The notes beneath the pieces were generated by a model. That model was not told the origin of the DNA, did no database searches, and was given only the letters and a program-made list of their open reading frames with translations. A stretch of DNA of 64,000 nt from Candidatus Latescibacterota bacterium (GTDB lineage: Bacteria > Latescibacterota > UBA2968 > UBA8231), in contig OZ253462.1 of assembly GCA_965261395.1 (NCBI GenBank), positions 2,624,001 through 2,688,000 of the forward strand, read 5' to 3'. Positions within the stretch are counted from its first letter, which is position 1. Every line of letters begins with the position of its first letter. Positions 1 through 64,000 of the stretch are shown piece by piece. Both the position numbers and the translations under genes were made by a program.

Positions 1-174
1 GAGCGCGCCGTCGATCTGCGGACGGGTGCCTTCTAAGCGCACGGCGCCGAGTGTGCGCTCGGGCGCTTGGTGGGCGTGCAGAACGCGAGGGCCGAGGACC
101 GCACAGGCCACCGATCCCAAGCAATACAGCCAGTTGATCAGCCGAGAGCATACTTCTGTCTTGCGGTTTTGCAT
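1..174 (-). CDS. N-terminal part of a secreted CBM9-like/DUF5916-type protein (runs off window edge)
   Basis: Manual translation from ATG at 174: MQNRKTEVCSRLINWLYCLGSVACAVLGPRVLHAHQAPERTLGAVRLEGTRPQIDGAL; signal-peptide-like start, then AVR..P.IDG.L as in CBM9-like/DUF5916 proteins. Confidence 0.55.
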   Translation of the reverse strand, partial: MQNRKTEVCSRLINWLYCLGSVACAVLGPRVLHAHQAPERTLGAVRLEGTRPQIDGAL

Positions 175-211
175 GTTTTTTTCTGTGTCCTAAGTCGAGG
201 GGGTTGATATT

Positions 212-243
212 CCTGGGGCAGTGGTGGCTGCCACTGCCCCAGG
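212..243. repeat. Perfect 13-bp-stem hairpin in intergenic region
   Basis: CCTGGGGCAGTGG-tggctg-CCACTGCCCCAGG; no U-tract on the - strand side. Confidence 0.75.
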
Positions 244-278
244 TCGGTTTCGCAATGCCACTGCGCGTCAAAGAGCCA

Positions 279-611
279 TTAGCTGAGGAAGCGCAGGAGC
301 GGTATCATCGCGAATACAAAGAGGCTGATGATCGTGTACATCAGTCCTTGGTTGATGATCTCGCGTCGCATAGTGTGGTTGCTCCTTGCGATGAGGTCCT
401 TGGGTGGCTTGGTGAATGTCGCGCAGACCCGCTGCCGTCCGCCCGGTGTGGGCGACAGCGTCCCGCTGTCTAGGCTGCGCCGCAAAGCGGCGAAGCGCTG
501 TCGCGCGTCGATGACCCGGCCGGCCCTGGTCGCAACGCGCATTTTGGCACCGCCGTGGGCAAAGGCCCGAGGGGCGGTGTTGAAGTGTCGTGTTTTCTCG
601 TTGGTCTTCAT
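279..611 (-). CDS. Hypothetical basic protein with one C-terminal transmembrane helix
   Basis: 110 aa ORF ending GLMYTIISLFVFAMIPLLRFLS; lies between a promoter/operator-like region and a hairpin. Confidence 0.55.
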   Translation of the reverse strand: MKTNEKTRHFNTAPRAFAHGGAKMRVATRAGRVIDARQRFAALRRSLDSGTLSPTPGGRQRVCATFTKPPKDLIARSNHTMRREIINQGLMYTIISLFVFAMIPLLRFLS

Positions 612-635
612 TTTTCGCTTCCGCTGTTCTGCTTT

Positions 636-678
636 TTAGTACTGAACAAACGTTCAGCACTAACTAATACAATGTCAA
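636..678 (-). promoter_or_regulatory. Operator-like palindrome with adjacent -35 hexamer upstream of the 110 aa ORF
   Basis: TTAGTACTGAAC-aaac-GTTCAGCACTAA at 636-663 (12-bp arms, one mismatch); TTGACA on - strand at 673-678; no clean -10 found. Confidence 0.55.
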
Positions 679-688
679 GCATTTTCAC

Positions 689-735
689 AAAAAAAGAGGC
701 CGCAGCGCGTTGTCATTTTCGCGCCACGGCCTCTT
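689..735 (-). terminator. Intrinsic terminator
   Basis: - strand AAGAGGCCGTGGCGCG...CGCGCTGCGGCCTC followed by a T7 tract. Confidence 0.7.
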
Positions 736-764
736 GCCACGTTGAGCTCTTGCAAAGAAGAGCT

Positions 765-914
765 TCAGTCGGGGACAGAGCCCCGTCCCCTCGGCGCGAA
801 TTGGGTCTTTTCGAGTTGCACATCGGCAGCTAGACAGGTGCACCCACCATATATATTTTCCCCGGCGGCTATGCGCAGCGTCCCGCGCATGTCGAAGCGA
901 TGTATACCTATCAT
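765..914 (-). CDS. Small 49 aa ORF (not in ORF track)
   Basis: AGGAGG 6 nt upstream of ATG; MIGIHRFDMRGTLRIAAGENIYGGCTCLAADVQLEKTQFAPRGRGSVPD; TTGACA at 1000-1005 upstream; hairpin and terminator downstream. Confidence 0.45.
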   Translation of the reverse strand: MIGIHRFDMRGTLRIAAGENIYGGCTCLAADVQLEKTQFAPRGRGSVPD

Positions 915-1071
915 TTTCATCCTCCTGTGGGCGCTCTTAAAAGCGTCGTGGAGTCTGCCGTTTGCCCTATAAATCTAGTTACGAGGGGGCGTAAAACAGT
1001 GTCAAGGGAATGCAAAAAAAATTTCAAAAAAAGCGGCGCGGGATTAAATCAGGCGCTAGGAGGTCGCGCAA

Positions 1072-1974
1072 TCAGAGGCCGATCCAATAGAGCAGAATCG
1101 ACAGCCCGAGCGGGCTCCACAAAGTCGAGCCGATGAGAATGCCGCCGAGCAGATCGGGGCGCGCGTCAAAGCGGACGGTCAGGATGAGGGCATTGATGGC
1201 CGTAGGCAGGCAGGAGCACAGCAGCAGCACGTCGCGCACCGCGCCCTGCGCGCCGATAAGCAGCGTCAAGCTGATGCCAATCGCCGGCCCCAACAAAACC
1301 TTGGCACCAATGCCGCCGTACAGGGCGACCGAGCTGCGGCCGCGGATGGGGATGCGCGAGACTTGGACTCCGAGGAGAATGATGGCGAGGATCGGGCCAG
1401 CTCTGCCGATCAGATCGGCCGCGTCGAGAACGGAGTCCGGGATCGGTACGGCAAGAGCATTGACGGCCAAGGCCAAGGCCGCGGCATAAATCAGCGGCAG
1501 CTTGAAAATGCTCTTGAACGCTTGCAGCGGACTTTGCCGCCCTCCTGCGGCGATGTAGGTGCCGAGCGACGCGGCCAGAACATTGCCGTACACAAAGAGC
1601 AGCATGACGATCGCCAGCGCCTCGTCGCCAAAGGCGAAGAGCACGACGGGAACGCCATACGAGGCGATGTTGACCGTGGGGAGGGAGAGGGTGACCGCGC
1701 TGCGAGTGGGTTTGTCCCAGCCAGCGAGATGAGCCACGAGCGCAATGACGGGCATGCTGACCAGGTACATCCCAACCTGCCAAGCGAAGGCTTGGGCGGC
1801 CGCCGCACCGGTGACCGGGTGGCGCACCAGCGCCGAAAACATCAAGAAGGGAAGGCAGATGTATATGGCTACATCGGCCAAGGGGGCGGGGTCAATGGAG
1901 CGCCGCCGCCCCAACAGATAGCCGCAACCGATGAGCAGGAAAAGCGGGGCAATGACGTCGAGCAGAAAGGCCAT
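1072..1974 (-). CDS. AEC (auxin efflux carrier/malate permease) family transporter
   Basis: About 10 hydrophobic segments; P.LMFS, N...YG.P, LILLG and PTA motifs of the AEC family. Confidence 0.85.
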   Translation of the reverse strand: MAFLLDVIAPLFLLIGCGYLLGRRRSIDPAPLADVAIYICLPFLMFSALVRHPVTGAAAAQAFAWQVGMYLVSMPVIALVAHLAGWDKPTRSAVTLSLPTVNIASYGVPVVLFAFGDEALAIVMLLFVYGNVLAASLGTYIAAGGRQSPLQAFKSIFKLPLIYAAALALAVNALAVPIPDSVLDAADLIGRAGPILAIILLGVQVSRIPIRGRSSVALYGGIGAKVLLGPAIGISLTLLIGAQGAVRDVLLLCSCLPTAINALILTVRFDARPDLLGGILIGSTLWSPLGLSILLYWIGL

Positions 1975-2010
1975 TACCGCAAAAGGCGGCAGGCGTGGGC
2001 AGGGCCGATG

Positions 2011-3084
2011 TTACACCTGCTCTTCCCGGCCCGAAGCGGCCGAGCGGTACGCTGCGTCGAGCATTTCCACCCCGCGCATGGCCGCTTCGCCCGGGGTCCA
2101 GTTGACGTCGGTTTTGCCCAAGATCAGGTCGGCAAAGTTGTTGGGCGGACCATCGCACTCGTAGGCCCCCGCGTCCTCGGCGACCGCCTCGACGACGTGT
2201 TGGCCGTCGTGGCGGCGCAGGTGCATGCGGGCGCGCTCGCAATCAATGAGCAGCATGCCCTCCGAGCCGAACAGGCGCAGATCGACCTGAAAGGTCTGGT
2301 CTGTGGGCACGGTACCAGCACCGCTGACCGTGCCGACGGCCCCCGAAGTAAAGCGCACCGTCAGCGCGTCGTACAGCTCAACCTCGGCCCCGGGCGCGCT
2401 CATGGCGGCAAAGACGCGCTCGGCGCGCAGGCCGGACAGCCAAAACAGCAGCCCCGAGGAGTGCGATATTTGCGCGTGGGCGTAGCCGCCGTCGGCTATG
2501 GCGGGATCGGCCCAAGTGGAAGGCGTGGGGCCGAAGAGGCTGGCACTGTCCTGCCCGGAAATGTCCGAGACATCCACCTCTTCCCCCGAAAGCAGGGCGC
2601 GGATCGGCGAGGCCATGTGGCAGAGCGCGAATTCGATCTCGCCGATGGCTTGGTCGTCCATCAGCGCCTTGGCCCGCTGGATAAAAGGCTTGTGGTGCCA
2701 GCCATAGGGCACGAGCAGGTGACGGTCCCGCGCGGCGGCGAGGCGCACCAATTCGCGCGCGGCGGCAGCGCGGGTAGTCAGGGGTTTTTCGCACATCACG
2801 TGCAGACCCGCCTCCAAAGCGGCGCGCGCGTGTTCGTGGTGCAGGGTGTGCGGCGAGGCTACGACGACTCCGTCGAGTTCGCAGTGGGCCAATAGCTCTC
2901 GGTAGTCCTGGGTGGCAAACGCGAATCCGAAGTGGTCCCGCACCTGCTCTAGCTCGGTCTGGCCCAAGCGGCAGACGGCCGTCAGTTCGACGTCGTCGCG
3001 GGCGGCAAAAACGGGCATGTGGTTGCTGGTGGCCCACCAGCCAGCGCCGATAAATCCCAGGCGCACTTTGTCTTGGGTACTCAT
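2011..3084 (-). CDS. Gfo/Idh/MocA family oxidoreductase
   Basis: GFIGAG Rossmann motif, HVMCEKP; start set at MSTQDK after AAGGAG. Confidence 0.9.
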   Translation of the reverse strand: MSTQDKVRLGFIGAGWWATSNHMPVFAARDDVELTAVCRLGQTELEQVRDHFGFAFATQDYRELLAHCELDGVVVASPHTLHHEHARAALEAGLHVMCEKPLTTRAAAARELVRLAAARDRHLLVPYGWHHKPFIQRAKALMDDQAIGEIEFALCHMASPIRALLSGEEVDVSDISGQDSASLFGPTPSTWADPAIADGGYAHAQISHSSGLLFWLSGLRAERVFAAMSAPGAEVELYDALTVRFTSGAVGTVSGAGTVPTDQTFQVDLRLFGSEGMLLIDCERARMHLRRHDGQHVVEAVAEDAGAYECDGPPNNFADLILGKTDVNWTPGEAAMRGVEMLDAAYRSAASGREEQV

Positions 3085-3380
3085 GGGCGATTGCTCCTTG
3101 GTTGGAGCGGCTAATGTAGGAGCGAGCGATTGGCGGATCAAGTGCAATGGTACCTGATGTTGTGCACAGCGAAGCGGAGTCGAAACATCTCATCCCTACG
3201 TGGCCTGTGAGTAACATCACAAATTAATTTGCCCACCGGCTTATTTTTTTCCTTTAATTATCTGACTTACGCACGAGTCCCTTATCGACGATTGACGCCT
3301 GACCATTCGCACGTCTGCCTTAGCTATCGCTCTAACTTTCATATCCCTATTATACCTCTCATCCACAAGGAAGGAAGGAA

Positions 3381-4136
3381 ATGGCTGCCCCTATAGCGCT
3401 TCAGCTCTACACGGTCCGCGACGCCCTCGCTCGCAACTTCAAGTCCGTGGTCACCCGGATTGCCGAGATAGGGTACGTAGGAGTCGAGACAGCCGGATTC
3501 CCCGGCATCGGAGTAGATGAAGCCAGCGACCTATTTGCCGATCTGGGGTTAGACGTATGCAGCATGCATACGCAACTGCCCTTGGGCAAACAAAAAAACC
3601 AAGTCATCGAACTGGCCCTCGAGTTGGAAGCCACCCGCATAGTGTCTTCCACGCCGCGCGATGCCTTCGCCAGCGCAGACGCGCTCAAGGCGCTTTGCGA
3701 CCGCTGGAACCAAGCCGCCGAGATCGCCGCCGAGAATGGATTGGAACTGGGCCTGCACAACCACTGGTGGGAGTTCCAAGAAGTGGAAGGGCGTCCGGGC
3801 TTCGAGCACCTAGTCGACGCGCTCGACGAGTCCATCTTCTTTCAGGTAGATACCTATTGGGTCAATACCGGCGGCGGCGACTCGGTGCAGGTCGTCGAGG
3901 CGTTGGGCGAGCGCGCGCCGCTTCTGCACATCAAAGACGGCCCGTGCGACCCCGCGCAGGACATGCTCGCCGTCGGCGAGGGAGCCATGGATTTCCCGCC
4001 CATTATCGAGGCCAGCCACGGTACCTGCGACTGGCTGATCGTCGAGTTGGACCGCTGTGCGACCGATATGATGGAAGCCGTAGAAAAGAGTTATCAATAC
4101 CTCGTTGGCAACGAGCTGGCGCGCGGTGCCAGATAA
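3381..4136 (+). CDS. Sugar phosphate isomerase/epimerase (xylose isomerase-like TIM barrel)
   Basis: LQLYTVRD, HNHWWEF, DTYW, HIKD, VELD motifs. Confidence 0.9.
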   Translation: MAAPIALQLYTVRDALARNFKSVVTRIAEIGYVGVETAGFPGIGVDEASDLFADLGLDVCSMHTQLPLGKQKNQVIELALELEATRIVSSTPRDAFASADALKALCDRWNQAAEIAAENGLELGLHNHWWEFQEVEGRPGFEHLVDALDESIFFQVDTYWVNTGGGDSVQVVEALGERAPLLHIKDGPCDPAQDMLAVGEGAMDFPPIIEASHGTCDWLIVELDRCATDMMEAVEKSYQYLVGNELARGAR

Positions 4137-4151
4137 CGCAAAAGGAGCGTC

Positions 4152-4802
4152 ATGGCAAAGAAAGCAATTATGGTTTGGGGCGGCTGGGAGGGGCATGAGC
4201 CCAAGCAGTGCGTCGATATTTTCGCGCCCATTTTAGAACAAGAAGGGTTTGCGGTAACTCTTTCGGACACCCTCGACGCGTACAAAGACCGCGACCTAAT
4301 GGCCGAGCAGGATCTCATAGTGCCAGCGTGGACGATGGGCCAGATTGAAGGAGAGCAGGAACAAGGGCTGCTCGCGGCTGTTGATCGCGGTGCCGGTGTA
4401 GCGGGCTGGCACGGCTGCATGGCCGATTCGTTCCGCAACAATACTACCTATCAATTCATGGTCGGCGGCCAGTTTGTCGCCCATCCAGACGGCATCATCG
4501 ACTACACGGTCAACATCGCGGCCCCAGATGACCCCATCGTCGCCGGCCTAGACGACTTTCAAATGCACTCCGAGCAGTACTACATGCACACCGACCCAGG
4601 CAATCAAGTGCTCGCCACCACGACTCTAGAGGGCCGCCAGAGTGCGTCTTGGGTCAACGGGACGGTCATGCCGGTGGTGTGGAAGCGCGCGTGGGGAGCG
4701 GGTCGGGTATTCTATTCGTCCCTAGGCCACGTAGCGCGAGATTTCGACGTGCCCGAAGCGCGTGAAATCCAGCGACGCGGCATGCTATGGGCCAGCCGCT
4801 GA
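4152..4802 (+). CDS. ThuA-like (trehalose utilisation, class I GATase-like) protein
   Basis: [38 protein letters not shown]. Confidence 0.9.
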
Positions 4803-4814
4803 GGGGGTCGCGCT

Positions 4815-4934
4815 ATGAAGTTCCGCAAAAGCCTCCCCTCGCAGGCGTGTCTCTTTTGGAGCCTCGGGCTGGCGGTGGGCCTCCTCTTGGTCGTTCTGAC
4901 GTGGTGGCTTGTAAACCGGCTGTCTGAGGAGTGA
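4815..4934 (+). CDS. Small 39 aa single-TM membrane protein (not in ORF track)
   Basis: MKFRKSLPSQACLFWSLGLAVGLLLVVLTWWLVNRLSEE; GAGGGG upstream; TGATG overlap with the next gene. Confidence 0.55.
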   Translation: MKFRKSLPSQACLFWSLGLAVGLLLVVLTWWLVNRLSEE

Positions 4935-5656
4935 TGGGTCGCAAGAAAGTGCTAATTACAGGGGCGGCCGGCCGCATTGGCGAAGTATTACACCAAGGGC
5001 TGCGGGAGTGCTGCGACCTGCGGCTGCTGTATCACCGCACGGTGCGGGAGGCCGCCGCAGGCGAGGAGGTCGCCCGCGGCAGTGTTGCCGATCTAGCCAC
5101 TATGGCCGCCGCAGTCGCCGGCGTCGATGCGGTAGTCCACCTCGCCGGCGACCCAGAAGTTAGTGCCACCTGGGAGTCGGTACTCGAAAAGAACATCCAA
5201 GGCGTATACTGCACGTATGAAGCCTGCAAAAACGCCGGCGTCAAACGGGTCGTCTTCGCCAGCACCAATCACGTGACCGGCTTTTACGAGCAAGAAGGGA
5301 TGTACACCACGCCGGAGATGCCCGTGCGGCCCGACAGCCTGTACGGAGCTAGTAAGGCATTCGGAGAAAGTCTGGGACGCTACTATGTAGATCGCTATGG
5401 TTTGGAGGTCGTATGCCTGCGCATCGGCTCGTTCCAGCCGGATTCGGCGGTCGTCGAGCGCCGAAGCGACCGAATTCTCTCCACCTGGCTGAGCCACCGC
5501 GACTGCGTGCATCTCGTGCAGCGCTCCATTGAGGCCGACGTGCGCTACGGAATCTACTACGGAATCTCGGGCAATACCCGCGCCTACTGGGACCTCCAAA
5601 ACGCCCGTCGAGAACTTGGCTACACCCCCCAAGACAACTCCGAGCACTTGGTCTAA
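4934..5656 (+). CDS. NAD-dependent epimerase/dehydratase, uronate dehydrogenase-like
   Basis: TGAAGRIG, ASTNH, YGASK, LRIGS, TWLS.RD. Confidence 0.85.
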   Translation: MGRKKVLITGAAGRIGEVLHQGLRECCDLRLLYHRTVREAAAGEEVARGSVADLATMAAAVAGVDAVVHLAGDPEVSATWESVLEKNIQGVYCTYEACKNAGVKRVVFASTNHVTGFYEQEGMYTTPEMPVRPDSLYGASKAFGESLGRYYVDRYGLEVVCLRIGSFQPDSAVVERRSDRILSTWLSHRDCVHLVQRSIEADVRYGIYYGISGNTRAYWDLQNARRELGYTPQDNSEHLV

Positions 5657-5706
5657 GTGGATAGTGGATAGCATCTAACCGCTATCCACTATTCGCTTTT
5701 CTTTCT
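5657..5706 (+). terminator. Intrinsic terminator between convergent operons
   Basis: ATAGTGGATAGC-atctaacc-GCTATCCACTAT stem followed by TTTTCTTTCT. Confidence 0.7.
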
Positions 5707-5853
5707 CAATCCCCGCCAAAAATATTCCAGCAGACGCAAACATATACGGACTACGTCCCGCAGGATATATAGCCCCAAACAGACGCCGAAGAAGGAGGCG
5801 ACTCGCGGGTCGAAGGCTAGTTCGACGATGCGGTCGAGTAGGGCGGGGATCAC
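5689..5853 (-). CDS. Small 54 aa hydrophobic protein (not in ORF track)
   Basis: GTG overlapping the upstream TGA (GTGA); MIPALLDRIVELAFDPRVASFFGVCLGLYILRDVVRICLRLLEYFWRGLRKKSE. Confidence 0.5.
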   Translation of the reverse strand: MIPALLDRIVELAFDPRVASFFGVCLGLYILRDVVRICLRLLEYFWRGLRKKSE

Positions 5854-6032
5854 GTTGTATCCACCTGCTCATAGCAGGGACAGGCGCGCACCGGTAGGCG
5901 GGGATATTGGTCCAAGCGCGGGTCGGTGGCAGCGCGGCGACACAGATAGAACACCGAGCCGCGCCCGGACTCTACGGGGCGTACGTGACGGCAGCGGGCG
6001 CACAAGCCGATTTCAGGCGGCAATTCTACCAA
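5850..6032 (-). CDS. Small Cys-rich, probably Zn-binding hypothetical protein
   Basis: CARC..GSVFYLC..DP...YPRLPV..C; overlaps the purM stop. Confidence 0.7.
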   Translation of the reverse strand: MVELPPEIGLCARCRHVRPVESGRGSVFYLCRRAATDPRLDQYPRLPVRACPCYEQVDTT

Positions 6033-7063
6033 GCGAGCGACCCCTGCAATGCGACCTCTTGCTCGCCAGAGACGATTTCCCCGAGCCGATAGGCTTGGCA
6101 GTCTTGGTCCGCTACGTAGGCCAGCACCTGTTCCACGGCCTCGGGTGCGACCACCAGCGCCATACCCACACCCATATTGAATGTGCGCAGCATGTCCGCG
6201 TCCTCTAGATCGCCAGCTTCGTGCAAGGTGCGGAAGACCGGCGGGATCTGCAGGGCTGCCAAGTCGAGTTGGGCGTTGAAGCCCGGCGGCAAGATGCGAC
6301 TGATGTTGTCGCGGAGGCCGCCGCCGGTGATGTGGGCCATGCCGTGGAGTCTAGAGTCGGTAAAAAGGCCGCGCACGGCATGCAAGTAACAGGTATGGGG
6401 CTTGAGCACCGCTTCGAGGAAGGATTCGCCGGCCACGTCTGCGGCGAGCAGATCGGGTTGCCGGTCTAAGAGGGCGCGGACCAAGGTGTAGCCATTGGTG
6501 TGCAAGCCGTTGGAAGCGAGCGCCACAACCTGATCGCCGGCCTTGATCGCCCGACCGTCGATAATATTGTCCTTATCGACGACGCCGATGACGCTGGCGG
6601 TCAGCACGTAGAGGCCGTCGGGGACCACGCCGGGCTGCACTGAGGTCTCGCCGCCGGTCAGGGTGCAGTCCTGTTGACGGCAGGCGTCGGCCAAGGCGTC
6701 CACGAGGTCGTTGACGATGGCTCCCTCCATCGTGCCGCAGACGATGACGTCCTGGATCGAAATCGGCTCGGCACCCATGACGATGATATCGTCGATGAGG
6801 TGGTGGACCATGTCGTAGCAGACCCCGCGATGGCGGCCGTGGGCAAAAGCCAACTTCTGCTTGGACCCAGGCTCCTCGCTCTTGTGCACCAGCACCGGAT
6901 GTGCGTATCCGGGGAAGCGGGCGTCGAGCAGGGTGGCGAACGCGCCAATCCGGTTGAGCACGCGCGGGTCTGCGGTTTCCATGCTCGCGGCCATGGCGCG
7001 CTTGGCGGCATCGGTCTGGTCTATATCGACGCCGGTGCTGGCGTAGGAGAGGCGTTGGCTCAT
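6026..7063 (-). CDS. purM: Phosphoribosylformylglycinamidine cyclo-ligase (AIR synthase)
   Basis: Y..TGVDI, GGET, SNGLHTNGY, HITGGG, RTFNMGVGM. Confidence 0.95.
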   Translation of the reverse strand: MSQRLSYASTGVDIDQTDAAKRAMAASMETADPRVLNRIGAFATLLDARFPGYAHPVLVHKSEEPGSKQKLAFAHGRHRGVCYDMVHHLIDDIIVMGAEPISIQDVIVCGTMEGAIVNDLVDALADACRQQDCTLTGGETSVQPGVVPDGLYVLTASVIGVVDKDNIIDGRAIKAGDQVVALASNGLHTNGYTLVRALLDRQPDLLAADVAGESFLEAVLKPHTCYLHAVRGLFTDSRLHGMAHITGGGLRDNISRILPPGFNAQLDLAALQIPPVFRTLHEAGDLEDADMLRTFNMGVGMALVVAPEAVEQVLAYVADQDCQAYRLGEIVSGEQEVALQGSLAW

Positions 7064-8232
7064 GGGGTTCCTTTCTGTTCCATCAAATCGGGGATCAACT
7101 CGACGCCCAACCCCGGCCCGGGCGGAGCGTGCAGGCAGCCCTGCTGGTAGGTCAAGCGCGGTGTGACAACATCGCTCGCCAACAGGCCCGGGCCGACCAA
7201 ATCCGAAGGCGCGCAGACGGCTTTGGTGGCCACGCCAAGATGCACGGCTGCGGCCGTGCCAATGCCGAGCTCGACCGTGCTGCCGAGCAGGACGGGTACG
7301 CCAGCGGCCGCGGCGAGTTGGCTCAGCCGCTGGGCGCGGTGCAGGCTGCCGGCTTGGACGGGTGCGACGTTGAAGGCATCCACGGCCCGGTGGCGCAAGA
7401 GGGCGAGGGCAAACGAGTCGTCAAAATCGGCGACGTGTTCGATGAGGGCGGCGGGCACGGCTGCGCGCACCCTCGCCAAGGCCAAGGCTGCGGAGTCTGG
7501 GTCGGCATTGACCTGTTCGGGATGGTCCTTGGCCACTTTGCGGGCGACGCATTGGATCGGCGTCTCCACCGCATCTACGCCCAGCGCGGCCAGTTCGCGG
7601 ATCCGCTCGATGGCCTCCTCTTCTTCCCACGCGCCCGAAGCATCGGCCTTGAGGTACGCATCCGGGCCGACGATCCGGCGGCAGACGCGGACGCGCTCGC
7701 AGTCGAGGTCAAAGTCGGCCCCCACCTTGAGCTTGAAGGCCCTAAAGCCCGCGGCGACCTTTTCCTGAATTTCTTCTGCCATCTCATCTGCACCGCGGAT
7801 GTACGCGACCCAGGAGATGGGCAGCGCATCCCGGTACTGGCCGCCTAGGAGCGCGTAGGCCGGAGCGTTGTAATACTTGCCCGCGAGATCAATCAGGGCC
7901 ATTTCCACGGCTGCACTGACGAGCCGGCGGAATTCCGGGTGGTCGCTGGCGGGCAGCGCCTCGGCGACGCGCTCCCAAGCGACGAGGCGTTTGCGCGGAT
8001 CAGCACCGGCCAACAGAGGCGTCAAGGTATCGCGGAGGATCGCTGGCGACGGCGCTCGCCACGCATCCTCTAGGTCCGAGATTTCGCCGAGACCGCGCAG
8101 GCCGGTATTGGTCTCGAGTTCCAGCACGTAGTAGCGCGAGGAATTCTTGCTGTGGCCGCCCGTGGGGGCTACGTGGGTGTGGTACACGCGGGATACGACG
8201 ACCGAGTAAACGCGGATGTGGCAGATGTGCAT
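7060..8232 (-). CDS. Mandelate racemase/muconate lactonizing enzyme superfamily protein, atypical active site
   Basis: GLGE capping domain, EMALIDL.GK, FKLKV, DAS/ETP, P.GPGLGVE. Confidence 0.85.
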   Translation of the reverse strand: MHICHIRVYSVVVSRVYHTHVAPTGGHSKNSSRYYVLELETNTGLRGLGEISDLEDAWRAPSPAILRDTLTPLLAGADPRKRLVAWERVAEALPASDHPEFRRLVSAAVEMALIDLAGKYYNAPAYALLGGQYRDALPISWVAYIRGADEMAEEIQEKVAAGFRAFKLKVGADFDLDCERVRVCRRIVGPDAYLKADASGAWEEEEAIERIRELAALGVDAVETPIQCVARKVAKDHPEQVNADPDSAALALARVRAAVPAALIEHVADFDDSFALALLRHRAVDAFNVAPVQAGSLHRAQRLSQLAAAAGVPVLLGSTVELGIGTAAAVHLGVATKAVCAPSDLVGPGLLASDVVTPRLTYQQGCLHAPPGPGLGVELIPDLMEQKGTP

Positions 8233-8325
8233 AAGGCGACTCGGGAAAGGTGAATGGCCGGATTGTACGGCTGGCCCTCAGCTAAGTCAACCGTATATTA
8301 TTCAACATCTTAACAGGAGTGCCGG

Positions 8326-9048
8326 ATGACGGCCACGGAAGAAATCCTCGTGCTGAGCGCGACGGCCTTTGAGCAGCTTGCCCTCAGGGAGGCCGTGGCC
8401 GAGCGCGTGCAGCGCAAAGTCGCCGAGCGCGAATGGGTGAGTGGGAAAATTGGCACTCAGCCGGTGACTTTGGTGGCCACCGGAATCGGTGCGGTGAACA
8501 CAGCGCACGCGCTCACCTGCTACTTGCAGGCGCAGCGACCGCGGCGGGTCGTCCAAGTCGGCGTGGGCGGGGCGTACCCCGAGAGCGGGGCAAGCGTCGG
8601 AGATCTGGCCCTAGCCAACGAGGAATACTACGGGGATCTAGGAGTGCGGACGCCGGACGGCTGGCAGGGCGGAGAGCTGATTGGCATTCCGGTGCTGGAG
8701 AAAGGGCGCTCTTACTACAATTGTTTTCCCATCGACGAGCAGTGGGTACAACGGGCGGCAGCGGCTTTACCGGAAGCTTACATCGGCCCCTTCGTCACTG
8801 TGCAGGAATGCACGGGCACCGATGAATTGGGGGTGGAAAGAGGGCGGCGCTTTGGGGCTTTGTGCGAAAACATGGAAGGCGCGGCCGCCGCGCACGTATG
8901 CGCCTTGTACGAAGTCCCTTTTGCCGAGCTGCGCGCTATGAGCAACATCGTCGAGCAGCGCGCGCGGGAGCAATGGGATTTGCCGCGAGCCGCCGCTAGG
9001 GCGCAGGCTGCGGTTCAGAAGCTTATAGAGGAGGGACTATGCGCGTGA
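8326..9048 (+). CDS. mqnB: Futalosine hydrolase
   Basis: TGIGAVN, GVGGAY, E.YGDLG, ENMEGAAAA, R.MSN.V..R...W; adjacent to mqnD. Confidence 0.9.
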   Translation: MTATEEILVLSATAFEQLALREAVAERVQRKVAEREWVSGKIGTQPVTLVATGIGAVNTAHALTCYLQAQRPRRVVQVGVGGAYPESGASVGDLALANEEYYGDLGVRTPDGWQGGELIGIPVLEKGRSYYNCFPIDEQWVQRAAAALPEAYIGPFVTVQECTGTDELGVERGRRFGALCENMEGAAAAHVCALYEVPFAELRAMSNIVEQRAREQWDLPRAAARAQAAVQKLIEEGLCA

Positions 9049-9866
9049 CCTTGGGCTATTCGCCCTGTCCCAATGATACATTTGTCTTTTGCGGCTTGGT
9101 CCACGGGCAGATTGCCGACGCGCCGGTATGCGAGGAGGTGCTGGCGGACATCGAGACGCTCAATGAGATGGCGCTGCGGGGGCAGCTCGACGCGACCAAA
9201 ATATCCTTCCACGCACTGGCGCACTTGCGGGAGCAGTACTGCCTCCTGCACTCGGGGGGTGCCTTGGGGAGGGGATGCGGGCCGCTGTTGGTAGCGCGGG
9301 AGAAGCTGGCGCTAGAAGACCTCAAGCACAAGCGGATCGCCATTCCCGGGCGGCTGACCACCGCAGCCCTGCTGCTGAGGCTCTTTGACCCCAGCATTGA
9401 GCAGCTCGCGGTCATGCCGTTCGACCAAATCGTGGACGCGACCGCGCAAGGCCTAGTCGATGCGGGCGTCATCATCCACGAGAGCCGCTTCACCTATGCC
9501 CAACACGGACTAGAAGCGATCATCGACTTAGGCCAGTGGTGGGAGGAAAGCACCGGGCATCCAATCCCCCTCGGCGGCATCCTCGCGCGGCGCAGCCTCG
9601 GGGCCGAACTCATCGGCCAACTCGACCTCGCGCTCGTACAGAGCGTGGAGTACGCCTATGCCCATCCAGACGCGGTGCGGGGCTACATCCGCCAGCACGC
9701 CCAAGAAATGGACGACAGCGTCATGCAGGCGCACATCGACCTGTACGTCAACCAGCACACGCTCGACTACGGAGCCGACGGTGAGGCCGCCATATTCGAC
9801 CTAATCGAGCGGGCCGAGCGGGCCGGCATCGCGCCTAAGTCCGATGCGCCGCTCTTTATTTCTTAA
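9039..9866 (+). CDS. mqnD: 1,4-dihydroxy-6-naphthoate synthase
   Basis: SPCPNDTF, GGALGRGCGP, IIHESRFTY, PIPLG, HIDLYVN. Confidence 0.95.
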   Translation: MRVTLGYSPCPNDTFVFCGLVHGQIADAPVCEEVLADIETLNEMALRGQLDATKISFHALAHLREQYCLLHSGGALGRGCGPLLVAREKLALEDLKHKRIAIPGRLTTAALLLRLFDPSIEQLAVMPFDQIVDATAQGLVDAGVIIHESRFTYAQHGLEAIIDLGQWWEESTGHPIPLGGILARRSLGAELIGQLDLALVQSVEYAYAHPDAVRGYIRQHAQEMDDSVMQAHIDLYVNQHTLDYGADGEAAIFDLIERAERAGIAPKSDAPLFIS

Positions 9867-9889
9867 ACAATTACCAGGGAGCAATACGC

Positions 9890-10912
9890 GTGAAACTAGT
9901 GCAATTTACCGAGCCGGGCGACGGCATGCGTTTGGGCCTCGTCGCCGGCGACGAGGTCTTAGACCTGACAGGCTCAGAACAGGGACCGCGCACCGTGCAT
10001 CAGCTTTATTACGACGGCGGTGGCGACGAGATCGGGCTGGTGGCCGCCGCTCAGAACCTGCAAAAACGAGCTGCGCGTCGCTTGCCGCTTGCCGCGCTGT
10101 TGGCCAACCGCAGCACCCGCGACCCGTACCTCACCAAGCCGGTCAGCGGCCCGCCCGGCCATCCCCACGCCCTGCGCGTGTGGCTAGCCGGCGTCACCCA
10201 CGAGGTCAGCGCTAAGTTGCGCGAAATTGAGGCCCAGCAGGCCACCGGCGAGGCGGTCAATGTGTACGACCAGAAATACCGCGAAGTGTCCGGTGGCGGG
10301 CGACCCGAGCTGTTCGCCAAGGGCGAGCCGGACGCCGTCGTTGGGCACGGTCAGCCCATCACCCGGCCCGGCGATACCCAGCGCTTGGTGCCCGAGACCG
10401 AGTTGGTGTCGGTCTATGGCCTGACGCGCCAGGGCCGCTTAGAGAGGCTGGGCTATACCGGCGGCAACGACGCCACCGACAACGGCATTGAGGCCGCCAA
10501 TCCCCTCAACTTGCCCCAAGCCAAAAATTGGGCCGGTGGGTGTGCTTCCTTAGGGCCGGTGTTGGTTACGACCGACGAGTACGACGACGACGAGGTCGAG
10601 GTATCGTGCCGCATCCTGCGCGATGGACAATCCATAGCCTACAAAAAAGGCTCGACCGGCCAGAACAACCTGAACATGCCCGGGCAGCTCCTGCACTTAG
10701 AGTGCCACCTTTTCAATCGGCTGCCCCTAGAGCCGCGCACTTTAATGGCGTTTTATTGGGGAACGCCTATCGTCTTTGCCGAAGCGGACTTGTCGTCAGG
10801 GCTTTTGGACGGGGACGTGATGCAGTTGGAGTTTTCCGGTGGGATCGGGGTCTTGGAAAATCCAGTGGTGCCGCTCGAAGAGACAACGCAGCTACAGGGG
10901 TTAGGAGGATAG
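9890..10912 (+). CDS. Fumarylacetoacetate hydrolase family protein (2-keto-3-deoxypentonate dehydratase-like)
   Basis: W.AGVT, RPELFAK, PETEL, GYT.GND, E.ANPL.LPQAK. Confidence 0.8.
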   Translation: MKLVQFTEPGDGMRLGLVAGDEVLDLTGSEQGPRTVHQLYYDGGGDEIGLVAAAQNLQKRAARRLPLAALLANRSTRDPYLTKPVSGPPGHPHALRVWLAGVTHEVSAKLREIEAQQATGEAVNVYDQKYREVSGGGRPELFAKGEPDAVVGHGQPITRPGDTQRLVPETELVSVYGLTRQGRLERLGYTGGNDATDNGIEAANPLNLPQAKNWAGGCASLGPVLVTTDEYDDDEVEVSCRILRDGQSIAYKKGSTGQNNLNMPGQLLHLECHLFNRLPLEPRTLMAFYWGTPIVFAEADLSSGLLDGDVMQLEFSGGIGVLENPVVPLEETTQLQGLGG

Positions 10913-10941
10913 CGGCGGTACGGCACGTACTTAACGGATAG

Positions 10942-11538
10942 TTAGTTCTCTACTCTTTCGAATAGATCTAGGTGCTCGCCTATACCAACGAGCTTTCCAT
11001 GTAGATGCCGAACGTCAACGACCGCCCCAAAGCGGACGAACATCTTTTCAAAGCGCTCGTACTGCGAGCCCCAATAGACCATCGCGCAGGACATTGGAGC
11101 ACCCTTGCCACCATCCCTCCCGTTTACGAGAAAGCGCAGCCGGGTATCGTAGAGAAACGCAACCGCAGTGGCAGCGCCGAATACGTATTGTTTCCAGTGG
11201 CGAGTATTCGTAGCGACAGGCACAAGGGCGAGCACCTCAACACCATGTTGTACGTGAGCCTCGGTGCATTTTCGGAGCCAGTCTCGAATCGTGGTGCCTC
11301 TCTCGCGGTCCCTGCCGTATGGAGGATTGACGAAGATGGTAGGATAGTTCCACGATGCCGATAATCCGTCAATCTCAGGCAGAGAGTACTCTACAGTCGC
11401 CCCCACGATAGAATGGCGATTGGAGCATGGATCTAGCGCGACTGATTCGGCGAAAAACTCTCGTATCGCGTTAACGTACTTTGGCGGAGTGCACCAATGT
11501 TGGCTTAGCACTTCGGCATTGTTACGTCCTGCAGTCAT
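10942..11538 (-). CDS. Orphan DNA N6-adenine methyltransferase (phage Dam-like family)
   Basis: W.TP, LDPC, DGL...W, FVNPPYG, LVP..T.T..W, RLRF; AGGAGG upstream. Confidence 0.85.
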   Translation of the reverse strand: MTAGRNNAEVLSQHWCTPPKYVNAIREFFAESVALDPCSNRHSIVGATVEYSLPEIDGLSASWNYPTIFVNPPYGRDRERGTTIRDWLRKCTEAHVQHGVEVLALVPVATNTRHWKQYVFGAATAVAFLYDTRLRFLVNGRDGGKGAPMSCAMVYWGSQYERFEKMFVRFGAVVDVRHLHGKLVGIGEHLDLFERVEN

Positions 11539-11676
11539 GCCTAGTCGTCCTCCTACCAGTCTTTTGCGGCGAGTTCCCGCAGATCAGCCTGTAGATTCTC
11601 AACTTTACCGGAACGGGAGAGCTTTCAAATCGAAAAATGGAGGAACGTGTCTATTGAATGCAGTATATAACCTCGA

Positions 11677-12576
11677 TTAGTCGGTATCGCAGCGCTCAGC
11701 TATTGAATTATCAGGTGCTATTTGTATGGTACCGTTTTTTATTTGATACTCAAAACTATCAAGCAAGAACATACATATTGTATACACTGAATTTATCGCT
11801 AGCTTGGCATGATGCTTAGCTGGTTTATATGATCTTGCATGAGCGTCACTCATACTATTACGTATGGATGCTATACCTGAAACAATTGTTACTATCCCTC
11901 TTAGTAACTGTTTCAAGCTATCAGAAATATCTTTACGATCTGGATCTAGGTTTAGCAATTTCTGAACTCGCTTGTATAGTTTATTTATATTGCCATCATA
12001 TTTTTGATTTTTAGATGTGATTTTAAGCTCAATCTCTTGTAAAACTGACTCTAATAGAGATCTGGCATTTGTAATTGCACCATCATAGTCAGATAATTCA
12101 ATTTTACTCTCACACTTGGAGGTCTGTTCTCTTATGAATTCAATATTCGGTGCATTATTATTAAGAATTGCATGTTCAAATATTATAATAGTGTCTTTGT
12201 CTAAAGAAGTTAGCTTATACTTATTTGAGTCTAAAATTAATGTATATCCATCGTACTCTAAGTACTGATTGATGTAAGCAACTGCTTTCTCAACAGAAAA
12301 ATCTGTACCGAGGAAAATCCTTGGGTCAACGGTACTCTCAATTACGTCTCTAAAGACTATTTTGCCATTCAGTTCAGCTAATCGTTGTTGTGCATACTGC
12401 CATCTGGAAGGGAATTCTTGACCGTATTCATCATCCTCACCATACTGATTAAAGAAGTCAACTAAGGCTGGACCAGAACGATAAGGTGCAGGGGAACTTC
12501 CAGAAGGAATTTGATCACCAGTGATCAGTTTCTCAAGAGCTTCTATTGTCTTAAGAGCTACTTTGACATTACTCAA
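11677..12576 (-). CDS. Abortive infection family protein (AbiJ-type N-terminal domain plus Abi_C HEPN-like C-terminus)
   Basis: YRSGP.LVDFFN..G..D.YG..FPSRW.Y; AITNARSLLE and RNSMSDAH; strongly AT-rich relative to flanks. Confidence 0.8.
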   Translation of the reverse strand: MSNVKVALKTIEALEKLITGDQIPSGSSPAPYRSGPALVDFFNQYGEDDEYGQEFPSRWQYAQQRLAELNGKIVFRDVIESTVDPRIFLGTDFSVEKAVAYINQYLEYDGYTLILDSNKYKLTSLDKDTIIIFEHAILNNNAPNIEFIREQTSKCESKIELSDYDGAITNARSLLESVLQEIELKITSKNQKYDGNINKLYKRVQKLLNLDPDRKDISDSLKQLLRGIVTIVSGIASIRNSMSDAHARSYKPAKHHAKLAINSVYTICMFLLDSFEYQIKNGTIQIAPDNSIAERCDTD

Positions 12577-12688
12577 TTTCGCATCCTTTGTTCATCATTA
12601 TTATATCATCTTCTCGCTAGTATAGTCTGTTCTACACCGCCTGTACATTATACTCCATACTCCGACAAGAGATGTTTTAACCGCTCTC

Positions 12689-14185
12689 CTAACGGCGATA
12701 CTGGTCGAGCGCCCCTCTCCTCGGATCAAAGGTCGTAGTGTGGTTCCACGAGGCCTCGTGCTTGTACATCACATCCCGGATTAGGCGGCGGCGGTAGAGG
12801 CTGTCGAGGTTGTCGGCGGCCATTTTATCGGGATCGAAGCGGTCGAGGATCAGCCCGCGCAGGCGCGTTTCGATTGCGGCGTGCTCGGCTGTGCCGGCGA
12901 GGTTGTTCCACTCGCCGGGGTCGTTCTCCAAGTCAAAAAGCTGCGGCTGATGGCCGTGAATATAATTGTATTTGAACTGGCCCTGGCGAGCCATGATACA
13001 GGGCGCGCCCACCGCTTCGTGGGCTTGGGCGAAGATGTGGCGGTCGGCGCTGTGGCCCTCGATAATCGGTAGAAGGCTGGTGCCATCGTGGGGCAAGCTC
13101 GCCTCGGCACCGGCTAACTCGCAAAAGGTCGGCAACAGGTCGAGAAGCGAGGTCGGCGTCTCGACGGTAGTGCCGGCCTGCCACTGGTCGGGGAAGCGGA
13201 CGATGAGGGGGACGCGGCAGGACCACTCGTAGAAACAGCGCTTCTGTACCATCTCTTTTTCGCACAGCATGTCGCCGTGGTCGGAGGTAAAGACCACGAC
13301 CGTATTGTCGAGCAGGCCGGTTTCCTCCAGCGTTGCCAGCAGGCCGCCGACCTTGTAGTCGAGGTACGTCACCAAGCCGTAGTACGCGCGGCGCAAGCGG
13401 CGCAGGCTCTCAGGATCGCGCAAGTTGAAGCGGCGGGTGCCGTGATAGGCGTTGAGCCAGCGATCCATCGCCGAATAGGTCTCATCGAGATGGTCCGGGA
13501 ATTCGGGGATGGCGATCTCGGCGTCTGCGTAGCGGTCCCAGTATGCCTGCGGCGGATGGAACGGCTCGTGCGGGTGGTGGAAGGAGGCGCAGAGCAAGAA
13601 GGGGGTATCGCCGCGTTGGGCGCGGAGGTACTCGACGGCGCGGAATTGCGTCTCTTCGTCGTAGCTGAGGGCGTTGTGCCAGAAGTTGACCCGTACGGCT
13701 TGGCCGGTGTAACCACCAGCGTTGTACGTGGGGCGGCTGCCCATGACCTCTTCGTAATTGTCCCCTTTGGTCTCCTTGATGCGGATCCACTCTTCCTTAA
13801 CCCATGAGAAGTCGGGCGGGTAGATGTCGGTCGTCAGCCGGCGGTGGAAACCGTGCACCTGGTCGGGGCCGATGAAGTGCATCTTGCCCGAAAGCACCGT
13901 GTCGTAGCCAGCATTGCTGAGATAGTGGGCGTACGACGGCACGTCCGCGGCCAAGAGCGCGCCGTTGTCCCAGGCACCGATCTCGGAGGCGTGACGTCCA
14001 CTGGTGATGCAGGCGCGGCCCGGGGCGCACAAGGGAAAAGGAGTATAGGCCGAGTCAAAGCGGACGCCTTCGGCAGCGAGGCGATTCAAATGCGGCGTCT
14101 GGACGACTGGATGGCCGTAGGCACCTGTCAGAGCGGCGATGAGTTGGTCGGAGACGACGAAGAGGATATTGGGGCGGTCGGGCAT
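12689..14185 (-). CDS. Sulfatase, choline-sulfatase-like
   Basis: PNILF..SDQ, CAPGRA (CxPxR), GKMHF.G.DQ.HGF, SDHGDM. Confidence 0.9.
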   Translation of the reverse strand: MPDRPNILFVVSDQLIAALTGAYGHPVVQTPHLNRLAAEGVRFDSAYTPFPLCAPGRACITSGRHASEIGAWDNGALLAADVPSYAHYLSNAGYDTVLSGKMHFIGPDQVHGFHRRLTTDIYPPDFSWVKEEWIRIKETKGDNYEEVMGSRPTYNAGGYTGQAVRVNFWHNALSYDEETQFRAVEYLRAQRGDTPFLLCASFHHPHEPFHPPQAYWDRYADAEIAIPEFPDHLDETYSAMDRWLNAYHGTRRFNLRDPESLRRLRRAYYGLVTYLDYKVGGLLATLEETGLLDNTVVVFTSDHGDMLCEKEMVQKRCFYEWSCRVPLIVRFPDQWQAGTTVETPTSLLDLLPTFCELAGAEASLPHDGTSLLPIIEGHSADRHIFAQAHEAVGAPCIMARQGQFKYNYIHGHQPQLFDLENDPGEWNNLAGTAEHAAIETRLRGLILDRFDPDKMAADNLDSLYRRRLIRDVMYKHEASWNHTTTFDPRRGALDQYRR

Positions 14186-14223
14186 GGTTTGAGCTTTCGG
14201 GTGAAAGGGCTTAAAGGAACGGC

Positions 14224-15195
14224 TTACAGGGATTCCTTTACGTAGGCGACCGAGCGTTCAAACTGCTCCAGCTCATAGGCAACCCGCACATCGGCACTCT
14301 CGCCGCGCTCGTGCGGCGTCTGCCAATCGTCGGGATCGCCAGCCGCCTGATGCAGGGTGCGAATGGCATTTACGGTTTCCGGGAGCGGTCTTTGGGGAAA
14401 GGTCGCCCACCAGTCCTCTTCCAAAAGACGGATGTGCCGAGCGACGCTCGCGCCGAGTTCAATGCAGCCCTGGATATGCGGCACCTCGCGGTCGAATAGC
14501 GCAATTATCTCCGGCCAATCGACGACCCCATCGCCGATGGCGCAGCGCTTGAGGCGGTAGCCCGAGGACGTGGGGTGGACCGTGTAGTCCTTGATGTGGA
14601 CGTGCTTGAGGATCGGCAAAATCCGCTCGGCAAACGCTAAGGGATGCTCACCGACGGCAAAGGCATTGCCTACGTCCATGGTGACGCCGAGTTGTGGACT
14701 GCCGACTTTTTCGCACAGCGATAGCAATTCCCAAGAACACAGGTCCTGGTGGTTTTCAATACCCACCGGAATGCCGTATTCCTCGGCGAGCGGCATGACT
14801 TCTTTGAAGGGCTGTACCAAGGCTTCGATGTAATCCCGCATCCCCTCGGCACCATACTCGGTGCGGTTGCCTTCGACCATGCGGCTAACGGTCGTGCGCA
14901 CAGCGCGGGCACCAGTTTGATGCGCCGTCTCAATGGCTTGGCGCAGCGGCGCGATGTCTGCGGCGTAGTTGTCGCCTCCTGTGTCTAAGAATAGGTCGAG
15001 ATCGGCGCGAGTCTCGGCAAAGGCCGCCCGCTCCTCGGGCGAGCAGTCGCCCAGCCATTGAGACGCGAATTCGACGCTGTGGAGGCCGTTGTCGCGGGCC
15101 AAGCGCGTCAGTCCCTCGGGGGTGTGGGGGTCAATGGCGCGGCCAGCTTCGCGGTGAGCGCCGGTGAAGCTCCAAGCGCAGAGTCCGATATTCAA
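14224..15195 (-). CDS. Sugar phosphate isomerase/epimerase TIM-barrel protein
   Basis: IENHQD, D.GN, HIKDY, G.GVVDW. Confidence 0.8.
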   Translation of the reverse strand: MNIGLCAWSFTGAHREAGRAIDPHTPEGLTRLARDNGLHSVEFASQWLGDCSPEERAAFAETRADLDLFLDTGGDNYAADIAPLRQAIETAHQTGARAVRTTVSRMVEGNRTEYGAEGMRDYIEALVQPFKEVMPLAEEYGIPVGIENHQDLCSWELLSLCEKVGSPQLGVTMDVGNAFAVGEHPLAFAERILPILKHVHIKDYTVHPTSSGYRLKRCAIGDGVVDWPEIIALFDREVPHIQGCIELGASVARHIRLLEEDWWATFPQRPLPETVNAIRTLHQAAGDPDDWQTPHERGESADVRVAYELEQFERSVAYVKESL

Positions 15196-15231
15196 AGCAT
15201 TCCTCTTTTGATTGTGTACAAGTCGCGGGGC

Positions 15232-16608
15232 TTACAGCTTCGCCTGCAAGTGGGATACCAATTTTTTGTATTTTTTGTCCTTGTCGTTTTTGTCGTCTTC
15301 GTCGTCTTTCACTTCCACTTCGGTACTCGATCCATCGCGTAGGTCCTTCACTTGCCAAGCCTCTCGCGCTTGTTCGTCCGGGCCGCGGATCAAGGCGATG
15401 GGGAAGCCCTTGCGGTCAGCGTATTTGAGTTGTCTGCCAATGCTCTTAGCCTCTGGATACAGTTCGGTACGGAAGCCGGTTTGTCGAAGGTGGCGCGCGA
15501 GCTCGATGTAGGTTTTTAAGTGTTCGTGTTCGGCGGGGAATTGGACGATGAAGACGTCGGCGGATGTGGCGGCGTCCTGCAAAAGCCCCAGTGCCTCCAT
15601 CGCGGCCATCAGCCGGTCTAACCCCAGAGAGGCACCGACCCCGGGCAGGTGTTGCTTGGTGTAGAGGCCGGCTAAGTCGTCGTAGCGGCCGCCGCTACAG
15701 ACCGAGCCGATTGCCGGCAGATCGCCGAGCAAGGTCTCATAGACGGTACCAGTGTAGTAATCGAGGCCGCGGGCGATGGACAGGTCGAGCACCAAGCGAT
15801 CTTGGGGAAAGCCAGCACCCTCAAAGGCGTCCACGAGCTGGCGTAGGTTGGCGATCCCCTCGGCAGCGAGACCGTTGTCGCCGCAGGAACGTTCGATCTG
15901 ATCGAGAATCTCGGCATTCGCGCCCGTAGTCTGCACCGTCGCCAAGATATGCTCGGCCTGTTCGCGGGAGACCGCATCCGTCTCGCTCATCTCAGCGATG
16001 ACCTTTTCCGCGCCGATTTTTTGCAGCTTGTCGAGGGCGCGGAGGATGGCTGCCGACTCTTCGGCCAAGCCGAGCGATTCGAGCAGGCCGTTGAGGATCA
16101 GGCGGTTGTTGACGTGGATGGAGAAGCGCTCAAAGCCCAAGGCCTCAAGCAGGTCGTGGATGACGAGCACCGTTTCGATATCCGCGGCGTTGGCGTCGGT
16201 GCCGATGGTGTCGAAGTCGCATTGGTAAAACTCGCGGTAGCGGCCGTGTTGGGTGTTCTCGCCGCGCCAGACCGGGCCGATGTGGTAGCGCTTGAAGGGG
16301 GTGCCGAGTTGGCCGATGTGCTGGGCGGCAAAGCGGGCAAAGGGCACGGTCAGATCGAAGCGCAGGGCTACGGCGCGGCCCCCGTGATCCGTGAAGTGAT
16401 ACATCTGCTTGTCGCTCTCGTCGCCGCCTTTGCCGGTGAGTATCTCTTTGTATTCAAGCGCGGGCGTGTCGATGGGGGCAAAGCCGTAGGAGCGGAAGAC
16501 CGCGCGGGCCTTGTCGATCAATTCCTCGCGCGGCATGGCCAAGGCGGGGGGAAAGTCGCGGAAGCCCTTAAGGGTCCGCGGCGGGATCAGTTCTTTTTTG
16601 TTAGACAT
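15232..16608 (-). CDS. hisS: Histidine--tRNA ligase
   Basis: KGFRDF.P, LRFDLTVPFAR, GRYREFYQCDFD, RGLDYYTG, GGRYD. Confidence 0.97.
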   Translation of the reverse strand: MSNKKELIPPRTLKGFRDFPPALAMPREELIDKARAVFRSYGFAPIDTPALEYKEILTGKGGDESDKQMYHFTDHGGRAVALRFDLTVPFARFAAQHIGQLGTPFKRYHIGPVWRGENTQHGRYREFYQCDFDTIGTDANAADIETVLVIHDLLEALGFERFSIHVNNRLILNGLLESLGLAEESAAILRALDKLQKIGAEKVIAEMSETDAVSREQAEHILATVQTTGANAEILDQIERSCGDNGLAAEGIANLRQLVDAFEGAGFPQDRLVLDLSIARGLDYYTGTVYETLLGDLPAIGSVCSGGRYDDLAGLYTKQHLPGVGASLGLDRLMAAMEALGLLQDAATSADVFIVQFPAEHEHLKTYIELARHLRQTGFRTELYPEAKSIGRQLKYADRKGFPIALIRGPDEQAREAWQVKDLRDGSSTEVEVKDDEDDKNDKDKKYKKLVSHLQAKL

Positions 16609-16612
16609 AGGT

Positions 16613-17746
16613 TTACCAGTTGGTGAACGAGCCGTCTTCGCGGCGCAGAATCGGACCGCCGAGCCATTTGAATTCGTAGTGCTCGGCAGCTTCCTCGTTG
16701 AATTCTATTCCCAAGCCGGGACGCTCCGGTGGCAACAGGCAGCCGGACTCATAGGGCAGTTGCACTGGGAAGAGATCTTCCAGCACAGAATGGCCCACGA
16801 GGCCGCCCTCCTGCACGGCGAAGTTGTCGCAGGCAATGTCGAGGTGGGCGCAAGCTGCGGCCGAGACCGGGCCGAGGGGATTGTGCGGAACGATCTTGAT
16901 GTAGTGGGTCTCGCACCAGTTGGCTATTTTGCGCGCCTCAGTCAGTCCGCCGACAATGCACAAATCAATCCGCGCATAGTCCATCAGCTCCTCTTCTATC
17001 ATCTGCCGGAACTCCCATTTGGTCGCGTAGTGCTCGCCAACGGCCAGCGGACAGCTAACGTGCTGGCGCACCTGGCGATAAGTCTGGGGGTTTTCGCAGC
17101 GCAGCGGGTCCTCGATGAAGAAGGGATCGTACTCCTCAAGCTGGCGGCCGAGGCGGATGGTGTCGGGCGGGTCAAGGCGGGTGTGGACGTCAATGCAAAT
17201 CTCAATTTCCGGCCCGACGGCTTCGCGCGCGGCGGCGAAGTGGGCGATTGAATCGCGGACGGCGGTGCGCGGTTCGAGGATTCCGTCGCGGTCAAACACC
17301 GACATCCGCAGGTACTTCCAGCCCTCGGCAACCCGTTCCTGAGCCGCGCGGGCAGTGTCTGCGGGCGTTTGGCCGCCGATGCCAGTGTAGCAGAAGACGC
17401 GCTCGCGCATCTTGCCGCCCAAGAGCATGTACACGGGTTGCCCGAGGGCCTTGCCCTTGATGTCCCACAGCGCGATGTCAATGGCCGACATAGCGGCCGC
17501 GTTAATCCGACCGCCGGGGAAGAAATCGACGCGGAACAGCAACTGCCAGATGTATTCGGTATTGAGCGGGTCCAGGCCGATGATGTGGCGCTTCATGTGT
17601 TCGATGGCGCCAATGCCGGCCTGCTCCTTCCAAGTAATGCCGAATTCGCCGACGCCGTACAGGCCATCGTCTGTTTCGACCTTGACGAAGAGGTAGTTGC
17701 GCGATCCGTGGCAGATGGGAAAGGTTTTGACGTCGGTGATTTTCAT
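16613..17746 (-). CDS. Galactonate dehydratase-like enolase superfamily enzyme
   Basis: IDIALWDI.GK, D.HTR, FIEDP, GE, PHNP.GPV, P..PGLG, DGS.TNW; start after AAGGAG. Confidence 0.85.
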   Translation of the reverse strand: MKITDVKTFPICHGSRNYLFVKVETDDGLYGVGEFGITWKEQAGIGAIEHMKRHIIGLDPLNTEYIWQLLFRVDFFPGGRINAAAMSAIDIALWDIKGKALGQPVYMLLGGKMRERVFCYTGIGGQTPADTARAAQERVAEGWKYLRMSVFDRDGILEPRTAVRDSIAHFAAAREAVGPEIEICIDVHTRLDPPDTIRLGRQLEEYDPFFIEDPLRCENPQTYRQVRQHVSCPLAVGEHYATKWEFRQMIEEELMDYARIDLCIVGGLTEARKIANWCETHYIKIVPHNPLGPVSAAACAHLDIACDNFAVQEGGLVGHSVLEDLFPVQLPYESGCLLPPERPGLGIEFNEEAAEHYEFKWLGGPILRREDGSFTNW

Positions 17747-17798
17747 ATTCGGCTCCTTTGGTGGCTCCATTTGGTGGCCCCATAATATCAGGCCGCGA

Positions 17799-18647
17799 CT
17801 AGCCCAAAGCAAAGACGGCCTCGCCAACGACGATGGCTACAAGCCCCAATAACATGCCGACTTTGAGCAAGCGGCCGAGGCGGTCGTCCGCCAGTACTGC
17901 GCGTTGGCGATACAATTGCCAAAGGACGTAGCCGACCAAGGCATGGACCGGCAGCAACGCGAGCGCGTAGGGCGCACCGTAGAGGCCCATAAAAAATGGC
18001 ATCCAAGTAAACCCGACCAAGACCAAATACACGAGGGCTGCCAGCACCGCAGCTTGGGTGCGTCCCCAAGCAAGGGGCAAGGTGCGCTCGCCGCGAATTT
18101 GATCCCCAGCGACGTCCTCGATGTCCTTGACGATTTCCCGCCCCAAGTGAAAGAGGAAGGCAAAGAGCGCCGGAATCCACGAGCGCCCTATATCGCCAGC
18201 GGCCAGGGCGCCGTAGGGAAAGGCGATGGCCCCGACAAAGGCGACGAGTACATTGCCCCACAGCAGGCTGTTTTTTAAGGAAATACTATAGAAGGCGAGC
18301 AAGGCGACAACGACTAGGGCGATCAGCCCATGCCAAGGGCTGAGCCAGAACGCAAGTGTGCTGCCGGCTAGGGCGAGGAGCAAACTTTGCCTGCGGGCCG
18401 CGCTCGGGCTGAGGCGACCGGCAGGCAGCGGGCGCAGCGGGCGGTTGATGCGGTCAATGTCTATGTCCATCAAGTCGTTGAAGGCATTACCGGCACCGTT
18501 GATTGACGCGGCAGAAAGGGCGGCGAGCAGAAGGGCGGGCCAAGCGGGAGTTTGGTCCGCGGTCAAAGCGCCAATGCCGACCGAGAGGGCGGTAATCAGG
18601 CCGTTGAGCGGCCGGGGCAGGAGGAACAAGGCGCTGAGTCGCGACAA
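17799..18647 (-). CDS. UbiA-family prenyltransferase, DGGGP synthase-like
   Basis: ND..D.DIDRINRP.RPLP.G and REIVKDIED..GD; start approximate (TTG). Confidence 0.85.
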   Translation of the reverse strand: MSRLSALFLLPRPLNGLITALSVGIGALTADQTPAWPALLLAALSAASINGAGNAFNDLMDIDIDRINRPLRPLPAGRLSPSAARRQSLLLALAGSTLAFWLSPWHGLIALVVVALLAFYSISLKNSLLWGNVLVAFVGAIAFPYGALAAGDIGRSWIPALFAFLFHLGREIVKDIEDVAGDQIRGERTLPLAWGRTQAAVLAALVYLVLVGFTWMPFFMGLYGAPYALALLPVHALVGYVLWQLYRQRAVLADDRLGRLLKVGMLLGLVAIVVGEAVFALG

Positions 18648-18751
18648 GGCTTTCCACTTGTGGGCGGGTAAAAAGTCCGTATATAAAAGCAAAGCAAGAG
18701 AGTCGCCGCCAAGAGACTTTTGGCGGCCAAAGCGCGCGGACAAATTTATTC

Positions 18752-18780
18752 TTGACAGCGCCTGACGCTCAAAGTAGGTT
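18752..18780 (+). promoter_or_regulatory. Sigma70-type promoter of the M28 peptidase gene
   Basis: TTGACA-17 nt-TAGGTT. Confidence 0.6.
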
Positions 18781-18815
18781 CCCTAACGTTTTGTTTCTCA
18801 ACAAGTAAGCTAGCT

Positions 18816-20876
18816 ATGAACTCAGTTAAAGGGGCGTTGTGCGCCTCTCTTTTTTTTGTTGGCTCCGTCTTGGCCGAGCTACCCTTGGTCGGCGTGTCTT
18901 GGAAATCGCCAGCCGAGCTAACCGCGATCGCCGCGCTGAGCGAGCAGGTGCGCTACGTGGCGCGGAGCGTGGCTTTTGTCGAGGCCAGCGAAAGCGCGGT
19001 CGAGGAAATCACCAAGCAGGGGTTGGCCATCCTCTGCCTCGACAGGCCGCGAGCGGGCGATCGCTATTTTGTCGCCGATCACCTCGACCTTCCCCTGCCC
19101 CAAGGCGTTGAGTTGGTCTTTGCTGGGGGGGGCGAATGGGTGCTCTTGCGGGTGGGGCCGAACGCCCGCTTACACGAGGGGCCCCATTTCCTCTGGCCAT
19201 TGCCCACCAACTACAGCCTAGATGGATGGTTAGGTGCGCCGCGTCGCGCGCCCAAGCTCCTGCAAACGGCCTCGCCGGCTGTGGCGGCCCTCATCGAGGA
19301 AGCAGCCGCCGAGCGTTTGCAAGCCCATGTCGAAGCCCTCTCGCTAAAAGACCCAACGTTGGGCAGCGTCCCCGGCAACATCCGCAGCCGCTTTGCCGTA
19401 CATCCAGAGCTACTCGAATCAACCGAGTACATCCGCTCGCAATTGGTCGCAGCCCTCGGCGACGAGGCAGTCAAACTGCATTCCTTCCCCATTGACTCGC
19501 GGCGCGTCATCTCCCACACCTCGCGTCGAGGCAACCCAGTGCCAGCACCAAGCGACACCACTGCGTACAACGTCATCGGCACGCTGGCGGGCACCGACTC
19601 GGAGGCCGGGTACTACATCGTCTGCGCCCACTACGACGCCACGGGCACGCGCTCGGCCGGGGGTTGGAACTGGCAACGCGATCCCGCACCTGGGGCCGAC
19701 GACAATGCCAGCGGCGTGGCCTTGGTTCTAGAGAGCGCAAAGCTGCTGGCCGGGCAGCGCTTCCCCTGGTCCGTCCTATTTATCGCTTGGTCGGGCGAGG
19801 AGTTGGGGCTGCTGGGTAGCCAGGCGTATGTCGCGTTAGCCGCTGACCGCAACGACCCGATCCTCGGCGTCCTCAACTTCGACATGATCGGCTTCAACGA
19901 CTTGCAACAGCGGCTGGAGCTGGTGACGAATCCTAGCTCGCGCTGGCTGGGCGATCAGATGGCGTCCGTGGCCGAGCGCTATGAGATTGATCTCAAGGTC
20001 GACTTGCTCGAAGACGGAGGGGCGCGCCTCAGCGATCACGCGCCGTTCTGGTCTCGGGGCTACGACGCGATTCTCGGCATTGAAAATTACCTGCCCACGG
20101 ACTCGACGACGTACGGGGTCCGCGAGGGCCGCTACCGAATCAACTCGCAATACCACTCGGTCGTTGACCTGCCCGACAGCATCAACTGGGAGTTGGTGCG
20201 CCGCACCACCCAGCTAGCCGTGGCGACGTTGGCCGAGTACGGGTTGGGAGAAGGCACGCCGAACTTGGCGGTCTTCACCGGCGATTTGCGCAGCGACCGC
20301 ACGGATGATCTCCGCGTCCGCGTCAGCAACATCGGACTGGGCGCAGTCGCCAGCAGCTTCTCGGTGCGGGTCTCGCAATGTGCGCTGGATTCCAGCCGGT
20401 GCGAGGTCATCCACCGGGCGCAGGCTCCAGAGGGATTGGCTCCCGGCGCGAGCGCGGAATTGCACATTCCTTGGCAGCGATTTGGCGAGCTGGTCTTTTT
20501 GATCGAAGTCGATGCAGCAGAGCAAATCGGCGAGGTCAGCGAGGCGGACAACCGCGTCTTCCAGCGCCTGCGCCTAGTGCCGCAATCGAAGATCGCGGTC
20601 TTTCCCAACCCCTTCCGCATCGGCAGCGGCGTGCTCCGCTTCAGCGGCGTGCCCCTCAAATCCGCGGTGCAGGTCTTTGGTCCGGCGGGCGATATAGTGT
20701 GGGAAGCGGTTGAGGACGACGACGCGCAACGGCGTTTGGGGGCCGTTGCCAATGAGGTGCTGTGGTATGGAGTCAACCGCGCTGATCTACCGGTCGGCAA
20801 CGGTGTCTATATCTACACGATCCACTCCCCTGAAGGAACCCTGCTAGTGAGGGACAAAATCGCAGTCGTGCGCTAA
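18816..20876 (+). CDS. Secreted M28 family metallopeptidase with CARDB-like and C-terminal FlgD-Ig-like domains
   Basis: Signal peptide; AHYD, GADDNASG, GEE.GLLGS, NFDMIG, SDH, YH; E..E.DN; FPNPF...GVYIY. Confidence 0.9.
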   Translation: MNSVKGALCASLFFVGSVLAELPLVGVSWKSPAELTAIAALSEQVRYVARSVAFVEASESAVEEITKQGLAILCLDRPRAGDRYFVADHLDLPLPQGVELVFAGGGEWVLLRVGPNARLHEGPHFLWPLPTNYSLDGWLGAPRRAPKLLQTASPAVAALIEEAAAERLQAHVEALSLKDPTLGSVPGNIRSRFAVHPELLESTEYIRSQLVAALGDEAVKLHSFPIDSRRVISHTSRRGNPVPAPSDTTAYNVIGTLAGTDSEAGYYIVCAHYDATGTRSAGGWNWQRDPAPGADDNASGVALVLESAKLLAGQRFPWSVLFIAWSGEELGLLGSQAYVALAADRNDPILGVLNFDMIGFNDLQQRLELVTNPSSRWLGDQMASVAERYEIDLKVDLLEDGGARLSDHAPFWSRGYDAILGIENYLPTDSTTYGVREGRYRINSQYHSVVDLPDSINWELVRRTTQLAVATLAEYGLGEGTPNLAVFTGDLRSDRTDDLRVRVSNIGLGAVASSFSVRVSQCALDSSRCEVIHRAQAPEGLAPGASAELHIPWQRFGELVFLIEVDAAEQIGEVSEADNRVFQRLRLVPQSKIAVFPNPFRIGSGVLRFSGVPLKSAVQVFGPAGDIVWEAVEDDDAQRRLGAVANEVLWYGVNRADLPVGNGVYIYTIHSPEGTLLVRDKIAVVR

Positions 20877-20893
20877 AAACATAACTTTTGGTG

Positions 20894-21978
20894 CTAAGTA
20901 CACGACAGTAAAATGGGTTGATATTGTTGGGCCTGTTTAGGCTGCTCACGCACTTGGTGTATGATCTGGGTGAGTTGATCAAGTCCTCGTCGAAAGAGGC
21001 TTATGGCGGGTTGTCCATGTTTTTTTAGGGGGCTGGGTTTTCTTTGATGGAGTTGCTCGCCCATGAGCAGTGCCCATAGCAGCGTCCATGCCAGCAGTCC
21101 CAGCAGCAAATGTATGCGTTGAGGATGGGTCATGTGGGTATCTTCGAGATTAAATCCTCTCGATTTCAAACAAGCAAACGTCGTCTCAATAGCCCAGCGC
21201 TGTCCATAGACGGCCAGCCCCTGTTGGAGGTCGGTTCGGTTGGTAATCAGCAGGATGCGTTCGCCGCGGGCGGGGCGGTGGCACACCAGATGCAGCGTTA
21301 GGCCGTTATAGAGGGTCGGGTGTGGATAGTATCGGGTGGTGTTTCGGGGCATCCGTTCATTAAAGGTGGCCGCATAACGCCAAAGGTGGCCGCATAACGC
21401 CGCCGACCATCGTCAAGCGTAAGCGAGGTATTGCCCCGTAGGCGAATGACAAAATCGACGGATTGCTCCAACAAAAAGGCCAACCAATCTCGACCGATAA
21501 ACTCGCGGTCTGCGACTAAACAACACACGCTGGCATCCAGCTAGGCCCATACTTGGGTCCGCAGGTGTTTACGTTCTTCGGTATGGGAGTTGCCCGGCTT
21601 TTGCAACGACTGATAGACCAACGGAATAGACACCCTTTGGTAGACCAGACCGACACATAACAGATTCAGATCGGTGCGACCCAACTTCCAATGGCTACGA
21701 TCCATGACCAACACCTGGGGCTGGCCGGGGCGCACCAGCTTAGAGACGATCAACTCAGTAAACACGGCCGGGGAGAATCCGCTGCTGAAAAAACGCGGTA
21801 GGCGACGATATTGACTGTCTATTTGAGCCATGCCGGGCAGACTACACGCGAGTTTTCTCAGATTGACCGAACGCACTTGCATCAGCGCACAGACCAAGCC
21901 ACTCATCAGGTCCAGGCGGTGGCGCGTGAGGGATACAGACCCTTGCATGAGCGCTTTCTTTAGCGTATGAATAAGCAC
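20894..21978 (-). pseudogene. IS4 DDE transposase pseudogene
   Basis: MDRSHW, ADREF.G, Y..RW.IE..F..LKS.GFNLEDT, ends LSCT inside the IR; in-frame TAG at 21541-21543 and a 20-bp duplication frameshift. Confidence 0.9.
21362..21401. repeat. 20-bp tandem duplication frameshifting the transposase
   Basis: AAAGGTGGCCGCATAACGCC x2; removing one copy restores ...RRYAATFNERMPRNT... Confidence 0.9.
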
Positions 21979-22079
21979 GGTACAGCTCCTGTATTTAGGA
22001 TTTAGATGCAATCTTGGGCGATTACAAATAAACCTAAATTGGGGCTGTACCACAACTTAGCTTACTGTCGTGTACTTAG

Positions 22080-22693
22080 GTCCGTACCTAAGCAGGAAAA
22101 TCAAAAAATTTAATTACAATGATCTTTTCCTCAACGATTGGGGGATTCATCATCTCCACCTTGGAACAGAGATAGATCCCGATGGGTTTATAAATCGCAC
22201 AGACCCATTATTGTATTGTCGTTTTGAAGAGGATTATGCGTATTTTATCGACATTCTCCCCCATGGGAATTGGACATCGCAGAAACTAATCACGACCATG
22301 CATGACAACTGGCCCGAGCTTCTGTCTTGTTTTTTCGACGGAGTCACAGAAACAGAAACTCGACTTTCTGACGAAGAAATTAAGGAACTACGCAGAAAGA
22401 GAATCAATTATTTTATTACTATGAATGACGGAACAACGTATTCGCCGCTTGGGGGAGGTAGTACATTCGCAGGAACTAACATCTATGATGTTATGAGGAC
22501 AAATCAATATCTGGGTGAGGTGAATCGCAAACAACAAGAAATCATTGCAGATTTTCCAGAAATTGAAAACAGGGCAAGAGAGCGTGGAATTTCCTTTGGT
22601 GAGCCGCCCCGGTTCGAGTTGCGCTTCATAGGAGAAACCTTTTGTGCAGTAGAAAGTTATAGCGGATATAACCTTCCTCTCTCTTATCCGTAG
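22080..22693 (+). pseudogene. 5'-truncated hypothetical gene, possibly YafO/RelE-like RNase fold
   Basis: Frame begins at the IS end (first GTG is inside the IR); DWGIHHLHLG..RTDPLLY..AYFIDILPHG; AT-rich. Confidence 0.55.
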
Positions 22694-22739
22694 ACATCAA
22701 ACTAGGTGGTTTTGAGAGTACATTCGGGAATTTTCATCA

Positions 22740-25577
22740 TTAGCCATTCCTCAAGTTCAGCTCCAGTAATTCGCCCAGCGCCTCGTCCTCCGAAATGCCC
22801 GCGTCCCACCCATACGCCTCCGCCACAGCCGCGTCGAGCGCGGCATGAGCATCGACAAGCCATTGCGGGCGAGCATTGTACAAATTGGTCAGTATGCGTT
22901 TCTTGAGTTCCTTCGCCGTCGCCTCGTCTCGGGGCACCGGGCGCTTGGGATAGCCGGGGACCGGCTCGTCCACCCACTCCACCCATTCGGGCGGACTGAG
23001 CCAGCGGTCGCGCAGTTCGACTAGTCGTCGCGCTGCTTCGGCGATGGCAACAGCACGCGGATCATTGGCGTAATCCGAAGCCGGAATATCGGGCGATAGC
23101 CCTTCGGGGAAGGGAAAGGTCTCGAAGGTGGTGGTCGGCGTGTAGCGCGGACGATCTTCTAGACTCGTGCCGAGCCGCAGCGACCACGCCTCGTGAAATC
23201 GGCTGTGCAAGATGCCGAAGGTCGTGTCGTCGTCGCGGGCGATGACAATTAGCTGATGATCGGGGCAGATGCGCACGTCGAGCCAAGCGAACAGACGGTG
23301 CTTGGCGACGGTGGGCGTAGCGATGTAGCGCGACAGACCGGCAAGTGCCTCCCACATCCCCGGCCTCGGCTCGACATGCCGCCACCAATGGATGCGATAG
23401 GCTTCCCGGCGATTCTGTTGTCGCATTGGATAAACGTGCTCCTTTGTGTGTTGAAACGGTGCCTCGTAGAGCGCGGCTTCCTCTTGCATCATGCTCCAGC
23501 CAAAATCGACAATCCATTTGTCAGCCGGTCGGCGGGTCAAGTCCATGCCATTTACCCACGGCTTGAGAACGTCGGAATTGGGCCGTCCGTTCGCGTTCGC
23601 AGGCTCGCGGAGCCATTCCCGGGCCTGCTCTCCGGGCACATCGAAGGGGCCGCCCTTGGTATCTCCCATGAACGCAATGCCGATGTTCCGGCATTGCCGT
23701 TGTGCCTTGGTCAGATCAACGTTCCCCGTCAGATCGGGATGGACCGCATCCACAAGCTGGCCATCGAGCCGCTGTTCCAGCGCCGCTCCATCATCCGGTC
23801 GTGAGAAGCACACCAAAGAGACGCGCACCGCCGCCCCATTAATCACCCACGGCTCATCGCTCCACGCCTCAAAGATCGGACGGTCCTCAGTCGCGGTTTG
23901 CAACGCCCGCCGATTCGCCCCGCCGCGAATGGAGTTGGTTGAGACGAGACCTGCGCGCTTTGCCTTGCCCGATTCTATGTGCTCGCCGGCCTTCACGAAC
24001 CAGTAGCAGACGAGATCTGCCTCCGCTGGTACGCGGCCTTCATACACCGTGAAAATGCTTGAAACATAATCCTCGCCAAGGTTCGCGTTGAGAAGTTTTC
24101 CTCCGATAAATGGCGGATTGCCGATCACTACATCGGCTGCTGGCCATGCCGGTTCCTCGCCGTCTGGGGTCAGGATCGCATCGCGGCATTCGATGGTGTT
24201 GAGCGGCTTGAGAACTGGACGATCCGCCCCGGTATAGCCGTTGCGCCGCATCCACTGGATTTCTCCGATCCACACCGACACGCGCGCTAATTCGGCGGCG
24301 TAGGCGTTGATTTCGATCCCCTTGACGTTGGCCGGGCTGACTTCGGGAAACGAGCGCTGGAGGTCAAAGGCTTCGGCCTCCAGTTGCACCCGATGCTCCA
24401 AGTCCTTGAGCGCGTGCAAGGCGACGTAGAGGAAGTTACCGGAGCCACAAGCTGGGTCGAGGATGGTGAAAGAGCGGAGGTGCTGTAAGAAAGCGTCCTT
24501 GCGCTGCTCGGCCCGACTGCGTTGGCGAGTCCGGGCAGCAGCAGATCGGGCATTTCCGGCTCGTTTCAGCGCGGCGGTGATTTCCCCTTTCACCTTTTCC
24601 CATTCGGCCAACCACGGGCGAATCACCACTGGCTCGACGATCCGCATAATTTTGTCGCGGTCCGTGTAGTGTGCCCCAAGCTGCGCCCGCTTACCCGGGT
24701 CGAGGCCGCGCTCGAACAGGGTGCCTAGGATGGAAGGATCAATCTCCGACCATTCTAGGGTCGCCGCTTGGAGCACCGTGTCGATCTCGGCCTTTTTTAG
24801 TGGAAGGGCGGTATCGTCGTCGAACAGCCCGCCATTAAACCAAGCCACCGGCTCAAAGCCAACCCGCCCGCCGGTGGCCATGGCAGCGAACAGATCGCGG
24901 GCCATGGCGGCGAACTCCTCTGGCTGCTGCCGCGCCTGCTCCAACATCCGCGTGAACAGATTGCTCGGCAAAAGACCTACGTCCTCGGCGAACATGCAGA
25001 ACACCAGCCGGTTGATGAAATGCGCCACTGCCTGCGGGTCATGGCCGCGTTCCCGCAAGGCTTGCGCCAGCAACGCAAAGGCCGTGGCCGCCCGCTCGGT
25101 GAGCGCCTGCCGGGTCTCGTCCGGCCGCAGCCGCTCAGGGTCGGATAGTGCCCACTTGAGCTTGTCGCGGACAGCGGCATCGGCTAAATCGTCGATCTCG
25201 AATCCGTGGGTCTTGCTGACGCTGTTGGTCCAGTTGGTGCGGATGCGGAACCGCCGCATGTCGGAGACGATCAAAAGCGGCGGGTTTTCCAAAGCTAGCG
25301 CGTATTGCCTGAGTTGGTCAAAGGCCGCGTCTAAGTTGGCACGCGGGCCCTTGTACTCCCAAGCGAAGCAGTGTCGCTTCCACACGTCGGCCCAACCATC
25401 GCCGCCGGTTTCCTTGCGAGCACCCTTCTCAAAGCAGTACGTCTCGCCGGTAGGATCGCCCTCGGTCGGGGTTGACTCGCCGAGCAGCCGGCACAGGTCG
25501 ATAAAGTGCTCCTGAGCAGCCGAGCGTTCCTTGAGTTCGACGGCACGCCACTTGGTAATGAATACCTCTGGAGTCAT
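22740..25577 (-). CDS. MmeI-like (Type IIL/IIG) fused restriction endonuclease-N6A methyltransferase
   Basis: ADVWK...WEYK nuclease motif, ILDPACGSGNFL, GNPPF, GAHYT, RYTP...FETFPFP, LTNLYN.RP.WL...H..LD.AV..AYGW. Confidence 0.92.
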   Translation of the reverse strand: MTPEVFITKWRAVELKERSAAQEHFIDLCRLLGESTPTEGDPTGETYCFEKGARKETGGDGWADVWKRHCFAWEYKGPRANLDAAFDQLRQYALALENPPLLIVSDMRRFRIRTNWTNSVSKTHGFEIDDLADAAVRDKLKWALSDPERLRPDETRQALTERAATAFALLAQALRERGHDPQAVAHFINRLVFCMFAEDVGLLPSNLFTRMLEQARQQPEEFAAMARDLFAAMATGGRVGFEPVAWFNGGLFDDDTALPLKKAEIDTVLQAATLEWSEIDPSILGTLFERGLDPGKRAQLGAHYTDRDKIMRIVEPVVIRPWLAEWEKVKGEITAALKRAGNARSAAARTRQRSRAEQRKDAFLQHLRSFTILDPACGSGNFLYVALHALKDLEHRVQLEAEAFDLQRSFPEVSPANVKGIEINAYAAELARVSVWIGEIQWMRRNGYTGADRPVLKPLNTIECRDAILTPDGEEPAWPAADVVIGNPPFIGGKLLNANLGEDYVSSIFTVYEGRVPAEADLVCYWFVKAGEHIESGKAKRAGLVSTNSIRGGANRRALQTATEDRPIFEAWSDEPWVINGAAVRVSLVCFSRPDDGAALEQRLDGQLVDAVHPDLTGNVDLTKAQRQCRNIGIAFMGDTKGGPFDVPGEQAREWLREPANANGRPNSDVLKPWVNGMDLTRRPADKWIVDFGWSMMQEEAALYEAPFQHTKEHVYPMRQQNRREAYRIHWWRHVEPRPGMWEALAGLSRYIATPTVAKHRLFAWLDVRICPDHQLIVIARDDDTTFGILHSRFHEAWSLRLGTSLEDRPRYTPTTTFETFPFPEGLSPDIPASDYANDPRAVAIAEAARRLVELRDRWLSPPEWVEWVDEPVPGYPKRPVPRDEATAKELKKRILTNLYNARPQWLVDAHAALDAAVAEAYGWDAGISEDEALGELLELNLRNG

Positions 25578-25654
25578 GGTCCTATGGTCACTAGCCGCTT
25601 GAAGCGGGCGAATGCTGTAAATGGGATTGGATCGTTAGTATTCATCGCGGCCTG

Positions 25655-26857
25655 CTAGGTGATCACCAACTCCTCGTCAAGTTGACGTAGCCCGATGCCC
25701 TCGAAAAGCCTTTGCCTCCATAGGGCACCCGGTAAGTCTCCCTCTGTGACAAGAGTACGCAGCAGTTCGCTATCGGACGCTCGGCGCACGGTCGTGAATC
25801 CGTCTTTCTTAACCAACCAGAAGATCTCATCGAGTTCTGCTCCGTTCAGGAAATCGGGAGAGTGGGTTGAAACGAACACTTGGCCGCCGCGCCGGGCGTA
25901 GTCCCGAAACTCCTCGGCCAATTCTATTAGCAATTCGGGATAGAGCTGGTTTTCGGGTTCTTCGACCGCCAGCAACGGATGAGGCTTCGGGTCATACAGC
26001 AAGACGAGGTAGGCGAACATCTTGATGGTGCCGTCAGAGACGTAGCGGGCAATAAAGGGGTCTTTGAAGCTGCCATCCTGAAAGCGCAGGACGAGACGCC
26101 CGTCCTCCGTCGGTTTGGCTTCAACGCCGCTCACGCCGGGGACACGCTGGCTCATAGCTTTCAGCACTTGGTCGAAGCACTCGCGGTGATTTTCGTAGAG
26201 GTACTGGGCCACTTGGGCGATGTTATCGCCACGGTTAGACATATGCTCGGCATAGCCGGCCTCACTGCTTGGTCGGGCATCGGCAATGTGGAAGTCCGAG
26301 ACGTGCCAGTTTTCGATCAGGCTGCGGAAATCTGAGACGACTTGGAACTCGCGGAACTGCCCCAAGCCTTTGATCGCGAGGACGCTGGGGTCATCGAGCT
26401 TGTACTCCGCTCTTTTTTCTTTTACTTCTTCCTGACCATAGACCGATTCATTTGTGATCGCGGTTCCGATCCCGCCTGAGAAATCAACGAAATGCCAGGG
26501 GCGTCCATACTGCCCTTTACGGTAGTGGAGTACTTCGCGTTCAACCGAGACTTGGCCACCCCTCGCTACTATTTCGAGTTCGTAAGTGGCCAGACGTCCG
26601 CCGCTCTCGCGGAATTTGATGGTGATCCCAATCGGCCCCTTTTCTCCCCGGCTAACCAACTCGCGGAACCCTCCGCGTCGCGCCACTGCCATGGTGACGT
26701 TCTGGGTCAGCGCGTCCTTGAGAAAGCTAAACACGTCGAGTAGCGTTGACTTGCCCGTGCCGTTCGCGCCCACGACTACGACCATCGGGGGTAAATTATC
26801 AAACACGGCGTGGCGGAAGGAACGGTAGTTCTTGATTTCAATCTGCTCAATCCGCAT
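25655..26857 (-). CDS. AAA_21/ABC-type ATPase of defence/TA-associated type
   Basis: IKNYRSF, GANGTGKST, SDGT, LLAVEEPEN, STHS; start MRIEQ after GGAGG. Confidence 0.9.
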   Translation of the reverse strand: MRIEQIEIKNYRSFRHAVFDNLPPMVVVVGANGTGKSTLLDVFSFLKDALTQNVTMAVARRGGFRELVSRGEKGPIGITIKFRESGGRLATYELEIVARGGQVSVEREVLHYRKGQYGRPWHFVDFSGGIGTAITNESVYGQEEVKEKRAEYKLDDPSVLAIKGLGQFREFQVVSDFRSLIENWHVSDFHIADARPSSEAGYAEHMSNRGDNIAQVAQYLYENHRECFDQVLKAMSQRVPGVSGVEAKPTEDGRLVLRFQDGSFKDPFIARYVSDGTIKMFAYLVLLYDPKPHPLLAVEEPENQLYPELLIELAEEFRDYARRGGQVFVSTHSPDFLNGAELDEIFWLVKKDGFTTVRRASDSELLRTLVTEGDLPGALWRQRLFEGIGLRQLDEELVIT

Positions 26858-26920
26858 AGGTTGTTCCTCCGTATTGTCGAACATTACTGTTGTTGGGCTA
26901 GGCTGCTCCATTGGCGGCTA

Positions 26921-27628
26921 TCACGATTCATCTAGTGACCGGCGAAGAGTTGCGGTCAATTTCTGACGGAAGTCCTTGTCATTATCCCTAGACTTAGACC
27001 AAATAACGGTCGTGCAGTGATTCGTATCGAAGTGGGTTCCATCGTTGCTTTCAAATTTTTTCTTTTCGCAGATATAGATAACAGGTTTGCCTAGACCCTC
27101 CGCGTAACCGGCCTCCCAATATGCGCCATTGTTGCCGTGAGTGAGGTCGGCAATAACGAACTTCGCGTCTCTGATTCGGACACGCATGATGTTGTCGATG
27201 ATACCCGCCTTTGAGACATCGCGCATATCGACGAGATCATAACCGGTGGCATCCTTTACCTCGGGTTTCACAACGTCCCAAACAAAGGATTCGAGATCGG
27301 GTTCGTTGAACTGCATGGCGAGGAAACCGTAGTTTCCAGCAAACCCCCCATGCTTTTCCTCTTCGTACTGTTCCCATCCGTCGAGAGAGAGGTTGACATT
27401 CGCAAAAGGTGTTAGGTCAGATTGGTACGTTACTAATTCCGTCATTTGGATGGTCTGGTTTTTGTACAACTCTCTGACGAGTTGCATAAAGAATTCCTTG
27501 CTCGGAGCGCCAATTTCCTGGCTGATTTCAGGGAGATAGGAAATTGGCTTACCCAATTCCGATACTTGGTCTCCAATGTATCGAATGAGATTCATCGCCT
27601 GCACCGCAGGGCTCGTGAATTCGTTCAT
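26921..27628 (-). CDS. Protein with C-terminal nucleoside 2-deoxyribosyltransferase-like (NDT/TIR-like) domain
   Basis: FLAMQF, FVIADLT..NNGAYWEAGYAEGLGKPVIY.C, HFD..H; N-terminus wHTH-like (LSLDGW..YE). Confidence 0.75.
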   Translation of the reverse strand: MNEFTSPAVQAMNLIRYIGDQVSELGKPISYLPEISQEIGAPSKEFFMQLVRELYKNQTIQMTELVTYQSDLTPFANVNLSLDGWEQYEEEKHGGFAGNYGFLAMQFNEPDLESFVWDVVKPEVKDATGYDLVDMRDVSKAGIIDNIMRVRIRDAKFVIADLTHGNNGAYWEAGYAEGLGKPVIYICEKKKFESNDGTHFDTNHCTTVIWSKSRDNDKDFRQKLTATLRRSLDES

Positions 27629-27796
27629 GTCTTTCCCTTACTTGTCCTATCTCCTATAGGTCAAAATCGGCGCGCTTCTGCACTGCCGTCCTTGAAGCGA
27701 GATTGGCGACTGGATAGATTGAGTTGAATTAGGTCGTCCAACATACCACACGCCCCGCGCTCGTTCAAGCTACCTAAAACGCCAAGGAACGCCCCA

Positions 27797-29137
27797 ATGC
27801 CTCGTCCCAATATACTCTTCATCATGGATGATCAGCACCGCCATGACTATCTCGGTGCCGCCGGTGCCGAGTTCCTGCGGACGCCTCACCTCGACCGCCT
27901 CGCCGCCGCTGGCGTGCGCTTCACCCACTGCACCACCAATGCACCCGTCTGCGCGCCGGCGCGGATCGGATTGGCCTCTGGCCTGCAACCGAGCCGCCTC
28001 GGCTGCGTGGACAATTCGGGGCGGCTGCCCTTGGGCACCACCACCTACTATCAGCGGCTGCGCGACTCCGGCTACCGAGTCGGCTGCGTCGGCAAGCTCG
28101 ACCTGCGCAAATCCGACGGCTACAATGGCCGCTACGGCGACCGGCCCTACGCCTATAGCTGGGGTTTCACCGATCCAGAGGAATGCGAGGGCAAAATGCA
28201 CGCTGGCTCCTCGCCCACGCCGATTGGCTCCTATACGCACTACCTAGCCGCCAAAGGGCAATTGGCGACATTTCATCAGGACTATCGACAACGCGCTGCT
28301 TCCAGTTGGATTACCGACTGCCGCGACTCACCGCTGGCCAGCGCGGACTTTGAGGACGCCTATATCGGCCGTCGCGCCGCCGAGTGGATCGCCCATGTGT
28401 CCGACGACTTCCCCTGGCACTACTTCGTCAGCTTCGTCGGCCCGCACGACCCCTTTGATCCGCCCACCGAATATGCCGACCGCTACCGCGACGCGGCGAT
28501 GCCCCCGGCCATCAGCGACTCCCTTGCTGGCAAACCCGAGTGGATCAAAAAACGCGCCGCAGAATTCACTCCCGACCAAATCACTCAAACCCGTCGCCAA
28601 TACTGCGCTGCCACCGAACTCATCGACGACCAGATCGGCCAGATCCTCGACGCGCTCGAAAAACGCGGCCAACTCGACAATACCTATATCATTTTCGCCT
28701 CCGACCACGGCGAACTGCTCGGCGACCACGGGCTATACACCAAAAGCGCCGCTTACGAGGCCAGCCTACGCGTACCGCTGATCATCGCCGGGCCGAATAT
28801 CGCCGGAGGCCGCGTCTGTGACGCGCTGTGCGAACTCATTGACCTCAATGCCACGATATGTGATTTTGCCCAGCTCGCGCCGCAGCAGGACATCGACGCC
28901 CGCTCGCTGCAACCCGTCCTCGACGGCCAGACCGACATCCACCGCCAAGAGACTGTCGCCGCCCTGAACAACTTCCGCTGCATTCGCACGGCTACCCACA
29001 AATACATCCAGAATTACAACGACTGCGACGAACTCTACGACCTTGAGCAGGACCCCGACGAGTTGCACAACATCGCCGCCACCGCTCCCGCTATGGTCGC
29101 GGATCTAGCGCGTCGCTTGCGCCGTCGTCTGGGCTGA
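27797..29137 (+). CDS. Sulfatase
   Basis: PNILFIMDDQHR, CAPARI, GPHDP, SDHGE..GDHG, ELYDL..DP.EL.N. Confidence 0.9.
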   Translation: MPRPNILFIMDDQHRHDYLGAAGAEFLRTPHLDRLAAAGVRFTHCTTNAPVCAPARIGLASGLQPSRLGCVDNSGRLPLGTTTYYQRLRDSGYRVGCVGKLDLRKSDGYNGRYGDRPYAYSWGFTDPEECEGKMHAGSSPTPIGSYTHYLAAKGQLATFHQDYRQRAASSWITDCRDSPLASADFEDAYIGRRAAEWIAHVSDDFPWHYFVSFVGPHDPFDPPTEYADRYRDAAMPPAISDSLAGKPEWIKKRAAEFTPDQITQTRRQYCAATELIDDQIGQILDALEKRGQLDNTYIIFASDHGELLGDHGLYTKSAAYEASLRVPLIIAGPNIAGGRVCDALCELIDLNATICDFAQLAPQQDIDARSLQPVLDGQTDIHRQETVAALNNFRCIRTATHKYIQNYNDCDELYDLEQDPDELHNIAATAPAMVADLARRLRRRLG

Positions 29138-29143
29138 ACACTC

Positions 29144-29845
29144 CTACGATTGGTTTGTTCTCCAGGCTTGGTACTCAGCCAAGGTCTGCTCGTCGGGGGG
29201 ATAGGTGCCGACAATACTGGCCCCGGCGCGGATTTTCTCGGTGATGAAGCGCTCTTTTTTCTCCATCTCCTCGGCCTCGATGGCGACCTCTTCGGCTAGA
29301 TGCGCGGGTATGACCACGACCCCTTCCCCATCGCCGACGAGCACATCGCCGGGGAAGACCGCCACGCCGCCGCAGGCGATGGGCACCTGGATTTCGCTAG
29401 GGTGGTGGATGGTTTTGTTGGTGTGGGCGTTCATGGCCGCCGCGTATGCAGGTAACCCCGACGCGACGATGGTCGGCGAGTCGCGATAGGCTCCATCGGT
29501 GACGATTCCCGCGCAGCCCCGCACTTGCAGCCGCGCCGCTAGGATGGACCCCATAGTCCCGGCGCGGGTGTCGCCGCGTGCATCAATGACGAACACGTCA
29601 CCTGCGATTATCTGCTCAATACCGACCCGCTGCACGTCTTTCAGGTTGTCCAGTGGGACCTCGTCGAGGTCCTCGCGCGCCGGGATATAGCGCAGGGTAA
29701 AGGCCCGGCCGACCATCTGCATGTCGGGAGTAAGGGGCGCGACTTGGTGCATAAACGTGTTGTACAGTCCCTTGTTGCGCAGCACGGACGTCAGGGTCGC
29801 GGTGCTGGCCACCTTTAGTTTTTCGCTCAATTCGGCAAAATCCAC
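29144..29845 (-). CDS. RraA-like / HMG-CHA aldolase family protein
   Basis: GRAFTLRY.P.RED, G.IL..R...RG.AG.VTDG..RD, V.PGD...GD.EGVVVIP. Confidence 0.85.
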   Translation of the reverse strand: MDFAELSEKLKVASTATLTSVLRNKGLYNTFMHQVAPLTPDMQMVGRAFTLRYIPAREDLDEVPLDNLKDVQRVGIEQIIAGDVFVIDARGDTRAGTMGSILAARLQVRGCAGIVTDGAYRDSPTIVASGLPAYAAAMNAHTNKTIHHPSEIQVPIACGGVAVFPGDVLVGDGEGVVVIPAHLAEEVAIEAEEMEKKERFITEKIRAGASIVGTYPPDEQTLAEYQAWRTNQS

Positions 29846-29857
29846 AATTCGCTCCTT

Positions 29858-30916
29858 TCAGCGTATCTGCCCGCGGGCGTCAACCGGCCAGACGGCTTCC
29901 ACGCGGCCGCCGCGCACGGCAAAGATCTGGTCGTGTTCGTTGAAACAGGGGCAGGGATGAACCGGCAGGACTTGCACTTGTTCGCCGATTTGGGGCTTGT
30001 CGTCACAGGCCGATAGATCGACCTGCCCGTGTTCCTCCGAGGCCCCGGAGAAGACGGCTTGGGGGTACTCGACGATGTGCCCCATGATGAATGAACCGTC
30101 TTCCCCGCGATGGACCGCTGCGCTGAGCGACTTGCTGCCCCCGTCGAGGATGGCGCGATCCGCGGCTGGTCGGCTGACTACGGTCATCAGCACCCGGCCA
30201 GCGCACTGACCGACGCTGTGGGTTCCCCGGCGGAGATGGCCGACGCCGCCGACTGGGTACTCGCCGGCCCGGTACTCGGTCAGTTCGGGGATTTCGTGCG
30301 CCTTGAACGCGCCCGGTGTACTACCGCCACTGACGATGGGATGCGGCAGACCCTTGCGGTCGAAATGCGCGAGCGTCTCTTGGATTAGCGGCCGCATGTC
30401 TGGAGTCGCTGGCATAGACATGATGCCCCGGAGTTCGATGTTTGGGGCCTGATCGATTTTTTCGCCTAGGGCGCCCGCGGCCGCGGGCGAGCCTACGCCC
30501 GTGCGGCCGCGATCGAGTTCGACGACCACGCCCACAGTGACATCCGCTTCCGCAGCAGCTTCGGCTAGCCCTTGCACGGTGTATTCGGAATCAGCCGCCA
30601 CGGTCAGCCGGGTGTCCCGCGCCAGCGCGACCAGCCGCGCCAGCTTTTGCGCGCCGATGATGTTATAGGGAATCAGGATGTCGCGATCGACTCCGCCCGC
30701 CGCCATGACTTCGGCCTCCCCGAGCTTTTGGCAGGTGATGCCGATCGCCCCGCGACGCATTTGCATATGGGCGATGGCCACGCATTTGTGGGTCTTGATG
30801 TGGGGCCGCAAGCCAATACCGTGCTCGTCAAAGTAGCGTTGGTAGCGGTCGAGGTTGTCCTCCAAGCCGTCGAGATCGACGAGGAGGGCGGGCGTGTCGA
30901 GGTCTTCTATGCGCAT
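29858..30916 (-). CDS. D-threonine aldolase/DSD1-type PLP-dependent enzyme (alanine racemase fold)
   Basis: DTPALLVDLD, RPHIKTHK, CQKLGEAE, SGGSTP, D.GSK.LS, SEEHG, HPC. Confidence 0.9.
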   Translation of the reverse strand: MRIEDLDTPALLVDLDGLEDNLDRYQRYFDEHGIGLRPHIKTHKCVAIAHMQMRRGAIGITCQKLGEAEVMAAGGVDRDILIPYNIIGAQKLARLVALARDTRLTVAADSEYTVQGLAEAAAEADVTVGVVVELDRGRTGVGSPAAAGALGEKIDQAPNIELRGIMSMPATPDMRPLIQETLAHFDRKGLPHPIVSGGSTPGAFKAHEIPELTEYRAGEYPVGGVGHLRRGTHSVGQCAGRVLMTVVSRPAADRAILDGGSKSLSAAVHRGEDGSFIMGHIVEYPQAVFSGASEEHGQVDLSACDDKPQIGEQVQVLPVHPCPCFNEHDQIFAVRGGRVEAVWPVDARGQIR

Positions 30917-31197
30917 AGTGGCCTTTCCTTGATGGTAATTTCTGGTGATCAATGTCTAGGATTTGCACCGTAAACGCAACGAGTACAAGCTGAAGGAAAA
31001 GCCGGAACACGGAGATCATACAGCTATATTTGCCGATTTGACGATGTTCAAAAGAAATTATATTACTTGACTAACGGACCAAAACTCCCTATTCAAAGAT
31101 TTTTGCCGTACCCAAGGGCACTGCATTGGGCGAAACTGCCGCCAATCAATCGTCTGACCAAAGAGGCAACCGCATGATTCGCTATCTGGATTGGTAA

Positions 31198-31710
31198 ATG
31201 CTGGATTTGAACGAACTGGACACTGACAACATCCCCGGTATCTCACGAGCAAAGGGTAACGAATTGGCCGAAGCCGGAGCCGTTTGCCTAGAATCTCAGG
31301 GTCATACACCAGGTGCTTACCTTACTGTCCGTAATGGCGCTAATAATAGTTATCGGCTAGATTGGCCGCAGGTCACTAACCAAGCCCGCCGGACTTGGAA
31401 TGACGATGAGGAGGCTACCGAAGACGGTGCTGCCGGCATTGCTGTCCTACTGGCAAGTCGGGAAATCGGTTACGCGGTTGTATTGCGTTCACGAAAGGGT
31501 ACCGGATTCGATTATTGGCTCGGGGATGATGTACTAGACTTTAGAGCAAGGATGGAAGTATCCGGCATCCGAAATGGTAATGATGGCCAAGTCAAGACAA
31601 GAGTGAAACAGAAATTGCGCCAGATGAATCGGTCGAATGATCAGAAATTACCGGCTTACGCAATCGTGGTTGAATTCGGGCGGCCAATTGCCGAAGTAAA
31701 AAAGAAATGA
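31198..31710 (+). CDS. Hypothetical protein, PD-(D/E)xK restriction-endonuclease-like fold
   Basis: ATE.GA helix, KGTGFDYWLG, ARMEVSGI, R..QK..Q, AYAIVVEF; ATGA overlap with next gene. Confidence 0.7.
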   Translation: MLDLNELDTDNIPGISRAKGNELAEAGAVCLESQGHTPGAYLTVRNGANNSYRLDWPQVTNQARRTWNDDEEATEDGAAGIAVLLASREIGYAVVLRSRKGTGFDYWLGDDVLDFRARMEVSGIRNGNDGQVKTRVKQKLRQMNRSNDQKLPAYAIVVEFGRPIAEVKKK

Positions 31711-32834
31711 ACTCAGTTAATCATCTCCACAAAAAAGCTATGGAATTCGCAGACCTCGGCCTCAGAAGAAGGGCGCGTGGCAATGCGGAAGAATCCCTAG
31801 AGTATTTTGAGCAGGCACTTCACTATGAATTGGCTGCCATTGACGAGCTTGACAAAACAGAGGAGTTGGCTTGGGCAGTGTTGCATCGCAGCGCTGGCAC
31901 CTTGGCATTGGATTGCAGGGACTTTCTCCAAGCCGAGAAAATAGTAGCCACTGCTCTGGCGCAGGAACCGCATCCAGAGATTGCGGAGGAGTTGCGCGAC
32001 CTTTTGGAGCAGATTTACTTCCAAAGGCACCTCGATCTGAAAGGCATTACTTTGCAGGAGGATGAGATTCAGTTGAGTCTCTCAGGCCCAAAAGTGGGAA
32101 ATGGTTTTGTCAACGTGGAAGAAATATATGAGCGCATCAGTAGCTCGTCGAAACTGATTCACCGTACCGTTGAGCGAAAGCGAAACCAGCCTTTCCGGGA
32201 AAGAGGGCCTGTACAAAAAGTAATACGGGAAAATTACCAGACGCTGGTTTCTGTGCCTAGAAGCGGGAGTTTCGCAGTGACGCTTAAATTCAGTAGGCCA
32301 CAACTGTCTTTTTCGGGAATGCTTGAGACGACTGCTATCATCGATGAGTTCATGGACTTACTTGCATTGATCAACAGCTCCCACATCATCGAAATACGGA
32401 AGCGTATCCCTGAACCTGCTTATTTGCAGAACTTCTTTGGTCTGGTAAGAAGAATTGCGCCCGATGGCGAACGAATCAGTCAGGTGGGTTTTACCGCAAT
32501 TCGTGAAGGAGTACAACGTTCTGTAGGGCTTACCATGCCGGCGGCGGAGCTTCCATCACTGCCACCAGAAATGTTGTCGCCGCAGGTCGAGTCACAGCAG
32601 ACACCAAGCGAACCTATAGAAATACGCGGAATATTACTCCACGCGGATGCGATGCGCGAAGACAGCAATATCATACAAGTTATTGATGGAAATAAAAAAC
32701 ACACCGTACAGGTGCCACAGGGCATGATGAATGACATCGTGCGTCCTATGTGGGATTCGCACGTAATAATACAGGGTATACTCACCGGCGAACGTATTAT
32801 ACTGGAAGATATCAGGCCAGACGACTCGGCTTGA
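31707..32834 (+). CDS. Hypothetical protein: N-terminal TPR-like helices, central GSF-motif domain, C-terminal OB-like beta region
   Basis: H.KAM..AD..A..YE..A..VLHRSA..LA.DC..AE.....AL.....EIAEELRDL; PRSGSFAVTL; beta-rich C-terminus. Confidence 0.7.
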   Translation: MNSVNHLHKKAMEFADLGLRRRARGNAEESLEYFEQALHYELAAIDELDKTEELAWAVLHRSAGTLALDCRDFLQAEKIVATALAQEPHPEIAEELRDLLEQIYFQRHLDLKGITLQEDEIQLSLSGPKVGNGFVNVEEIYERISSSSKLIHRTVERKRNQPFRERGPVQKVIRENYQTLVSVPRSGSFAVTLKFSRPQLSFSGMLETTAIIDEFMDLLALINSSHIIEIRKRIPEPAYLQNFFGLVRRIAPDGERISQVGFTAIREGVQRSVGLTMPAAELPSLPPEMLSPQVESQQTPSEPIEIRGILLHADAMREDSNIIQVIDGNKKHTVQVPQGMMNDIVRPMWDSHVIIQGILTGERIILEDIRPDDSA

Positions 32835-32927
32835 AACCGCTAGATTACCTCACATCCTCTACTACCCTCTCCTCCCAATCCCGCCGCAGAAATTGACGCG
32901 ATCAGGTCCCTTGCCTTTTGTTGCAAG

Positions 32928-33452
32928 ATGCCCATTGATCTCCAACCCTCCACGCCCGTCGCATTAGTCTGCGCAGTATTGGCCGACTCCACAGAGACGC
33001 TCGCCGCGGCCCAAGAACGCCTCGCCGAATGCTTCGGTCCTCTGCGCACGGCCAGTGCGATCTATGATTTTGATTTCACCTCGTATTACGCAGCGGAAAT
33101 GGGCGCGGGATTGTGCAAACAGCTCGTGTGCTTTGCCGAGCGGATCGACCCCGCCGAGTTGGCGGCCGTTAAGGCACAGACCATGGCGCTGGAGCGGGCG
33201 ATGAGCCGAGGGCGGTGTCGCCGCGCCAACATCGACCCAGGGTTGCTCTCGATCGAGAGTTTGGTGTTGGCCACGACTAAATTCGCTGGCCACCGGGTGT
33301 GTATTGCCCCACAGCTCTACGCTGAGGTGACCCTGCTCTATCAGCGAGGACGCTACCGGCCTCTGGAGTGGACGTATCCCGATTACCAAGGCGATACAGT
33401 GCAGCGGTTCTTGCTCGATGTGCGGCCTTGGTTGCTGGCAGTGCGCGGCTGA
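32928..33452 (+). CDS. DUF4416 family protein
   Basis: FDFT.YY..EMG..L, R.ANIDPG.L, LATTK...HR, WTYPDY. Confidence 0.85.
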   Translation: MPIDLQPSTPVALVCAVLADSTETLAAAQERLAECFGPLRTASAIYDFDFTSYYAAEMGAGLCKQLVCFAERIDPAELAAVKAQTMALERAMSRGRCRRANIDPGLLSIESLVLATTKFAGHRVCIAPQLYAEVTLLYQRGRYRPLEWTYPDYQGDTVQRFLLDVRPWLLAVRG

Positions 33453-33454
33453 GG

Positions 33455-34585
33455 TCAGCCCCGCTCGCCGAGCGGGACAAATGCGCGGTGCTCCGGCCCG
33501 GTGTAGATGTGGTTGGGGCGGATGAGCCGGTTGGCGTCGTGCTGCTCGATCACGTGCGCCGCCCAGCCGACCACGCGGCTGGCCACGAAGATGGGGGTGT
33601 AGAGCGGGATCGGGATGCCCATGATGTAGTAGGTGTACGCGCAGGGGAAATCGACGTTGGGGAAGATGCCTTTTTCGCGCATCATCGTCGCTTCGACCAC
33701 ATCGGCTAGGTCCGGCCACTTGGTGTCGCCGACGGCTGCGGCGACCTGACGGCCAACCTTCTTCATCGTCGGCACTCGCGAGTCGCCGCTTTTGTATTCC
33801 CTATGTCCAAAGCCCATGATCTTCTTCTTTTGCGCCAGCGAGTCGAGGACCCACTGCTCGGCCGCCGCGGGCGAATCTACCTCCAAGAGCATGTGCATGG
33901 CCGCCTCGTTGGCACCGCCGTGCAAGGGTCCGTGCAGGGCACCGATGGCCGCAGTCATGGCGGCGTACAGGTCGGCGAGCGTCGAGGCTACGACCCGTGC
34001 GGTAAACGTGGAGGCGTTGTACCCGTGCTCGGCGTAGAGGATCAGCGAAGTGTTCATGGCCTCTACTTCGTACGCGGGCGGCTTCTCTCCGCGCAGCATG
34101 AAGAGGAGATTGGCCGCGTGGTCCAAGTCTGCGTTGGGTTCTATGGGCGCGAGGTTTTGCGAGAAGCGATAGCCATAGGCGAGCGCGGTGGGAATTTTGG
34201 CCAGCAAGCGCACGGCCTTGCGCACATTGGCCTCGTGGCTGTTGTCGGGGGTCTCGGCGTCGAAAAACGCCAGTGCCGACACGGCCGTGCGCAGCAGATC
34301 CATGGGGTGGGCGTCCGCCGGCGCGGAGCGCAACAGCTCGACGACTGGGCCGGGTAGGTCGCGCTGCGAGCGCAGTTGCTGATTGAATTCCGCCAACTCG
34401 GCGACCGTCGGCAACTCGCCGTAAAGCAGCAGATAGGCGACCTCTTCGTAGGAGGCGTTTTCGGTCAGTTCGACTAGGTCGTAGCCGTACAGGATCAGGC
34501 GGTTGATATCGATATCGATGCGCGAAAGGGCGGACTCGCCGGCGATGACTCCTTCGAGGCCGGGGCTGTAGGATTTGTCGGTCAT
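33455..34585 (-). CDS. prpC: 2-methylcitrate synthase / citrate synthase
   Basis: GLEGV, YAEH..NASTF, GPLHGGANE, MGFGHR.Y, PNVDF; downstream of prpB. Confidence 0.88.
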   Translation of the reverse strand: MTDKSYSPGLEGVIAGESALSRIDIDINRLILYGYDLVELTENASYEEVAYLLLYGELPTVAELAEFNQQLRSQRDLPGPVVELLRSAPADAHPMDLLRTAVSALAFFDAETPDNSHEANVRKAVRLLAKIPTALAYGYRFSQNLAPIEPNADLDHAANLLFMLRGEKPPAYEVEAMNTSLILYAEHGYNASTFTARVVASTLADLYAAMTAAIGALHGPLHGGANEAAMHMLLEVDSPAAAEQWVLDSLAQKKKIMGFGHREYKSGDSRVPTMKKVGRQVAAAVGDTKWPDLADVVEATMMREKGIFPNVDFPCAYTYYIMGIPIPLYTPIFVASRVVGWAAHVIEQHDANRLIRPNHIYTGPEHRAFVPLGERG

Positions 34586-34651
34586 TCTGTATATCTCTCT
34601 ATGGGAAGTGTTGGTCGTGGATAGATTTGAGGCTGCATGTTAGCTGATAAT

Positions 34652-35563
34652 TCAGCGGTTTTTTCCGTTTGCTGGAAAGCGGGCGGCCAACGCTGCGTCT
34701 AGTTTGGTGTACTCGTCGTAGCCGAGTAGTTCGTAGAGTTCCGCTCGCGTCTGCATCTGTCCGAGGGCGTCCTTGAGGGTGCCCTTTTCCTTCAGTTCGA
34801 GGAACAGCCCTTCGACGGCCTTCATCATGGTGCGGAACGCGCTCAGCGGGAAAATCACGAGGCGGTATCCCATGGCGGCGAACTCCGCGACCGATAGGTA
34901 CGGCGATTTGCCGAATTCGGTCATGTTGGCGAGGAGTGGGCCTTTGACTTGCTCGGCGTAGCGGGCGAATTCCTCGGCACTCTGCATGGCTTCGGGAAAG
35001 ACTGCGTCCGCGCCGGCTGCCAAGTAGCGCTGGCCGCGCTCGACGCTCTGCGCAAAGCCCTCGACGGCGCGGGCGTCGCAGCGGGCGATGATCACAAAGT
35101 CTGGGTCTTGCCGCGCCGCGCAGGCCGCGGCGATTTTGCGCTCCATTTCCTCCACCCCGATCAGGGCCTTGCCGTCGAGGTGACCGCAGCGCTTGGGCAT
35201 GACTTGGTCCTCTAAGTGCAATCCGGCCAAGCCCTCGCGCTCGTACGCGCGCACCGTGCGCATCACCTGCCAGATCTCGCCAAACCCGGTGTCCGCATCG
35301 CAGATGCAGGGCACTTGCACCGCATTGGCAATGTAGCCCGCTTGGCGCGCCATTTCGTCCATGCCCAACAGGCCGACGTCCGGGTAGCCGGCCGTGCCGT
35401 TGGCTAGGCCAGCCCCAGAGATGTACACAGCCTCGAACCCGGTGCGCTCGGCCAGCATGGCCACGGGTGCGTTGAAGGCCCCGGGCAAGGTCAGGGTCTT
35501 CTCGGCCATCAGGCGACGCAAGGTGCGCGGCTTGGATTCGGCGGGTGCAGGCTTGAGTAGCAT
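34652..35563 (-). CDS. prpB: Methylisocitrate lyase
   Basis: Y.SGA, DADTGFG, EDQ..PKRCGH, NMTEFGK. Confidence 0.93.
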   Translation of the reverse strand: MLLKPAPAESKPRTLRRLMAEKTLTLPGAFNAPVAMLAERTGFEAVYISGAGLANGTAGYPDVGLLGMDEMARQAGYIANAVQVPCICDADTGFGEIWQVMRTVRAYEREGLAGLHLEDQVMPKRCGHLDGKALIGVEEMERKIAAACAARQDPDFVIIARCDARAVEGFAQSVERGQRYLAAGADAVFPEAMQSAEEFARYAEQVKGPLLANMTEFGKSPYLSVAEFAAMGYRLVIFPLSAFRTMMKAVEGLFLELKEKGTLKDALGQMQTRAELYELLGYDEYTKLDAALAARFPANGKNR

Positions 35564-35566
35564 AGC

Positions 35567-36847
35567 TCAGGCGAGGGGGATAGTGGCTTCGCGCTCCGGC
35601 CCTACGGAAATCAGCGAGACCGGCGCTCGGCTTAGTTCAGAGACCCGCTCCACGTAAGCCTGCGCCTTTGGCGGTAGGTCGTCGAAGCGGCGCGCGTGGG
35701 TAGTTGGCGCACACCAGCCCTCGACCTCCTCGTAGATTGGCTCGCATAGCTCTAGGACTTGCGGGTCGGCGGGAAACTCCTCCAGCACTTGGTCGCCGCA
35801 GCGGTAGCCAATACCCAGCTTGAGGTGGTCGCATTGGTCGAGTACGTCGAGCCGAGTCAGGGCGATGCTGGTCAGGCCGTTGATGCGCGCCGAGACCCGC
35901 AAGATGGCAGCGTCGAACCAGCCGCAGCGCCGTGGCCGGCCGGTGGTGGCTCCGAACTCGCGGCCCCAGCCGCGCAGGCGCTCGCCCTCTTCCCCCAATA
36001 ACTCGGTGGGGAAAGGCCCGTTGCCCACCCGCGTGGTGTACGCTTTGGTCACGCCGACGACCTCGGCGATCCGCGTCGGGCCGATGCCGGTACCCGTGCA
36101 GGCCCCGCCCGCGGTGGTGTTCGATGAGGTGACGTAGGGATAGGTGCCGTGGTCGATGTCGAGCAAGGTCCCCTGCGCCCCTTCGCAGAGGACCGTTTTG
36201 CCTTGATCGAGGGCTTGGTTGAGCAAGACCGAGGTGTCGGCGATGTATGGGGCAAGTTGCTCCCCGTAGCGGATGTACGCGTCGATGATGGGGCTGGCCT
36301 CCAGCGGCTCTTGGCCGAAGACCTTGGTCAAGATTTCGTTTTTGGCGCAGATGCTGGCCCGGAGCTTGTCGCGCAAACGCGCCGGGTCGCACAAATCCAT
36401 GACGCGCACCCCGTGGCTGCGCTCGACTTTGTCGCGGTAAGCCGGGCCGATGCCGCGGCCAGTCGTGCCGATGGCGACGCCGTTTTCGCTTTCCTCCCCG
36501 GCCTTTTCCAAGACCTTGTGATAGGGCATTACGACGTGGGCAACTTGGCTGACGAAGAAGCGGTCAGCTACTGAAAAGCCCTTGGTCTCCAACTCGGCGA
36601 TCTCGTCGAGCATGATGGCTGGATCAACGACCACCCCGTTGCCCACCACGCAGATTTTATCCTCGTGCATGATGCCCGAGGGAATGGTGTGGAAGATGAA
36701 CTCAGTGGCGTCGGTGACGACGGTGTGGCCGGCGTTGGCCCCTCCTTGATAGCGCACCACCACATCGGCGGCGGACGTGAGGTAATCGACGACCTTGGCC
36801 TTGCCTTCGTCGCCCCACTGCGCTCCTAATACTATTTTCGCGGGCAT
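35567..36847 (-). CDS. purA: Adenylosuccinate synthetase
   Basis: QWGDEGK, GGANAGHT, GTTGRGIGP.Y, EGAQG, GATTGRPRRCGW. Confidence 0.97.
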   Translation of the reverse strand: MPAKIVLGAQWGDEGKAKVVDYLTSAADVVVRYQGGANAGHTVVTDATEFIFHTIPSGIMHEDKICVVGNGVVVDPAIMLDEIAELETKGFSVADRFFVSQVAHVVMPYHKVLEKAGEESENGVAIGTTGRGIGPAYRDKVERSHGVRVMDLCDPARLRDKLRASICAKNEILTKVFGQEPLEASPIIDAYIRYGEQLAPYIADTSVLLNQALDQGKTVLCEGAQGTLLDIDHGTYPYVTSSNTTAGGACTGTGIGPTRIAEVVGVTKAYTTRVGNGPFPTELLGEEGERLRGWGREFGATTGRPRRCGWFDAAILRVSARINGLTSIALTRLDVLDQCDHLKLGIGYRCGDQVLEEFPADPQVLELCEPIYEEVEGWCAPTTHARRFDDLPPKAQAYVERVSELSRAPVSLISVGPEREATIPLA

Positions 36848-36862
36848 TGCGTACTCCCCTGC

Positions 36863-38443
36863 TTAAAGACTGACTTGTTTGGCCCAGGAGATGTACTCCC
36901 GAGAGAGAATATCGTCAACTACGTCGGTGGTGATCGGGTCATCGACGTTGAGGATGGTCAGGGCTTGGCCGCCCATTTGGCGACGTCCGCACGACATTTG
37001 GGCGATGTTGACCTCGTGGCTGCCCATAACCGTGCCGATTTGGCCGATGATGCCTGGGACATCGTCGTTGATGTAAAAGAGCATGTGCCCCTCGGGCACG
37101 GCATCGAAGCTGTACTCGTCGAGGCGCACGAGGCGTGGGTCGCTCTTGCCAAAGAGCGTGCCCGCGAGCAGGCGTTGCCCCTTGTTGGTGTGATACACCA
37201 CGGTGATGAGACTGGCGTAGTCCTCGTGCTCGCTGCTGAGCCGCTCATCGACTTGCACGCCGCGCTCCTGCGCGAAAAGCAGCGCATTGACCACATTGAC
37301 TGACGCATCCGAGACAGTCTCCATGATGCCCTTGAGTACGGCCGAGGTCAGCGGCGAGGTCGGGTAGGCGGTGACGTCGCCTTGGTATTCGATGGTGATG
37401 CGCTCTAGCTGTCCCGCGCCGAGTTGGGCTTGTAGGCGACCTAGTCGCTCGGCCAGCACGAGGTAGGGCTGTAGCTTGCCGTGGATCTCGGGATCAACCG
37501 AGGGGGCGTTGACCGCGTTGCGAATGACGCGGCCCATCAGCACGTCGCCGACCTGCTCGGCCACCTGCAAGGCGACATTGGCTTGGGCTTCCTTGGTGGA
37601 GGCGGCCAAGTGCGGCGTGCAGATCACGCGGTCGTCAACCAAGAGGCCCACGAGGGTCGGCGGCTCCTCCTCGAAGACGTCTAAGGCGGCACCGGCGACC
37701 TTGCCCGAAGTCAGGCCGCGCAGGAGGGCGTCCTCGTCAATGATGCCGCCGCGGGCGCAGTTGATTAGATAGACCCCGTCTTTGCACTGAGCGATCTCGG
37801 CGGCGGCAATCAGGTGCCGAGTCTGGTCGCTGAGATGGGTGTGGACGGTGATAAAATCCGCGGTAGCGTAGATCTCGTCGAGGGATGCGAGATGTGCGCC
37901 GTAAGAGAGGGCCATGTCTTGGCCGATATAGGGATCGTAACCGAGGACCTTCATGTGAAAGGCCGTTGCGCGCGCGGCCACCTCCCTCCCCACTCGGCCC
38001 AAGCCGACCACGGCAAGGGTCTTGCCAGCCAGCTCGACGCCGACGAATTGGCTCCGTTCCCACAGCCCCTTTTTAAGCGAGGCCGTCGCCTGCGGGATGT
38101 GCCGCGCAAGGGAGGCTATGAGTGCGAAGGTGTGCTCGGCGGTCGATAGGGAATTGCCGCCCGGGGTATTCATGACGATGACGCCGTGGCGGGTTGCCGC
38201 CTCTACGTCGATGTTGTCGAAGCCCGTGCCGGCGCGGCCAATGACCCGGAGGCGCGGCGCGGCGGCGAGCACCTCGGCCGTCACCTTGGTCGCGCTGCGC
38301 ACGACGAGTCCTTCGTAGTCACCGATGCAGTCTAGGAGCGCACTCGACGACAACCCGCTGCGCACGTCCACTGCGATCCCGTCATTGGCTTCGAGAATCT
38401 CGACGCAGCGGGGGTCCATCTTGTCGCTGATCAGTACTTTCAT
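36863..38443 (-). CDS. serA: D-3-phosphoglycerate dehydrogenase with ASB and ACT domains
   Basis: VRS.TKVT, RAG.G.DNID, N.ARGG, DVF.EEP, PHL.AST.EAQ. Confidence 0.95.
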   Translation of the reverse strand: MKVLISDKMDPRCVEILEANDGIAVDVRSGLSSSALLDCIGDYEGLVVRSATKVTAEVLAAAPRLRVIGRAGTGFDNIDVEAATRHGVIVMNTPGGNSLSTAEHTFALIASLARHIPQATASLKKGLWERSQFVGVELAGKTLAVVGLGRVGREVAARATAFHMKVLGYDPYIGQDMALSYGAHLASLDEIYATADFITVHTHLSDQTRHLIAAAEIAQCKDGVYLINCARGGIIDEDALLRGLTSGKVAGAALDVFEEEPPTLVGLLVDDRVICTPHLAASTKEAQANVALQVAEQVGDVLMGRVIRNAVNAPSVDPEIHGKLQPYLVLAERLGRLQAQLGAGQLERITIEYQGDVTAYPTSPLTSAVLKGIMETVSDASVNVVNALLFAQERGVQVDERLSSEHEDYASLITVVYHTNKGQRLLAGTLFGKSDPRLVRLDEYSFDAVPEGHMLFYINDDVPGIIGQIGTVMGSHEVNIAQMSCGRRQMGGQALTILNVDDPITTDVVDDILSREYISWAKQVSL

Positions 38444-38451
38444 GGTCCTTT

Positions 38452-39048
38452 TTAGGTTGCGTTGCCGGCTAAAGCCTCGGCGATCCACCCTGTAATGTCG
38501 TCCTGCCCACGACCGTCAAGCGCCGAGAAGGGCACAAAGGAAAGGCCGGCGAGCGATCCTTGGTCATCGAGTTGGTCGAATAAGTGTTGCAACTTATTGC
38601 GCGACAGTTTGTCGGCCTTGGTAAAGACCAGCAAGAAGGGCTTATCGAGCGAGCGCAACTCGTTGATCATCTGCCAGTCTAAGTCGGTGGGGCCGCGCCG
38701 GGCATCGACGAGCTGCAACACCGCGCACAATACCTCGCGGTTGGTCATGTAGCTGCGGATGAGTCGGCCGAGCTGTAAGCGCAAGCCCACGCCGCCGCGC
38801 ACGTACCCGTAGCCAGGCAGATCGACCAAGTAAAACTGCTCGTTGGCCAGATAGTAGTTTAACTGCTGGGTCTTGCCAGGTACGGTGCTGGTGCGCGCCA
38901 GCCTCTTGCGCTGTACCAACCTGTTGATCAGGGAGGACTTGCCGACGTTGGAGCGGCCTACTAAGGCGATTTCGGGCAACCCGTCCTTGGGCAGATCAGC
39001 CGTGCGGACAGCACTAATTTTGAATTCGACAGAGGAAAAGCGCATCAC
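38452..39048 (-). CDS. engB: Ribosome biogenesis GTPase YihA/YsxC
   Basis: GRSNVGKSS, PGKT, DLPGYGY, TKADK. Confidence 0.95.
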   Translation of the reverse strand: MMRFSSVEFKISAVRTADLPKDGLPEIALVGRSNVGKSSLINRLVQRKRLARTSTVPGKTQQLNYYLANEQFYLVDLPGYGYVRGGVGLRLQLGRLIRSYMTNREVLCAVLQLVDARRGPTDLDWQMINELRSLDKPFLLVFTKADKLSRNKLQHLFDQLDDQGSLAGLSFVPFSALDGRGQDDITGWIAEALAGNAT

Positions 39049-39061
39049 CGGGGCTTGGAGA

Positions 39062-40309
39062 TTAGGCGCGTTTGCGCCGGATCTCTTCGTCTTCGCTGTT
39101 GGACCGTGCGATCCCGCTCTCGATCATTTCGCCCGTAACTTGCAGACGCGAGACTTCCTCCTGAGAGGGAATATCGAACATGATGTCCATCATAGCCTGC
39201 TCTAGGACAGAGCGCAGGCCGCGGGCCCCAGTGCCCTTGTGAACGGTCAGGGCCACTACCTTGCGCAGGGCTTCCTCGGTGAACTCGACCTCGACTCCGT
39301 CCATGGCGAAGAGCCGCTGCGACTGCTTGATGATGGCGTCGTGCGGCTCGGTGAGGATGCGGAACAAGTCGTCCTCGGTGAGCGAGTCCATAGTGGTGAT
39401 TACTGGTACGCGGCCGACAAATTCGGGGATCATGCCGTAGGCGAGCAGATCTTCGGGCTGGACCAGCGGCAATACGTCCGGAGTGTCGAGGCTGCTCTCG
39501 TCGCCGTCGGCCCCAAAGCCCATAGTGCGTTTGCCGACTCGTTGGCTGATGACCTTGTCCAGCCCCTCGAAGGCCCCGCCGCAGACGAAGAGGATGTTGC
39601 GGGTATCCATCTGGATCATCGACTGCTCAGGGTGCTTGCGGCCCCCCTTGGGTGGGATGTTGGCGGTGGTGCCCTCCAGAATTTTGAGCAGTGCTTGTTG
39701 CACGCCTTCGCCCGACACGTCGCGGCCGACCGAAGGCGTAGCACTCTTGCGGGCGATCTTGTCAACCTCGTCGAGATAGAGGATGCCCTTTTCGGCACGA
39801 GGCACGTCGTAATCGGCCGCTTGCAAAAGGCCCACGAGGATGTTTTCCACGTCCTCACCCACGTAGCCGGCCTCGGTGAGAATGGTGGCGTCGGCAATGG
39901 AGAAGGGGACCTGCAGGAATTTGGCGAGGGTTTTGGCCAGTTCGGTCTTGCCGGTGCCGGTGGGGCCGATGAGCATTACGTTGCTTTTTTCGAGTTCCAC
40001 CTCGTCTAGGTCAACTTTGGTGCGAATGCGCTTGTAGTGGTTGTACACGGCGACCGCGAGGATTTTCTTGGCCCGCTCTTGGGCGATCACGTATTCGTCG
40101 AGAAAATCCTTGATTTGGCCCGGCTTGGGCATCTCTGCGGTCTCCCAGGGGAGGGTCTTTTGCCGCTCTTCGGACAGTACGTCGTTGCACAGCTTGACGC
40201 ACTCGTTGCAGATGTGGACCTGGGGGCCGGTGATGATCTTGTCAACTTGGTTGTGGCTACGCCCGCAGAACGAGCAGCGCGGATCGCTTTGGGGAGGCCG
40301 ACGACGCAA
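39062..40309 (-). CDS. clpX: Clp protease ATP-binding subunit ClpX
   Basis: CSFCG zinc domain, [34 protein letters not shown]. Confidence 0.97.
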
Positions 40310-40318
40310 AATAGGCTC

Positions 40319-40927
40319 CTATACTGAGGAGGGGGCTACCTCGACGCGAGATGGAGCGATGATCTCGTCGATGATGCCGTATTCGACGGCTTCTGCGGCC
40401 GACATGAAGAAGTCTCGCTCGGTGTCGTGCTCAATGCGCTCTAGCGGCTGCCCGGTACACTCGACTAGCACCTCGTTGATCTGCTGGCGCATGGCGATGA
40501 TCTCGCGGGCGTGGATTTCCATGTCGGCCGCTTGACCGCCGATCCCGCCCATGGGCTGGTGCAGCAAGACGCGGGCGTTGGACAGGGCCTGGCGCTTGCC
40601 CTTGGTGCCGCCGGCCAAAAGCACGGCTCCCATGCTAGATGCTTGGCCGATGCAGATCGTGGCTATGTCGGAGGCCACGTATTGCATGGTGTCGTAGATG
40701 GCCATGCCCGCCGAGATCAGCCCGCCGGGGGTGTTGAGATAGAGCGCGATGTCCTTTTTGGGATCTTCAGAAGCGAGAAAGAGCATCTGGGCGATGATGA
40801 GATTGGCGATCGCGTCGTTGATCGGAGTGCCAGCAAAGATGATGCGGTCCTTGAGCAGCCGCGAGTAGATGTCGTAGGAGCGCTCACCTCGGCCCGTCTG
40901 TTCGATGACCATTGGAATCAGCGACAT
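40319..40927 (-). CDS. clpP: Clp protease proteolytic subunit
   Basis: [28 protein letters not shown]. Confidence 0.97.
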
Positions 40928-40930
40928 GAT

Positions 40931-42187
40931 TTATACCTTTTCCTCTTTAATTTCGGCTTTGGCGATGAGCAAATCAAAGACCTTTTGGTCTTCCAACTCC
41001 CGCCGCTCCCGCCGCAATCCCTCCGCGTTCTGCAAGTCGGAGGGTTGGACGCCGGCGCGGGTGGCGCGCTCGGCGGTGAATTGGGCAAACTCCGCGTCCG
41101 TCACTTCGATCCCGGCTTGTTGGCGCACGCTGTCGAGCAGTAGATAGCTCTTGAGCTGGCGCGTGGCTTGGGCGCGCTCTTCGTCGCTGTGGCTGTGATC
41201 GTGATCGTGGTCGTGGTCGTGATGGGCCTGCTCCCGCTCGAGCGAGTCGAGGTAGTTATCGACCATGCTCTCGGGCAGCTCGAATTCGTTTTTTAGGATG
41301 AGCTGGCTGATCAATTCGTTGTGCAGGCGCTGCTGGGCCATGTATTCCCAGCGCTCTTGGATCTGCCCGCTGAGGTGCTGGCGCAAGTCGTCGAGGGTCT
41401 GGAACTGTTCGCCGAGGTCCTTGGCGAACTCGTCGTCGAGCTCGGGCAGGGTGCGCTCGCGCACCTCGTGGGCTGCCACTGCGAAATGCGCGGTCTGGCC
41501 GGCAAGCTGTTCGTTGGGCAGGTCCTCGCGGTAGGCGAAGCGGACCTTGCGTTCTGCGCCGGCGCCCATGCCGACAAGGGCCTCTTCAAACTCGGGGCTG
41601 AGGGCGTTCTCGTCGCCGATGAGGATGTGGCGTTTCTCGTACTTATCGCCAATGATGGGTAGGCCGCTGTCGTCGAGTCGCTGTAAATCCGCGACGAGTA
41701 CGTCGCCCTTGGCCAATGGCCGCTCGACGACTCGCTCGGTGGCGTGGCGGCGGCGCAGTTCCTCTAGGTGTTCGCCGATTTCCTCGTCGGCCACCTCGTG
41801 AACCATGCGGGTAGCGGCGAGCTTTTCGTAGTGCTCGGCGTTGATTTCGGGCCAGATGTCGAGAGCCGCCGTAAACGTCAGATTTCCCCCCGGCTCGTGG
41901 TCGAGCTGGGAAATTTGGGGCGGTGCGGCTGGCCGCAGGCCCGCCTCGCGCGTGGCTTCTTCTAGGAGCGAGGGGAGGAGATCGCCGAGGACTTCGCCGC
42001 GGATGGAACTGCCGAAGCGTGACTCGACGATCCGGAGCGGCACTTTGCCCTTGCGGAAGCCCGGAATCTCCAGCCGCTTTTGGTATCGGCGCAGTGCCTT
42101 ATTGACGGCATCGTCGATGCGCGCGGCCTCTACTTCAACGGCTAGCTCGCGTGCCCACTGGCCCTTCTCTGTGACATGAGTCTTCAC
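40931..42187 (-). CDS. tig: Trigger factor
   Basis: IPGFRKGKVP; tig-clpP-clpX order. Confidence 0.93.
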   Translation of the reverse strand: MKTHVTEKGQWARELAVEVEAARIDDAVNKALRRYQKRLEIPGFRKGKVPLRIVESRFGSSIRGEVLGDLLPSLLEEATREAGLRPAAPPQISQLDHEPGGNLTFTAALDIWPEINAEHYEKLAATRMVHEVADEEIGEHLEELRRRHATERVVERPLAKGDVLVADLQRLDDSGLPIIGDKYEKRHILIGDENALSPEFEEALVGMGAGAERKVRFAYREDLPNEQLAGQTAHFAVAAHEVRERTLPELDDEFAKDLGEQFQTLDDLRQHLSGQIQERWEYMAQQRLHNELISQLILKNEFELPESMVDNYLDSLEREQAHHDHDHDHDHSHSDEERAQATRQLKSYLLLDSVRQQAGIEVTDAEFAQFTAERATRAGVQPSDLQNAEGLRRERRELEDQKVFDLLIAKAEIKEEKV

Positions 42188-42250
42188 GAAACGCAACCCT
42201 TACAAAGCTAGGCGCACCGCCGAATCGTGGACAGTGCGCTCGTCTATTTA

Positions 42251-42337
42251 TGGTGCGAAAGGGGGGACTCGAACCCCCAAGCCCTTTCGGGCACTAGATC
42301 CTAAATCTAGCGCGTCTGCCAGTTCCGCCACTTTCGC
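42251..42337 (-). tRNA. tRNA-Leu(TAG), CCA encoded
   Basis: GCGAAAG/CTTTCGC acceptor stem, anticodon arm CTAGA-TTTAGGA-TCTAG, long variable arm, GTTCGAG T-loop; usual position upstream of tig. Confidence 0.97.
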
Positions 42338-42429
42338 CAACGGGATACAGTATCGCAACGCGGAAGTTTGCGCCTAGGGAGAGTTATAGCCCAAGCGCGA
42401 AGGATAATATCAGGATTTATACTACCGGG

Positions 42430-43803
42430 TCAAGGGATTTGCCAAGCATCCATGCGGCTCTCAAGGTGGACGCGCAACTCGACTATGGGCACCCGCTCTT
42501 GGGCCATAGTGTCGCGAACGCGCACGGTGACGGTCTGATTCTCTAGGGTATCCGAATCGACCGTTAGGCAGAACGGCGTCCCCACCTCGTCCATGCGCCG
42601 GTAGCGGCGGCCAATCGCGCCGCCCTCGTCGTAAAAAACCCGCATGTAAGGCCGGAGGTCCTCGGCGATTTGCCGGGCAATGGCGGGCATGCCGTCGCGC
42701 TTGACGAGGGGCAATACCGCCGCTTTGATTGGCGCAATGCGGGGGTGAAAGCGCATTACCACCCTCGTCTCTTCCCTGACCTCTTCCTCGTGATATGCCT
42801 CGACTAAGCAGGCCATGCAAGTGCGGCTGGCCCCTATTGAGGTTTCTACTACGTAGGGCACGAACTTTGTGCGCTGCTGCTCGTCGAAGTACTTGAGCTG
42901 TTTGCCCGAGAATTTTTCGTGCTGCGATAGGTCGTAGTCGCCGCGATTGTGGATGCCCTCGATCTCGCCCGGGCCAAAGGGGAACTCGTATTGGATGTCG
43001 AAGGCGGCGCGGGCATAATGGGCCAGTTCGTCGCCTTGGTGTTCGTGCCAGCTCAACTTGCCCTCGGGTAGGCCGATATGCGCGAACCACTTCCAGCGCT
43101 CCTCGCGCCAGTAGTCGAACCACTCGTCTTGGGTTCCTGGCGCGACGAAGTACTGCATCTCCATCTGCTCAAATTCTCGAGTGCGGAAGAGGAAATTCTT
43201 GGTGTTGATCTCGTTGCGGAATGCCTTGCCTATCTGGGCGATGCCAAAGGGCAGCTTCTGGCGCGTCGCCGCTTGCACGTTGAGGTAGTTGACGAAGATG
43301 CCCTGCGCCGTCTCGGGGCGGAGAAAGACCCGTGCACTGTCGTCTTCGAGCGGGCCGACGAAGGTTTTGAACATCAGGTTGAATTGCCGCGGGTCGCTCA
43401 GTTCGTTGCCCTTGGGGCTTTTAATGTCGCGCTCGCGCAGCAGCACGCCCATTTCCTCGGCGCTCAGGCCCGCTACGTCGATGCCGTTTTCTTCGAGGAG
43501 CTGGTCGAGCCGGAAGCGCTCGTTGGTCTTGCGATCTTCGACCATGGGGTCGGTAAAGCTGTCGACGTGGCCCGATGCCTCCCACACTCGCTGATTCATG
43601 AGGATGCTGGCGTCGATGCCCTCCACGTCCTCTCGGTAGGTCATGGCCTTCCACCAGACCTCTTTGATGTTGCGCAACAGCTCGACGCCCAAAGGGCCGT
43701 AATCCCAGCAGCCATTGAGACCACCGTAGATTTCCGAGCTTTGGAAGATGAAGCCTTTGCGCTTACACAGGGATACTAGTTTCTCCATTGCGTCGTCGGA
43801 CAT
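42430..43803 (-). CDS. glyQS: Glycine--tRNA ligase (homodimeric alpha2 type)
   Basis: SEIYGG, DYGPLG, LRPETAQGIF, FR.REFEQME, IGRRYRR.DE.GTP. Confidence 0.96.
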   Translation of the reverse strand: MSDDAMEKLVSLCKRKGFIFQSSEIYGGLNGCWDYGPLGVELLRNIKEVWWKAMTYREDVEGIDASILMNQRVWEASGHVDSFTDPMVEDRKTNERFRLDQLLEENGIDVAGLSAEEMGVLLRERDIKSPKGNELSDPRQFNLMFKTFVGPLEDDSARVFLRPETAQGIFVNYLNVQAATRQKLPFGIAQIGKAFRNEINTKNFLFRTREFEQMEMQYFVAPGTQDEWFDYWREERWKWFAHIGLPEGKLSWHEHQGDELAHYARAAFDIQYEFPFGPGEIEGIHNRGDYDLSQHEKFSGKQLKYFDEQQRTKFVPYVVETSIGASRTCMACLVEAYHEEEVREETRVVMRFHPRIAPIKAAVLPLVKRDGMPAIARQIAEDLRPYMRVFYDEGGAIGRRYRRMDEVGTPFCLTVDSDTLENQTVTVRVRDTMAQERVPIVELRVHLESRMDAWQIP

Positions 43804-43819
43804 GAAAATCTCCAATAAG

Positions 43820-44599
43820 TTAGGCGGGCAAAGCGGCCTTGTTGAGGCCATCGAGAAAGTCGAGCGATTTAAGCCGGCTGTGCTCGCCCCCGTAGTACTC
43901 TAGAAAGCCGCGCAAAGCCATGCGGATCTCGCCGCGCTGGGCAGGGGCTTGGGGGAGGGCCTCTTTGCTGTAGGTCCTAAGACCCTGGAGGACAGCGAGA
44001 AAGCGCAAGCTACGCTGGGCTAAACGCACTCCGTTCCCAGGGCCGCAGGCGGCGCACAGGCTACCCCCTAGGGCTGCGCTGAACCACGACGAGGGGCCAA
44101 CTAGCTCGCGTTGGCAGGTAATGCACTGGCGTAGCTCCGGGCGATAGCCTAGGGCCGCGGCGGTGCGTAGCTGGAAGTACCAGAACAGCGATTCGACCTG
44201 TTCTGGCTCTACTTCAGCAAGGCCGTGCAATACCCCAGATAGGCACTGGTAGAGTCGGAGGTTGCCTGCGCCCTCGATCGTCAGGCGGTCAACTAGCTCG
44301 CAGGCGGCGCTACCAAAGGAAAGTCGCTCTAGGCTTTGCGATAGATCGGGCGCTGGTTTGAGGAGGGTGCATTCACTCAGGGTTTGCAGGTCGCGAGTTT
44401 CTTTGACGTAGCAGATGGCTTGGACTTCGGTCATCAGGCCGAGCGCGGCGCCGAACCGGCTCTTGGGCTTGCGGGCACCCTGGGCCATGGCCTTGAGCTT
44501 GCCGCACTCCTGAGCGTAGAACGTCACCAGGCTGCTGGTCTCGCCCATGCGCATGGTGCGCAGCACGATGGCACGCGTTTTGACGATAGTGCGCGGCAC
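43820..44599 (-). CDS. recO: DNA repair protein RecO
   Basis: AIVLR....E, GK....A.GARKPKSRF, GY.P.L..C..C zinc motif, LKS..FL. Confidence 0.92.
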   Translation of the reverse strand: MPRTIVKTRAIVLRTMRMGETSSLVTFYAQECGKLKAMAQGARKPKSRFGAALGLMTEVQAICYVKETRDLQTLSECTLLKPAPDLSQSLERLSFGSAACELVDRLTIEGAGNLRLYQCLSGVLHGLAEVEPEQVESLFWYFQLRTAAALGYRPELRQCITCQRELVGPSSWFSAALGGSLCAACGPGNGVRLAQRSLRFLAVLQGLRTYSKEALPQAPAQRGEIRMALRGFLEYYGGEHSRLKSLDFLDGLNKAALPA

Positions 44600-44602
44600 A
44601 GG

Positions 44603-44884
44603 TCAATCGCCCTCTTCCTCAGGCAGGGGGATGACTACCTCGCCCGGTTTGACCAAGCCGAGATCTTCGCGCGCGACCCTCTCGATGAAATCGATGTCGC
44701 TTTCGAGCAATTTTAGCACTTGGCGCAAGCTATCCGTTTCGGCTTCTAGTTGTTTCTTCTGCGCTTCAAGCTCCGTTAGGGTTTTCTCTTCCTGCCACAC
44801 TTTGTAGAACAGCCCATTGCCAAAGGCCACGTAAGCCACGAGAACGAGGAAGGCGATCAGCAAGATCTTGGTCGTTTTAGTCAC
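44603..44884 (-). CDS. ftsB: Septum formation initiator (FtsB/DivIC family)
   Basis: TM, coiled coil, IERVAREDLGLVKPGE. Confidence 0.85.
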   Translation of the reverse strand: MTKTTKILLIAFLVLVAYVAFGNGLFYKVWQEEKTLTELEAQKKQLEAETDSLRQVLKLLESDIDFIERVAREDLGLVKPGEVVIPLPEEEGD

Positions 44885-44891
44885 GTCGATT

Positions 44892-46037
44892 TTAAAATAA
44901 GACGAGGTCGTCGCGATGGATGACTTCGCGGGCGGGGCGGCCTAGCTCGCTTGCGACTTCAGGCGAGTTCATGCCTAATATGCGGCGCAGTTCAGCGGAG
45001 GAGTAACGGCACAAGCCCCGCCCCAGCTTCTCGCCGCGCTCGCCGATCACCTGTACCACGTCGCCAGCGGCAAACTCGCCCTCGCAGGAGACGACCCCCA
45101 CCGGGAGCAGGCTCTTGTCCTGCTCGGTGATGGCGCGTTGGGCACCGCGGTCGATCACCGCGCTGCCACAGCACTGGCTGGCAAAGCCGATCCAGCGATG
45201 CCGGCTGTTGAGCTTGCGGCCGGTCGGCAGAAAAAGCGTCCCCTGCTCGCGGCCGGCGAGGATGTGACGCAATCGGTGTCTGCGCCCGTGCGCGATGACC
45301 GCCATTTCGCCGCAGGCCATCAAGAGCCGAGCGGCCTGTAGCTTAGTCGCCATGCCGCCGCTGCCGCGCCCGTCGAGCGAGCGGCCGATCATCCCCTCTA
45401 TAGCGAGGCTGTCTTGACTCACTTGGCTCACTAGCTTGCCTTCGGGGCCACGCGGGCCGAAGGCGTGGTAAAGCCCCTCGACATCCGAGAAAATGACCAG
45501 CATATCCGCCCGGATTAGGTTCGTCACATAAGCGGCGAGCATGTCATTTTCCCCGAGCTGGCGCCGGAGTTCGGCAACGGCGACGCTGTCGTTTTCGTTG
45601 ATTAGGGGCACGGCCCCGTAGGCAAAGAGATTGCGAAAGGTGTTTTCGAGATTTACGTAGCGATGACGGTCGCCGAGGATATCTTCGGCGGTTAAGAGTA
45701 CTTGGCCGATGGGCACACCTCGGCGGTGGAACTTGTCCTTGTAGATATCCATCAACAGGACTTGGCCGATGGCCGCGAGGGCTTGTAGTTGGGCGATGTT
45801 ATCTGGGCGTTTGTCCAACTCCATCCGCCCCATGCCCGCGGCTACCGCTCCCGAGGTGACGACCGCCACTTCCAGTCCCTGTGAGCGCAGTTCGACCACG
45901 TCTTCGACGAGCTGTGCAACGACCTCATCGTCGAGTTTGTGGCACTGAGTGGTCAGGGCGCTGCTGCCGATCTTGACCACCAGCCGCTGCACCTCGCTCA
46001 TCAGTGCCTGTCTCGGTACTTCGCTTGCCTCGGTCAC
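44892..46037 (-). CDS. proB: Glutamate 5-kinase with PUA domain
   Basis: VVKIGSS, SGAV..G, NENDSV, GGM.TKL.AA, IHRDDL. Confidence 0.95.
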
Positions 46038-46807
46038 TGGCGCACCATTACTCCGCGCTCGCGCAGAAAGCTCTTGACTTCGGGAATTGAATAATGCTGA
46101 AAGTGGAAGATGGAGGCCGCCAGCGCGGCACTGGCCTCGCCCGTGGTCAGCACCTCGTAGATGTGGTCGAGGTTACCGGCACCGCCCGAGGCGACGATGG
46201 GTACATCCACGCAGCGCGCCACCGCTTGGTTTAGCTCGAGGTCGTACCCAGCGCGGGTCCCGTCGGCGTCGATGCTGTTGAGCACCAACTCGCCTGCCCC
46301 GCGATCGACGAGGGCTTCCACCCACTCTAGGGCGTCGATGCCGGTGGCCTTGCGCCCGCCGTTGATGTACAGCTCCCACGACGGTGGCTCGCCGGGCGCA
46401 GTCGGACGCCTAAGCGCGTCGATGGCTGCTACGATGCACTGCGAGCCAAAGCTCTCGGCGCTTTGGTTGATGATTTCCGGCGAATATACATGGGCCGAGT
46501 TGATCGAGACCTTGTCGGCACCGGTCTTGAGAATGTGGCGCACGTCCGCGAAGGTGCGAATCCCGCCGCCGACCATCAGGGGAATGAAGACCCGTTCGGA
46601 GACTTGGCGCACGAGGTCCATGACGATGGCGCGGCCATCGGCTGAAGCAGTGATGTCGTAGAAGACGAGTTCGTCTGCGCCTTCGGCGTCGTAGCGCGCG
46701 GCTAGCTCGACAGGGTCGCCGGCGTCGCGGTCGGCCGAAAAGCGCACTCCGCGCACGTTGCGACCATTTTTGACATCTAGACAGGGAATGATTCGCTTGG
46801 CGAGCAT
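46034..46807 (-). CDS. hisF: Imidazole glycerol phosphate synthase cyclase subunit
   Basis: [33 protein letters not shown]. Confidence 0.97.
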
Positions 46808-46813
46808 ATCTCT

Positions 46814-47416
46814 TCAGTGCAGGCGCGCGAAGTTGTCGAGGAGGCGCAAGCCGTGGGCTTGGCTCTTTTCCGGATGAAATTGCACGCCAAAGACGCGGCC
46901 GCTCCCAGCGACTGAGGTGTAGTCAATCCCGTAGTCGGTCGTGGCAACGCAATCGCCGGTGTTGTCGTTTACTACGTAGTAAGAATGCACAAAGTAGAAA
47001 AAACTCCCTTCGGGTACGCCCTCTAAAAGCGAGACCTTGCGCTTGATGGCGATTTGGTTCCAGCCGATGTGTGGCACTCGCTCGGTAGGAGGGAAACGCA
47101 CGCATTTGCCCGGCAGAATTCCGAGGCCGCGATGCCTGCCCATTTCCTCACTTTCCTCGAACATGAGTTGTAGTCCCACGCAGATGCCCAAGAAGGGCTT
47201 GTCGGCCGCGAGCCCCTCGGCGATGGCCGCGTCCCAACCGGCGACTTGCAAGTTGTGCATGGCGTCGCCAAAGGCCGCGTCCCCAGGCAAAACGAGATGC
47301 GTGGCCGCGCTTAGGCGTTCGGGGGCTTCGACGATCTCGGCCGCATAGCCGAGGAATTCGAAGGCCTTCTGCACGCTGCGCAAATTGCCCATGCCGTAGT
47401 CGATGACCGCGATCAC
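46814..47416 (-). CDS. hisH: Imidazole glycerol phosphate synthase amidotransferase subunit
   Basis: IDYGMGNL.SV, GICVGLQ, PHIGWN, YFVHSY, QFHPEKS. Confidence 0.96.
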   Translation of the reverse strand: MIAVIDYGMGNLRSVQKAFEFLGYAAEIVEAPERLSAATHLVLPGDAAFGDAMHNLQVAGWDAAIAEGLAADKPFLGICVGLQLMFEESEEMGRHRGLGILPGKCVRFPPTERVPHIGWNQIAIKRKVSLLEGVPEGSFFYFVHSYYVVNDNTGDCVATTDYGIDYTSVAGSGRVFGVQFHPEKSQAHGLRLLDNFARLH

Positions 47417-48222
47417 GACTGCCCCAATTCGGCGGAGCGCTCGGCTGCGGCCAGCACGGCGCTGATCAAGGCGTCGCGCAGCCCTTTTTCTTCTAGCTTG
47501 TGTAGCCCTGCGGCCGTAGTTCCGCCCGGCGAAGTAACTTGATCCCTGAGCACGGCCGGATGCTCGCCGCTTTCGAGTACGAGGCGCGCGGCACCGAGCA
47601 GGGTTTGCGCGGCGAGCTTTAATGCGGTTTCACGCGGCAAGCCGGCGCGTACGCCGCCATCGGCGAGAGCCTCGACGACGGTGTAAGCCCAAGCCGGGCC
47701 GCTACCGGAAAGCCCCGTAACGGCGTCCATGAGACTTTCGGGGACCTCGACTGTTGCGCCGACCAAGTCGAAGAGAGACCGCACCAGCGCCACCTGCTCC
47801 GCGCTGGCAGCGCGACCGGCGCAGAGAGCGCAAGCCGCACCCCGGACCCTCACTAGTGTCTGCGGCATGACGCGCACCACGGACATTTGCGCGGGTAGCA
47901 GCTCTTCAAGCCGAGCGGTCGATACACCGGCCATAAGTGAAACGACTACCTGCTGGGTACTGAAGTGCGCGGCTAGCCCCTTCAATACCGGAGCGGCTAC
48001 TTGCGGCTTGAGCACCAACACTACCAAATCCTGGCCGCGGACCGCATCTGCAGCGTCGGTGCCGGTGTGAATGCCCAACGCCGACAAGCCTTCGAGTGCT
48101 TCCGGACGGATGTCGGTCGCGGTTATCTGACCCGAAGGAAGCAGGCCAACCAAACCTTCAATCAGCGCCCCCCCCATGTTGCCGGTGCCCACAAATCCCA
48201 ATTTGCTCTTTTCGATCATCAA
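47413..48222 (-). CDS. proC: Pyrroline-5-carboxylate reductase
   Basis: G.GNMG, TGLSGSGPA, VTSPGGTT. Confidence 0.95.
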   Translation of the reverse strand: MMIEKSKLGFVGTGNMGGALIEGLVGLLPSGQITATDIRPEALEGLSALGIHTGTDAADAVRGQDLVVLVLKPQVAAPVLKGLAAHFSTQQVVVSLMAGVSTARLEELLPAQMSVVRVMPQTLVRVRGAACALCAGRAASAEQVALVRSLFDLVGATVEVPESLMDAVTGLSGSGPAWAYTVVEALADGGVRAGLPRETALKLAAQTLLGAARLVLESGEHPAVLRDQVTSPGGTTAAGLHKLEEKGLRDALISAVLAAAERSAELGQS

Positions 48223-48341
48223 TTTTTAGACCCGATAAAATACGACAAATTCCAAGCACAAAATTAAAATGGCCGTTTTAGCAAATTATGTCAAACGCCT
48301 CTAATGAGAGCGTTCCCCCTATGAAAAAGCTAGATTTTTGC

Positions 48342-48369
48342 TTGACTTATACGGCCCTAGTAATATATT
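48342..48369 (+). promoter_or_regulatory. Sigma70-type promoter of the H1-like/SWIB gene
   Basis: TTGACT-16 nt-TATATT in an AT-rich divergent intergenic region; AAAGGAG RBS before ATG 48511. Confidence 0.55.
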
Positions 48370-48510
48370 GGAAAATAATGTTGTAGCTTCACAAAACGGG
48401 TAACATCGGCCCTAAACTTCACGAGGCGGAAAAGGCCGATAAGCCGCATTCTCAAATTCTCAGACCCCTTTCGCGGGTTTTATCCCTAATTAACCAAAGG
48501 AGAATTTCGC

Positions 48511-49062
48511 ATGGCTAAGAAGAAAGCTGCCGCTAAGAAGGCCGCCGCGAAGAAGGCCGCTCCTAAGAAGGCCGCCGCGAAGAAGGCCGCTCCTAAGAAG
48601 GCCGCTCCTAAGAAGGCCGCTCCTAAGAAGGCCGCTCCTAAGAAGGCCGCTCCTAAGAAGGCCGCTCCTAAGAAGGCCGCTCCTAAGAAGGCCGCTCCTA
48701 AGAAGGCCGCTCCTAAGAAGGCCGCTCCTAAGAAGGCCGCCGCGAAGAAAAAACCCGCCGTGAAGAAGACTGCTGCAAAGAAAAAGCCCGCCGCGAAGAA
48801 AAAGGCGAAACGCAAGCCCAATCCCGCCTTTATGAGGCCCTTGCAGCCCGACGCCGCCCTAGGGGCCATAGTCGGTAACAAGCCATTGCCGCGCACTCAG
48901 ATTACCAAGAAAATCTGGGCGTACATCAAGAAGAATGGCCTGCAAGACGAGCAAAACAAGCGCATGATCAATGCCGACGACAAGCTCCAAGCCATCTTCG
49001 GTGGTGAAAAGCAAGTGAGCATGTTTGAGCTGACCAAACTGGTTAGTGAGCATGTGGAATAG
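48511..49062 (+). CDS. Histone H1-like KKAAP-repeat protein fused to a SWIB/MDM2 domain
   Basis: 15 KKAA(P/A) units, then PNPAFM.P..P...L.AIVG..P.PRT..TKK.W.YIKKNGLQD...KRMINAD.KL..IFG...QVSMFE. Confidence 0.92.
   Translation: MAKKKAAAKKAAAKKAAPKKAAAKKAAPKKAAPKKAAPKKAAPKKAAPKKAAPKKAAPKKAAPKKAAPKKAAPKKAAAKKKPAVKKTAAKKKPAAKKKAKRKPNPAFMRPLQPDAALGAIVGNKPLPRTQITKKIWAYIKKNGLQDEQNKRMINADDKLQAIFGGEKQVSMFELTKLVSEHVE
48520..48744 (+). repeat. 15-bp coding tandem repeat (15 units; 10 identical consecutive copies at 48580-48729)
   Basis: AAGAAGGCCGCTCCT with AAGAAGGCCGCCGCG variants. Confidence 0.95.
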
Positions 49063-49099
49063 CTACTCCTAAGCAAGACGTTGTAGCCCAGTACCATTG

Positions 49100-49135
49100 G
49101 AGAGGGATTCCCGGCGGGGGGTCCCTCTCTTTGTT
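49100..49135 (+). terminator. Intrinsic terminator after the H1-like/SWIB gene
   Basis: GAGAGGGATTCCC...GGGGGTCCCTCTC followed by TTTGTT. Confidence 0.7.
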
Positions 49136-49148
49136 ATATTACCCTTCT

Positions 49149-50198
49149 ATGTCCCCTTACTTTGAGCTGATCCTAGCCGTCAGCATCGTCCTCGTCGTAT
49201 CCTGTGTTTGTTCGCTCTTGGAAGCCGCGCTCTACTCGCTGCCCGCTAGTCAGATCGAAATGCTAGCTGGCCAAGGACGTACTTCGGGCAAGATCCTCAA
49301 GAGCTTGTACGCGGATATCCAGCGCCCTATCTCGGCCATCCTCACGCTGAACACCTTGGCTAACACCGGCGGAGCCGCCATTGCGGGTGCCGCTTTTGTC
49401 GGCGTGTTTCCGCAGACGCCGGAGACGTACTTTACCATCGCTATCTCGCTGGGAGTATTGATCTTTTCGGAGATTATCCCCAAGACGGTGGGGGTGGTGT
49501 ACGCCCGGTCTCTGGCTCGGTTGATCGCCCATCCGATCCAATGGCTGGTGTGGCTGTTCGCACCCTTTATCTGGCTCAACAAATTCATCGTTCGGCTGAT
49601 CACAGCCGGGGTACCAGCCGTGCCGGTGGTGGTGCCAGAAGAGATTGAGATTATCGCGCGGATGAGCCGCCGCTCTGGCACCATATCGTCCAACCAAGAG
49701 CGCGTCATCCAAAACATCCTCAAGCTCGACGAGTTGCGGGCGCGCGATATTATGACCCCGCGCACAGTGGTCCACTGCCTCGACCGCGATTTGAGCTTGG
49801 CCGAGGCTCGCCAGCAGTCCGCTGGCTGGTCTCACAGCCGGGTGCCACTCTACCAGGGAGAGCGGGAAAACATCGTTGGCTTAGTGCTGCGGCGCGATGC
49901 GTTCAGCGCCTTGGCCGATGGCCGCGATCAAGCCAAGCTCTTTGAGGTGGGCCGTTCCATCCATTCGGTGCCCGAGTCGGCGCGGGCTAGCCGCCTGCTC
50001 GAAGAATTCATCCAGCGGCGCGAGCACCTTTTTGCCGTCGTCGATGAATACGGTGGCTTCGCCGGCATCGTTACTTTGGAGGACGTGATTGAAGAAATCG
50101 TCGGCCAAGAAATCGTCGGCGAATTCGATCCGGCCGTCGATATGCAGGAGCACGCGCGACAGGAACGCCAAGACCTGACCGACTCGGCACCGGAATGA
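49149..50198 (+). CDS. CNNM (DUF21)-CBS protein, hemolysin/CorB-like Mg2+ homeostasis family
   Basis: CSLLEAAL.S, ILTLNT.ANT.G, SEIIPKT, MTPR, SR.P, VDEYGG..G.VTLED..EEIVG.EI. Confidence 0.9.
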   Translation: MSPYFELILAVSIVLVVSCVCSLLEAALYSLPASQIEMLAGQGRTSGKILKSLYADIQRPISAILTLNTLANTGGAAIAGAAFVGVFPQTPETYFTIAISLGVLIFSEIIPKTVGVVYARSLARLIAHPIQWLVWLFAPFIWLNKFIVRLITAGVPAVPVVVPEEIEIIARMSRRSGTISSNQERVIQNILKLDELRARDIMTPRTVVHCLDRDLSLAEARQQSAGWSHSRVPLYQGERENIVGLVLRRDAFSALADGRDQAKLFEVGRSIHSVPESARASRLLEEFIQRREHLFAVVDEYGGFAGIVTLEDVIEEIVGQEIVGEFDPAVDMQEHARQERQDLTDSAPE

Positions 50199-50277
50199 GG
50201 CCGCCTGTTCACCGCGTCTTTTTTTAACTAAGTTTTTACTCGCTGTTAAACCCTCTCAAAAGGAGTATCTACGGACG

Positions 50278-51360
50278 ATGAAAGCGCTTGTTGCGCTCGC
50301 GGACGGCACCGTCTTTGAGGGCCGTGCCCTTGGCCACGGGGGTGAGTGCCTCGGCGAAATGGTCTTTAATACCAGCATGACCGGCTATCAGGAAATTCTC
50401 ACAGACCCCTCCTATGCCGGCCAGATCGTCACCATGACGTACCCACTTATAGGCAACTACGGGGTCACGCCCGAAGACGACGAATCGGCAAGGCCCCAAG
50501 TCCGCGGCTTCCTGATGAAAGAGTGCTGCCGCCTACCGAGTAGCTGGCGTGCGCGCCAGAGCTTACCCGCGTACCTCGAAGAGCACGGCGTTCTCGGCAT
50601 CGAGGGCATCGACACCCGCGAGTTGACCCGCAGAGTGCGCATCAAAGGCGTGATGGACGCCGCCATTTCCACCACAGATCTCGACCCGGACAGCTTAGTC
50701 GAAAAGGCTCGCGCTTGGTCCGGGCTCACCGGTGTGGACATGGTCGCCGCCGTTAGTTGCTCTGCGCCCTATGTCGAAAGCCCCGAAGCCCCGCGCTTCC
50801 ACGTCGTTGCGCTAGACTACGGAATCAAGCGCAATATCGTCCGCTGCTTGGTCGCCGCGGGATGCAAGGTGACGGTCGTGCCGGCTAAAACTACAGCCGA
50901 CGAGGTTGTGGCCTTAGAGCCGGACGGCGTCTTTCTCTCCAACGGACCGGGCGACCCTCGGCCCCTCGACTACGCGATCGCGACCTGTAAGGGCCTCATT
51001 GGCAAAAAGCCGATCTTCGGCATTTGCTTGGGCCACGAGATTCTCGGCTTGGCTTTTGGCGCGGAAATTTACCGCCTCAAATTCGGGCACCGTGGGGCCA
51101 ATCAGCCGATCAAGGAACGCGCTAGCGACCGGATCCTGATCACCTCTGAAAACCACGGCTGGGGCATTGCGGCCGACTCGTTGCCCGATTGCCTCGAAAT
51201 CACTCGCCTTAACCTCAACGACAATTGCGTCGAGGGCCTGCACCACCGCGAACTGCCCATTTTTTCCATTCAGTGCCACCCGGAGGCTTCGCCAGGTCCG
51301 CACGACAGCTTCCACCTCTTTAGCTATTTCGCTGAGTTGATGGAAAAGCACTCCTCGTAA
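50278..51360 (+). CDS. carA: Carbamoyl-phosphate synthase small subunit
   Basis: FNTSMTGYQE.LTDPSY.GQ, SNGPGDP, GICLGH, HPEASPGP. Confidence 0.96.
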   Translation: MKALVALADGTVFEGRALGHGGECLGEMVFNTSMTGYQEILTDPSYAGQIVTMTYPLIGNYGVTPEDDESARPQVRGFLMKECCRLPSSWRARQSLPAYLEEHGVLGIEGIDTRELTRRVRIKGVMDAAISTTDLDPDSLVEKARAWSGLTGVDMVAAVSCSAPYVESPEAPRFHVVALDYGIKRNIVRCLVAAGCKVTVVPAKTTADEVVALEPDGVFLSNGPGDPRPLDYAIATCKGLIGKKPIFGICLGHEILGLAFGAEIYRLKFGHRGANQPIKERASDRILITSENHGWGIAADSLPDCLEITRLNLNDNCVEGLHHRELPIFSIQCHPEASPGPHDSFHLFSYFAELMEKHSS

Positions 51361-51420
51361 GGCCCTTTGCGGCGGCACTACCCGTTCACTCAACCAAACC
51401 CCAAGCCAAGGAAGCCCTCC

Positions 51421-52467
51421 ATGCCCGTAGTCCAACACGACGTCCTCAACGATCTCTGCTATCGCATTTTTGCCGCTACTGGTATCCCCGCAGATGACGC
51501 CCGTATTGTCGCCGACCACGTCGTCGAAAGCCACCTCCACGGCCACGATTCCCACGGCACTTGGCTAGTTCCCGGCTACGCCCGCGGTATGCAAAATAAC
51601 TACGTCCGCTGGGAAGAGACCCAAGTCGTGCGCGACACCCCCGTGCTCAGGGTCGTCAACGGCAAGGGAGCCAACGGCATCGTCGCCGTCAATCGCGCCC
51701 TCGACATTGCCGTTGACAAAGCCCAAAACTCCACCTTCGGTTTTGTCGGCCTCAACCACATCAGCCATATCTGCCGCCTCGGCGACTATCCGCCGCGGAT
51801 CGCCGAAAAGGGCATGATCGGTATGGTTTGGCTCAATGGCGGTGGCCTCTTCCTCGCGCCCTTCGGCTCGGCCGACCGCCGCCTGCGTCCTGAGCCCATC
51901 GCCTTTTCCGCCCCGCGCCAAAACGGTCCGCCTTTCATGCTCGATATGACCATGACCGTCGTGGCCGGTGGCAAAATCGTGCAGAAGAGCATTCGCCAGG
52001 AGCCAATGCCCGAGGGTTGGGTTATAGATCAGGAAGGCCAGCCCGTCACCGACGCCCAGCGCTATTTAGACGACTCCGAAGGCACCGGTGTCTTGCCGTT
52101 GGGCGGCCTGCAGTTTGGCCACAAAGGCAGCGGACTGGCGATGATGGTGGAAATGTTGGTGGGACCGCTCTCGCACGCGGGCTGCACCAAAGAAGGCGGC
52201 AACGGCGGTAACGGGATCATGGTCCTGGCGATCAATATCGAAGACTTTATCGACTTGGACTCGTACGAGCGCGAGGTCGAAGAGATGGCCAAGTGGGTGT
52301 GCTCAGCTCGCCCCTTGCCCGGGTTTGAGAAAGTCTATGCGCCCGGCGAGCTCGAACAGCAGACTAGAGCGCGACTGCTGGTCGAAGGCATTGATTTGCC
52401 CCAACCCACTTGGGATGAAATCGGCGAGGTGGCGGCGGAGTTGGGCGTGGAGATGCCCGCGCTATGA
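51421..52467 (+). CDS. Ldh_2 family (malate/L-lactate-type) oxidoreductase
   Basis: G.DSHG, HI.RLG.Y, LDM, GHKGSGL, PGE. Confidence 0.88.
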   Translation: MPVVQHDVLNDLCYRIFAATGIPADDARIVADHVVESHLHGHDSHGTWLVPGYARGMQNNYVRWEETQVVRDTPVLRVVNGKGANGIVAVNRALDIAVDKAQNSTFGFVGLNHISHICRLGDYPPRIAEKGMIGMVWLNGGGLFLAPFGSADRRLRPEPIAFSAPRQNGPPFMLDMTMTVVAGGKIVQKSIRQEPMPEGWVIDQEGQPVTDAQRYLDDSEGTGVLPLGGLQFGHKGSGLAMMVEMLVGPLSHAGCTKEGGNGGNGIMVLAINIEDFIDLDSYEREVEEMAKWVCSARPLPGFEKVYAPGELEQQTRARLLVEGIDLPQPTWDEIGEVAAELGVEMPAL

Positions 52468-52483
52468 GCTTTAGAAGTTGAGA

Positions 52484-53734
52484 TTAGAAAAGTTTGAAAT
52501 TGTCCGCATCCATGCAGCGCGCTTGGTGCATGAGCACGGCGTTCATCAGCTCGATGGCCAGCCGCGACTCTAGGGTTGCGCCGGCGCGCACTCCCACGCA
52601 GGGATCGTGGCGACCCTTGGCGAGTTGGAACTCGATTTCTTCGAGGTCCTTGCGCACGGAATTTTGGGGTTGGGCGATGGTGGCCGTGGGCTTGAAACTC
52701 AAGCGGCATACCAGCGGCATACCCGTCGTCACGCCGCCGAGCAGGCCGCCGTGGCTGTTGCGCTGGTACCCGTCTTTGCGGATGGGGTCGTTGTGTTCGC
52801 TGCCTCGGCGCGCAGACGCAGCGCGGCCCGTGCCTATTTCGCATGCTTGCACTGCGTGCAGGCCGCCGAGGCTACCCATCAGGCGCAACTTCAGGCTTTG
52901 GTACAGCGGTTCGCCGATGAGTGGGGGCACGTTGACCGCCACTACTTCGAGTGCCGCGCCGACGGAGTCCTGCTCCTTGCGGGTCTTGGTAATCAGCTCG
53001 GCTGCTTGGTGAGCGAAATCCGCATCCACCGCGCGGAGCGGCCCACGCTCCAGCTCGCCCTCGAGCGCGGCGCACGTTGAGGGAGACAGGGGCTGCCCAT
53101 CGGCCTCGGCGACTAGTTCGGCGACTCGTGCCGCTAGGGAGATGCCTGTCTCCAGCGGCCCGACTTGGCAGATCGAAGAGAAAATGGCCGTGCCGAAGTG
53201 TTCGGCCAGATAGAGGCGGGCAATGGTGCCACCGATGACATCGGAGATGGTCGAGCGATAGCTAGAACGCCCGCCGCCACGCACATCGACAAAGCCCCGC
53301 GATTTGTAGTGTTTGACTAGGTCCGTATGTCCGGGCCGGACGTGGCCCTGCGGCCCGGCGAACTGCTTGTAATCGCCCGAGCGCTTGGCGGCCGAGAGCA
53401 CGGCTGCGGCGATCGGCTCACCCGTAGTGAACCCAGCTTCATAGGTGCCCACTGGCGTCTCGTCCTCGCCTAGATGAAAATGCAGCGCTGGACCGGATAG
53501 GAGCTGGTCGTGATCTTCTGAGTAGAGGCCGGACAGCAGAGCGACTTGGTCATCTTCCCGCCGGGGGGTGCCCAGCTTGTTGCCGCCGGGGCGGCGGCGG
53601 TCGAGATAGTGCTGGATCTGGGCGCGCTCCACCCATAGACCGGGGGGACAGCCGAAGACCGTGGTGACAATTGCCGGCCCGTGCGATTCTCCTGCTCCGG
53701 CAACGCCAAAAAGCGGTCCGCCGAGTACTTCCAT
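52484..53734 (-). CDS. aroC: Chorismate synthase (divergent)
   Basis: GESHG, RRRPG....TPR.E.D, RPGH.D, RGGGRSS, N..GG.LGG.T.G, FKPT.TI, GRHDPC. Confidence 0.88.
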   Translation of the reverse strand: MEVLGGPLFGVAGAGESHGPAIVTTVFGCPPGLWVERAQIQHYLDRRRPGGNKLGTPRREDDQVALLSGLYSEDHDQLLSGPALHFHLGEDETPVGTYEAGFTTGEPIAAAVLSAAKRSGDYKQFAGPQGHVRPGHTDLVKHYKSRGFVDVRGGGRSSYRSTISDVIGGTIARLYLAEHFGTAIFSSICQVGPLETGISLAARVAELVAEADGQPLSPSTCAALEGELERGPLRAVDADFAHQAAELITKTRKEQDSVGAALEVVAVNVPPLIGEPLYQSLKLRLMGSLGGLHAVQACEIGTGRAASARRGSEHNDPIRKDGYQRNSHGGLLGGVTTGMPLVCRLSFKPTATIAQPQNSVRKDLEEIEFQLAKGRHDPCVGVRAGATLESRLAIELMNAVLMHQARCMDADNFKLF

Positions 53735-53878
53735 GCCAAAGGCTCCTTTACCAAAGAGTGTAAAAATCTACTGCTTTGCCCCTTGGTCGGCAATCGGTGC
53801 GCTGCAGGTTGTGGGCTAGACGTAAGAGGCGAAAAAGCGATTTTTTTCTTATTTTTCAGCAACGCAGAGAGGAGATCA

Positions 53879-55342
53879 ATGGCAACTAACGAGTTGGAGC
53901 GCGGCGTTCCGAACAGCCGATATAAGAAGCTCGAAGCCGAACTGCGCACGGAACTGATCGCTGCTCAAGAGCAGTTGCGGCAAGCTCGCTTTCCAACTCT
54001 CATCGTCTTGGGTGGTTTCGCTGGCGCTGGTACGAGCGAGGCGAGCAATGCGCTCAGGCAGTGGATGGACTCGCACGGCATCGCGGTCTGTGCCTTTGAG
54101 CCGCCGTCCGCAGAGGAGCGCGAGCGCCCGGAGTACTGGCGCTATTGGCTCTCCCTGCCGCCGAAAGGAACAATCGGCATCTACTTGAACGGCTGGTACG
54201 ACCGCCCGCTGCGCGACCTAGCTCATGGTCGCAGCGATGAGGCGGCCTTTGACCGCGACAGCGACCACATCGAGGCCTTTGAAAACGCGCTCGTCGTCGA
54301 TGGTGCGCTGCTGATCAAGTTGTGGATTCACTTGGACAAAGAGGCGCGGCAGCAACGCATTGCAGACTCGGAGCAGAACCCGCTGACCCGCTGGCGGGTG
54401 AACGCGGATGCAAGAGAGGGCTTGAAGTACTACGACGAGTTCAAACGAGCTGCCGACCGCTTGCTGCAAAAGACCAACATCCGCGACGCTCATTGGCAGG
54501 TTGTCGAAGGCAGCGACCCTCACTCCATGTTGGTGGTGGGCCGCGCTGTGCGCGACGCCATCAGCCAGCGCCTAGCCCAAAAGAGCCGCCCCAAGCTCGT
54601 TAGCGCGGACTGGCCGCCCGCACCCAATGTGCTGACCCAGTTGGACATGGAAAAGCGGGTGCCCAAGAAGGAGTACCAGCCCCTGCTAGAGCGCTACCAA
54701 GGACGGCTCTATCGCTTGGCTCAGCAGGCTCGCCGCAAAGGCGTCTCTACCGTCTTGGTTTTTGAAGGGGCCGATGCAGCGGGGAAGGGCGGGGTCATCC
54801 AGCGCCTGACGGACGCCCTCGACGCCAGTATCTATCAGATCATTCAAGTCACCGCTCCCACGGACGAAGAACACGCCCAACACTACCTCTGGCGCTTTTG
54901 GCGTCACCTGCCGCGCGCAGGTCGGGTGGTGATTTTCGACCGCAGTTGGTATGGCCGGGTGTTAGTCGAGCGCGTCGAGGGCTTTGCCGACGAAGCGGCT
55001 TGGCAGCGGGCGTACGGCGAAATCAACGATTTTGAGAAGCAGCTAATAGACCACGGCATGGTAGTGGCCAAATACTGGATTCACATAGACAAGGATGAGC
55101 AGCTCCGGCGCTTCAAATCGCGGCAGGCGACCCCACACAAGCGCTGGAAGATCACCGACGAAGACTGGCGCAATCGAGAGAAATGGGACGAGTACGAGGC
55201 CGCTGTCGACGACATGGTAGCTCGCACCCACACCCCCGCCGCTCCTTGGACCTTGGTGGAGGGCAACGACAAACGCTTCGCCCGCCTCAAGGTCATCGAG
55301 ACGCTTTGCCAGCAGCTAGAGCAGGCGCTCGCTAGCGGTTAG
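53879..55342 (+). CDS. pap: Polyphosphate:AMP phosphotransferase (two-domain class II PPK2)
   Basis: Degenerate N-terminal PPK2 domain; C-terminal FEG.DAAGKGG, FDRSWYGRVLVERVEG, WK.TDEDWRNR. Confidence 0.92.
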   Translation: MATNELERGVPNSRYKKLEAELRTELIAAQEQLRQARFPTLIVLGGFAGAGTSEASNALRQWMDSHGIAVCAFEPPSAEERERPEYWRYWLSLPPKGTIGIYLNGWYDRPLRDLAHGRSDEAAFDRDSDHIEAFENALVVDGALLIKLWIHLDKEARQQRIADSEQNPLTRWRVNADAREGLKYYDEFKRAADRLLQKTNIRDAHWQVVEGSDPHSMLVVGRAVRDAISQRLAQKSRPKLVSADWPPAPNVLTQLDMEKRVPKKEYQPLLERYQGRLYRLAQQARRKGVSTVLVFEGADAAGKGGVIQRLTDALDASIYQIIQVTAPTDEEHAQHYLWRFWRHLPRAGRVVIFDRSWYGRVLVERVEGFADEAAWQRAYGEINDFEKQLIDHGMVVAKYWIHIDKDEQLRRFKSRQATPHKRWKITDEDWRNREKWDEYEAAVDDMVARTHTPAAPWTLVEGNDKRFARLKVIETLCQQLEQALASG

Positions 55343-55343
55343 T

Positions 55344-57698
55344 TTACTTCTCCTGCATCCGCACCGGCGACGCCGCTAGCCCATCGGTCTTTATCACCTC
55401 GCCGCTTTTATCAACCTGACCAAATTCCAGCACGCCCGTCGGACACGACTGCACACACGCGCTACAGCGCACGCATTCCGGGTCGGCCATGGGCAGCCCC
55501 TTGTTGGCGAAGTTCATAACGTCGATGCCTTGGTGGCACACCGAGGTGCAGACATTACAGGAGATGCACTTTTTCTTGTCGGCGAGGATGCGGAAGCGGC
55601 TGAAGCGCGCGTAGATGTGCATCAGGGCCGCCAGCGGGCAGGCGAAGCGGCACCACACCCGGCCGCTGAACCAGAAATAGGCACCGTAGCCCACTACGCC
55701 CGCCAGCATCAGGTCAATGGCCCATTTGTAGTTGATCTGGATGCCTAAGACCTGCCAGCCGTAGAGCATGCCCTCGTACAGCCCGCGCACCCATTGACCC
55801 AAGCTCGTGTCCGGCCACACCCAGCTCGCGATCCTCCCTAGGAGCATCACCACGCACAGGAAGAGGATCACTTGGCCGATGATGTTCATCTTGTTCCAGA
55901 AGGCCCCGTGCGGCATCTTGTGCCGCTGCGTGTCGCCCAAGGTCTCGGCGAGTGCACCGCAGGAACAGATCCAGCCGCAATAGGCTCCCTTGCCCCAGAA
56001 GTAGATGAGCAGCGGGATCGCCACAAACGTCTGTACCGCGCCGATGACTAGCCACCACCACAGCGGCTCGCCGCTGAAGACGTTCCACACAAAGAGCGGC
56101 CAAGCCAGCACCAGCCCAAAAGCTCGCCAGTACTCGCGCCCGTGGTCGTAATTGACCACCGGGAAGAGTCCGTCGGCCACCGTCTTGGCCCAACCCGAAT
56201 CGAAAAACCCGTTGTGCCCCAAATAGGGGAGGACGATGTACGGCAGGAGAAAGAGCGGGACAATCTGCACCGCCCCTAGCGAAAAGGTCTGCCACTTGAC
56301 GTAAGGGGTGCGCCGCTGCGCGATGCGCCGATAGCCGAAGACGACGATCAAGAGCGTATAGAGTACGCTGTACCAGAAACCGGGCTTGCCGAGGTTGAAG
56401 GTCAGAATGCCCAAGAGCGTTGACAGGTCCGCCGCCTGAGCCGAGAGGCCGTGCATCCATTCGGGCAAGTTGAAGGGGAAGAGTTGTCCGTCCTTGAAGA
56501 CCTTGGTCAGCGCGCCGCCGGCCTTCCAGTTATAGACGAAAAAGCAAAAGGCCATGAAGAGTCCAAAGCCCCACCACTGCTTGCTCTTCATTTCGCCGCT
56601 TATTTCGACGCCTGAACGGCGAAAAAAATCGAGCGGTGCCTCGCGGCCGATCATCGCGAACACCGCGTCGTTGGGCAGGCTCTGTTCCTCGCCCTCGGCG
56701 TCTTTGAGCGCGACCTCGTCTTCCGCGATGCTCAGCACTTGGCTGGCCATCAGTAGGCGGATCGAGCCGGCTTTGCGGCCCTCCTCCATGAAGTGGCCGC
56801 TGCTGGTTGTCACCCGCTCCGAGGATGGCGTATCCACGGCCACATCGGCCATCGGATCGGCTGCCAACTTTTCTAACTTCTCGACGTTGTCTGGCTTGGG
56901 CCGCGAGAATTCGGGCTTGCGATACGAGATGGTCACTCGCCCGCCGCACTGGGCAATGGCGATGGCTGTCTCCAAGGCGCTGTCGCCGCCGCCGACCACC
57001 AACACGTCCTTGTCGCAGAAGTCAACCGGATCGTGCAGGCGGTTGAACACTTTGTCCGTATCCTCGCCCGGCACCCCCAGCTTGCGAAAGTTACCCGAGC
57101 GCCCGATGCCGACGATCACGCGGCGGGCCTTGATATTCTCTTGGCCCGGGATCTCCAATTCAAAGAGGTCTCCCTGCCTTTTTACCTGCTCGACGCGTGC
57201 CCTAGTCGGCTCAATGCCTTGGGTGAGCGTTTGTTCATTCAGCTCCTCGATCAGCGGTTCCTTAACCTCGGCGGTAAAGCGGATCTGCCCGGCTGGCTCC
57301 ATCTCGGTGGGATAGGTGTAAATGGGCTTTCCTTTGGGAAAATTGACCAGCGTAGAAAACGGCTCGGTCGCCTCCAAAAGCACAAACGACAACCCGGCCT
57401 CCCGCGCCTCCAAGGCCGCGGACATGCCGGAAACGCCCGCGCCGACAATCGCCAAGTCCAAGACATCCTCCCGCCCCTTGCTGCGCTGGAATGCCTCGTC
57501 GGCCGCGATGTGCTGCACGGCCCGCGCGCCCGTATCGGCCGAGAACTTCAACAGCGGGATCCCGGTCAAGTCGCCGACGATGTACAGCCCGGGGACATTG
57601 CTCTGCCCGTGCTCATCCACCCGCGGCAACTTCTCCACCACGCCGGCCGGCCACCGCAGGTGTAACCAGTGCAGATAGCGACTGAGAAAATTGCTCAT
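55344..57698 (-). CDS. FAD/NAD(P)H oxidoreductase fused to a NapH/YccM-like membrane 4Fe-4S module
   Basis: GAGVSG, GGGDSA; several TM helices; CGWICSCG, CRFACP, CISCNVCTSVC, CVRCSACVQSCP. Confidence 0.85.
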   Translation of the reverse strand: MSNFLSRYLHWLHLRWPAGVVEKLPRVDEHGQSNVPGLYIVGDLTGIPLLKFSADTGARAVQHIAADEAFQRSKGREDVLDLAIVGAGVSGMSAALEAREAGLSFVLLEATEPFSTLVNFPKGKPIYTYPTEMEPAGQIRFTAEVKEPLIEELNEQTLTQGIEPTRARVEQVKRQGDLFELEIPGQENIKARRVIVGIGRSGNFRKLGVPGEDTDKVFNRLHDPVDFCDKDVLVVGGGDSALETAIAIAQCGGRVTISYRKPEFSRPKPDNVEKLEKLAADPMADVAVDTPSSERVTTSSGHFMEEGRKAGSIRLLMASQVLSIAEDEVALKDAEGEEQSLPNDAVFAMIGREAPLDFFRRSGVEISGEMKSKQWWGFGLFMAFCFFVYNWKAGGALTKVFKDGQLFPFNLPEWMHGLSAQAADLSTLLGILTFNLGKPGFWYSVLYTLLIVVFGYRRIAQRRTPYVKWQTFSLGAVQIVPLFLLPYIVLPYLGHNGFFDSGWAKTVADGLFPVVNYDHGREYWRAFGLVLAWPLFVWNVFSGEPLWWWLVIGAVQTFVAIPLLIYFWGKGAYCGWICSCGALAETLGDTQRHKMPHGAFWNKMNIIGQVILFLCVVMLLGRIASWVWPDTSLGQWVRGLYEGMLYGWQVLGIQINYKWAIDLMLAGVVGYGAYFWFSGRVWCRFACPLAALMHIYARFSRFRILADKKKCISCNVCTSVCHQGIDVMNFANKGLPMADPECVRCSACVQSCPTGVLEFGQVDKSGEVIKTDGLAASPVRMQEK

Positions 57699-57730
57699 GT
57701 CATCTCTCCCTAAGTTTGGTTGTGCTCTGG

Positions 57731-59176
57731 TCAGCGCACCAAGACCATACCCCGAGTTTGGACAAAACCGGCCGCTGGTGCTTCCAACCGGTATAAGTAC
57801 GCGCCACTGGCCACTTGCTGCCCGGCGTCGTCGCGCCCGTCCCAGGGCTGCAAGTATAGCCCGGCCGCTTGGTGCTCGTCCACCAGCAAGCGCACCCGCT
57901 GCCCAGCCGCGTTGAACACGCCGAGCCGCACCAGCCCGGCCGCTGGCAACTCGTACTGGATCAGCGTCTGAGCGTTGAACGGGTTGGGAAAATTTTGCCG
58001 CAGGGCAAAGTCCGCAGGCACGGCGTCAAAGGCTTCGACGGCCGTTGCGGCTTGCTCGATGTCCTCTGGGCTGAGAATTCCCTCGCCCGGCTGCCAGACC
58101 TCAGTATCGGGCCAATAGGCGGTCCAGGCAAACCACATGGCGTTATAGGCGGGAACTTGCGCTAACCGCTGCCCCGCGAGCGGCCCCGCGACAGCTTCTC
58201 CGAGCATGTTCCAGCGCGAACCCGTTTCCGCATCCATGAATTCCACCGGCAGCGGCCCCTCGGACTCTACTCCGTAAAAGCTCAATGGTGTGCCGTCGAG
58301 CTGGCTGAAATAGGCCAAGGCCGTGCGCGACGCGGCGTCGAATAGGATGACTACGGGATCGTCGCCGACGAGATCGTTGATCACCTCCCCGTCGGGCATC
58401 AGCGCGAAGGGGTAGGCTTTGGTCTGGTCGCCACGGCACAAGCCCAACACTAGATCCTTGGTTTCAAAGCGGTGGTCGAATGCGCCGCTGTTGGTCGTGG
58501 GTGAGAAAATCAGGTACTCATGGCTGGTGCGATAATCGCCGTAGGGATAGAAGGTATATTGATCTTCATTGTAAGCTGGTCGCGAGTTATAACGCGCCCA
58601 GCCCGTGGTGGCTTGTACCACGGTGGTGCTTGGGTACATCCGCTGCCACAGCGCCCAAGTCGTCTCCACCACGGGCATTAGCTCTAGGCGATCGCCGGCC
58701 CGATCGCCGTTGATGGCCGTGTAAATCATCTGCGGGTAGAGCGTTTCGCCGTCGCGCCGATCGTACATGACCAAGTTGCTGTTGATCAGCAGACCGGAGA
58801 CCCCGAACTCGATTTGCGAGCCGTCGCCATCCGTGGCGTTGAAGACTTGGCCGGTACCGGTAAGCGGGCACAAAGACACTACGACCGACTGATCGCCGAT
58901 GCGGTCGTTGATGATCTCGTTCCACCAGCCAATGTTGTGCGGATAGGCCCGTGGTTCGCCGTTGATGACGATCCCCATGACCACGTCGTCTTCCGCTAGG
59001 TAGCCAATTTCGTCCGGTGCCACGAAAGTGGGATTGGTCAGGGCCGGAATGCCGTCTTTGGGCACCCCACCAGAGACGAGGTGGCTAGTGAGAAAGCCCG
59101 GCTCGTCGTAGCGGCCAGCCTCAGCCGGATAGATCGCCACCAGCAGCAGCAAAGCAGACAGATAGCCATGTCGCAT
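57731..59176 (-). CDS. Secreted DUF3179 protein with C-terminal FlgD-Ig-like domain
   Basis: GG.PKDGIPAL..P, EI.ND, CPLTG, FGVSG.L.NSNL.MYDR, WFAW; QNFPNPFN...WDGRD..G..VASG.YLY. Confidence 0.88.
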   Translation of the reverse strand: MRHGYLSALLLLVAIYPAEAGRYDEPGFLTSHLVSGGVPKDGIPALTNPTFVAPDEIGYLAEDDVVMGIVINGEPRAYPHNIGWWNEIINDRIGDQSVVVSLCPLTGTGQVFNATDGDGSQIEFGVSGLLINSNLVMYDRRDGETLYPQMIYTAINGDRAGDRLELMPVVETTWALWQRMYPSTTVVQATTGWARYNSRPAYNEDQYTFYPYGDYRTSHEYLIFSPTTNSGAFDHRFETKDLVLGLCRGDQTKAYPFALMPDGEVINDLVGDDPVVILFDAASRTALAYFSQLDGTPLSFYGVESEGPLPVEFMDAETGSRWNMLGEAVAGPLAGQRLAQVPAYNAMWFAWTAYWPDTEVWQPGEGILSPEDIEQAATAVEAFDAVPADFALRQNFPNPFNAQTLIQYELPAAGLVRLGVFNAAGQRVRLLVDEHQAAGLYLQPWDGRDDAGQQVASGAYLYRLEAPAAGFVQTRGMVLVR

Positions 59177-59199
59177 CAGATGCTCCTTTCGCTCAGCTT

Positions 59200-61227
59200 C
59201 TACGAGCCAGCGCGTTGGCGTTCGCGCGGTTTTCTTCCATACCGCTCCCGCAAGACCCGTCGCATCACCTTGTTCGACGCGGTCCGCGGCAGCAATTCCA
59301 CTACTACCACTTCGTGAATCTTGAAGAGCGGGTTGAGTTCCCGGCGGATCACCTGCTGCATCGCTTCTTGCAAGCGGTCGCCGGCATCCTCTAGCACAGC
59401 GAAGACCACCAGCAGGCTCGGCCCGCCGCCCGGCGGCGACGCTGCAATCGCCGCGGTCTCGACCACGCCCGGCATCGCATTCAAGACGCGTTCGATCTCC
59501 GCTGAACTTACCTTAATTCCGCCTAGGTTCATCGCGTCGTCAGCGCGGCCGTGGACCCGATAGATGCCCGGAGCCAGCCGCTCGACTTGGTCGCCGTGGC
59601 GGCGCAGTGGCGTCCCGTCCCGCTTGGGCACGCCCGCATAATACACTTCGCGGTGGTCGCGGTTGAGCACCCGAGTTGACATTCCAATGGCGGGCGGCAC
59701 CAGAAAAACCTCGCCGCTTGTGCACTCCTGCCCGTCTTCGTCTAAAATTGCCAAGTCCGTCCCCAGCGTCGCCGAATTAAAGGTTGCGGGTACGACCGGT
59801 TCGACTAGCGTGCTGAGCAAGTAGCCGCCTGCCAATTCGGTGCCGCCACAGTATTCGAGTATCGGTCGATACCCCGCCAGCGCCATCAGATAGTGCATGT
59901 CCTCGGGATTGGAGCACTCCCCGGTGGTACTGAAAGCTCGAATCGCCGAAAAGTCGATTCCCTCCATGCAGCCCGTGCTGCGCCAAGTCCGCACCATGCT
60001 CGGAATGACGCCGAGCATGGTAATACCAGCCGCCTGCACAAACTCCCCAAAGTCTCGCTCCGTCGCCTTCCCATAGTAGAGCGCCATGGTCGCCCGGTTC
60101 AAAAAGGCGGCGTAAATAAGCCACGGCCCCATCATCCAGCCCAAATTGGTCGGCCAAGCCACCACATCGCCCGGGTGGACATCCTGGTGATAATGCGCAT
60201 CTGCGCCGCACTTGATCGGATTGACATGGGTCCAGGGCAGGGCCTTGGGGTCGCCGGTAGTCCCCGATGAAAACAGGACATTAGTTGTCTCTTCGGGGTT
60301 GCAGGCCACGGCCGCAAGTGCAGCGTCGGCCTGCAAGAATTCGTCCCAGCTCAGATCCCCCGGGCGCAGCGTCTCCGTCAACCCCTCCACACGTCCCGGC
60401 AATACAATCGCCAACGGAGCCTCTGCGGCGACCAAGCGCGAGTACAGCGGCAACTCGCGCCCACCACGCAAAATCACGTCTTGGGTAAAAACGGCCTTGG
60501 CCTCGCCAATCCGCAGCCGGGCGGCGATCTGGGGGGCGGCGAAGCTATCGGCGATGGCCACCACCGCGCAACCGGCCTTGATGATCCCTAGATAGATCGC
60601 CACCGACTCGGCCGTCATCGGCATGGCCACGGCAATCTGGTCGCCGGGACCAAATCCCAACGCACACAACCCGCCGGCAACCCGGTCGCACAGGGCTTCT
60701 AAAGCGCCAAAACTCATCCGCTCAAGTCGGCCTCCCTCGCGCTGGAAGACAATGGCCGTCTGATCGGCAGGGGACTGAAAGCAACTCTCGGCGATGTTCA
60801 TCTCGGCCCCGACAAACCACTTGGGTGCTTCGATTCCTTGGGAGAGATCGAGCAGCCGCGTGTATGGCTTGCGGAAGCGGATTCCCAAGCGAGCGACCGT
60901 CCGCTCCCAAAACGCCTCTCGTTCTGCAATCGACCACGCAAAAAGCGCGGTGTGCGAATCCAGACCGAGTTCGCGCCGCAGCGCCGTTATATGCGCGTGC
61001 TCAATGTCTGCTAACTCGGGAAAAAACACCGGGCCACCCGCGTTGCCGTAAATTTCCCGATAGAGCAATTGGTGCAGTGCGAAGGGATGATCCGGCCTCA
61101 GAATGCAGCGGGCCGCCTCCCGCCAGCGCGCTTCCGGCGTGCCAGAGAGGGCTTCGACTTGGGCGAGGAGCTTGGCAGCCTCTGGCTCGCCTACCTCGCA
61201 GCCGATAATGTCTGCGCGTTGGATCAT
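59200..61227 (-). CDS. AMP-binding acyl-CoA synthetase resembling plant AAE17/18
   Basis: [52 protein letters not shown]; ATGA-coupled to the upstream gene. Confidence 0.85.
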
Positions 61228-63545
61228 GGTGCTACGATCACTCGCACGCTCCAGCTCAATTCCGTCGGCGGAAGGCAACGGGTCTCGTCACAGGCCTGAT
61301 ACTGGACCAAGAACCGCACATCACCTACCGTCCCCGCCGCACTTTTAGGCAGCGACAAATCCGCCCACAGCGCGACCTGATCCTCGTACACTGAGAGCGT
61401 CTCTGCTAGGGCCGGGAAGGCCTGTGATCGGCCGGTGGGATAGCGCACGCGGGCAAAGTCCAGCGGCCAGTCCGCATTGAGCGTCAGCGAGGTGGGAATG
61501 AGCAAGTCGCCCGAGGCCGGGTTGGCGTTGATGTGCCAGCCCGGGCGGATGTCCAGATGCACGGCCACGGCAAAAGCCTCGCCCGCCACAGGCTGTTGCG
61601 CGGGCAGTTCGACCCGCATGGAGACCAGCGAATCCGCTTGGGCGTTCTCTAATGCGGTTGCGAACAGCGACGCTTGCAGATGGCGCTCGACCGCAGCCGC
61701 CAAATGCACTGAGGCCGAGGGCTGCGCCCACATGGCCCCGCCAAAAGCGGATAGGATTTGCGCCGCCCGGCTGAGATAGTGCGCTTGGCCCGTCAGCTCG
61801 GCCAAGTCCAGCAGCGCGTGGGCGGCCACCGCGTTGCCCGAAGGCAGGGCCGAGTCTTGGGCGAATTTGCTCCGCACGATGAGCGCGTTTTCGGCTTCAG
61901 TAAAGAAAAATCCCCCGACCTCTACGTCCCAAAACCGCGCCACCATCTCGGCGCTCAGCTCGCGCGCGGCCTGCAACCACCGCGCTTCGCCGGTCGCCCG
62001 GTACAATGCCGTCAACCCGCGCGCCAAAAACGCATAGTCGTTTAGGTACGCCGCCTGCTGCGAAACCCCCAGCCGATGGACCCTCCACAACCCCCCTTCC
62101 TCGCGCCGCAGGTGCTTCAAAGAGAAATCGGCCGCTCGCTCGGCCGTCCGGCGATATGCGGGATTGCCCAAGACTGCGAAACCCCGCGCGTACGCCTCGA
62201 TCATCATCCCGTTCCAAGCGGTTAGTACCTTGTCGTCGAGGAGGGGATAGGGCCGCTCGGCTCGCGCCGCCAAGACGCGCTGCCGCACGGGTGCCATTTG
62301 CGTTCGCAACTCGGCATCGGCAAACGATGTCTCCACATAGAGGACGCTCCCCTCACCCTCCGGCATGGGGGCCAACCCATAGACGCCCCAAAACAATTCC
62401 GCCTCGCGCCCCAACACGTTCTCCAAGTCCCCCGCAGTCCACAGGTAGTACTTGCCCTCTTCGGCTTCGGTCTCAGCGTCCAAGGCCGAGTAAAAAGCCC
62501 CCTCCGGCCCGGTCATCTCCCGCGCAACAAAGCGAAAAATATCCTCTGCCACCCACCGCCAGCGGTCGTCTCCCGTCAGTTCGTACGCACGCAAGTATAG
62601 CTGCGACAAATGAGCTTGGTTGTAGAGCATCTTCTCGAAGTGCGGCACTTGCCACTCGGCATCCGTGGCGTAGCGGTGAAAGCCACCGCCGATTTGGTCG
62701 TAGATGCCGCCGGCTGCCATTTGCTCCAGCGAGTGCAAAACGATGCGCTGTACTTGGGGATCGGCAAAGCGCTCGGCCGTGGCCATCAGCATCTCCAAGC
62801 GCAGGCTCGGGGGAAATTTGGGTGCCCCCCCGAAGCCGCCGTTAATCGCGTCGTAGCGCCCCTGAATAGCGGCTAGCACCCGCGCTACTAGCAAAGAATC
62901 TGGAGGCACGGCTGCCATCTGCTGCCCGGATTCCAAGTCGCGGATGGCCGCGGTCAAGCGGGCCGCAATTTGCAGCACCTGCTCGCGCTGGTCTTGCCAG
63001 CGCTGGCGCATGAAGTCCAAGACTTGGGGAAAGGAAGGCCGCCCAGGCAAAGGCTCGGGCGGAAAGTACGTGCCGGCGAAAAATGGCTCTTGGCTTGGCG
63101 TCAGAAAAACCGAATTGGGCCAGCCGCCGTGCCGAATCGTTAGCTGGGTCGCCAGCATGTAAATGCGGTCGATGTCGGGCCGCTCCTCCCGATCGACCTT
63201 GATGTTGATAAAACTGGCATTCATCTGCGCCGCGATTTCGGGGTCGGAGAAGACCAGCCGCTCCATTACGTGGCACCAATAGCAGGTCGAGTAGCCGACC
63301 GACAGAAAGATCGGCTTGTCCTCGGCCTTGGCCCGCGCTAGTGCCTCCTCTCCCCAGGGGTACCACTCGACCGGATTGTGCGCGTGCAGCAATAAATACG
63401 GACTCGTCTCCCCCACCAGATGATTGCTGTACTTCCACGATCCATCCGCGTTTTTCAGCGCATCCCCTCCGGCAACTCCCGCGCCAAGGGCCACTGCAAA
63501 GACGCCGAGCCAAAAGCACCGGGATATGGACAAAAGACGCGCCAA
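61224..63545 (-). CDS. YyaL/SPATA20 (DUF255 thioredoxin plus six-hairpin) protein with signal peptide and C-terminal DsbD-N-like domain
   Basis: [39 protein letters not shown]; GWHI.AN and QACD...CLPP. Confidence 0.88.
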
Positions 63546-63554
63546 GTAACCCCC

Positions 63555-64000
63555 CTACCCGATCATTTCCCGGGTCGCCTCCACCACGTAATTCACGTCT
63601 TCTCGCTCCACGTGCCGGTTCGCCACCAGCCGCGCCCCGTGCGGCGGCCGCGGATTGCACAACACCCCCCGCGCCTTCCACTTGGCCACTAGATCGGCAG
63701 CCGACCACCCCAAGGCCGCAAAATCCACCTTGAGGATGTTGGTCGGTCGCGGCGGAAAAGTCACCTCGATGCCCTCGATTGCTCCCAACCCCGCGGCCAG
63801 TTCCCGCGCCACCGCGTGATCCTCGGCCAGCCGATCGGTCATCTGCTCTAGGGCCACGATTCCGGCCGCGGCGACGATTCCGGCTTGGCGCATCGCGCCG
63901 CCGAGCCGCTTGCGCATCCGATAGGCCCGATCGACAAAGTCCCTGCTGCCGCACAGCAGCGAGCCAACCGGCGCGCTCAGTCCCTTGGAGACGCAGAACA
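63555..64000 (-). CDS. ltaE: Low-specificity L-threonine aldolase, 3' part (runs off window)
   Basis: [32 protein letters not shown]. Confidence 0.9.

Follow-up and report, generated by a model that had tools for sequence, protein, structure and literature searches.

We found that a low-GC insert in the window, by which we mean the whole 64,000-nt stretch of Candidatus Latescibacterota DNA analysed here, carries a two-gene module (g1 and g2) that is horizontally mobile, accessory and widely and patchily distributed, in which g1 never occurred without its partner gene and the partner itself is modular. We propose that the pair is a toxin-antidote-type nuclease module of an unnamed family, probably related to defence, in which g1 would be a toxic nuclease; we hold this reading to be evenly balanced between right and wrong.

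Insertion site and spread of the module

The features of the module were located in the window as follows.

30930-32874, no strand: whole insert, 1945 bp, low GC
30930-31197, + strand: non-coding leader of the insert, upstream of g1
31198-31710, + strand: g1, ORF of 170 aa
31707-32834, + strand: whole g2, ORF of 375 aa
31707-32042, + strand: g2 N-domain, residues 1 to ~112, five helices of the TPR/MIT type
32043-32600, + strand: g2 middle domain, residues ~113-298, mixed alpha/beta
32601-32834, + strand: g2 C-terminal OB fold and stop codon, residues ~300-375

The initial annotation had described an AT-richer two-gene insert whose genes are coupled by an ATGA overlap. In the ORF listing both genes lay on the plus strand where they had been placed (31198..31710 and 31707..32834), the overlap was seen at 31707-31710, and the GC content was 0.465-0.517 as against 0.585-0.68 in the flanks (400-nt windows, 30800-32999). 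The word insert proved literally correct, as the module was missing at the same site in all five of the same-genus genomes without it. Their flanks align to 30929 and again from 32875-32877, with ~36-46 bp of unrelated spacer in between, so that the insertion is clean and swaps for a short intergenic spacer; the empty-site joint was also present among the assembled contigs of one RNA-library run. Searches of the insert ends for terminal direct or inverted repeats gave only short, chance-level matches, no convincing target duplication was found there, and the ORF listing held no integrase or transposase gene inside the insert. The flanking genes were labelled housekeeping from translations read by eye: we take the upstream gene to be amino-acid aldolase/racemase-like and the downstream genes to be citrate-synthase-like, isocitrate-lyase-like, purA-like and serA-like, and the one flanking gene put to a profile search, at 32928-33452, encodes a DUF4416 protein (Pfam E 2.7e-49).

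Both genes have many relatives at E <= 0.001 (1183 for g1 and 909 for g2), and their dN/dS values against five orthologous loci are at most 0.42 (0.31-0.42 for g1 and 0.21-0.36 for g2); we therefore regard both as real genes. Values of 0.2-0.4 indicate constraint and are silent on role. In RNA libraries of two studies, the g1/g2 junction is spanned by contigs that are 95-96% alike; these attest to presence only, not to transcription, strand or level. In the leader, a block at ~31040-31095 was nearly invariant in an alignment of six orthologous loci (the window and L001-L005) and contained a TTGACT hexamer; it may be a candidate promoter or operator. A consensus scan of the leader (30930-31197) found no plus-strand sigma-70-type promoter, no convincing terminator consensus was found on the plus strand, and the sole match of an Rfam scan was a tRNA at 42254-42337. 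A 7-codon mini-ORF ending in TAA just 5' of the g1 start was dropped, as it was not kept in L003.

The g1 family comprised 1962 representatives at 50% identity and at least 499 loci among one-genome-per-species records, and g1 was present in only 5 of the 24 other genomes of the genus. Relatives with 50-60% identity were found across MAGs of Latescibacterota, Dehalococcoidia, Nitrospirales, Gemmatimonadota, Nitrospinota, Thermodesulfobacteriota, Acidobacteria and others. The initial annotation had suggested similar pairs in cyanobacteria, and Anabaena cylindrica PCC 7122 and Leptolyngbya boryana do carry them on plasmids. Tandem duplicates were seen at two loci (L025 and L100). A tblastn search of g1 against 50,697 phage records gave no match; in IMG/VR, six loci held the pair, all near a contig end, where host flank and prophage cargo are indistinguishable.

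Pairing of the genes and modularity of the partner

Obligate pairing was borne out in every genome, plasmid and viral locus examined, where a gene encoding the g2 N-domain followed g1. A g2-type gene began 0-21 nt after g1 in all 80 genome loci, and likewise followed g1 on each of the three distinct plasmids and on all six viral contigs. Across two genome samples all 35 intact g1 genes had the partner. A set of 41 genomes around that of the window contained 13 intact g1 genes, every one adjoining a full-length N-domain gene, and 20 full-length N-domain genes, of which 3 lay beside a broken or remnant g1 and 4 had no g1 within ~3 kb. A second, independent set, made up of 61 genomes around G041, held 22 g1 or g1-like genes, all accompanied by the partner, and five lone partner genes. 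The two samples together thus contained 12 full-length partner genes that stood alone or beside a decayed g1; on the Leptolyngbya plasmid, likewise, g1 was split over three frames and the partner was intact.

The survival of intact partner genes after the decay or loss of g1 is what would be expected of an antidote, although the lone partners could belong to other, unrecognised upstream genes and not be relics. The initial annotation had suggested an effector held by its partner; the lack of any intact g1 without the partner and the survival of the latter agree with that idea, in which the partner would bind g1 physically. A complex prediction for g1 with g2 residues 1-115 (both as alignments) scored 0.00 against a mark of 0.32, with no controls run, and speaks neither way on binding.

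The N-terminal part of g2 had been called TPR-like, and profile and fold matches partly agreed. In the AF2 model its helices span residues 3-111, profile searches matched consensus TPR proteins to E 1.1e-11 and VPS4 MIT domains at ~1e-3, and Foldseek matched the KLC2 TPR domain (E 3.7e-3); Pfam TPR models remained below their cut-offs (TPR_2, 12.5 bits vs 27). The middle domain has conserved PRSGSF, APDGER and QVGFT motifs and a pLDDT of 57-92 depending on the block, and had no family or fold match in Pfam, PADLOC, NCBIfam, PHROGs, PDB profiles or Foldseek. The C-terminus, described as OB-like, shows a five-stranded OB topology in the AF2 model (strands 302-317, 320-327, 330-336, 352-360 and 363-371; helix 341-348), with which Foldseek agrees: it aligned 71-86 columns, at an rmsd of 2.2-3.7 A, a probability of 1.00 and E values of only 1.9e-3 to 1e-2, to the OB domains of lysyl-tRNA synthetase, the PolD small subunit, RPA, ExoVII and LEF-3.

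In the 80 loci, the partner had the long form in 44, the N-domain alone in 31 and other C-termini in 5. The constant part of the partner, and presumably the functional one, is the ~110-residue N-domain; the middle domain with the OB fold is one of several optional additions. The middle and OB domains cannot be an essential sensor, as had been supposed, because they are missing in 31 of the 80 loci. The alternative C-termini included a phrog_18731-like domain (E 4e-41) and, on a plasmid copy, a sugar transferase fused to the partner (E 2.8e-52). The statement that neither a methyltransferase nor an obvious HTH antitoxin is present held for this copy, in which the ORF listing and Pfam gave no methyltransferase in the insert and Pfam and NCBIfam gave no HTH, RHH or AbrB match in g2. 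It did not extend to the relatives: a Dam-like methyltransferase was fused to the partner in one of the 80 loci (L079 only, E 2.9e-10), and the partner of L017 had a sub-threshold HTH_3 match (E 2e-4, 21.8 bits vs a cut-off of 23).

In six loci, a gene of ~250 aa followed a short partner, and we rejected it as a split-off middle and OB part (hhalign 3.6% with the single sequence and 0.2% with the profile); it matched nothing in Pfam or PHROGs. In L097, an N-domain gene was located 3' of an RmrA-like gene and beside a retron-type reverse transcriptase.

A broader reading of this architecture is that the g2 N-domain is a docking adaptor joining a conserved nuclease, g1, to interchangeable heads, so that all of these loci would form one large, hitherto unrecognised family of plug-and-play immune or addiction nucleases in which the E/D/E-x-S site of g1 with a lysine from the next helix (see below) would be a new catalytic variant. 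Its candidate heads would be the OB fold, the HTH, the Dam-like methyltransferase, the phage-derived domain, the sugar transferase or none, freely exchanged among uncultured bacterial phyla, their plasmids and their phages. We offer this reading tentatively, as a minority view.

The variable, mostly nucleic-acid-related C-termini on a constant docking domain would also suit a nuclease of two subunits, with g2 acting positively to target or activate g1: its N-domain would dock g1 and its variable head pick the substrate, for a restriction-like attack on foreign DNA or, on mobile elements, for repair or recombination. One variant, through its Dam-like fusion, resembles a restriction-modification (R-M) pair, no neighbour recurs more often than type I R-M genes, and a 292-aa protein (P0374) joins g1 and the N-domain in one frame. 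However, the partner is headless in the 31 short loci, partners outlasting g1 are less expected of a subunit that has no use apart from its enzyme, and P0374, one among the 150 listed of the 1962 representatives, may reflect a frameshift in sequencing. A search for longer g1 proteins returned two among 853 candidates, of which P0390 looks like a miscalled upstream start and P0391, in which the C-terminal two thirds of g1 follow on a DUF499 fragment, has a miscalled or chimeric look; we count neither as a real architecture. We consider a two-subunit nuclease unlikely.

Fold and active site of g1

The motifs quoted in the initial annotation were all present in the translations (EEATEDGA, GTGFDYWLG, ARMEVSG and the RVKQKLRQ helix in g1, and PRSGSFAVTL in g2). 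The g1 model was of high quality (AF2 pLDDT 94.9, pTM 0.90). An N-terminal helix/hairpin extension (residues 1-66) with a conserved Cys and His precedes a core (residues 70-169) of alpha-beta-beta-beta-alpha-beta order, as in restriction endonucleases, with helices at 70-90 and 129-149 and strands at 93-97, 106-111, 114-124 and 153-159 in the AF2 model. The conserved residues were E75, D105, E120, S122, G123, R135, K139 and Q142. E75, D105 and E120 were invariant or nearly so in 40 distant relatives and are placed in the model at the metal-ligand positions of the PD-(D/E)xK fold.

When the PD-(D/E)xK catalytic motif was tested, the Asp on strand 2 and the Glu of strand 3 were present and the Lys was absent. 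The serine noted at the catalytic-Lys position is S122, which was invariant in 32 close and 40 distant relatives, and the catalytic chemistry of g1 is uncertain because the canonical Lys of (D/E)xK is replaced by this invariant Ser. K139, in the helix after strand 3, is conserved, as are H36 and an aromatic residue beside D105; judging from this conservation, K139 might substitute for the lost motif Lys.

The proposed restriction-endonuclease layout was weakly supported at the level of the fold core, where the scores were low, and a sequence-profile match was absent. Profile searches with g1 gave no Pfam family at E <= 1, no NCBIfam family and nothing relevant among PDB profiles. Nearly all named Foldseek matches were PD-(D/E)xK-type nucleases or EndA, but with E >= 2e-3; the best TM-scores were 0.36-0.39, and neither structure library contained a match at E <= 0.001. 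These weak neighbours included tRNA-splicing endonuclease, YaeQ, Cas4/ACE1, the SPARDA nuclease domain, CinB, DrdV, RecU, Hjc and VRR-NUC. A lead to Hjc was set aside, with an Atlas score of 0.80 (below the trust level) and no match of the Pfam Hjc model in the window's own genome. From these fold-level, weak similarities, g1 would be a small nuclease with a divergent PD-(D/E)xK core.

The best PDB fold match of g1 was a human tRNA splicing endonuclease subunit (E 4.3e-3, probability 0.97), followed by several archaeal EndA entries, which raises the alternative of a metal-independent RNA endonuclease of the EndA kind, the pair then consisting of an RNase toxin and an antitoxin. RNases account for most type II toxins, and the conservation of K139, H36 and the aromatic residue in the absence of the motif Lys may be in keeping with such an enzyme. 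On the other hand, E75, D105 and E120 occupy metal-ligand positions of PD-(D/E)xK nucleases, the BFVD neighbours of g1 were DNA nucleases (RecU-like, Hjc, VRR-NUC and entries labelled PD-(D/E)XK), and all of the fold scores are weak. We regard an EndA-type RNase as doubtful and quite unlikely.

The loss of the canonical Lys, the absence of any family match and the metabolic genes adjoining the module in the window could instead point to a non-toxic accessory pair, in which g1 is an inactive nuclease-fold protein that binds nucleic acid or regulates, accompanied by a TPR scaffold and with no role in conflict. The strict conservation of the acidic triad in the 40 distant relatives argues for catalysis, and patchiness, empty sites, plasmids and viral contigs, tandem copies and decay make up the pattern of a conflict or addiction module, so that we give a non-toxic pair little credence.

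Genomic context and relation to known systems

Our scan of neighbouring ORFs took two genes of >= 90 aa per flank and covered 73 of the 80 loci, leaving out L002-L005, L006, L020 and L026, which share synteny with L001 or L014. Defence genes were found near some loci, namely type I R-M subunits, DUF499, HmaC, a CBASS cyclase, a ThsB-like TIR, AbiLi and PDC-M38A/B, and in the window itself positions 22740-27628 hold a TIR-like gene, a HEC-01B-like ATPase and a gene of a type IIG R-M system. The most frequent recurrent neighbours, type I R-M genes, included one cluster in 7 loci. The PADLOC scan of 258 neighbour ORFs recorded many defence families, counted per family and not per gene. The neighbours were diverse (466 clusters among 616 neighbour ORFs) and most were ordinary metabolic genes. 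With counts per family and no control set, the check for defence-island enrichment yielded an association in some loci, and we claim association only, not enrichment.

Although the clean replacement of a short intergenic spacer without integrase or repeats and the nuclease-like fold of g1 would fit a selfish endonuclease of the homing type, free-standing and aided by a helper, that spreads through cleavage of empty sites, this is hardly credible given the unrelated sites and diverse neighbours in different lineages, the intergenic position outside any conserved target gene, and the obligate partner with its orphan copies, neither of which is, to our knowledge, a feature of homing endonucleases.

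In the toxin-antidote reading that we prefer, g1 would be the harmful effector, a small nuclease with a divergent PD-(D/E)xK core, and g2 would supply, in its TPR/MIT-like N-domain, a dedicated protein partner that would bind and restrain g1 and possibly also direct it. The middle domain and OB fold of this copy most likely bind nucleic acid and would modulate when or where g1 acts, with a trigger presumed. The pair would most likely act in anti-phage defence or abortive infection, or else help to stabilise genomic islands. Several observations stand against the toxin-antidote reading. Classical type II antitoxins carry a DNA-binding domain, and the short partner has no recognised one; the fusion of the partner to a sugar transferase does not fit a nucleic-acid theme; and the g1 fold matches are weak, its motif Lys is lost and its neighbours are mostly metabolic.

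Some type II toxin-antitoxin systems, such as higBA and mqsRA, have the toxin gene first. The g1/g2 pair is similar to this layout in its two small co-directional genes with a stop/start overlap, in its patchy, multi-copy and horizontal spread on plasmids and prophage-like contigs, and in a putative antidote that outlives the putative toxin in decayed copies. It differs in that neither gene has a sequence or family relation to a known toxin or antitoxin, and in that the partner is a TPR/MIT-like repeat, not HTH, RHH or AbrB, and often 370-400 aa long. Unlike restriction-modification systems, the insert holds no cognate methyltransferase. The element order and E/D/E placement of g1 fit those of PD-(D/E)xK nucleases (Hjc, RecU, VRR-NUC, Cas4 and YaeQ) and of the tRNA-splicing endonuclease fold, from which g1 is set apart by the lack of profile-level similarity, the change of Lys to Ser, its own 66-residue N-extension and TM-scores of at most 0.39.

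Two published systems also combine an effector with a partner, Hachiman HamA/HamB being a defence pair of a small nuclease and a larger partner (PMC11914072) and BcTir/BcTpr a TPR-partnered effector (bioRxiv 10.1101/2023.05.26.542521). They share with g1/g2 the two-gene operon, an effector with a partner thought to sense or control, and a TPR-type partner module, whereas g1/g2 have no helicase or TIR and no PADLOC match to those systems at E <= 1, and the TPR-like domain of g2 is a single ~110-residue module and not a long array. Hyperpromiscuous antitoxin domains, which pair with many toxins (PMC10440598), resemble the g2 N-domain in portability, the latter occurring alone, fused to varied C-termini and beside other genes; the N-domain, however, belongs to another fold and family and had one effector family in all 35 intact cases.

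The initial annotation had found no named system matching the pair, and neither protein was represented in Pfam, NCBIfam, PADLOC or PHROGs. PADLOC-DB 2.0.0 (models to 2023) gave no families for g1 or for g2 at E <= 1. A literature search by keywords and plasmid-copy accessions, the scope of which excluded subscription journals and supplementary files, found no report on the pair; the supplements of large defence-system screens could already list the family.

If the pair is a working toxin-antidote or defence module, the known bacterial conflict systems would gain a widespread family, drawn mostly from phyla without cultured members and invisible to current defence-finding models. The pair would further provide a compact 170-aa nuclease with an atypical active site and a ~110-aa protein switch that are handy for biochemistry and structure determination, and its modular partner would be a natural experiment in swapping heads for sensing or targeting on a constant effector. 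Even if it is merely an addiction module, it would still be a useful marker of mobile DNA in these genomes.

Gene layout, mobility and spread of the insert

The two open reading frames described in the initial annotation, an upstream nuclease-like gene (g1) and a downstream partner gene (g2), were recovered with the g1 stop and g2 start overlapping as ATGA. The AT-richer insert proposed there was likewise recovered, with a GC content of 0.465–0.517 across ∼30800–33000 against 0.585–0.68 in both flanks. The flanks of five same-genus genomes without the module aligned to window position 30929 and resumed at 32875–32877, with ∼36–46 bp of unrelated spacer at these empty sites. Because the congener flanks join across this short spacer, the pair was assigned to a 1945-bp insert.

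Features of the insert and its surroundings in the window
30930–32874, insert carrying the pair, between a conserved upstream gene and the DUF4416 gene
31198–31710, plus strand, g1 (170 aa)
31707–32834, plus strand, g2 (375 aa)
32928–33452, DUF4416 gene directly downstream of the insert (Pfam E = 2.7e-49)
42254–42337, minus strand, tRNA gene (Rfam 56.6 bits)

No integrase gene was present in the insert, its ends showed no convincing repeats, and no consensus promoter or terminator was seen on the plus strand; the tRNA gene was the only Rfam match at the gathering score in the whole window. Within the 268-bp insert leader, a block at ∼31040–31095 containing a TTGACT hexamer was nearly invariant across six orthologous loci and may be a promoter or operator. 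The position of the DUF4416 gene was kept in five orthologous loci (L001–L005). Comparison with five orthologous loci gave dN/dS values of 0.31–0.42 for g1 and 0.21–0.36 for g2.

Scanning by pattern, with each species represented by a single genome, yielded 499 loci with a g1 relative, and we analyzed the best 80, which showed 49–94% identity and came from metagenome-assembled genomes titled Latescibacterota, Dehalococcoidia, Chloroflexota, Nitrospirales, Nitrospinota, Gemmatimonadota, Thermodesulfobacteriota, Acidobacteria, Brocadiaceae, Omnitrophota and others. A g2 relative started 0–21 nt behind g1 in all 80. Three different plasmids and six contigs from IMG/VR also carried the pair, and 50,697 phage records gave no g1 match. 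At E ≤ 0.001, g1 had 1183 relatives and g2 had 909, and a g1 profile search captured 1962 representatives at 50% identity, including 459 with E ≤ 1e-30.

In its own 6.55-Mb genome the pair occurred in a single copy. Two copies or tandem pairs were found elsewhere (loci L025 and L100, and accessions OZ242010.1, OZ240222.1 and OZ241888.1, each listed twice); L025 held two complete pairs in tandem (6911–8974), and in L100 (3173–4565) a complete pair preceded an internally deleted g1 and another intact partner gene. Given the low GC content, the empty congener sites, the patchy presence and the extra copies elsewhere, the module is accessory and mobile. The RNA libraries of two studies contained contigs, 95–96% alike, that crossed the g1/g2 junction (e.g. 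31147–32328 and 31056–32421). One contig of the RNA-library run X2 joined window positions 30929 and 32875 via 36 other letters, which is the empty-site form, so that insert-bearing and insert-free strains appear to be present side by side in the X2 library. Taken together, these contigs show only the presence of close relatives and of insert-free strains in the libraries.

Predicted folds and the variable partner

The structure of g1 was modeled with confidence (pLDDT 94.9, pTM 0.90) as a 66-residue N-terminal extension followed by helix 70–90, strands 93–97, 106–111 and 114–124, helix 129–149 and strand 153–159, which is the element order of a restriction-endonuclease core. Among 40 distant relatives, A78, D105, S122, G123, R135 and F160 were invariant, and E75, E120, K139, Q142, H36 and C30 were among the near-invariant residues; the helix after the PD-(D/E)xK motif carried a conserved R/K/Q face. 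The top PDB matches in Foldseek were tRNA-splicing endonuclease subunits (E = 4.3e-3, probability 0.97), with YaeQ, Cas4-family ACE1, the SPARDA nuclease domain, CinB, DrdV, DXO/Rai1 and RecU among the other leading ones. Named BFVD matches were ‘endonuclease’, RecU-like, ‘PD-(D/E)XK nuclease’, Hjc and VRR-NUC (83–126 aligned columns, probabilities to 1.00). The PD-(D/E)xK-like assignment made earlier held for the element order, the acidic residues and the invariant serine in place of the motif lysine, but no match in PDB or BFVD reached E ≤ 0.001; since the acids are in place but the lysine is a serine, we regard the predicted fold as probable, not proven. g1 was almost always a stand-alone protein of 170–200 aa, and in one family representative, P0374, it was joined in one frame to the N-terminal domain of the partner.

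For g2, modeled with medium confidence (pLDDT 79.8), residues 3–111 were predicted to form five helices and matched consensus TPR proteins (E = 1.1e-11) and MIT domains (E ∼1e-3) in profile searches. Residues ∼300–371 were predicted to form an OB barrel, matching the OB domains of LysRS, PolD, RPA and ExoVII in Foldseek (probability 1.00, rmsd 2.2–3.7 Å, E = 2e-3 to 1e-2). The middle domain contained the highly conserved motifs PRSGSF, APDGER and QVGFT and had no match in family and fold searches. Across the 80 loci, only the first ∼100–118 residues (hereafter the N-domain) were constant: the long form was present in 44 loci, two of them with an interrupted gene, the N-domain alone (114–178 aa) in 31 and other C-termini in 5. 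The TPR-like helices and OB-like C-terminus of the initial annotation were supported, but the middle and OB domains are optional accessories and not the core; this is the main correction to an account whose observations stood and whose interpretation stood in part.

Examples of the other C-termini were a Dam-like methyltransferase above the cut-off in L079 (E = 2.9e-10), an HTH_3 match in L017 that stayed below threshold and, in L057, a domain belonging to phage family phrog_18731 (E = 4e-41). In a plasmid-borne copy from Hymenobacter radiodurans (L082, 6519–7421), the N-domain (profile E = 5.8e-24) was fused to a complete bacterial sugar transferase (PF02397, E = 2.8e-52), which does not fit among the otherwise nucleic-acid-related heads.

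A third gene of ∼250 aa, aligned as A4, lay behind the short partner in six loci, starting at or a few bases from its stop. The copies showed 53–58% identity to that of L018, had no Pfam or PHROG match and were unlike the middle and OB part of g2.

Loci with the third gene
L018, 8944–9723
L021, 8920–9675
L027, 8941–9714
L031, 8944–9705
L033, 8929–9672
L038, 8938–9678

Decay asymmetry and proposed mechanism

The most informative result of the analysis was an asymmetry in the decay of the two genes. In the first sample, comprising the own genome and 40 relatives (41 genomes), g1 was found in 14 genomes (5 of the 24 other same-genus genomes) and the N-domain in 17. A full-length N-domain gene lay beside 13 of 13 intact g1 genes. 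Among the 20 full-length N-domain genes, three adjoined a broken or remnant g1 (sampled genomes G032, twice, and G033) and four had no g1 within ∼3 kb (G036, G038, G031 and G006).

The second sample comprised 61 genomes around G041, reached via a locus titled Dehalococcoidia. All 17 typical g1 genes had an adjacent partner, and five additional N-domain genes stood alone. Five divergent g1-like genes (L102–L106, in G055, G052, G070, G058 and G057) represent a divergent subfamily of the pair. Their partners fell below the genome-wide threshold but were found on inspection, overlapping downstream and 367–395 aa long, and their N-termini hit the N-domain profile with E = 1e-8 to 1e-12; they begin M-(T/S)-W-L-E and are missed by genome-wide searches with this profile (A7). 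The divergent g1-like proteins were 151–188 aa long, apart from one called at 280 aa with a start probably set too far upstream, and scored only 93–115 bits against the g1 profile. A Leptolyngbya plasmid carried an intact partner and a g1 split across three frames.

Over both samples, all 35 intact g1 genes were partnered, in line with obligate pairing, and 12 full-length partner genes lacked an intact g1, counts that are not independent events because the genomes within each sample are related. Such an asymmetry would be expected, though it is no proof, were g1 harmful without its partner.

We propose that the pair is a putative toxin–antidote-type module, a reading whose chances we judge about evenly balanced. 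g1 would act as a small, toxic nuclease that the N-domain of g2 would bind and restrain, and the optional C-terminal heads, in the window copy the middle domain and OB fold, would adjust release or targeting by binding nucleic acid or some other cue. Abortive infection, restriction-like attack or island stabilization could result. The pairing, its asymmetry, the mobility, the predicted folds and the modularity were observed here, and binding, toxicity, catalysis, trigger and role are parts of the proposal. A two-part nuclease with g2 instead as its positive, targeting subunit seems unlikely to us; an EndA-like RNase toxin as the identity of g1 is more doubtful, and a non-toxic, regulatory role of the pair slightly more so again. 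A homing-type selfish nuclease is very improbable.

Defence neighbours and relation to known systems

The 616 neighbouring ORFs formed 466 clusters, mostly unrelated between lineages, and the commonest recurrent neighbour was a type I R-M methyltransferase-like gene (7 loci). When 258 neighbour ORFs, drawn from 73 loci, were scanned with PADLOC, the matches included HmaC (3 members), DUF499 (3), type IIG enzymes (4), the methyltransferase, specificity and restriction subunits of type I systems, a CBASS cyclase, a ThsB-like TIR, AbiLi and PDC-M38A/B; these counts are reported as presence and not as enrichment. In the window, a defence cluster (22740–27628) lay 3.5–8.5 kb upstream of the insert, separated from it by three metabolic-looking genes.

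Defence cluster in the window
22740–25577, minus strand, type IIG restriction-methyltransferase (945 aa; PADLOC PDLC03627, E = 0)
25655–26911, minus strand, HEC-01B-like AAA ATPase (418 aa; E = 5.2e-177)
26921–27628, minus strand, TIR-like gene (235 aa; low GC content, ∼0.48)

The domain encoded by the last gene resembles TIR or nucleoside deoxyribosyltransferase domains (PADLOC TIR effector, E = 1.7e-9; PF05014 below the Pfam cut-off), and the protein matched several PHROG families of unknown function.

In L030 (8962–10683), the candidate system PDC-M38 (PDC-M38A ATPase, E = 2.9e-76; PDC-M38B, E = 7.6e-42) was directly downstream of a short-form pair, and like-sized ORFs, alike by eye only, were at the same place in L080 (8929–10671). 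An orphan N-domain gene of 176 aa in L097 (G006:C2:296800-303200; 1071–4771, minus strand) overlapped the end of an RmrA-like Xre-peptidase gene (PADLOC E = 1.2e-30) and adjoined a retron-type RT-Toprim gene (E = 2.5e-224); from this adjacency, the N-domain may also serve other systems.

Neither protein matched any PADLOC family, in accordance with the earlier statement that no named system corresponds to the pair, or any PHROG family. Pfam at E ≤ 1 gave no family for g1 and only sub-threshold TPR matches for g2, NCBIfam gave nothing meaningful for either, and ESM Atlas returned unnamed clusters only. The source names of relatives and the RefSeq/GenBank annotation of plasmid copies read ‘hypothetical protein’, and a literature search by keywords and accession number, with supplements and subscription journals outside its scope, found no paper on the pair. 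The libraries searched contained no g1/g2 family, E/D/E-x-S site or portable TPR/MIT-like partner of ∼110 residues. The parts of the pair are known folds, and its logic is the same as that of type II toxin–antitoxin and small two-gene defence systems. In sum, the pair is a well-supported and widespread candidate, among many such candidates today.
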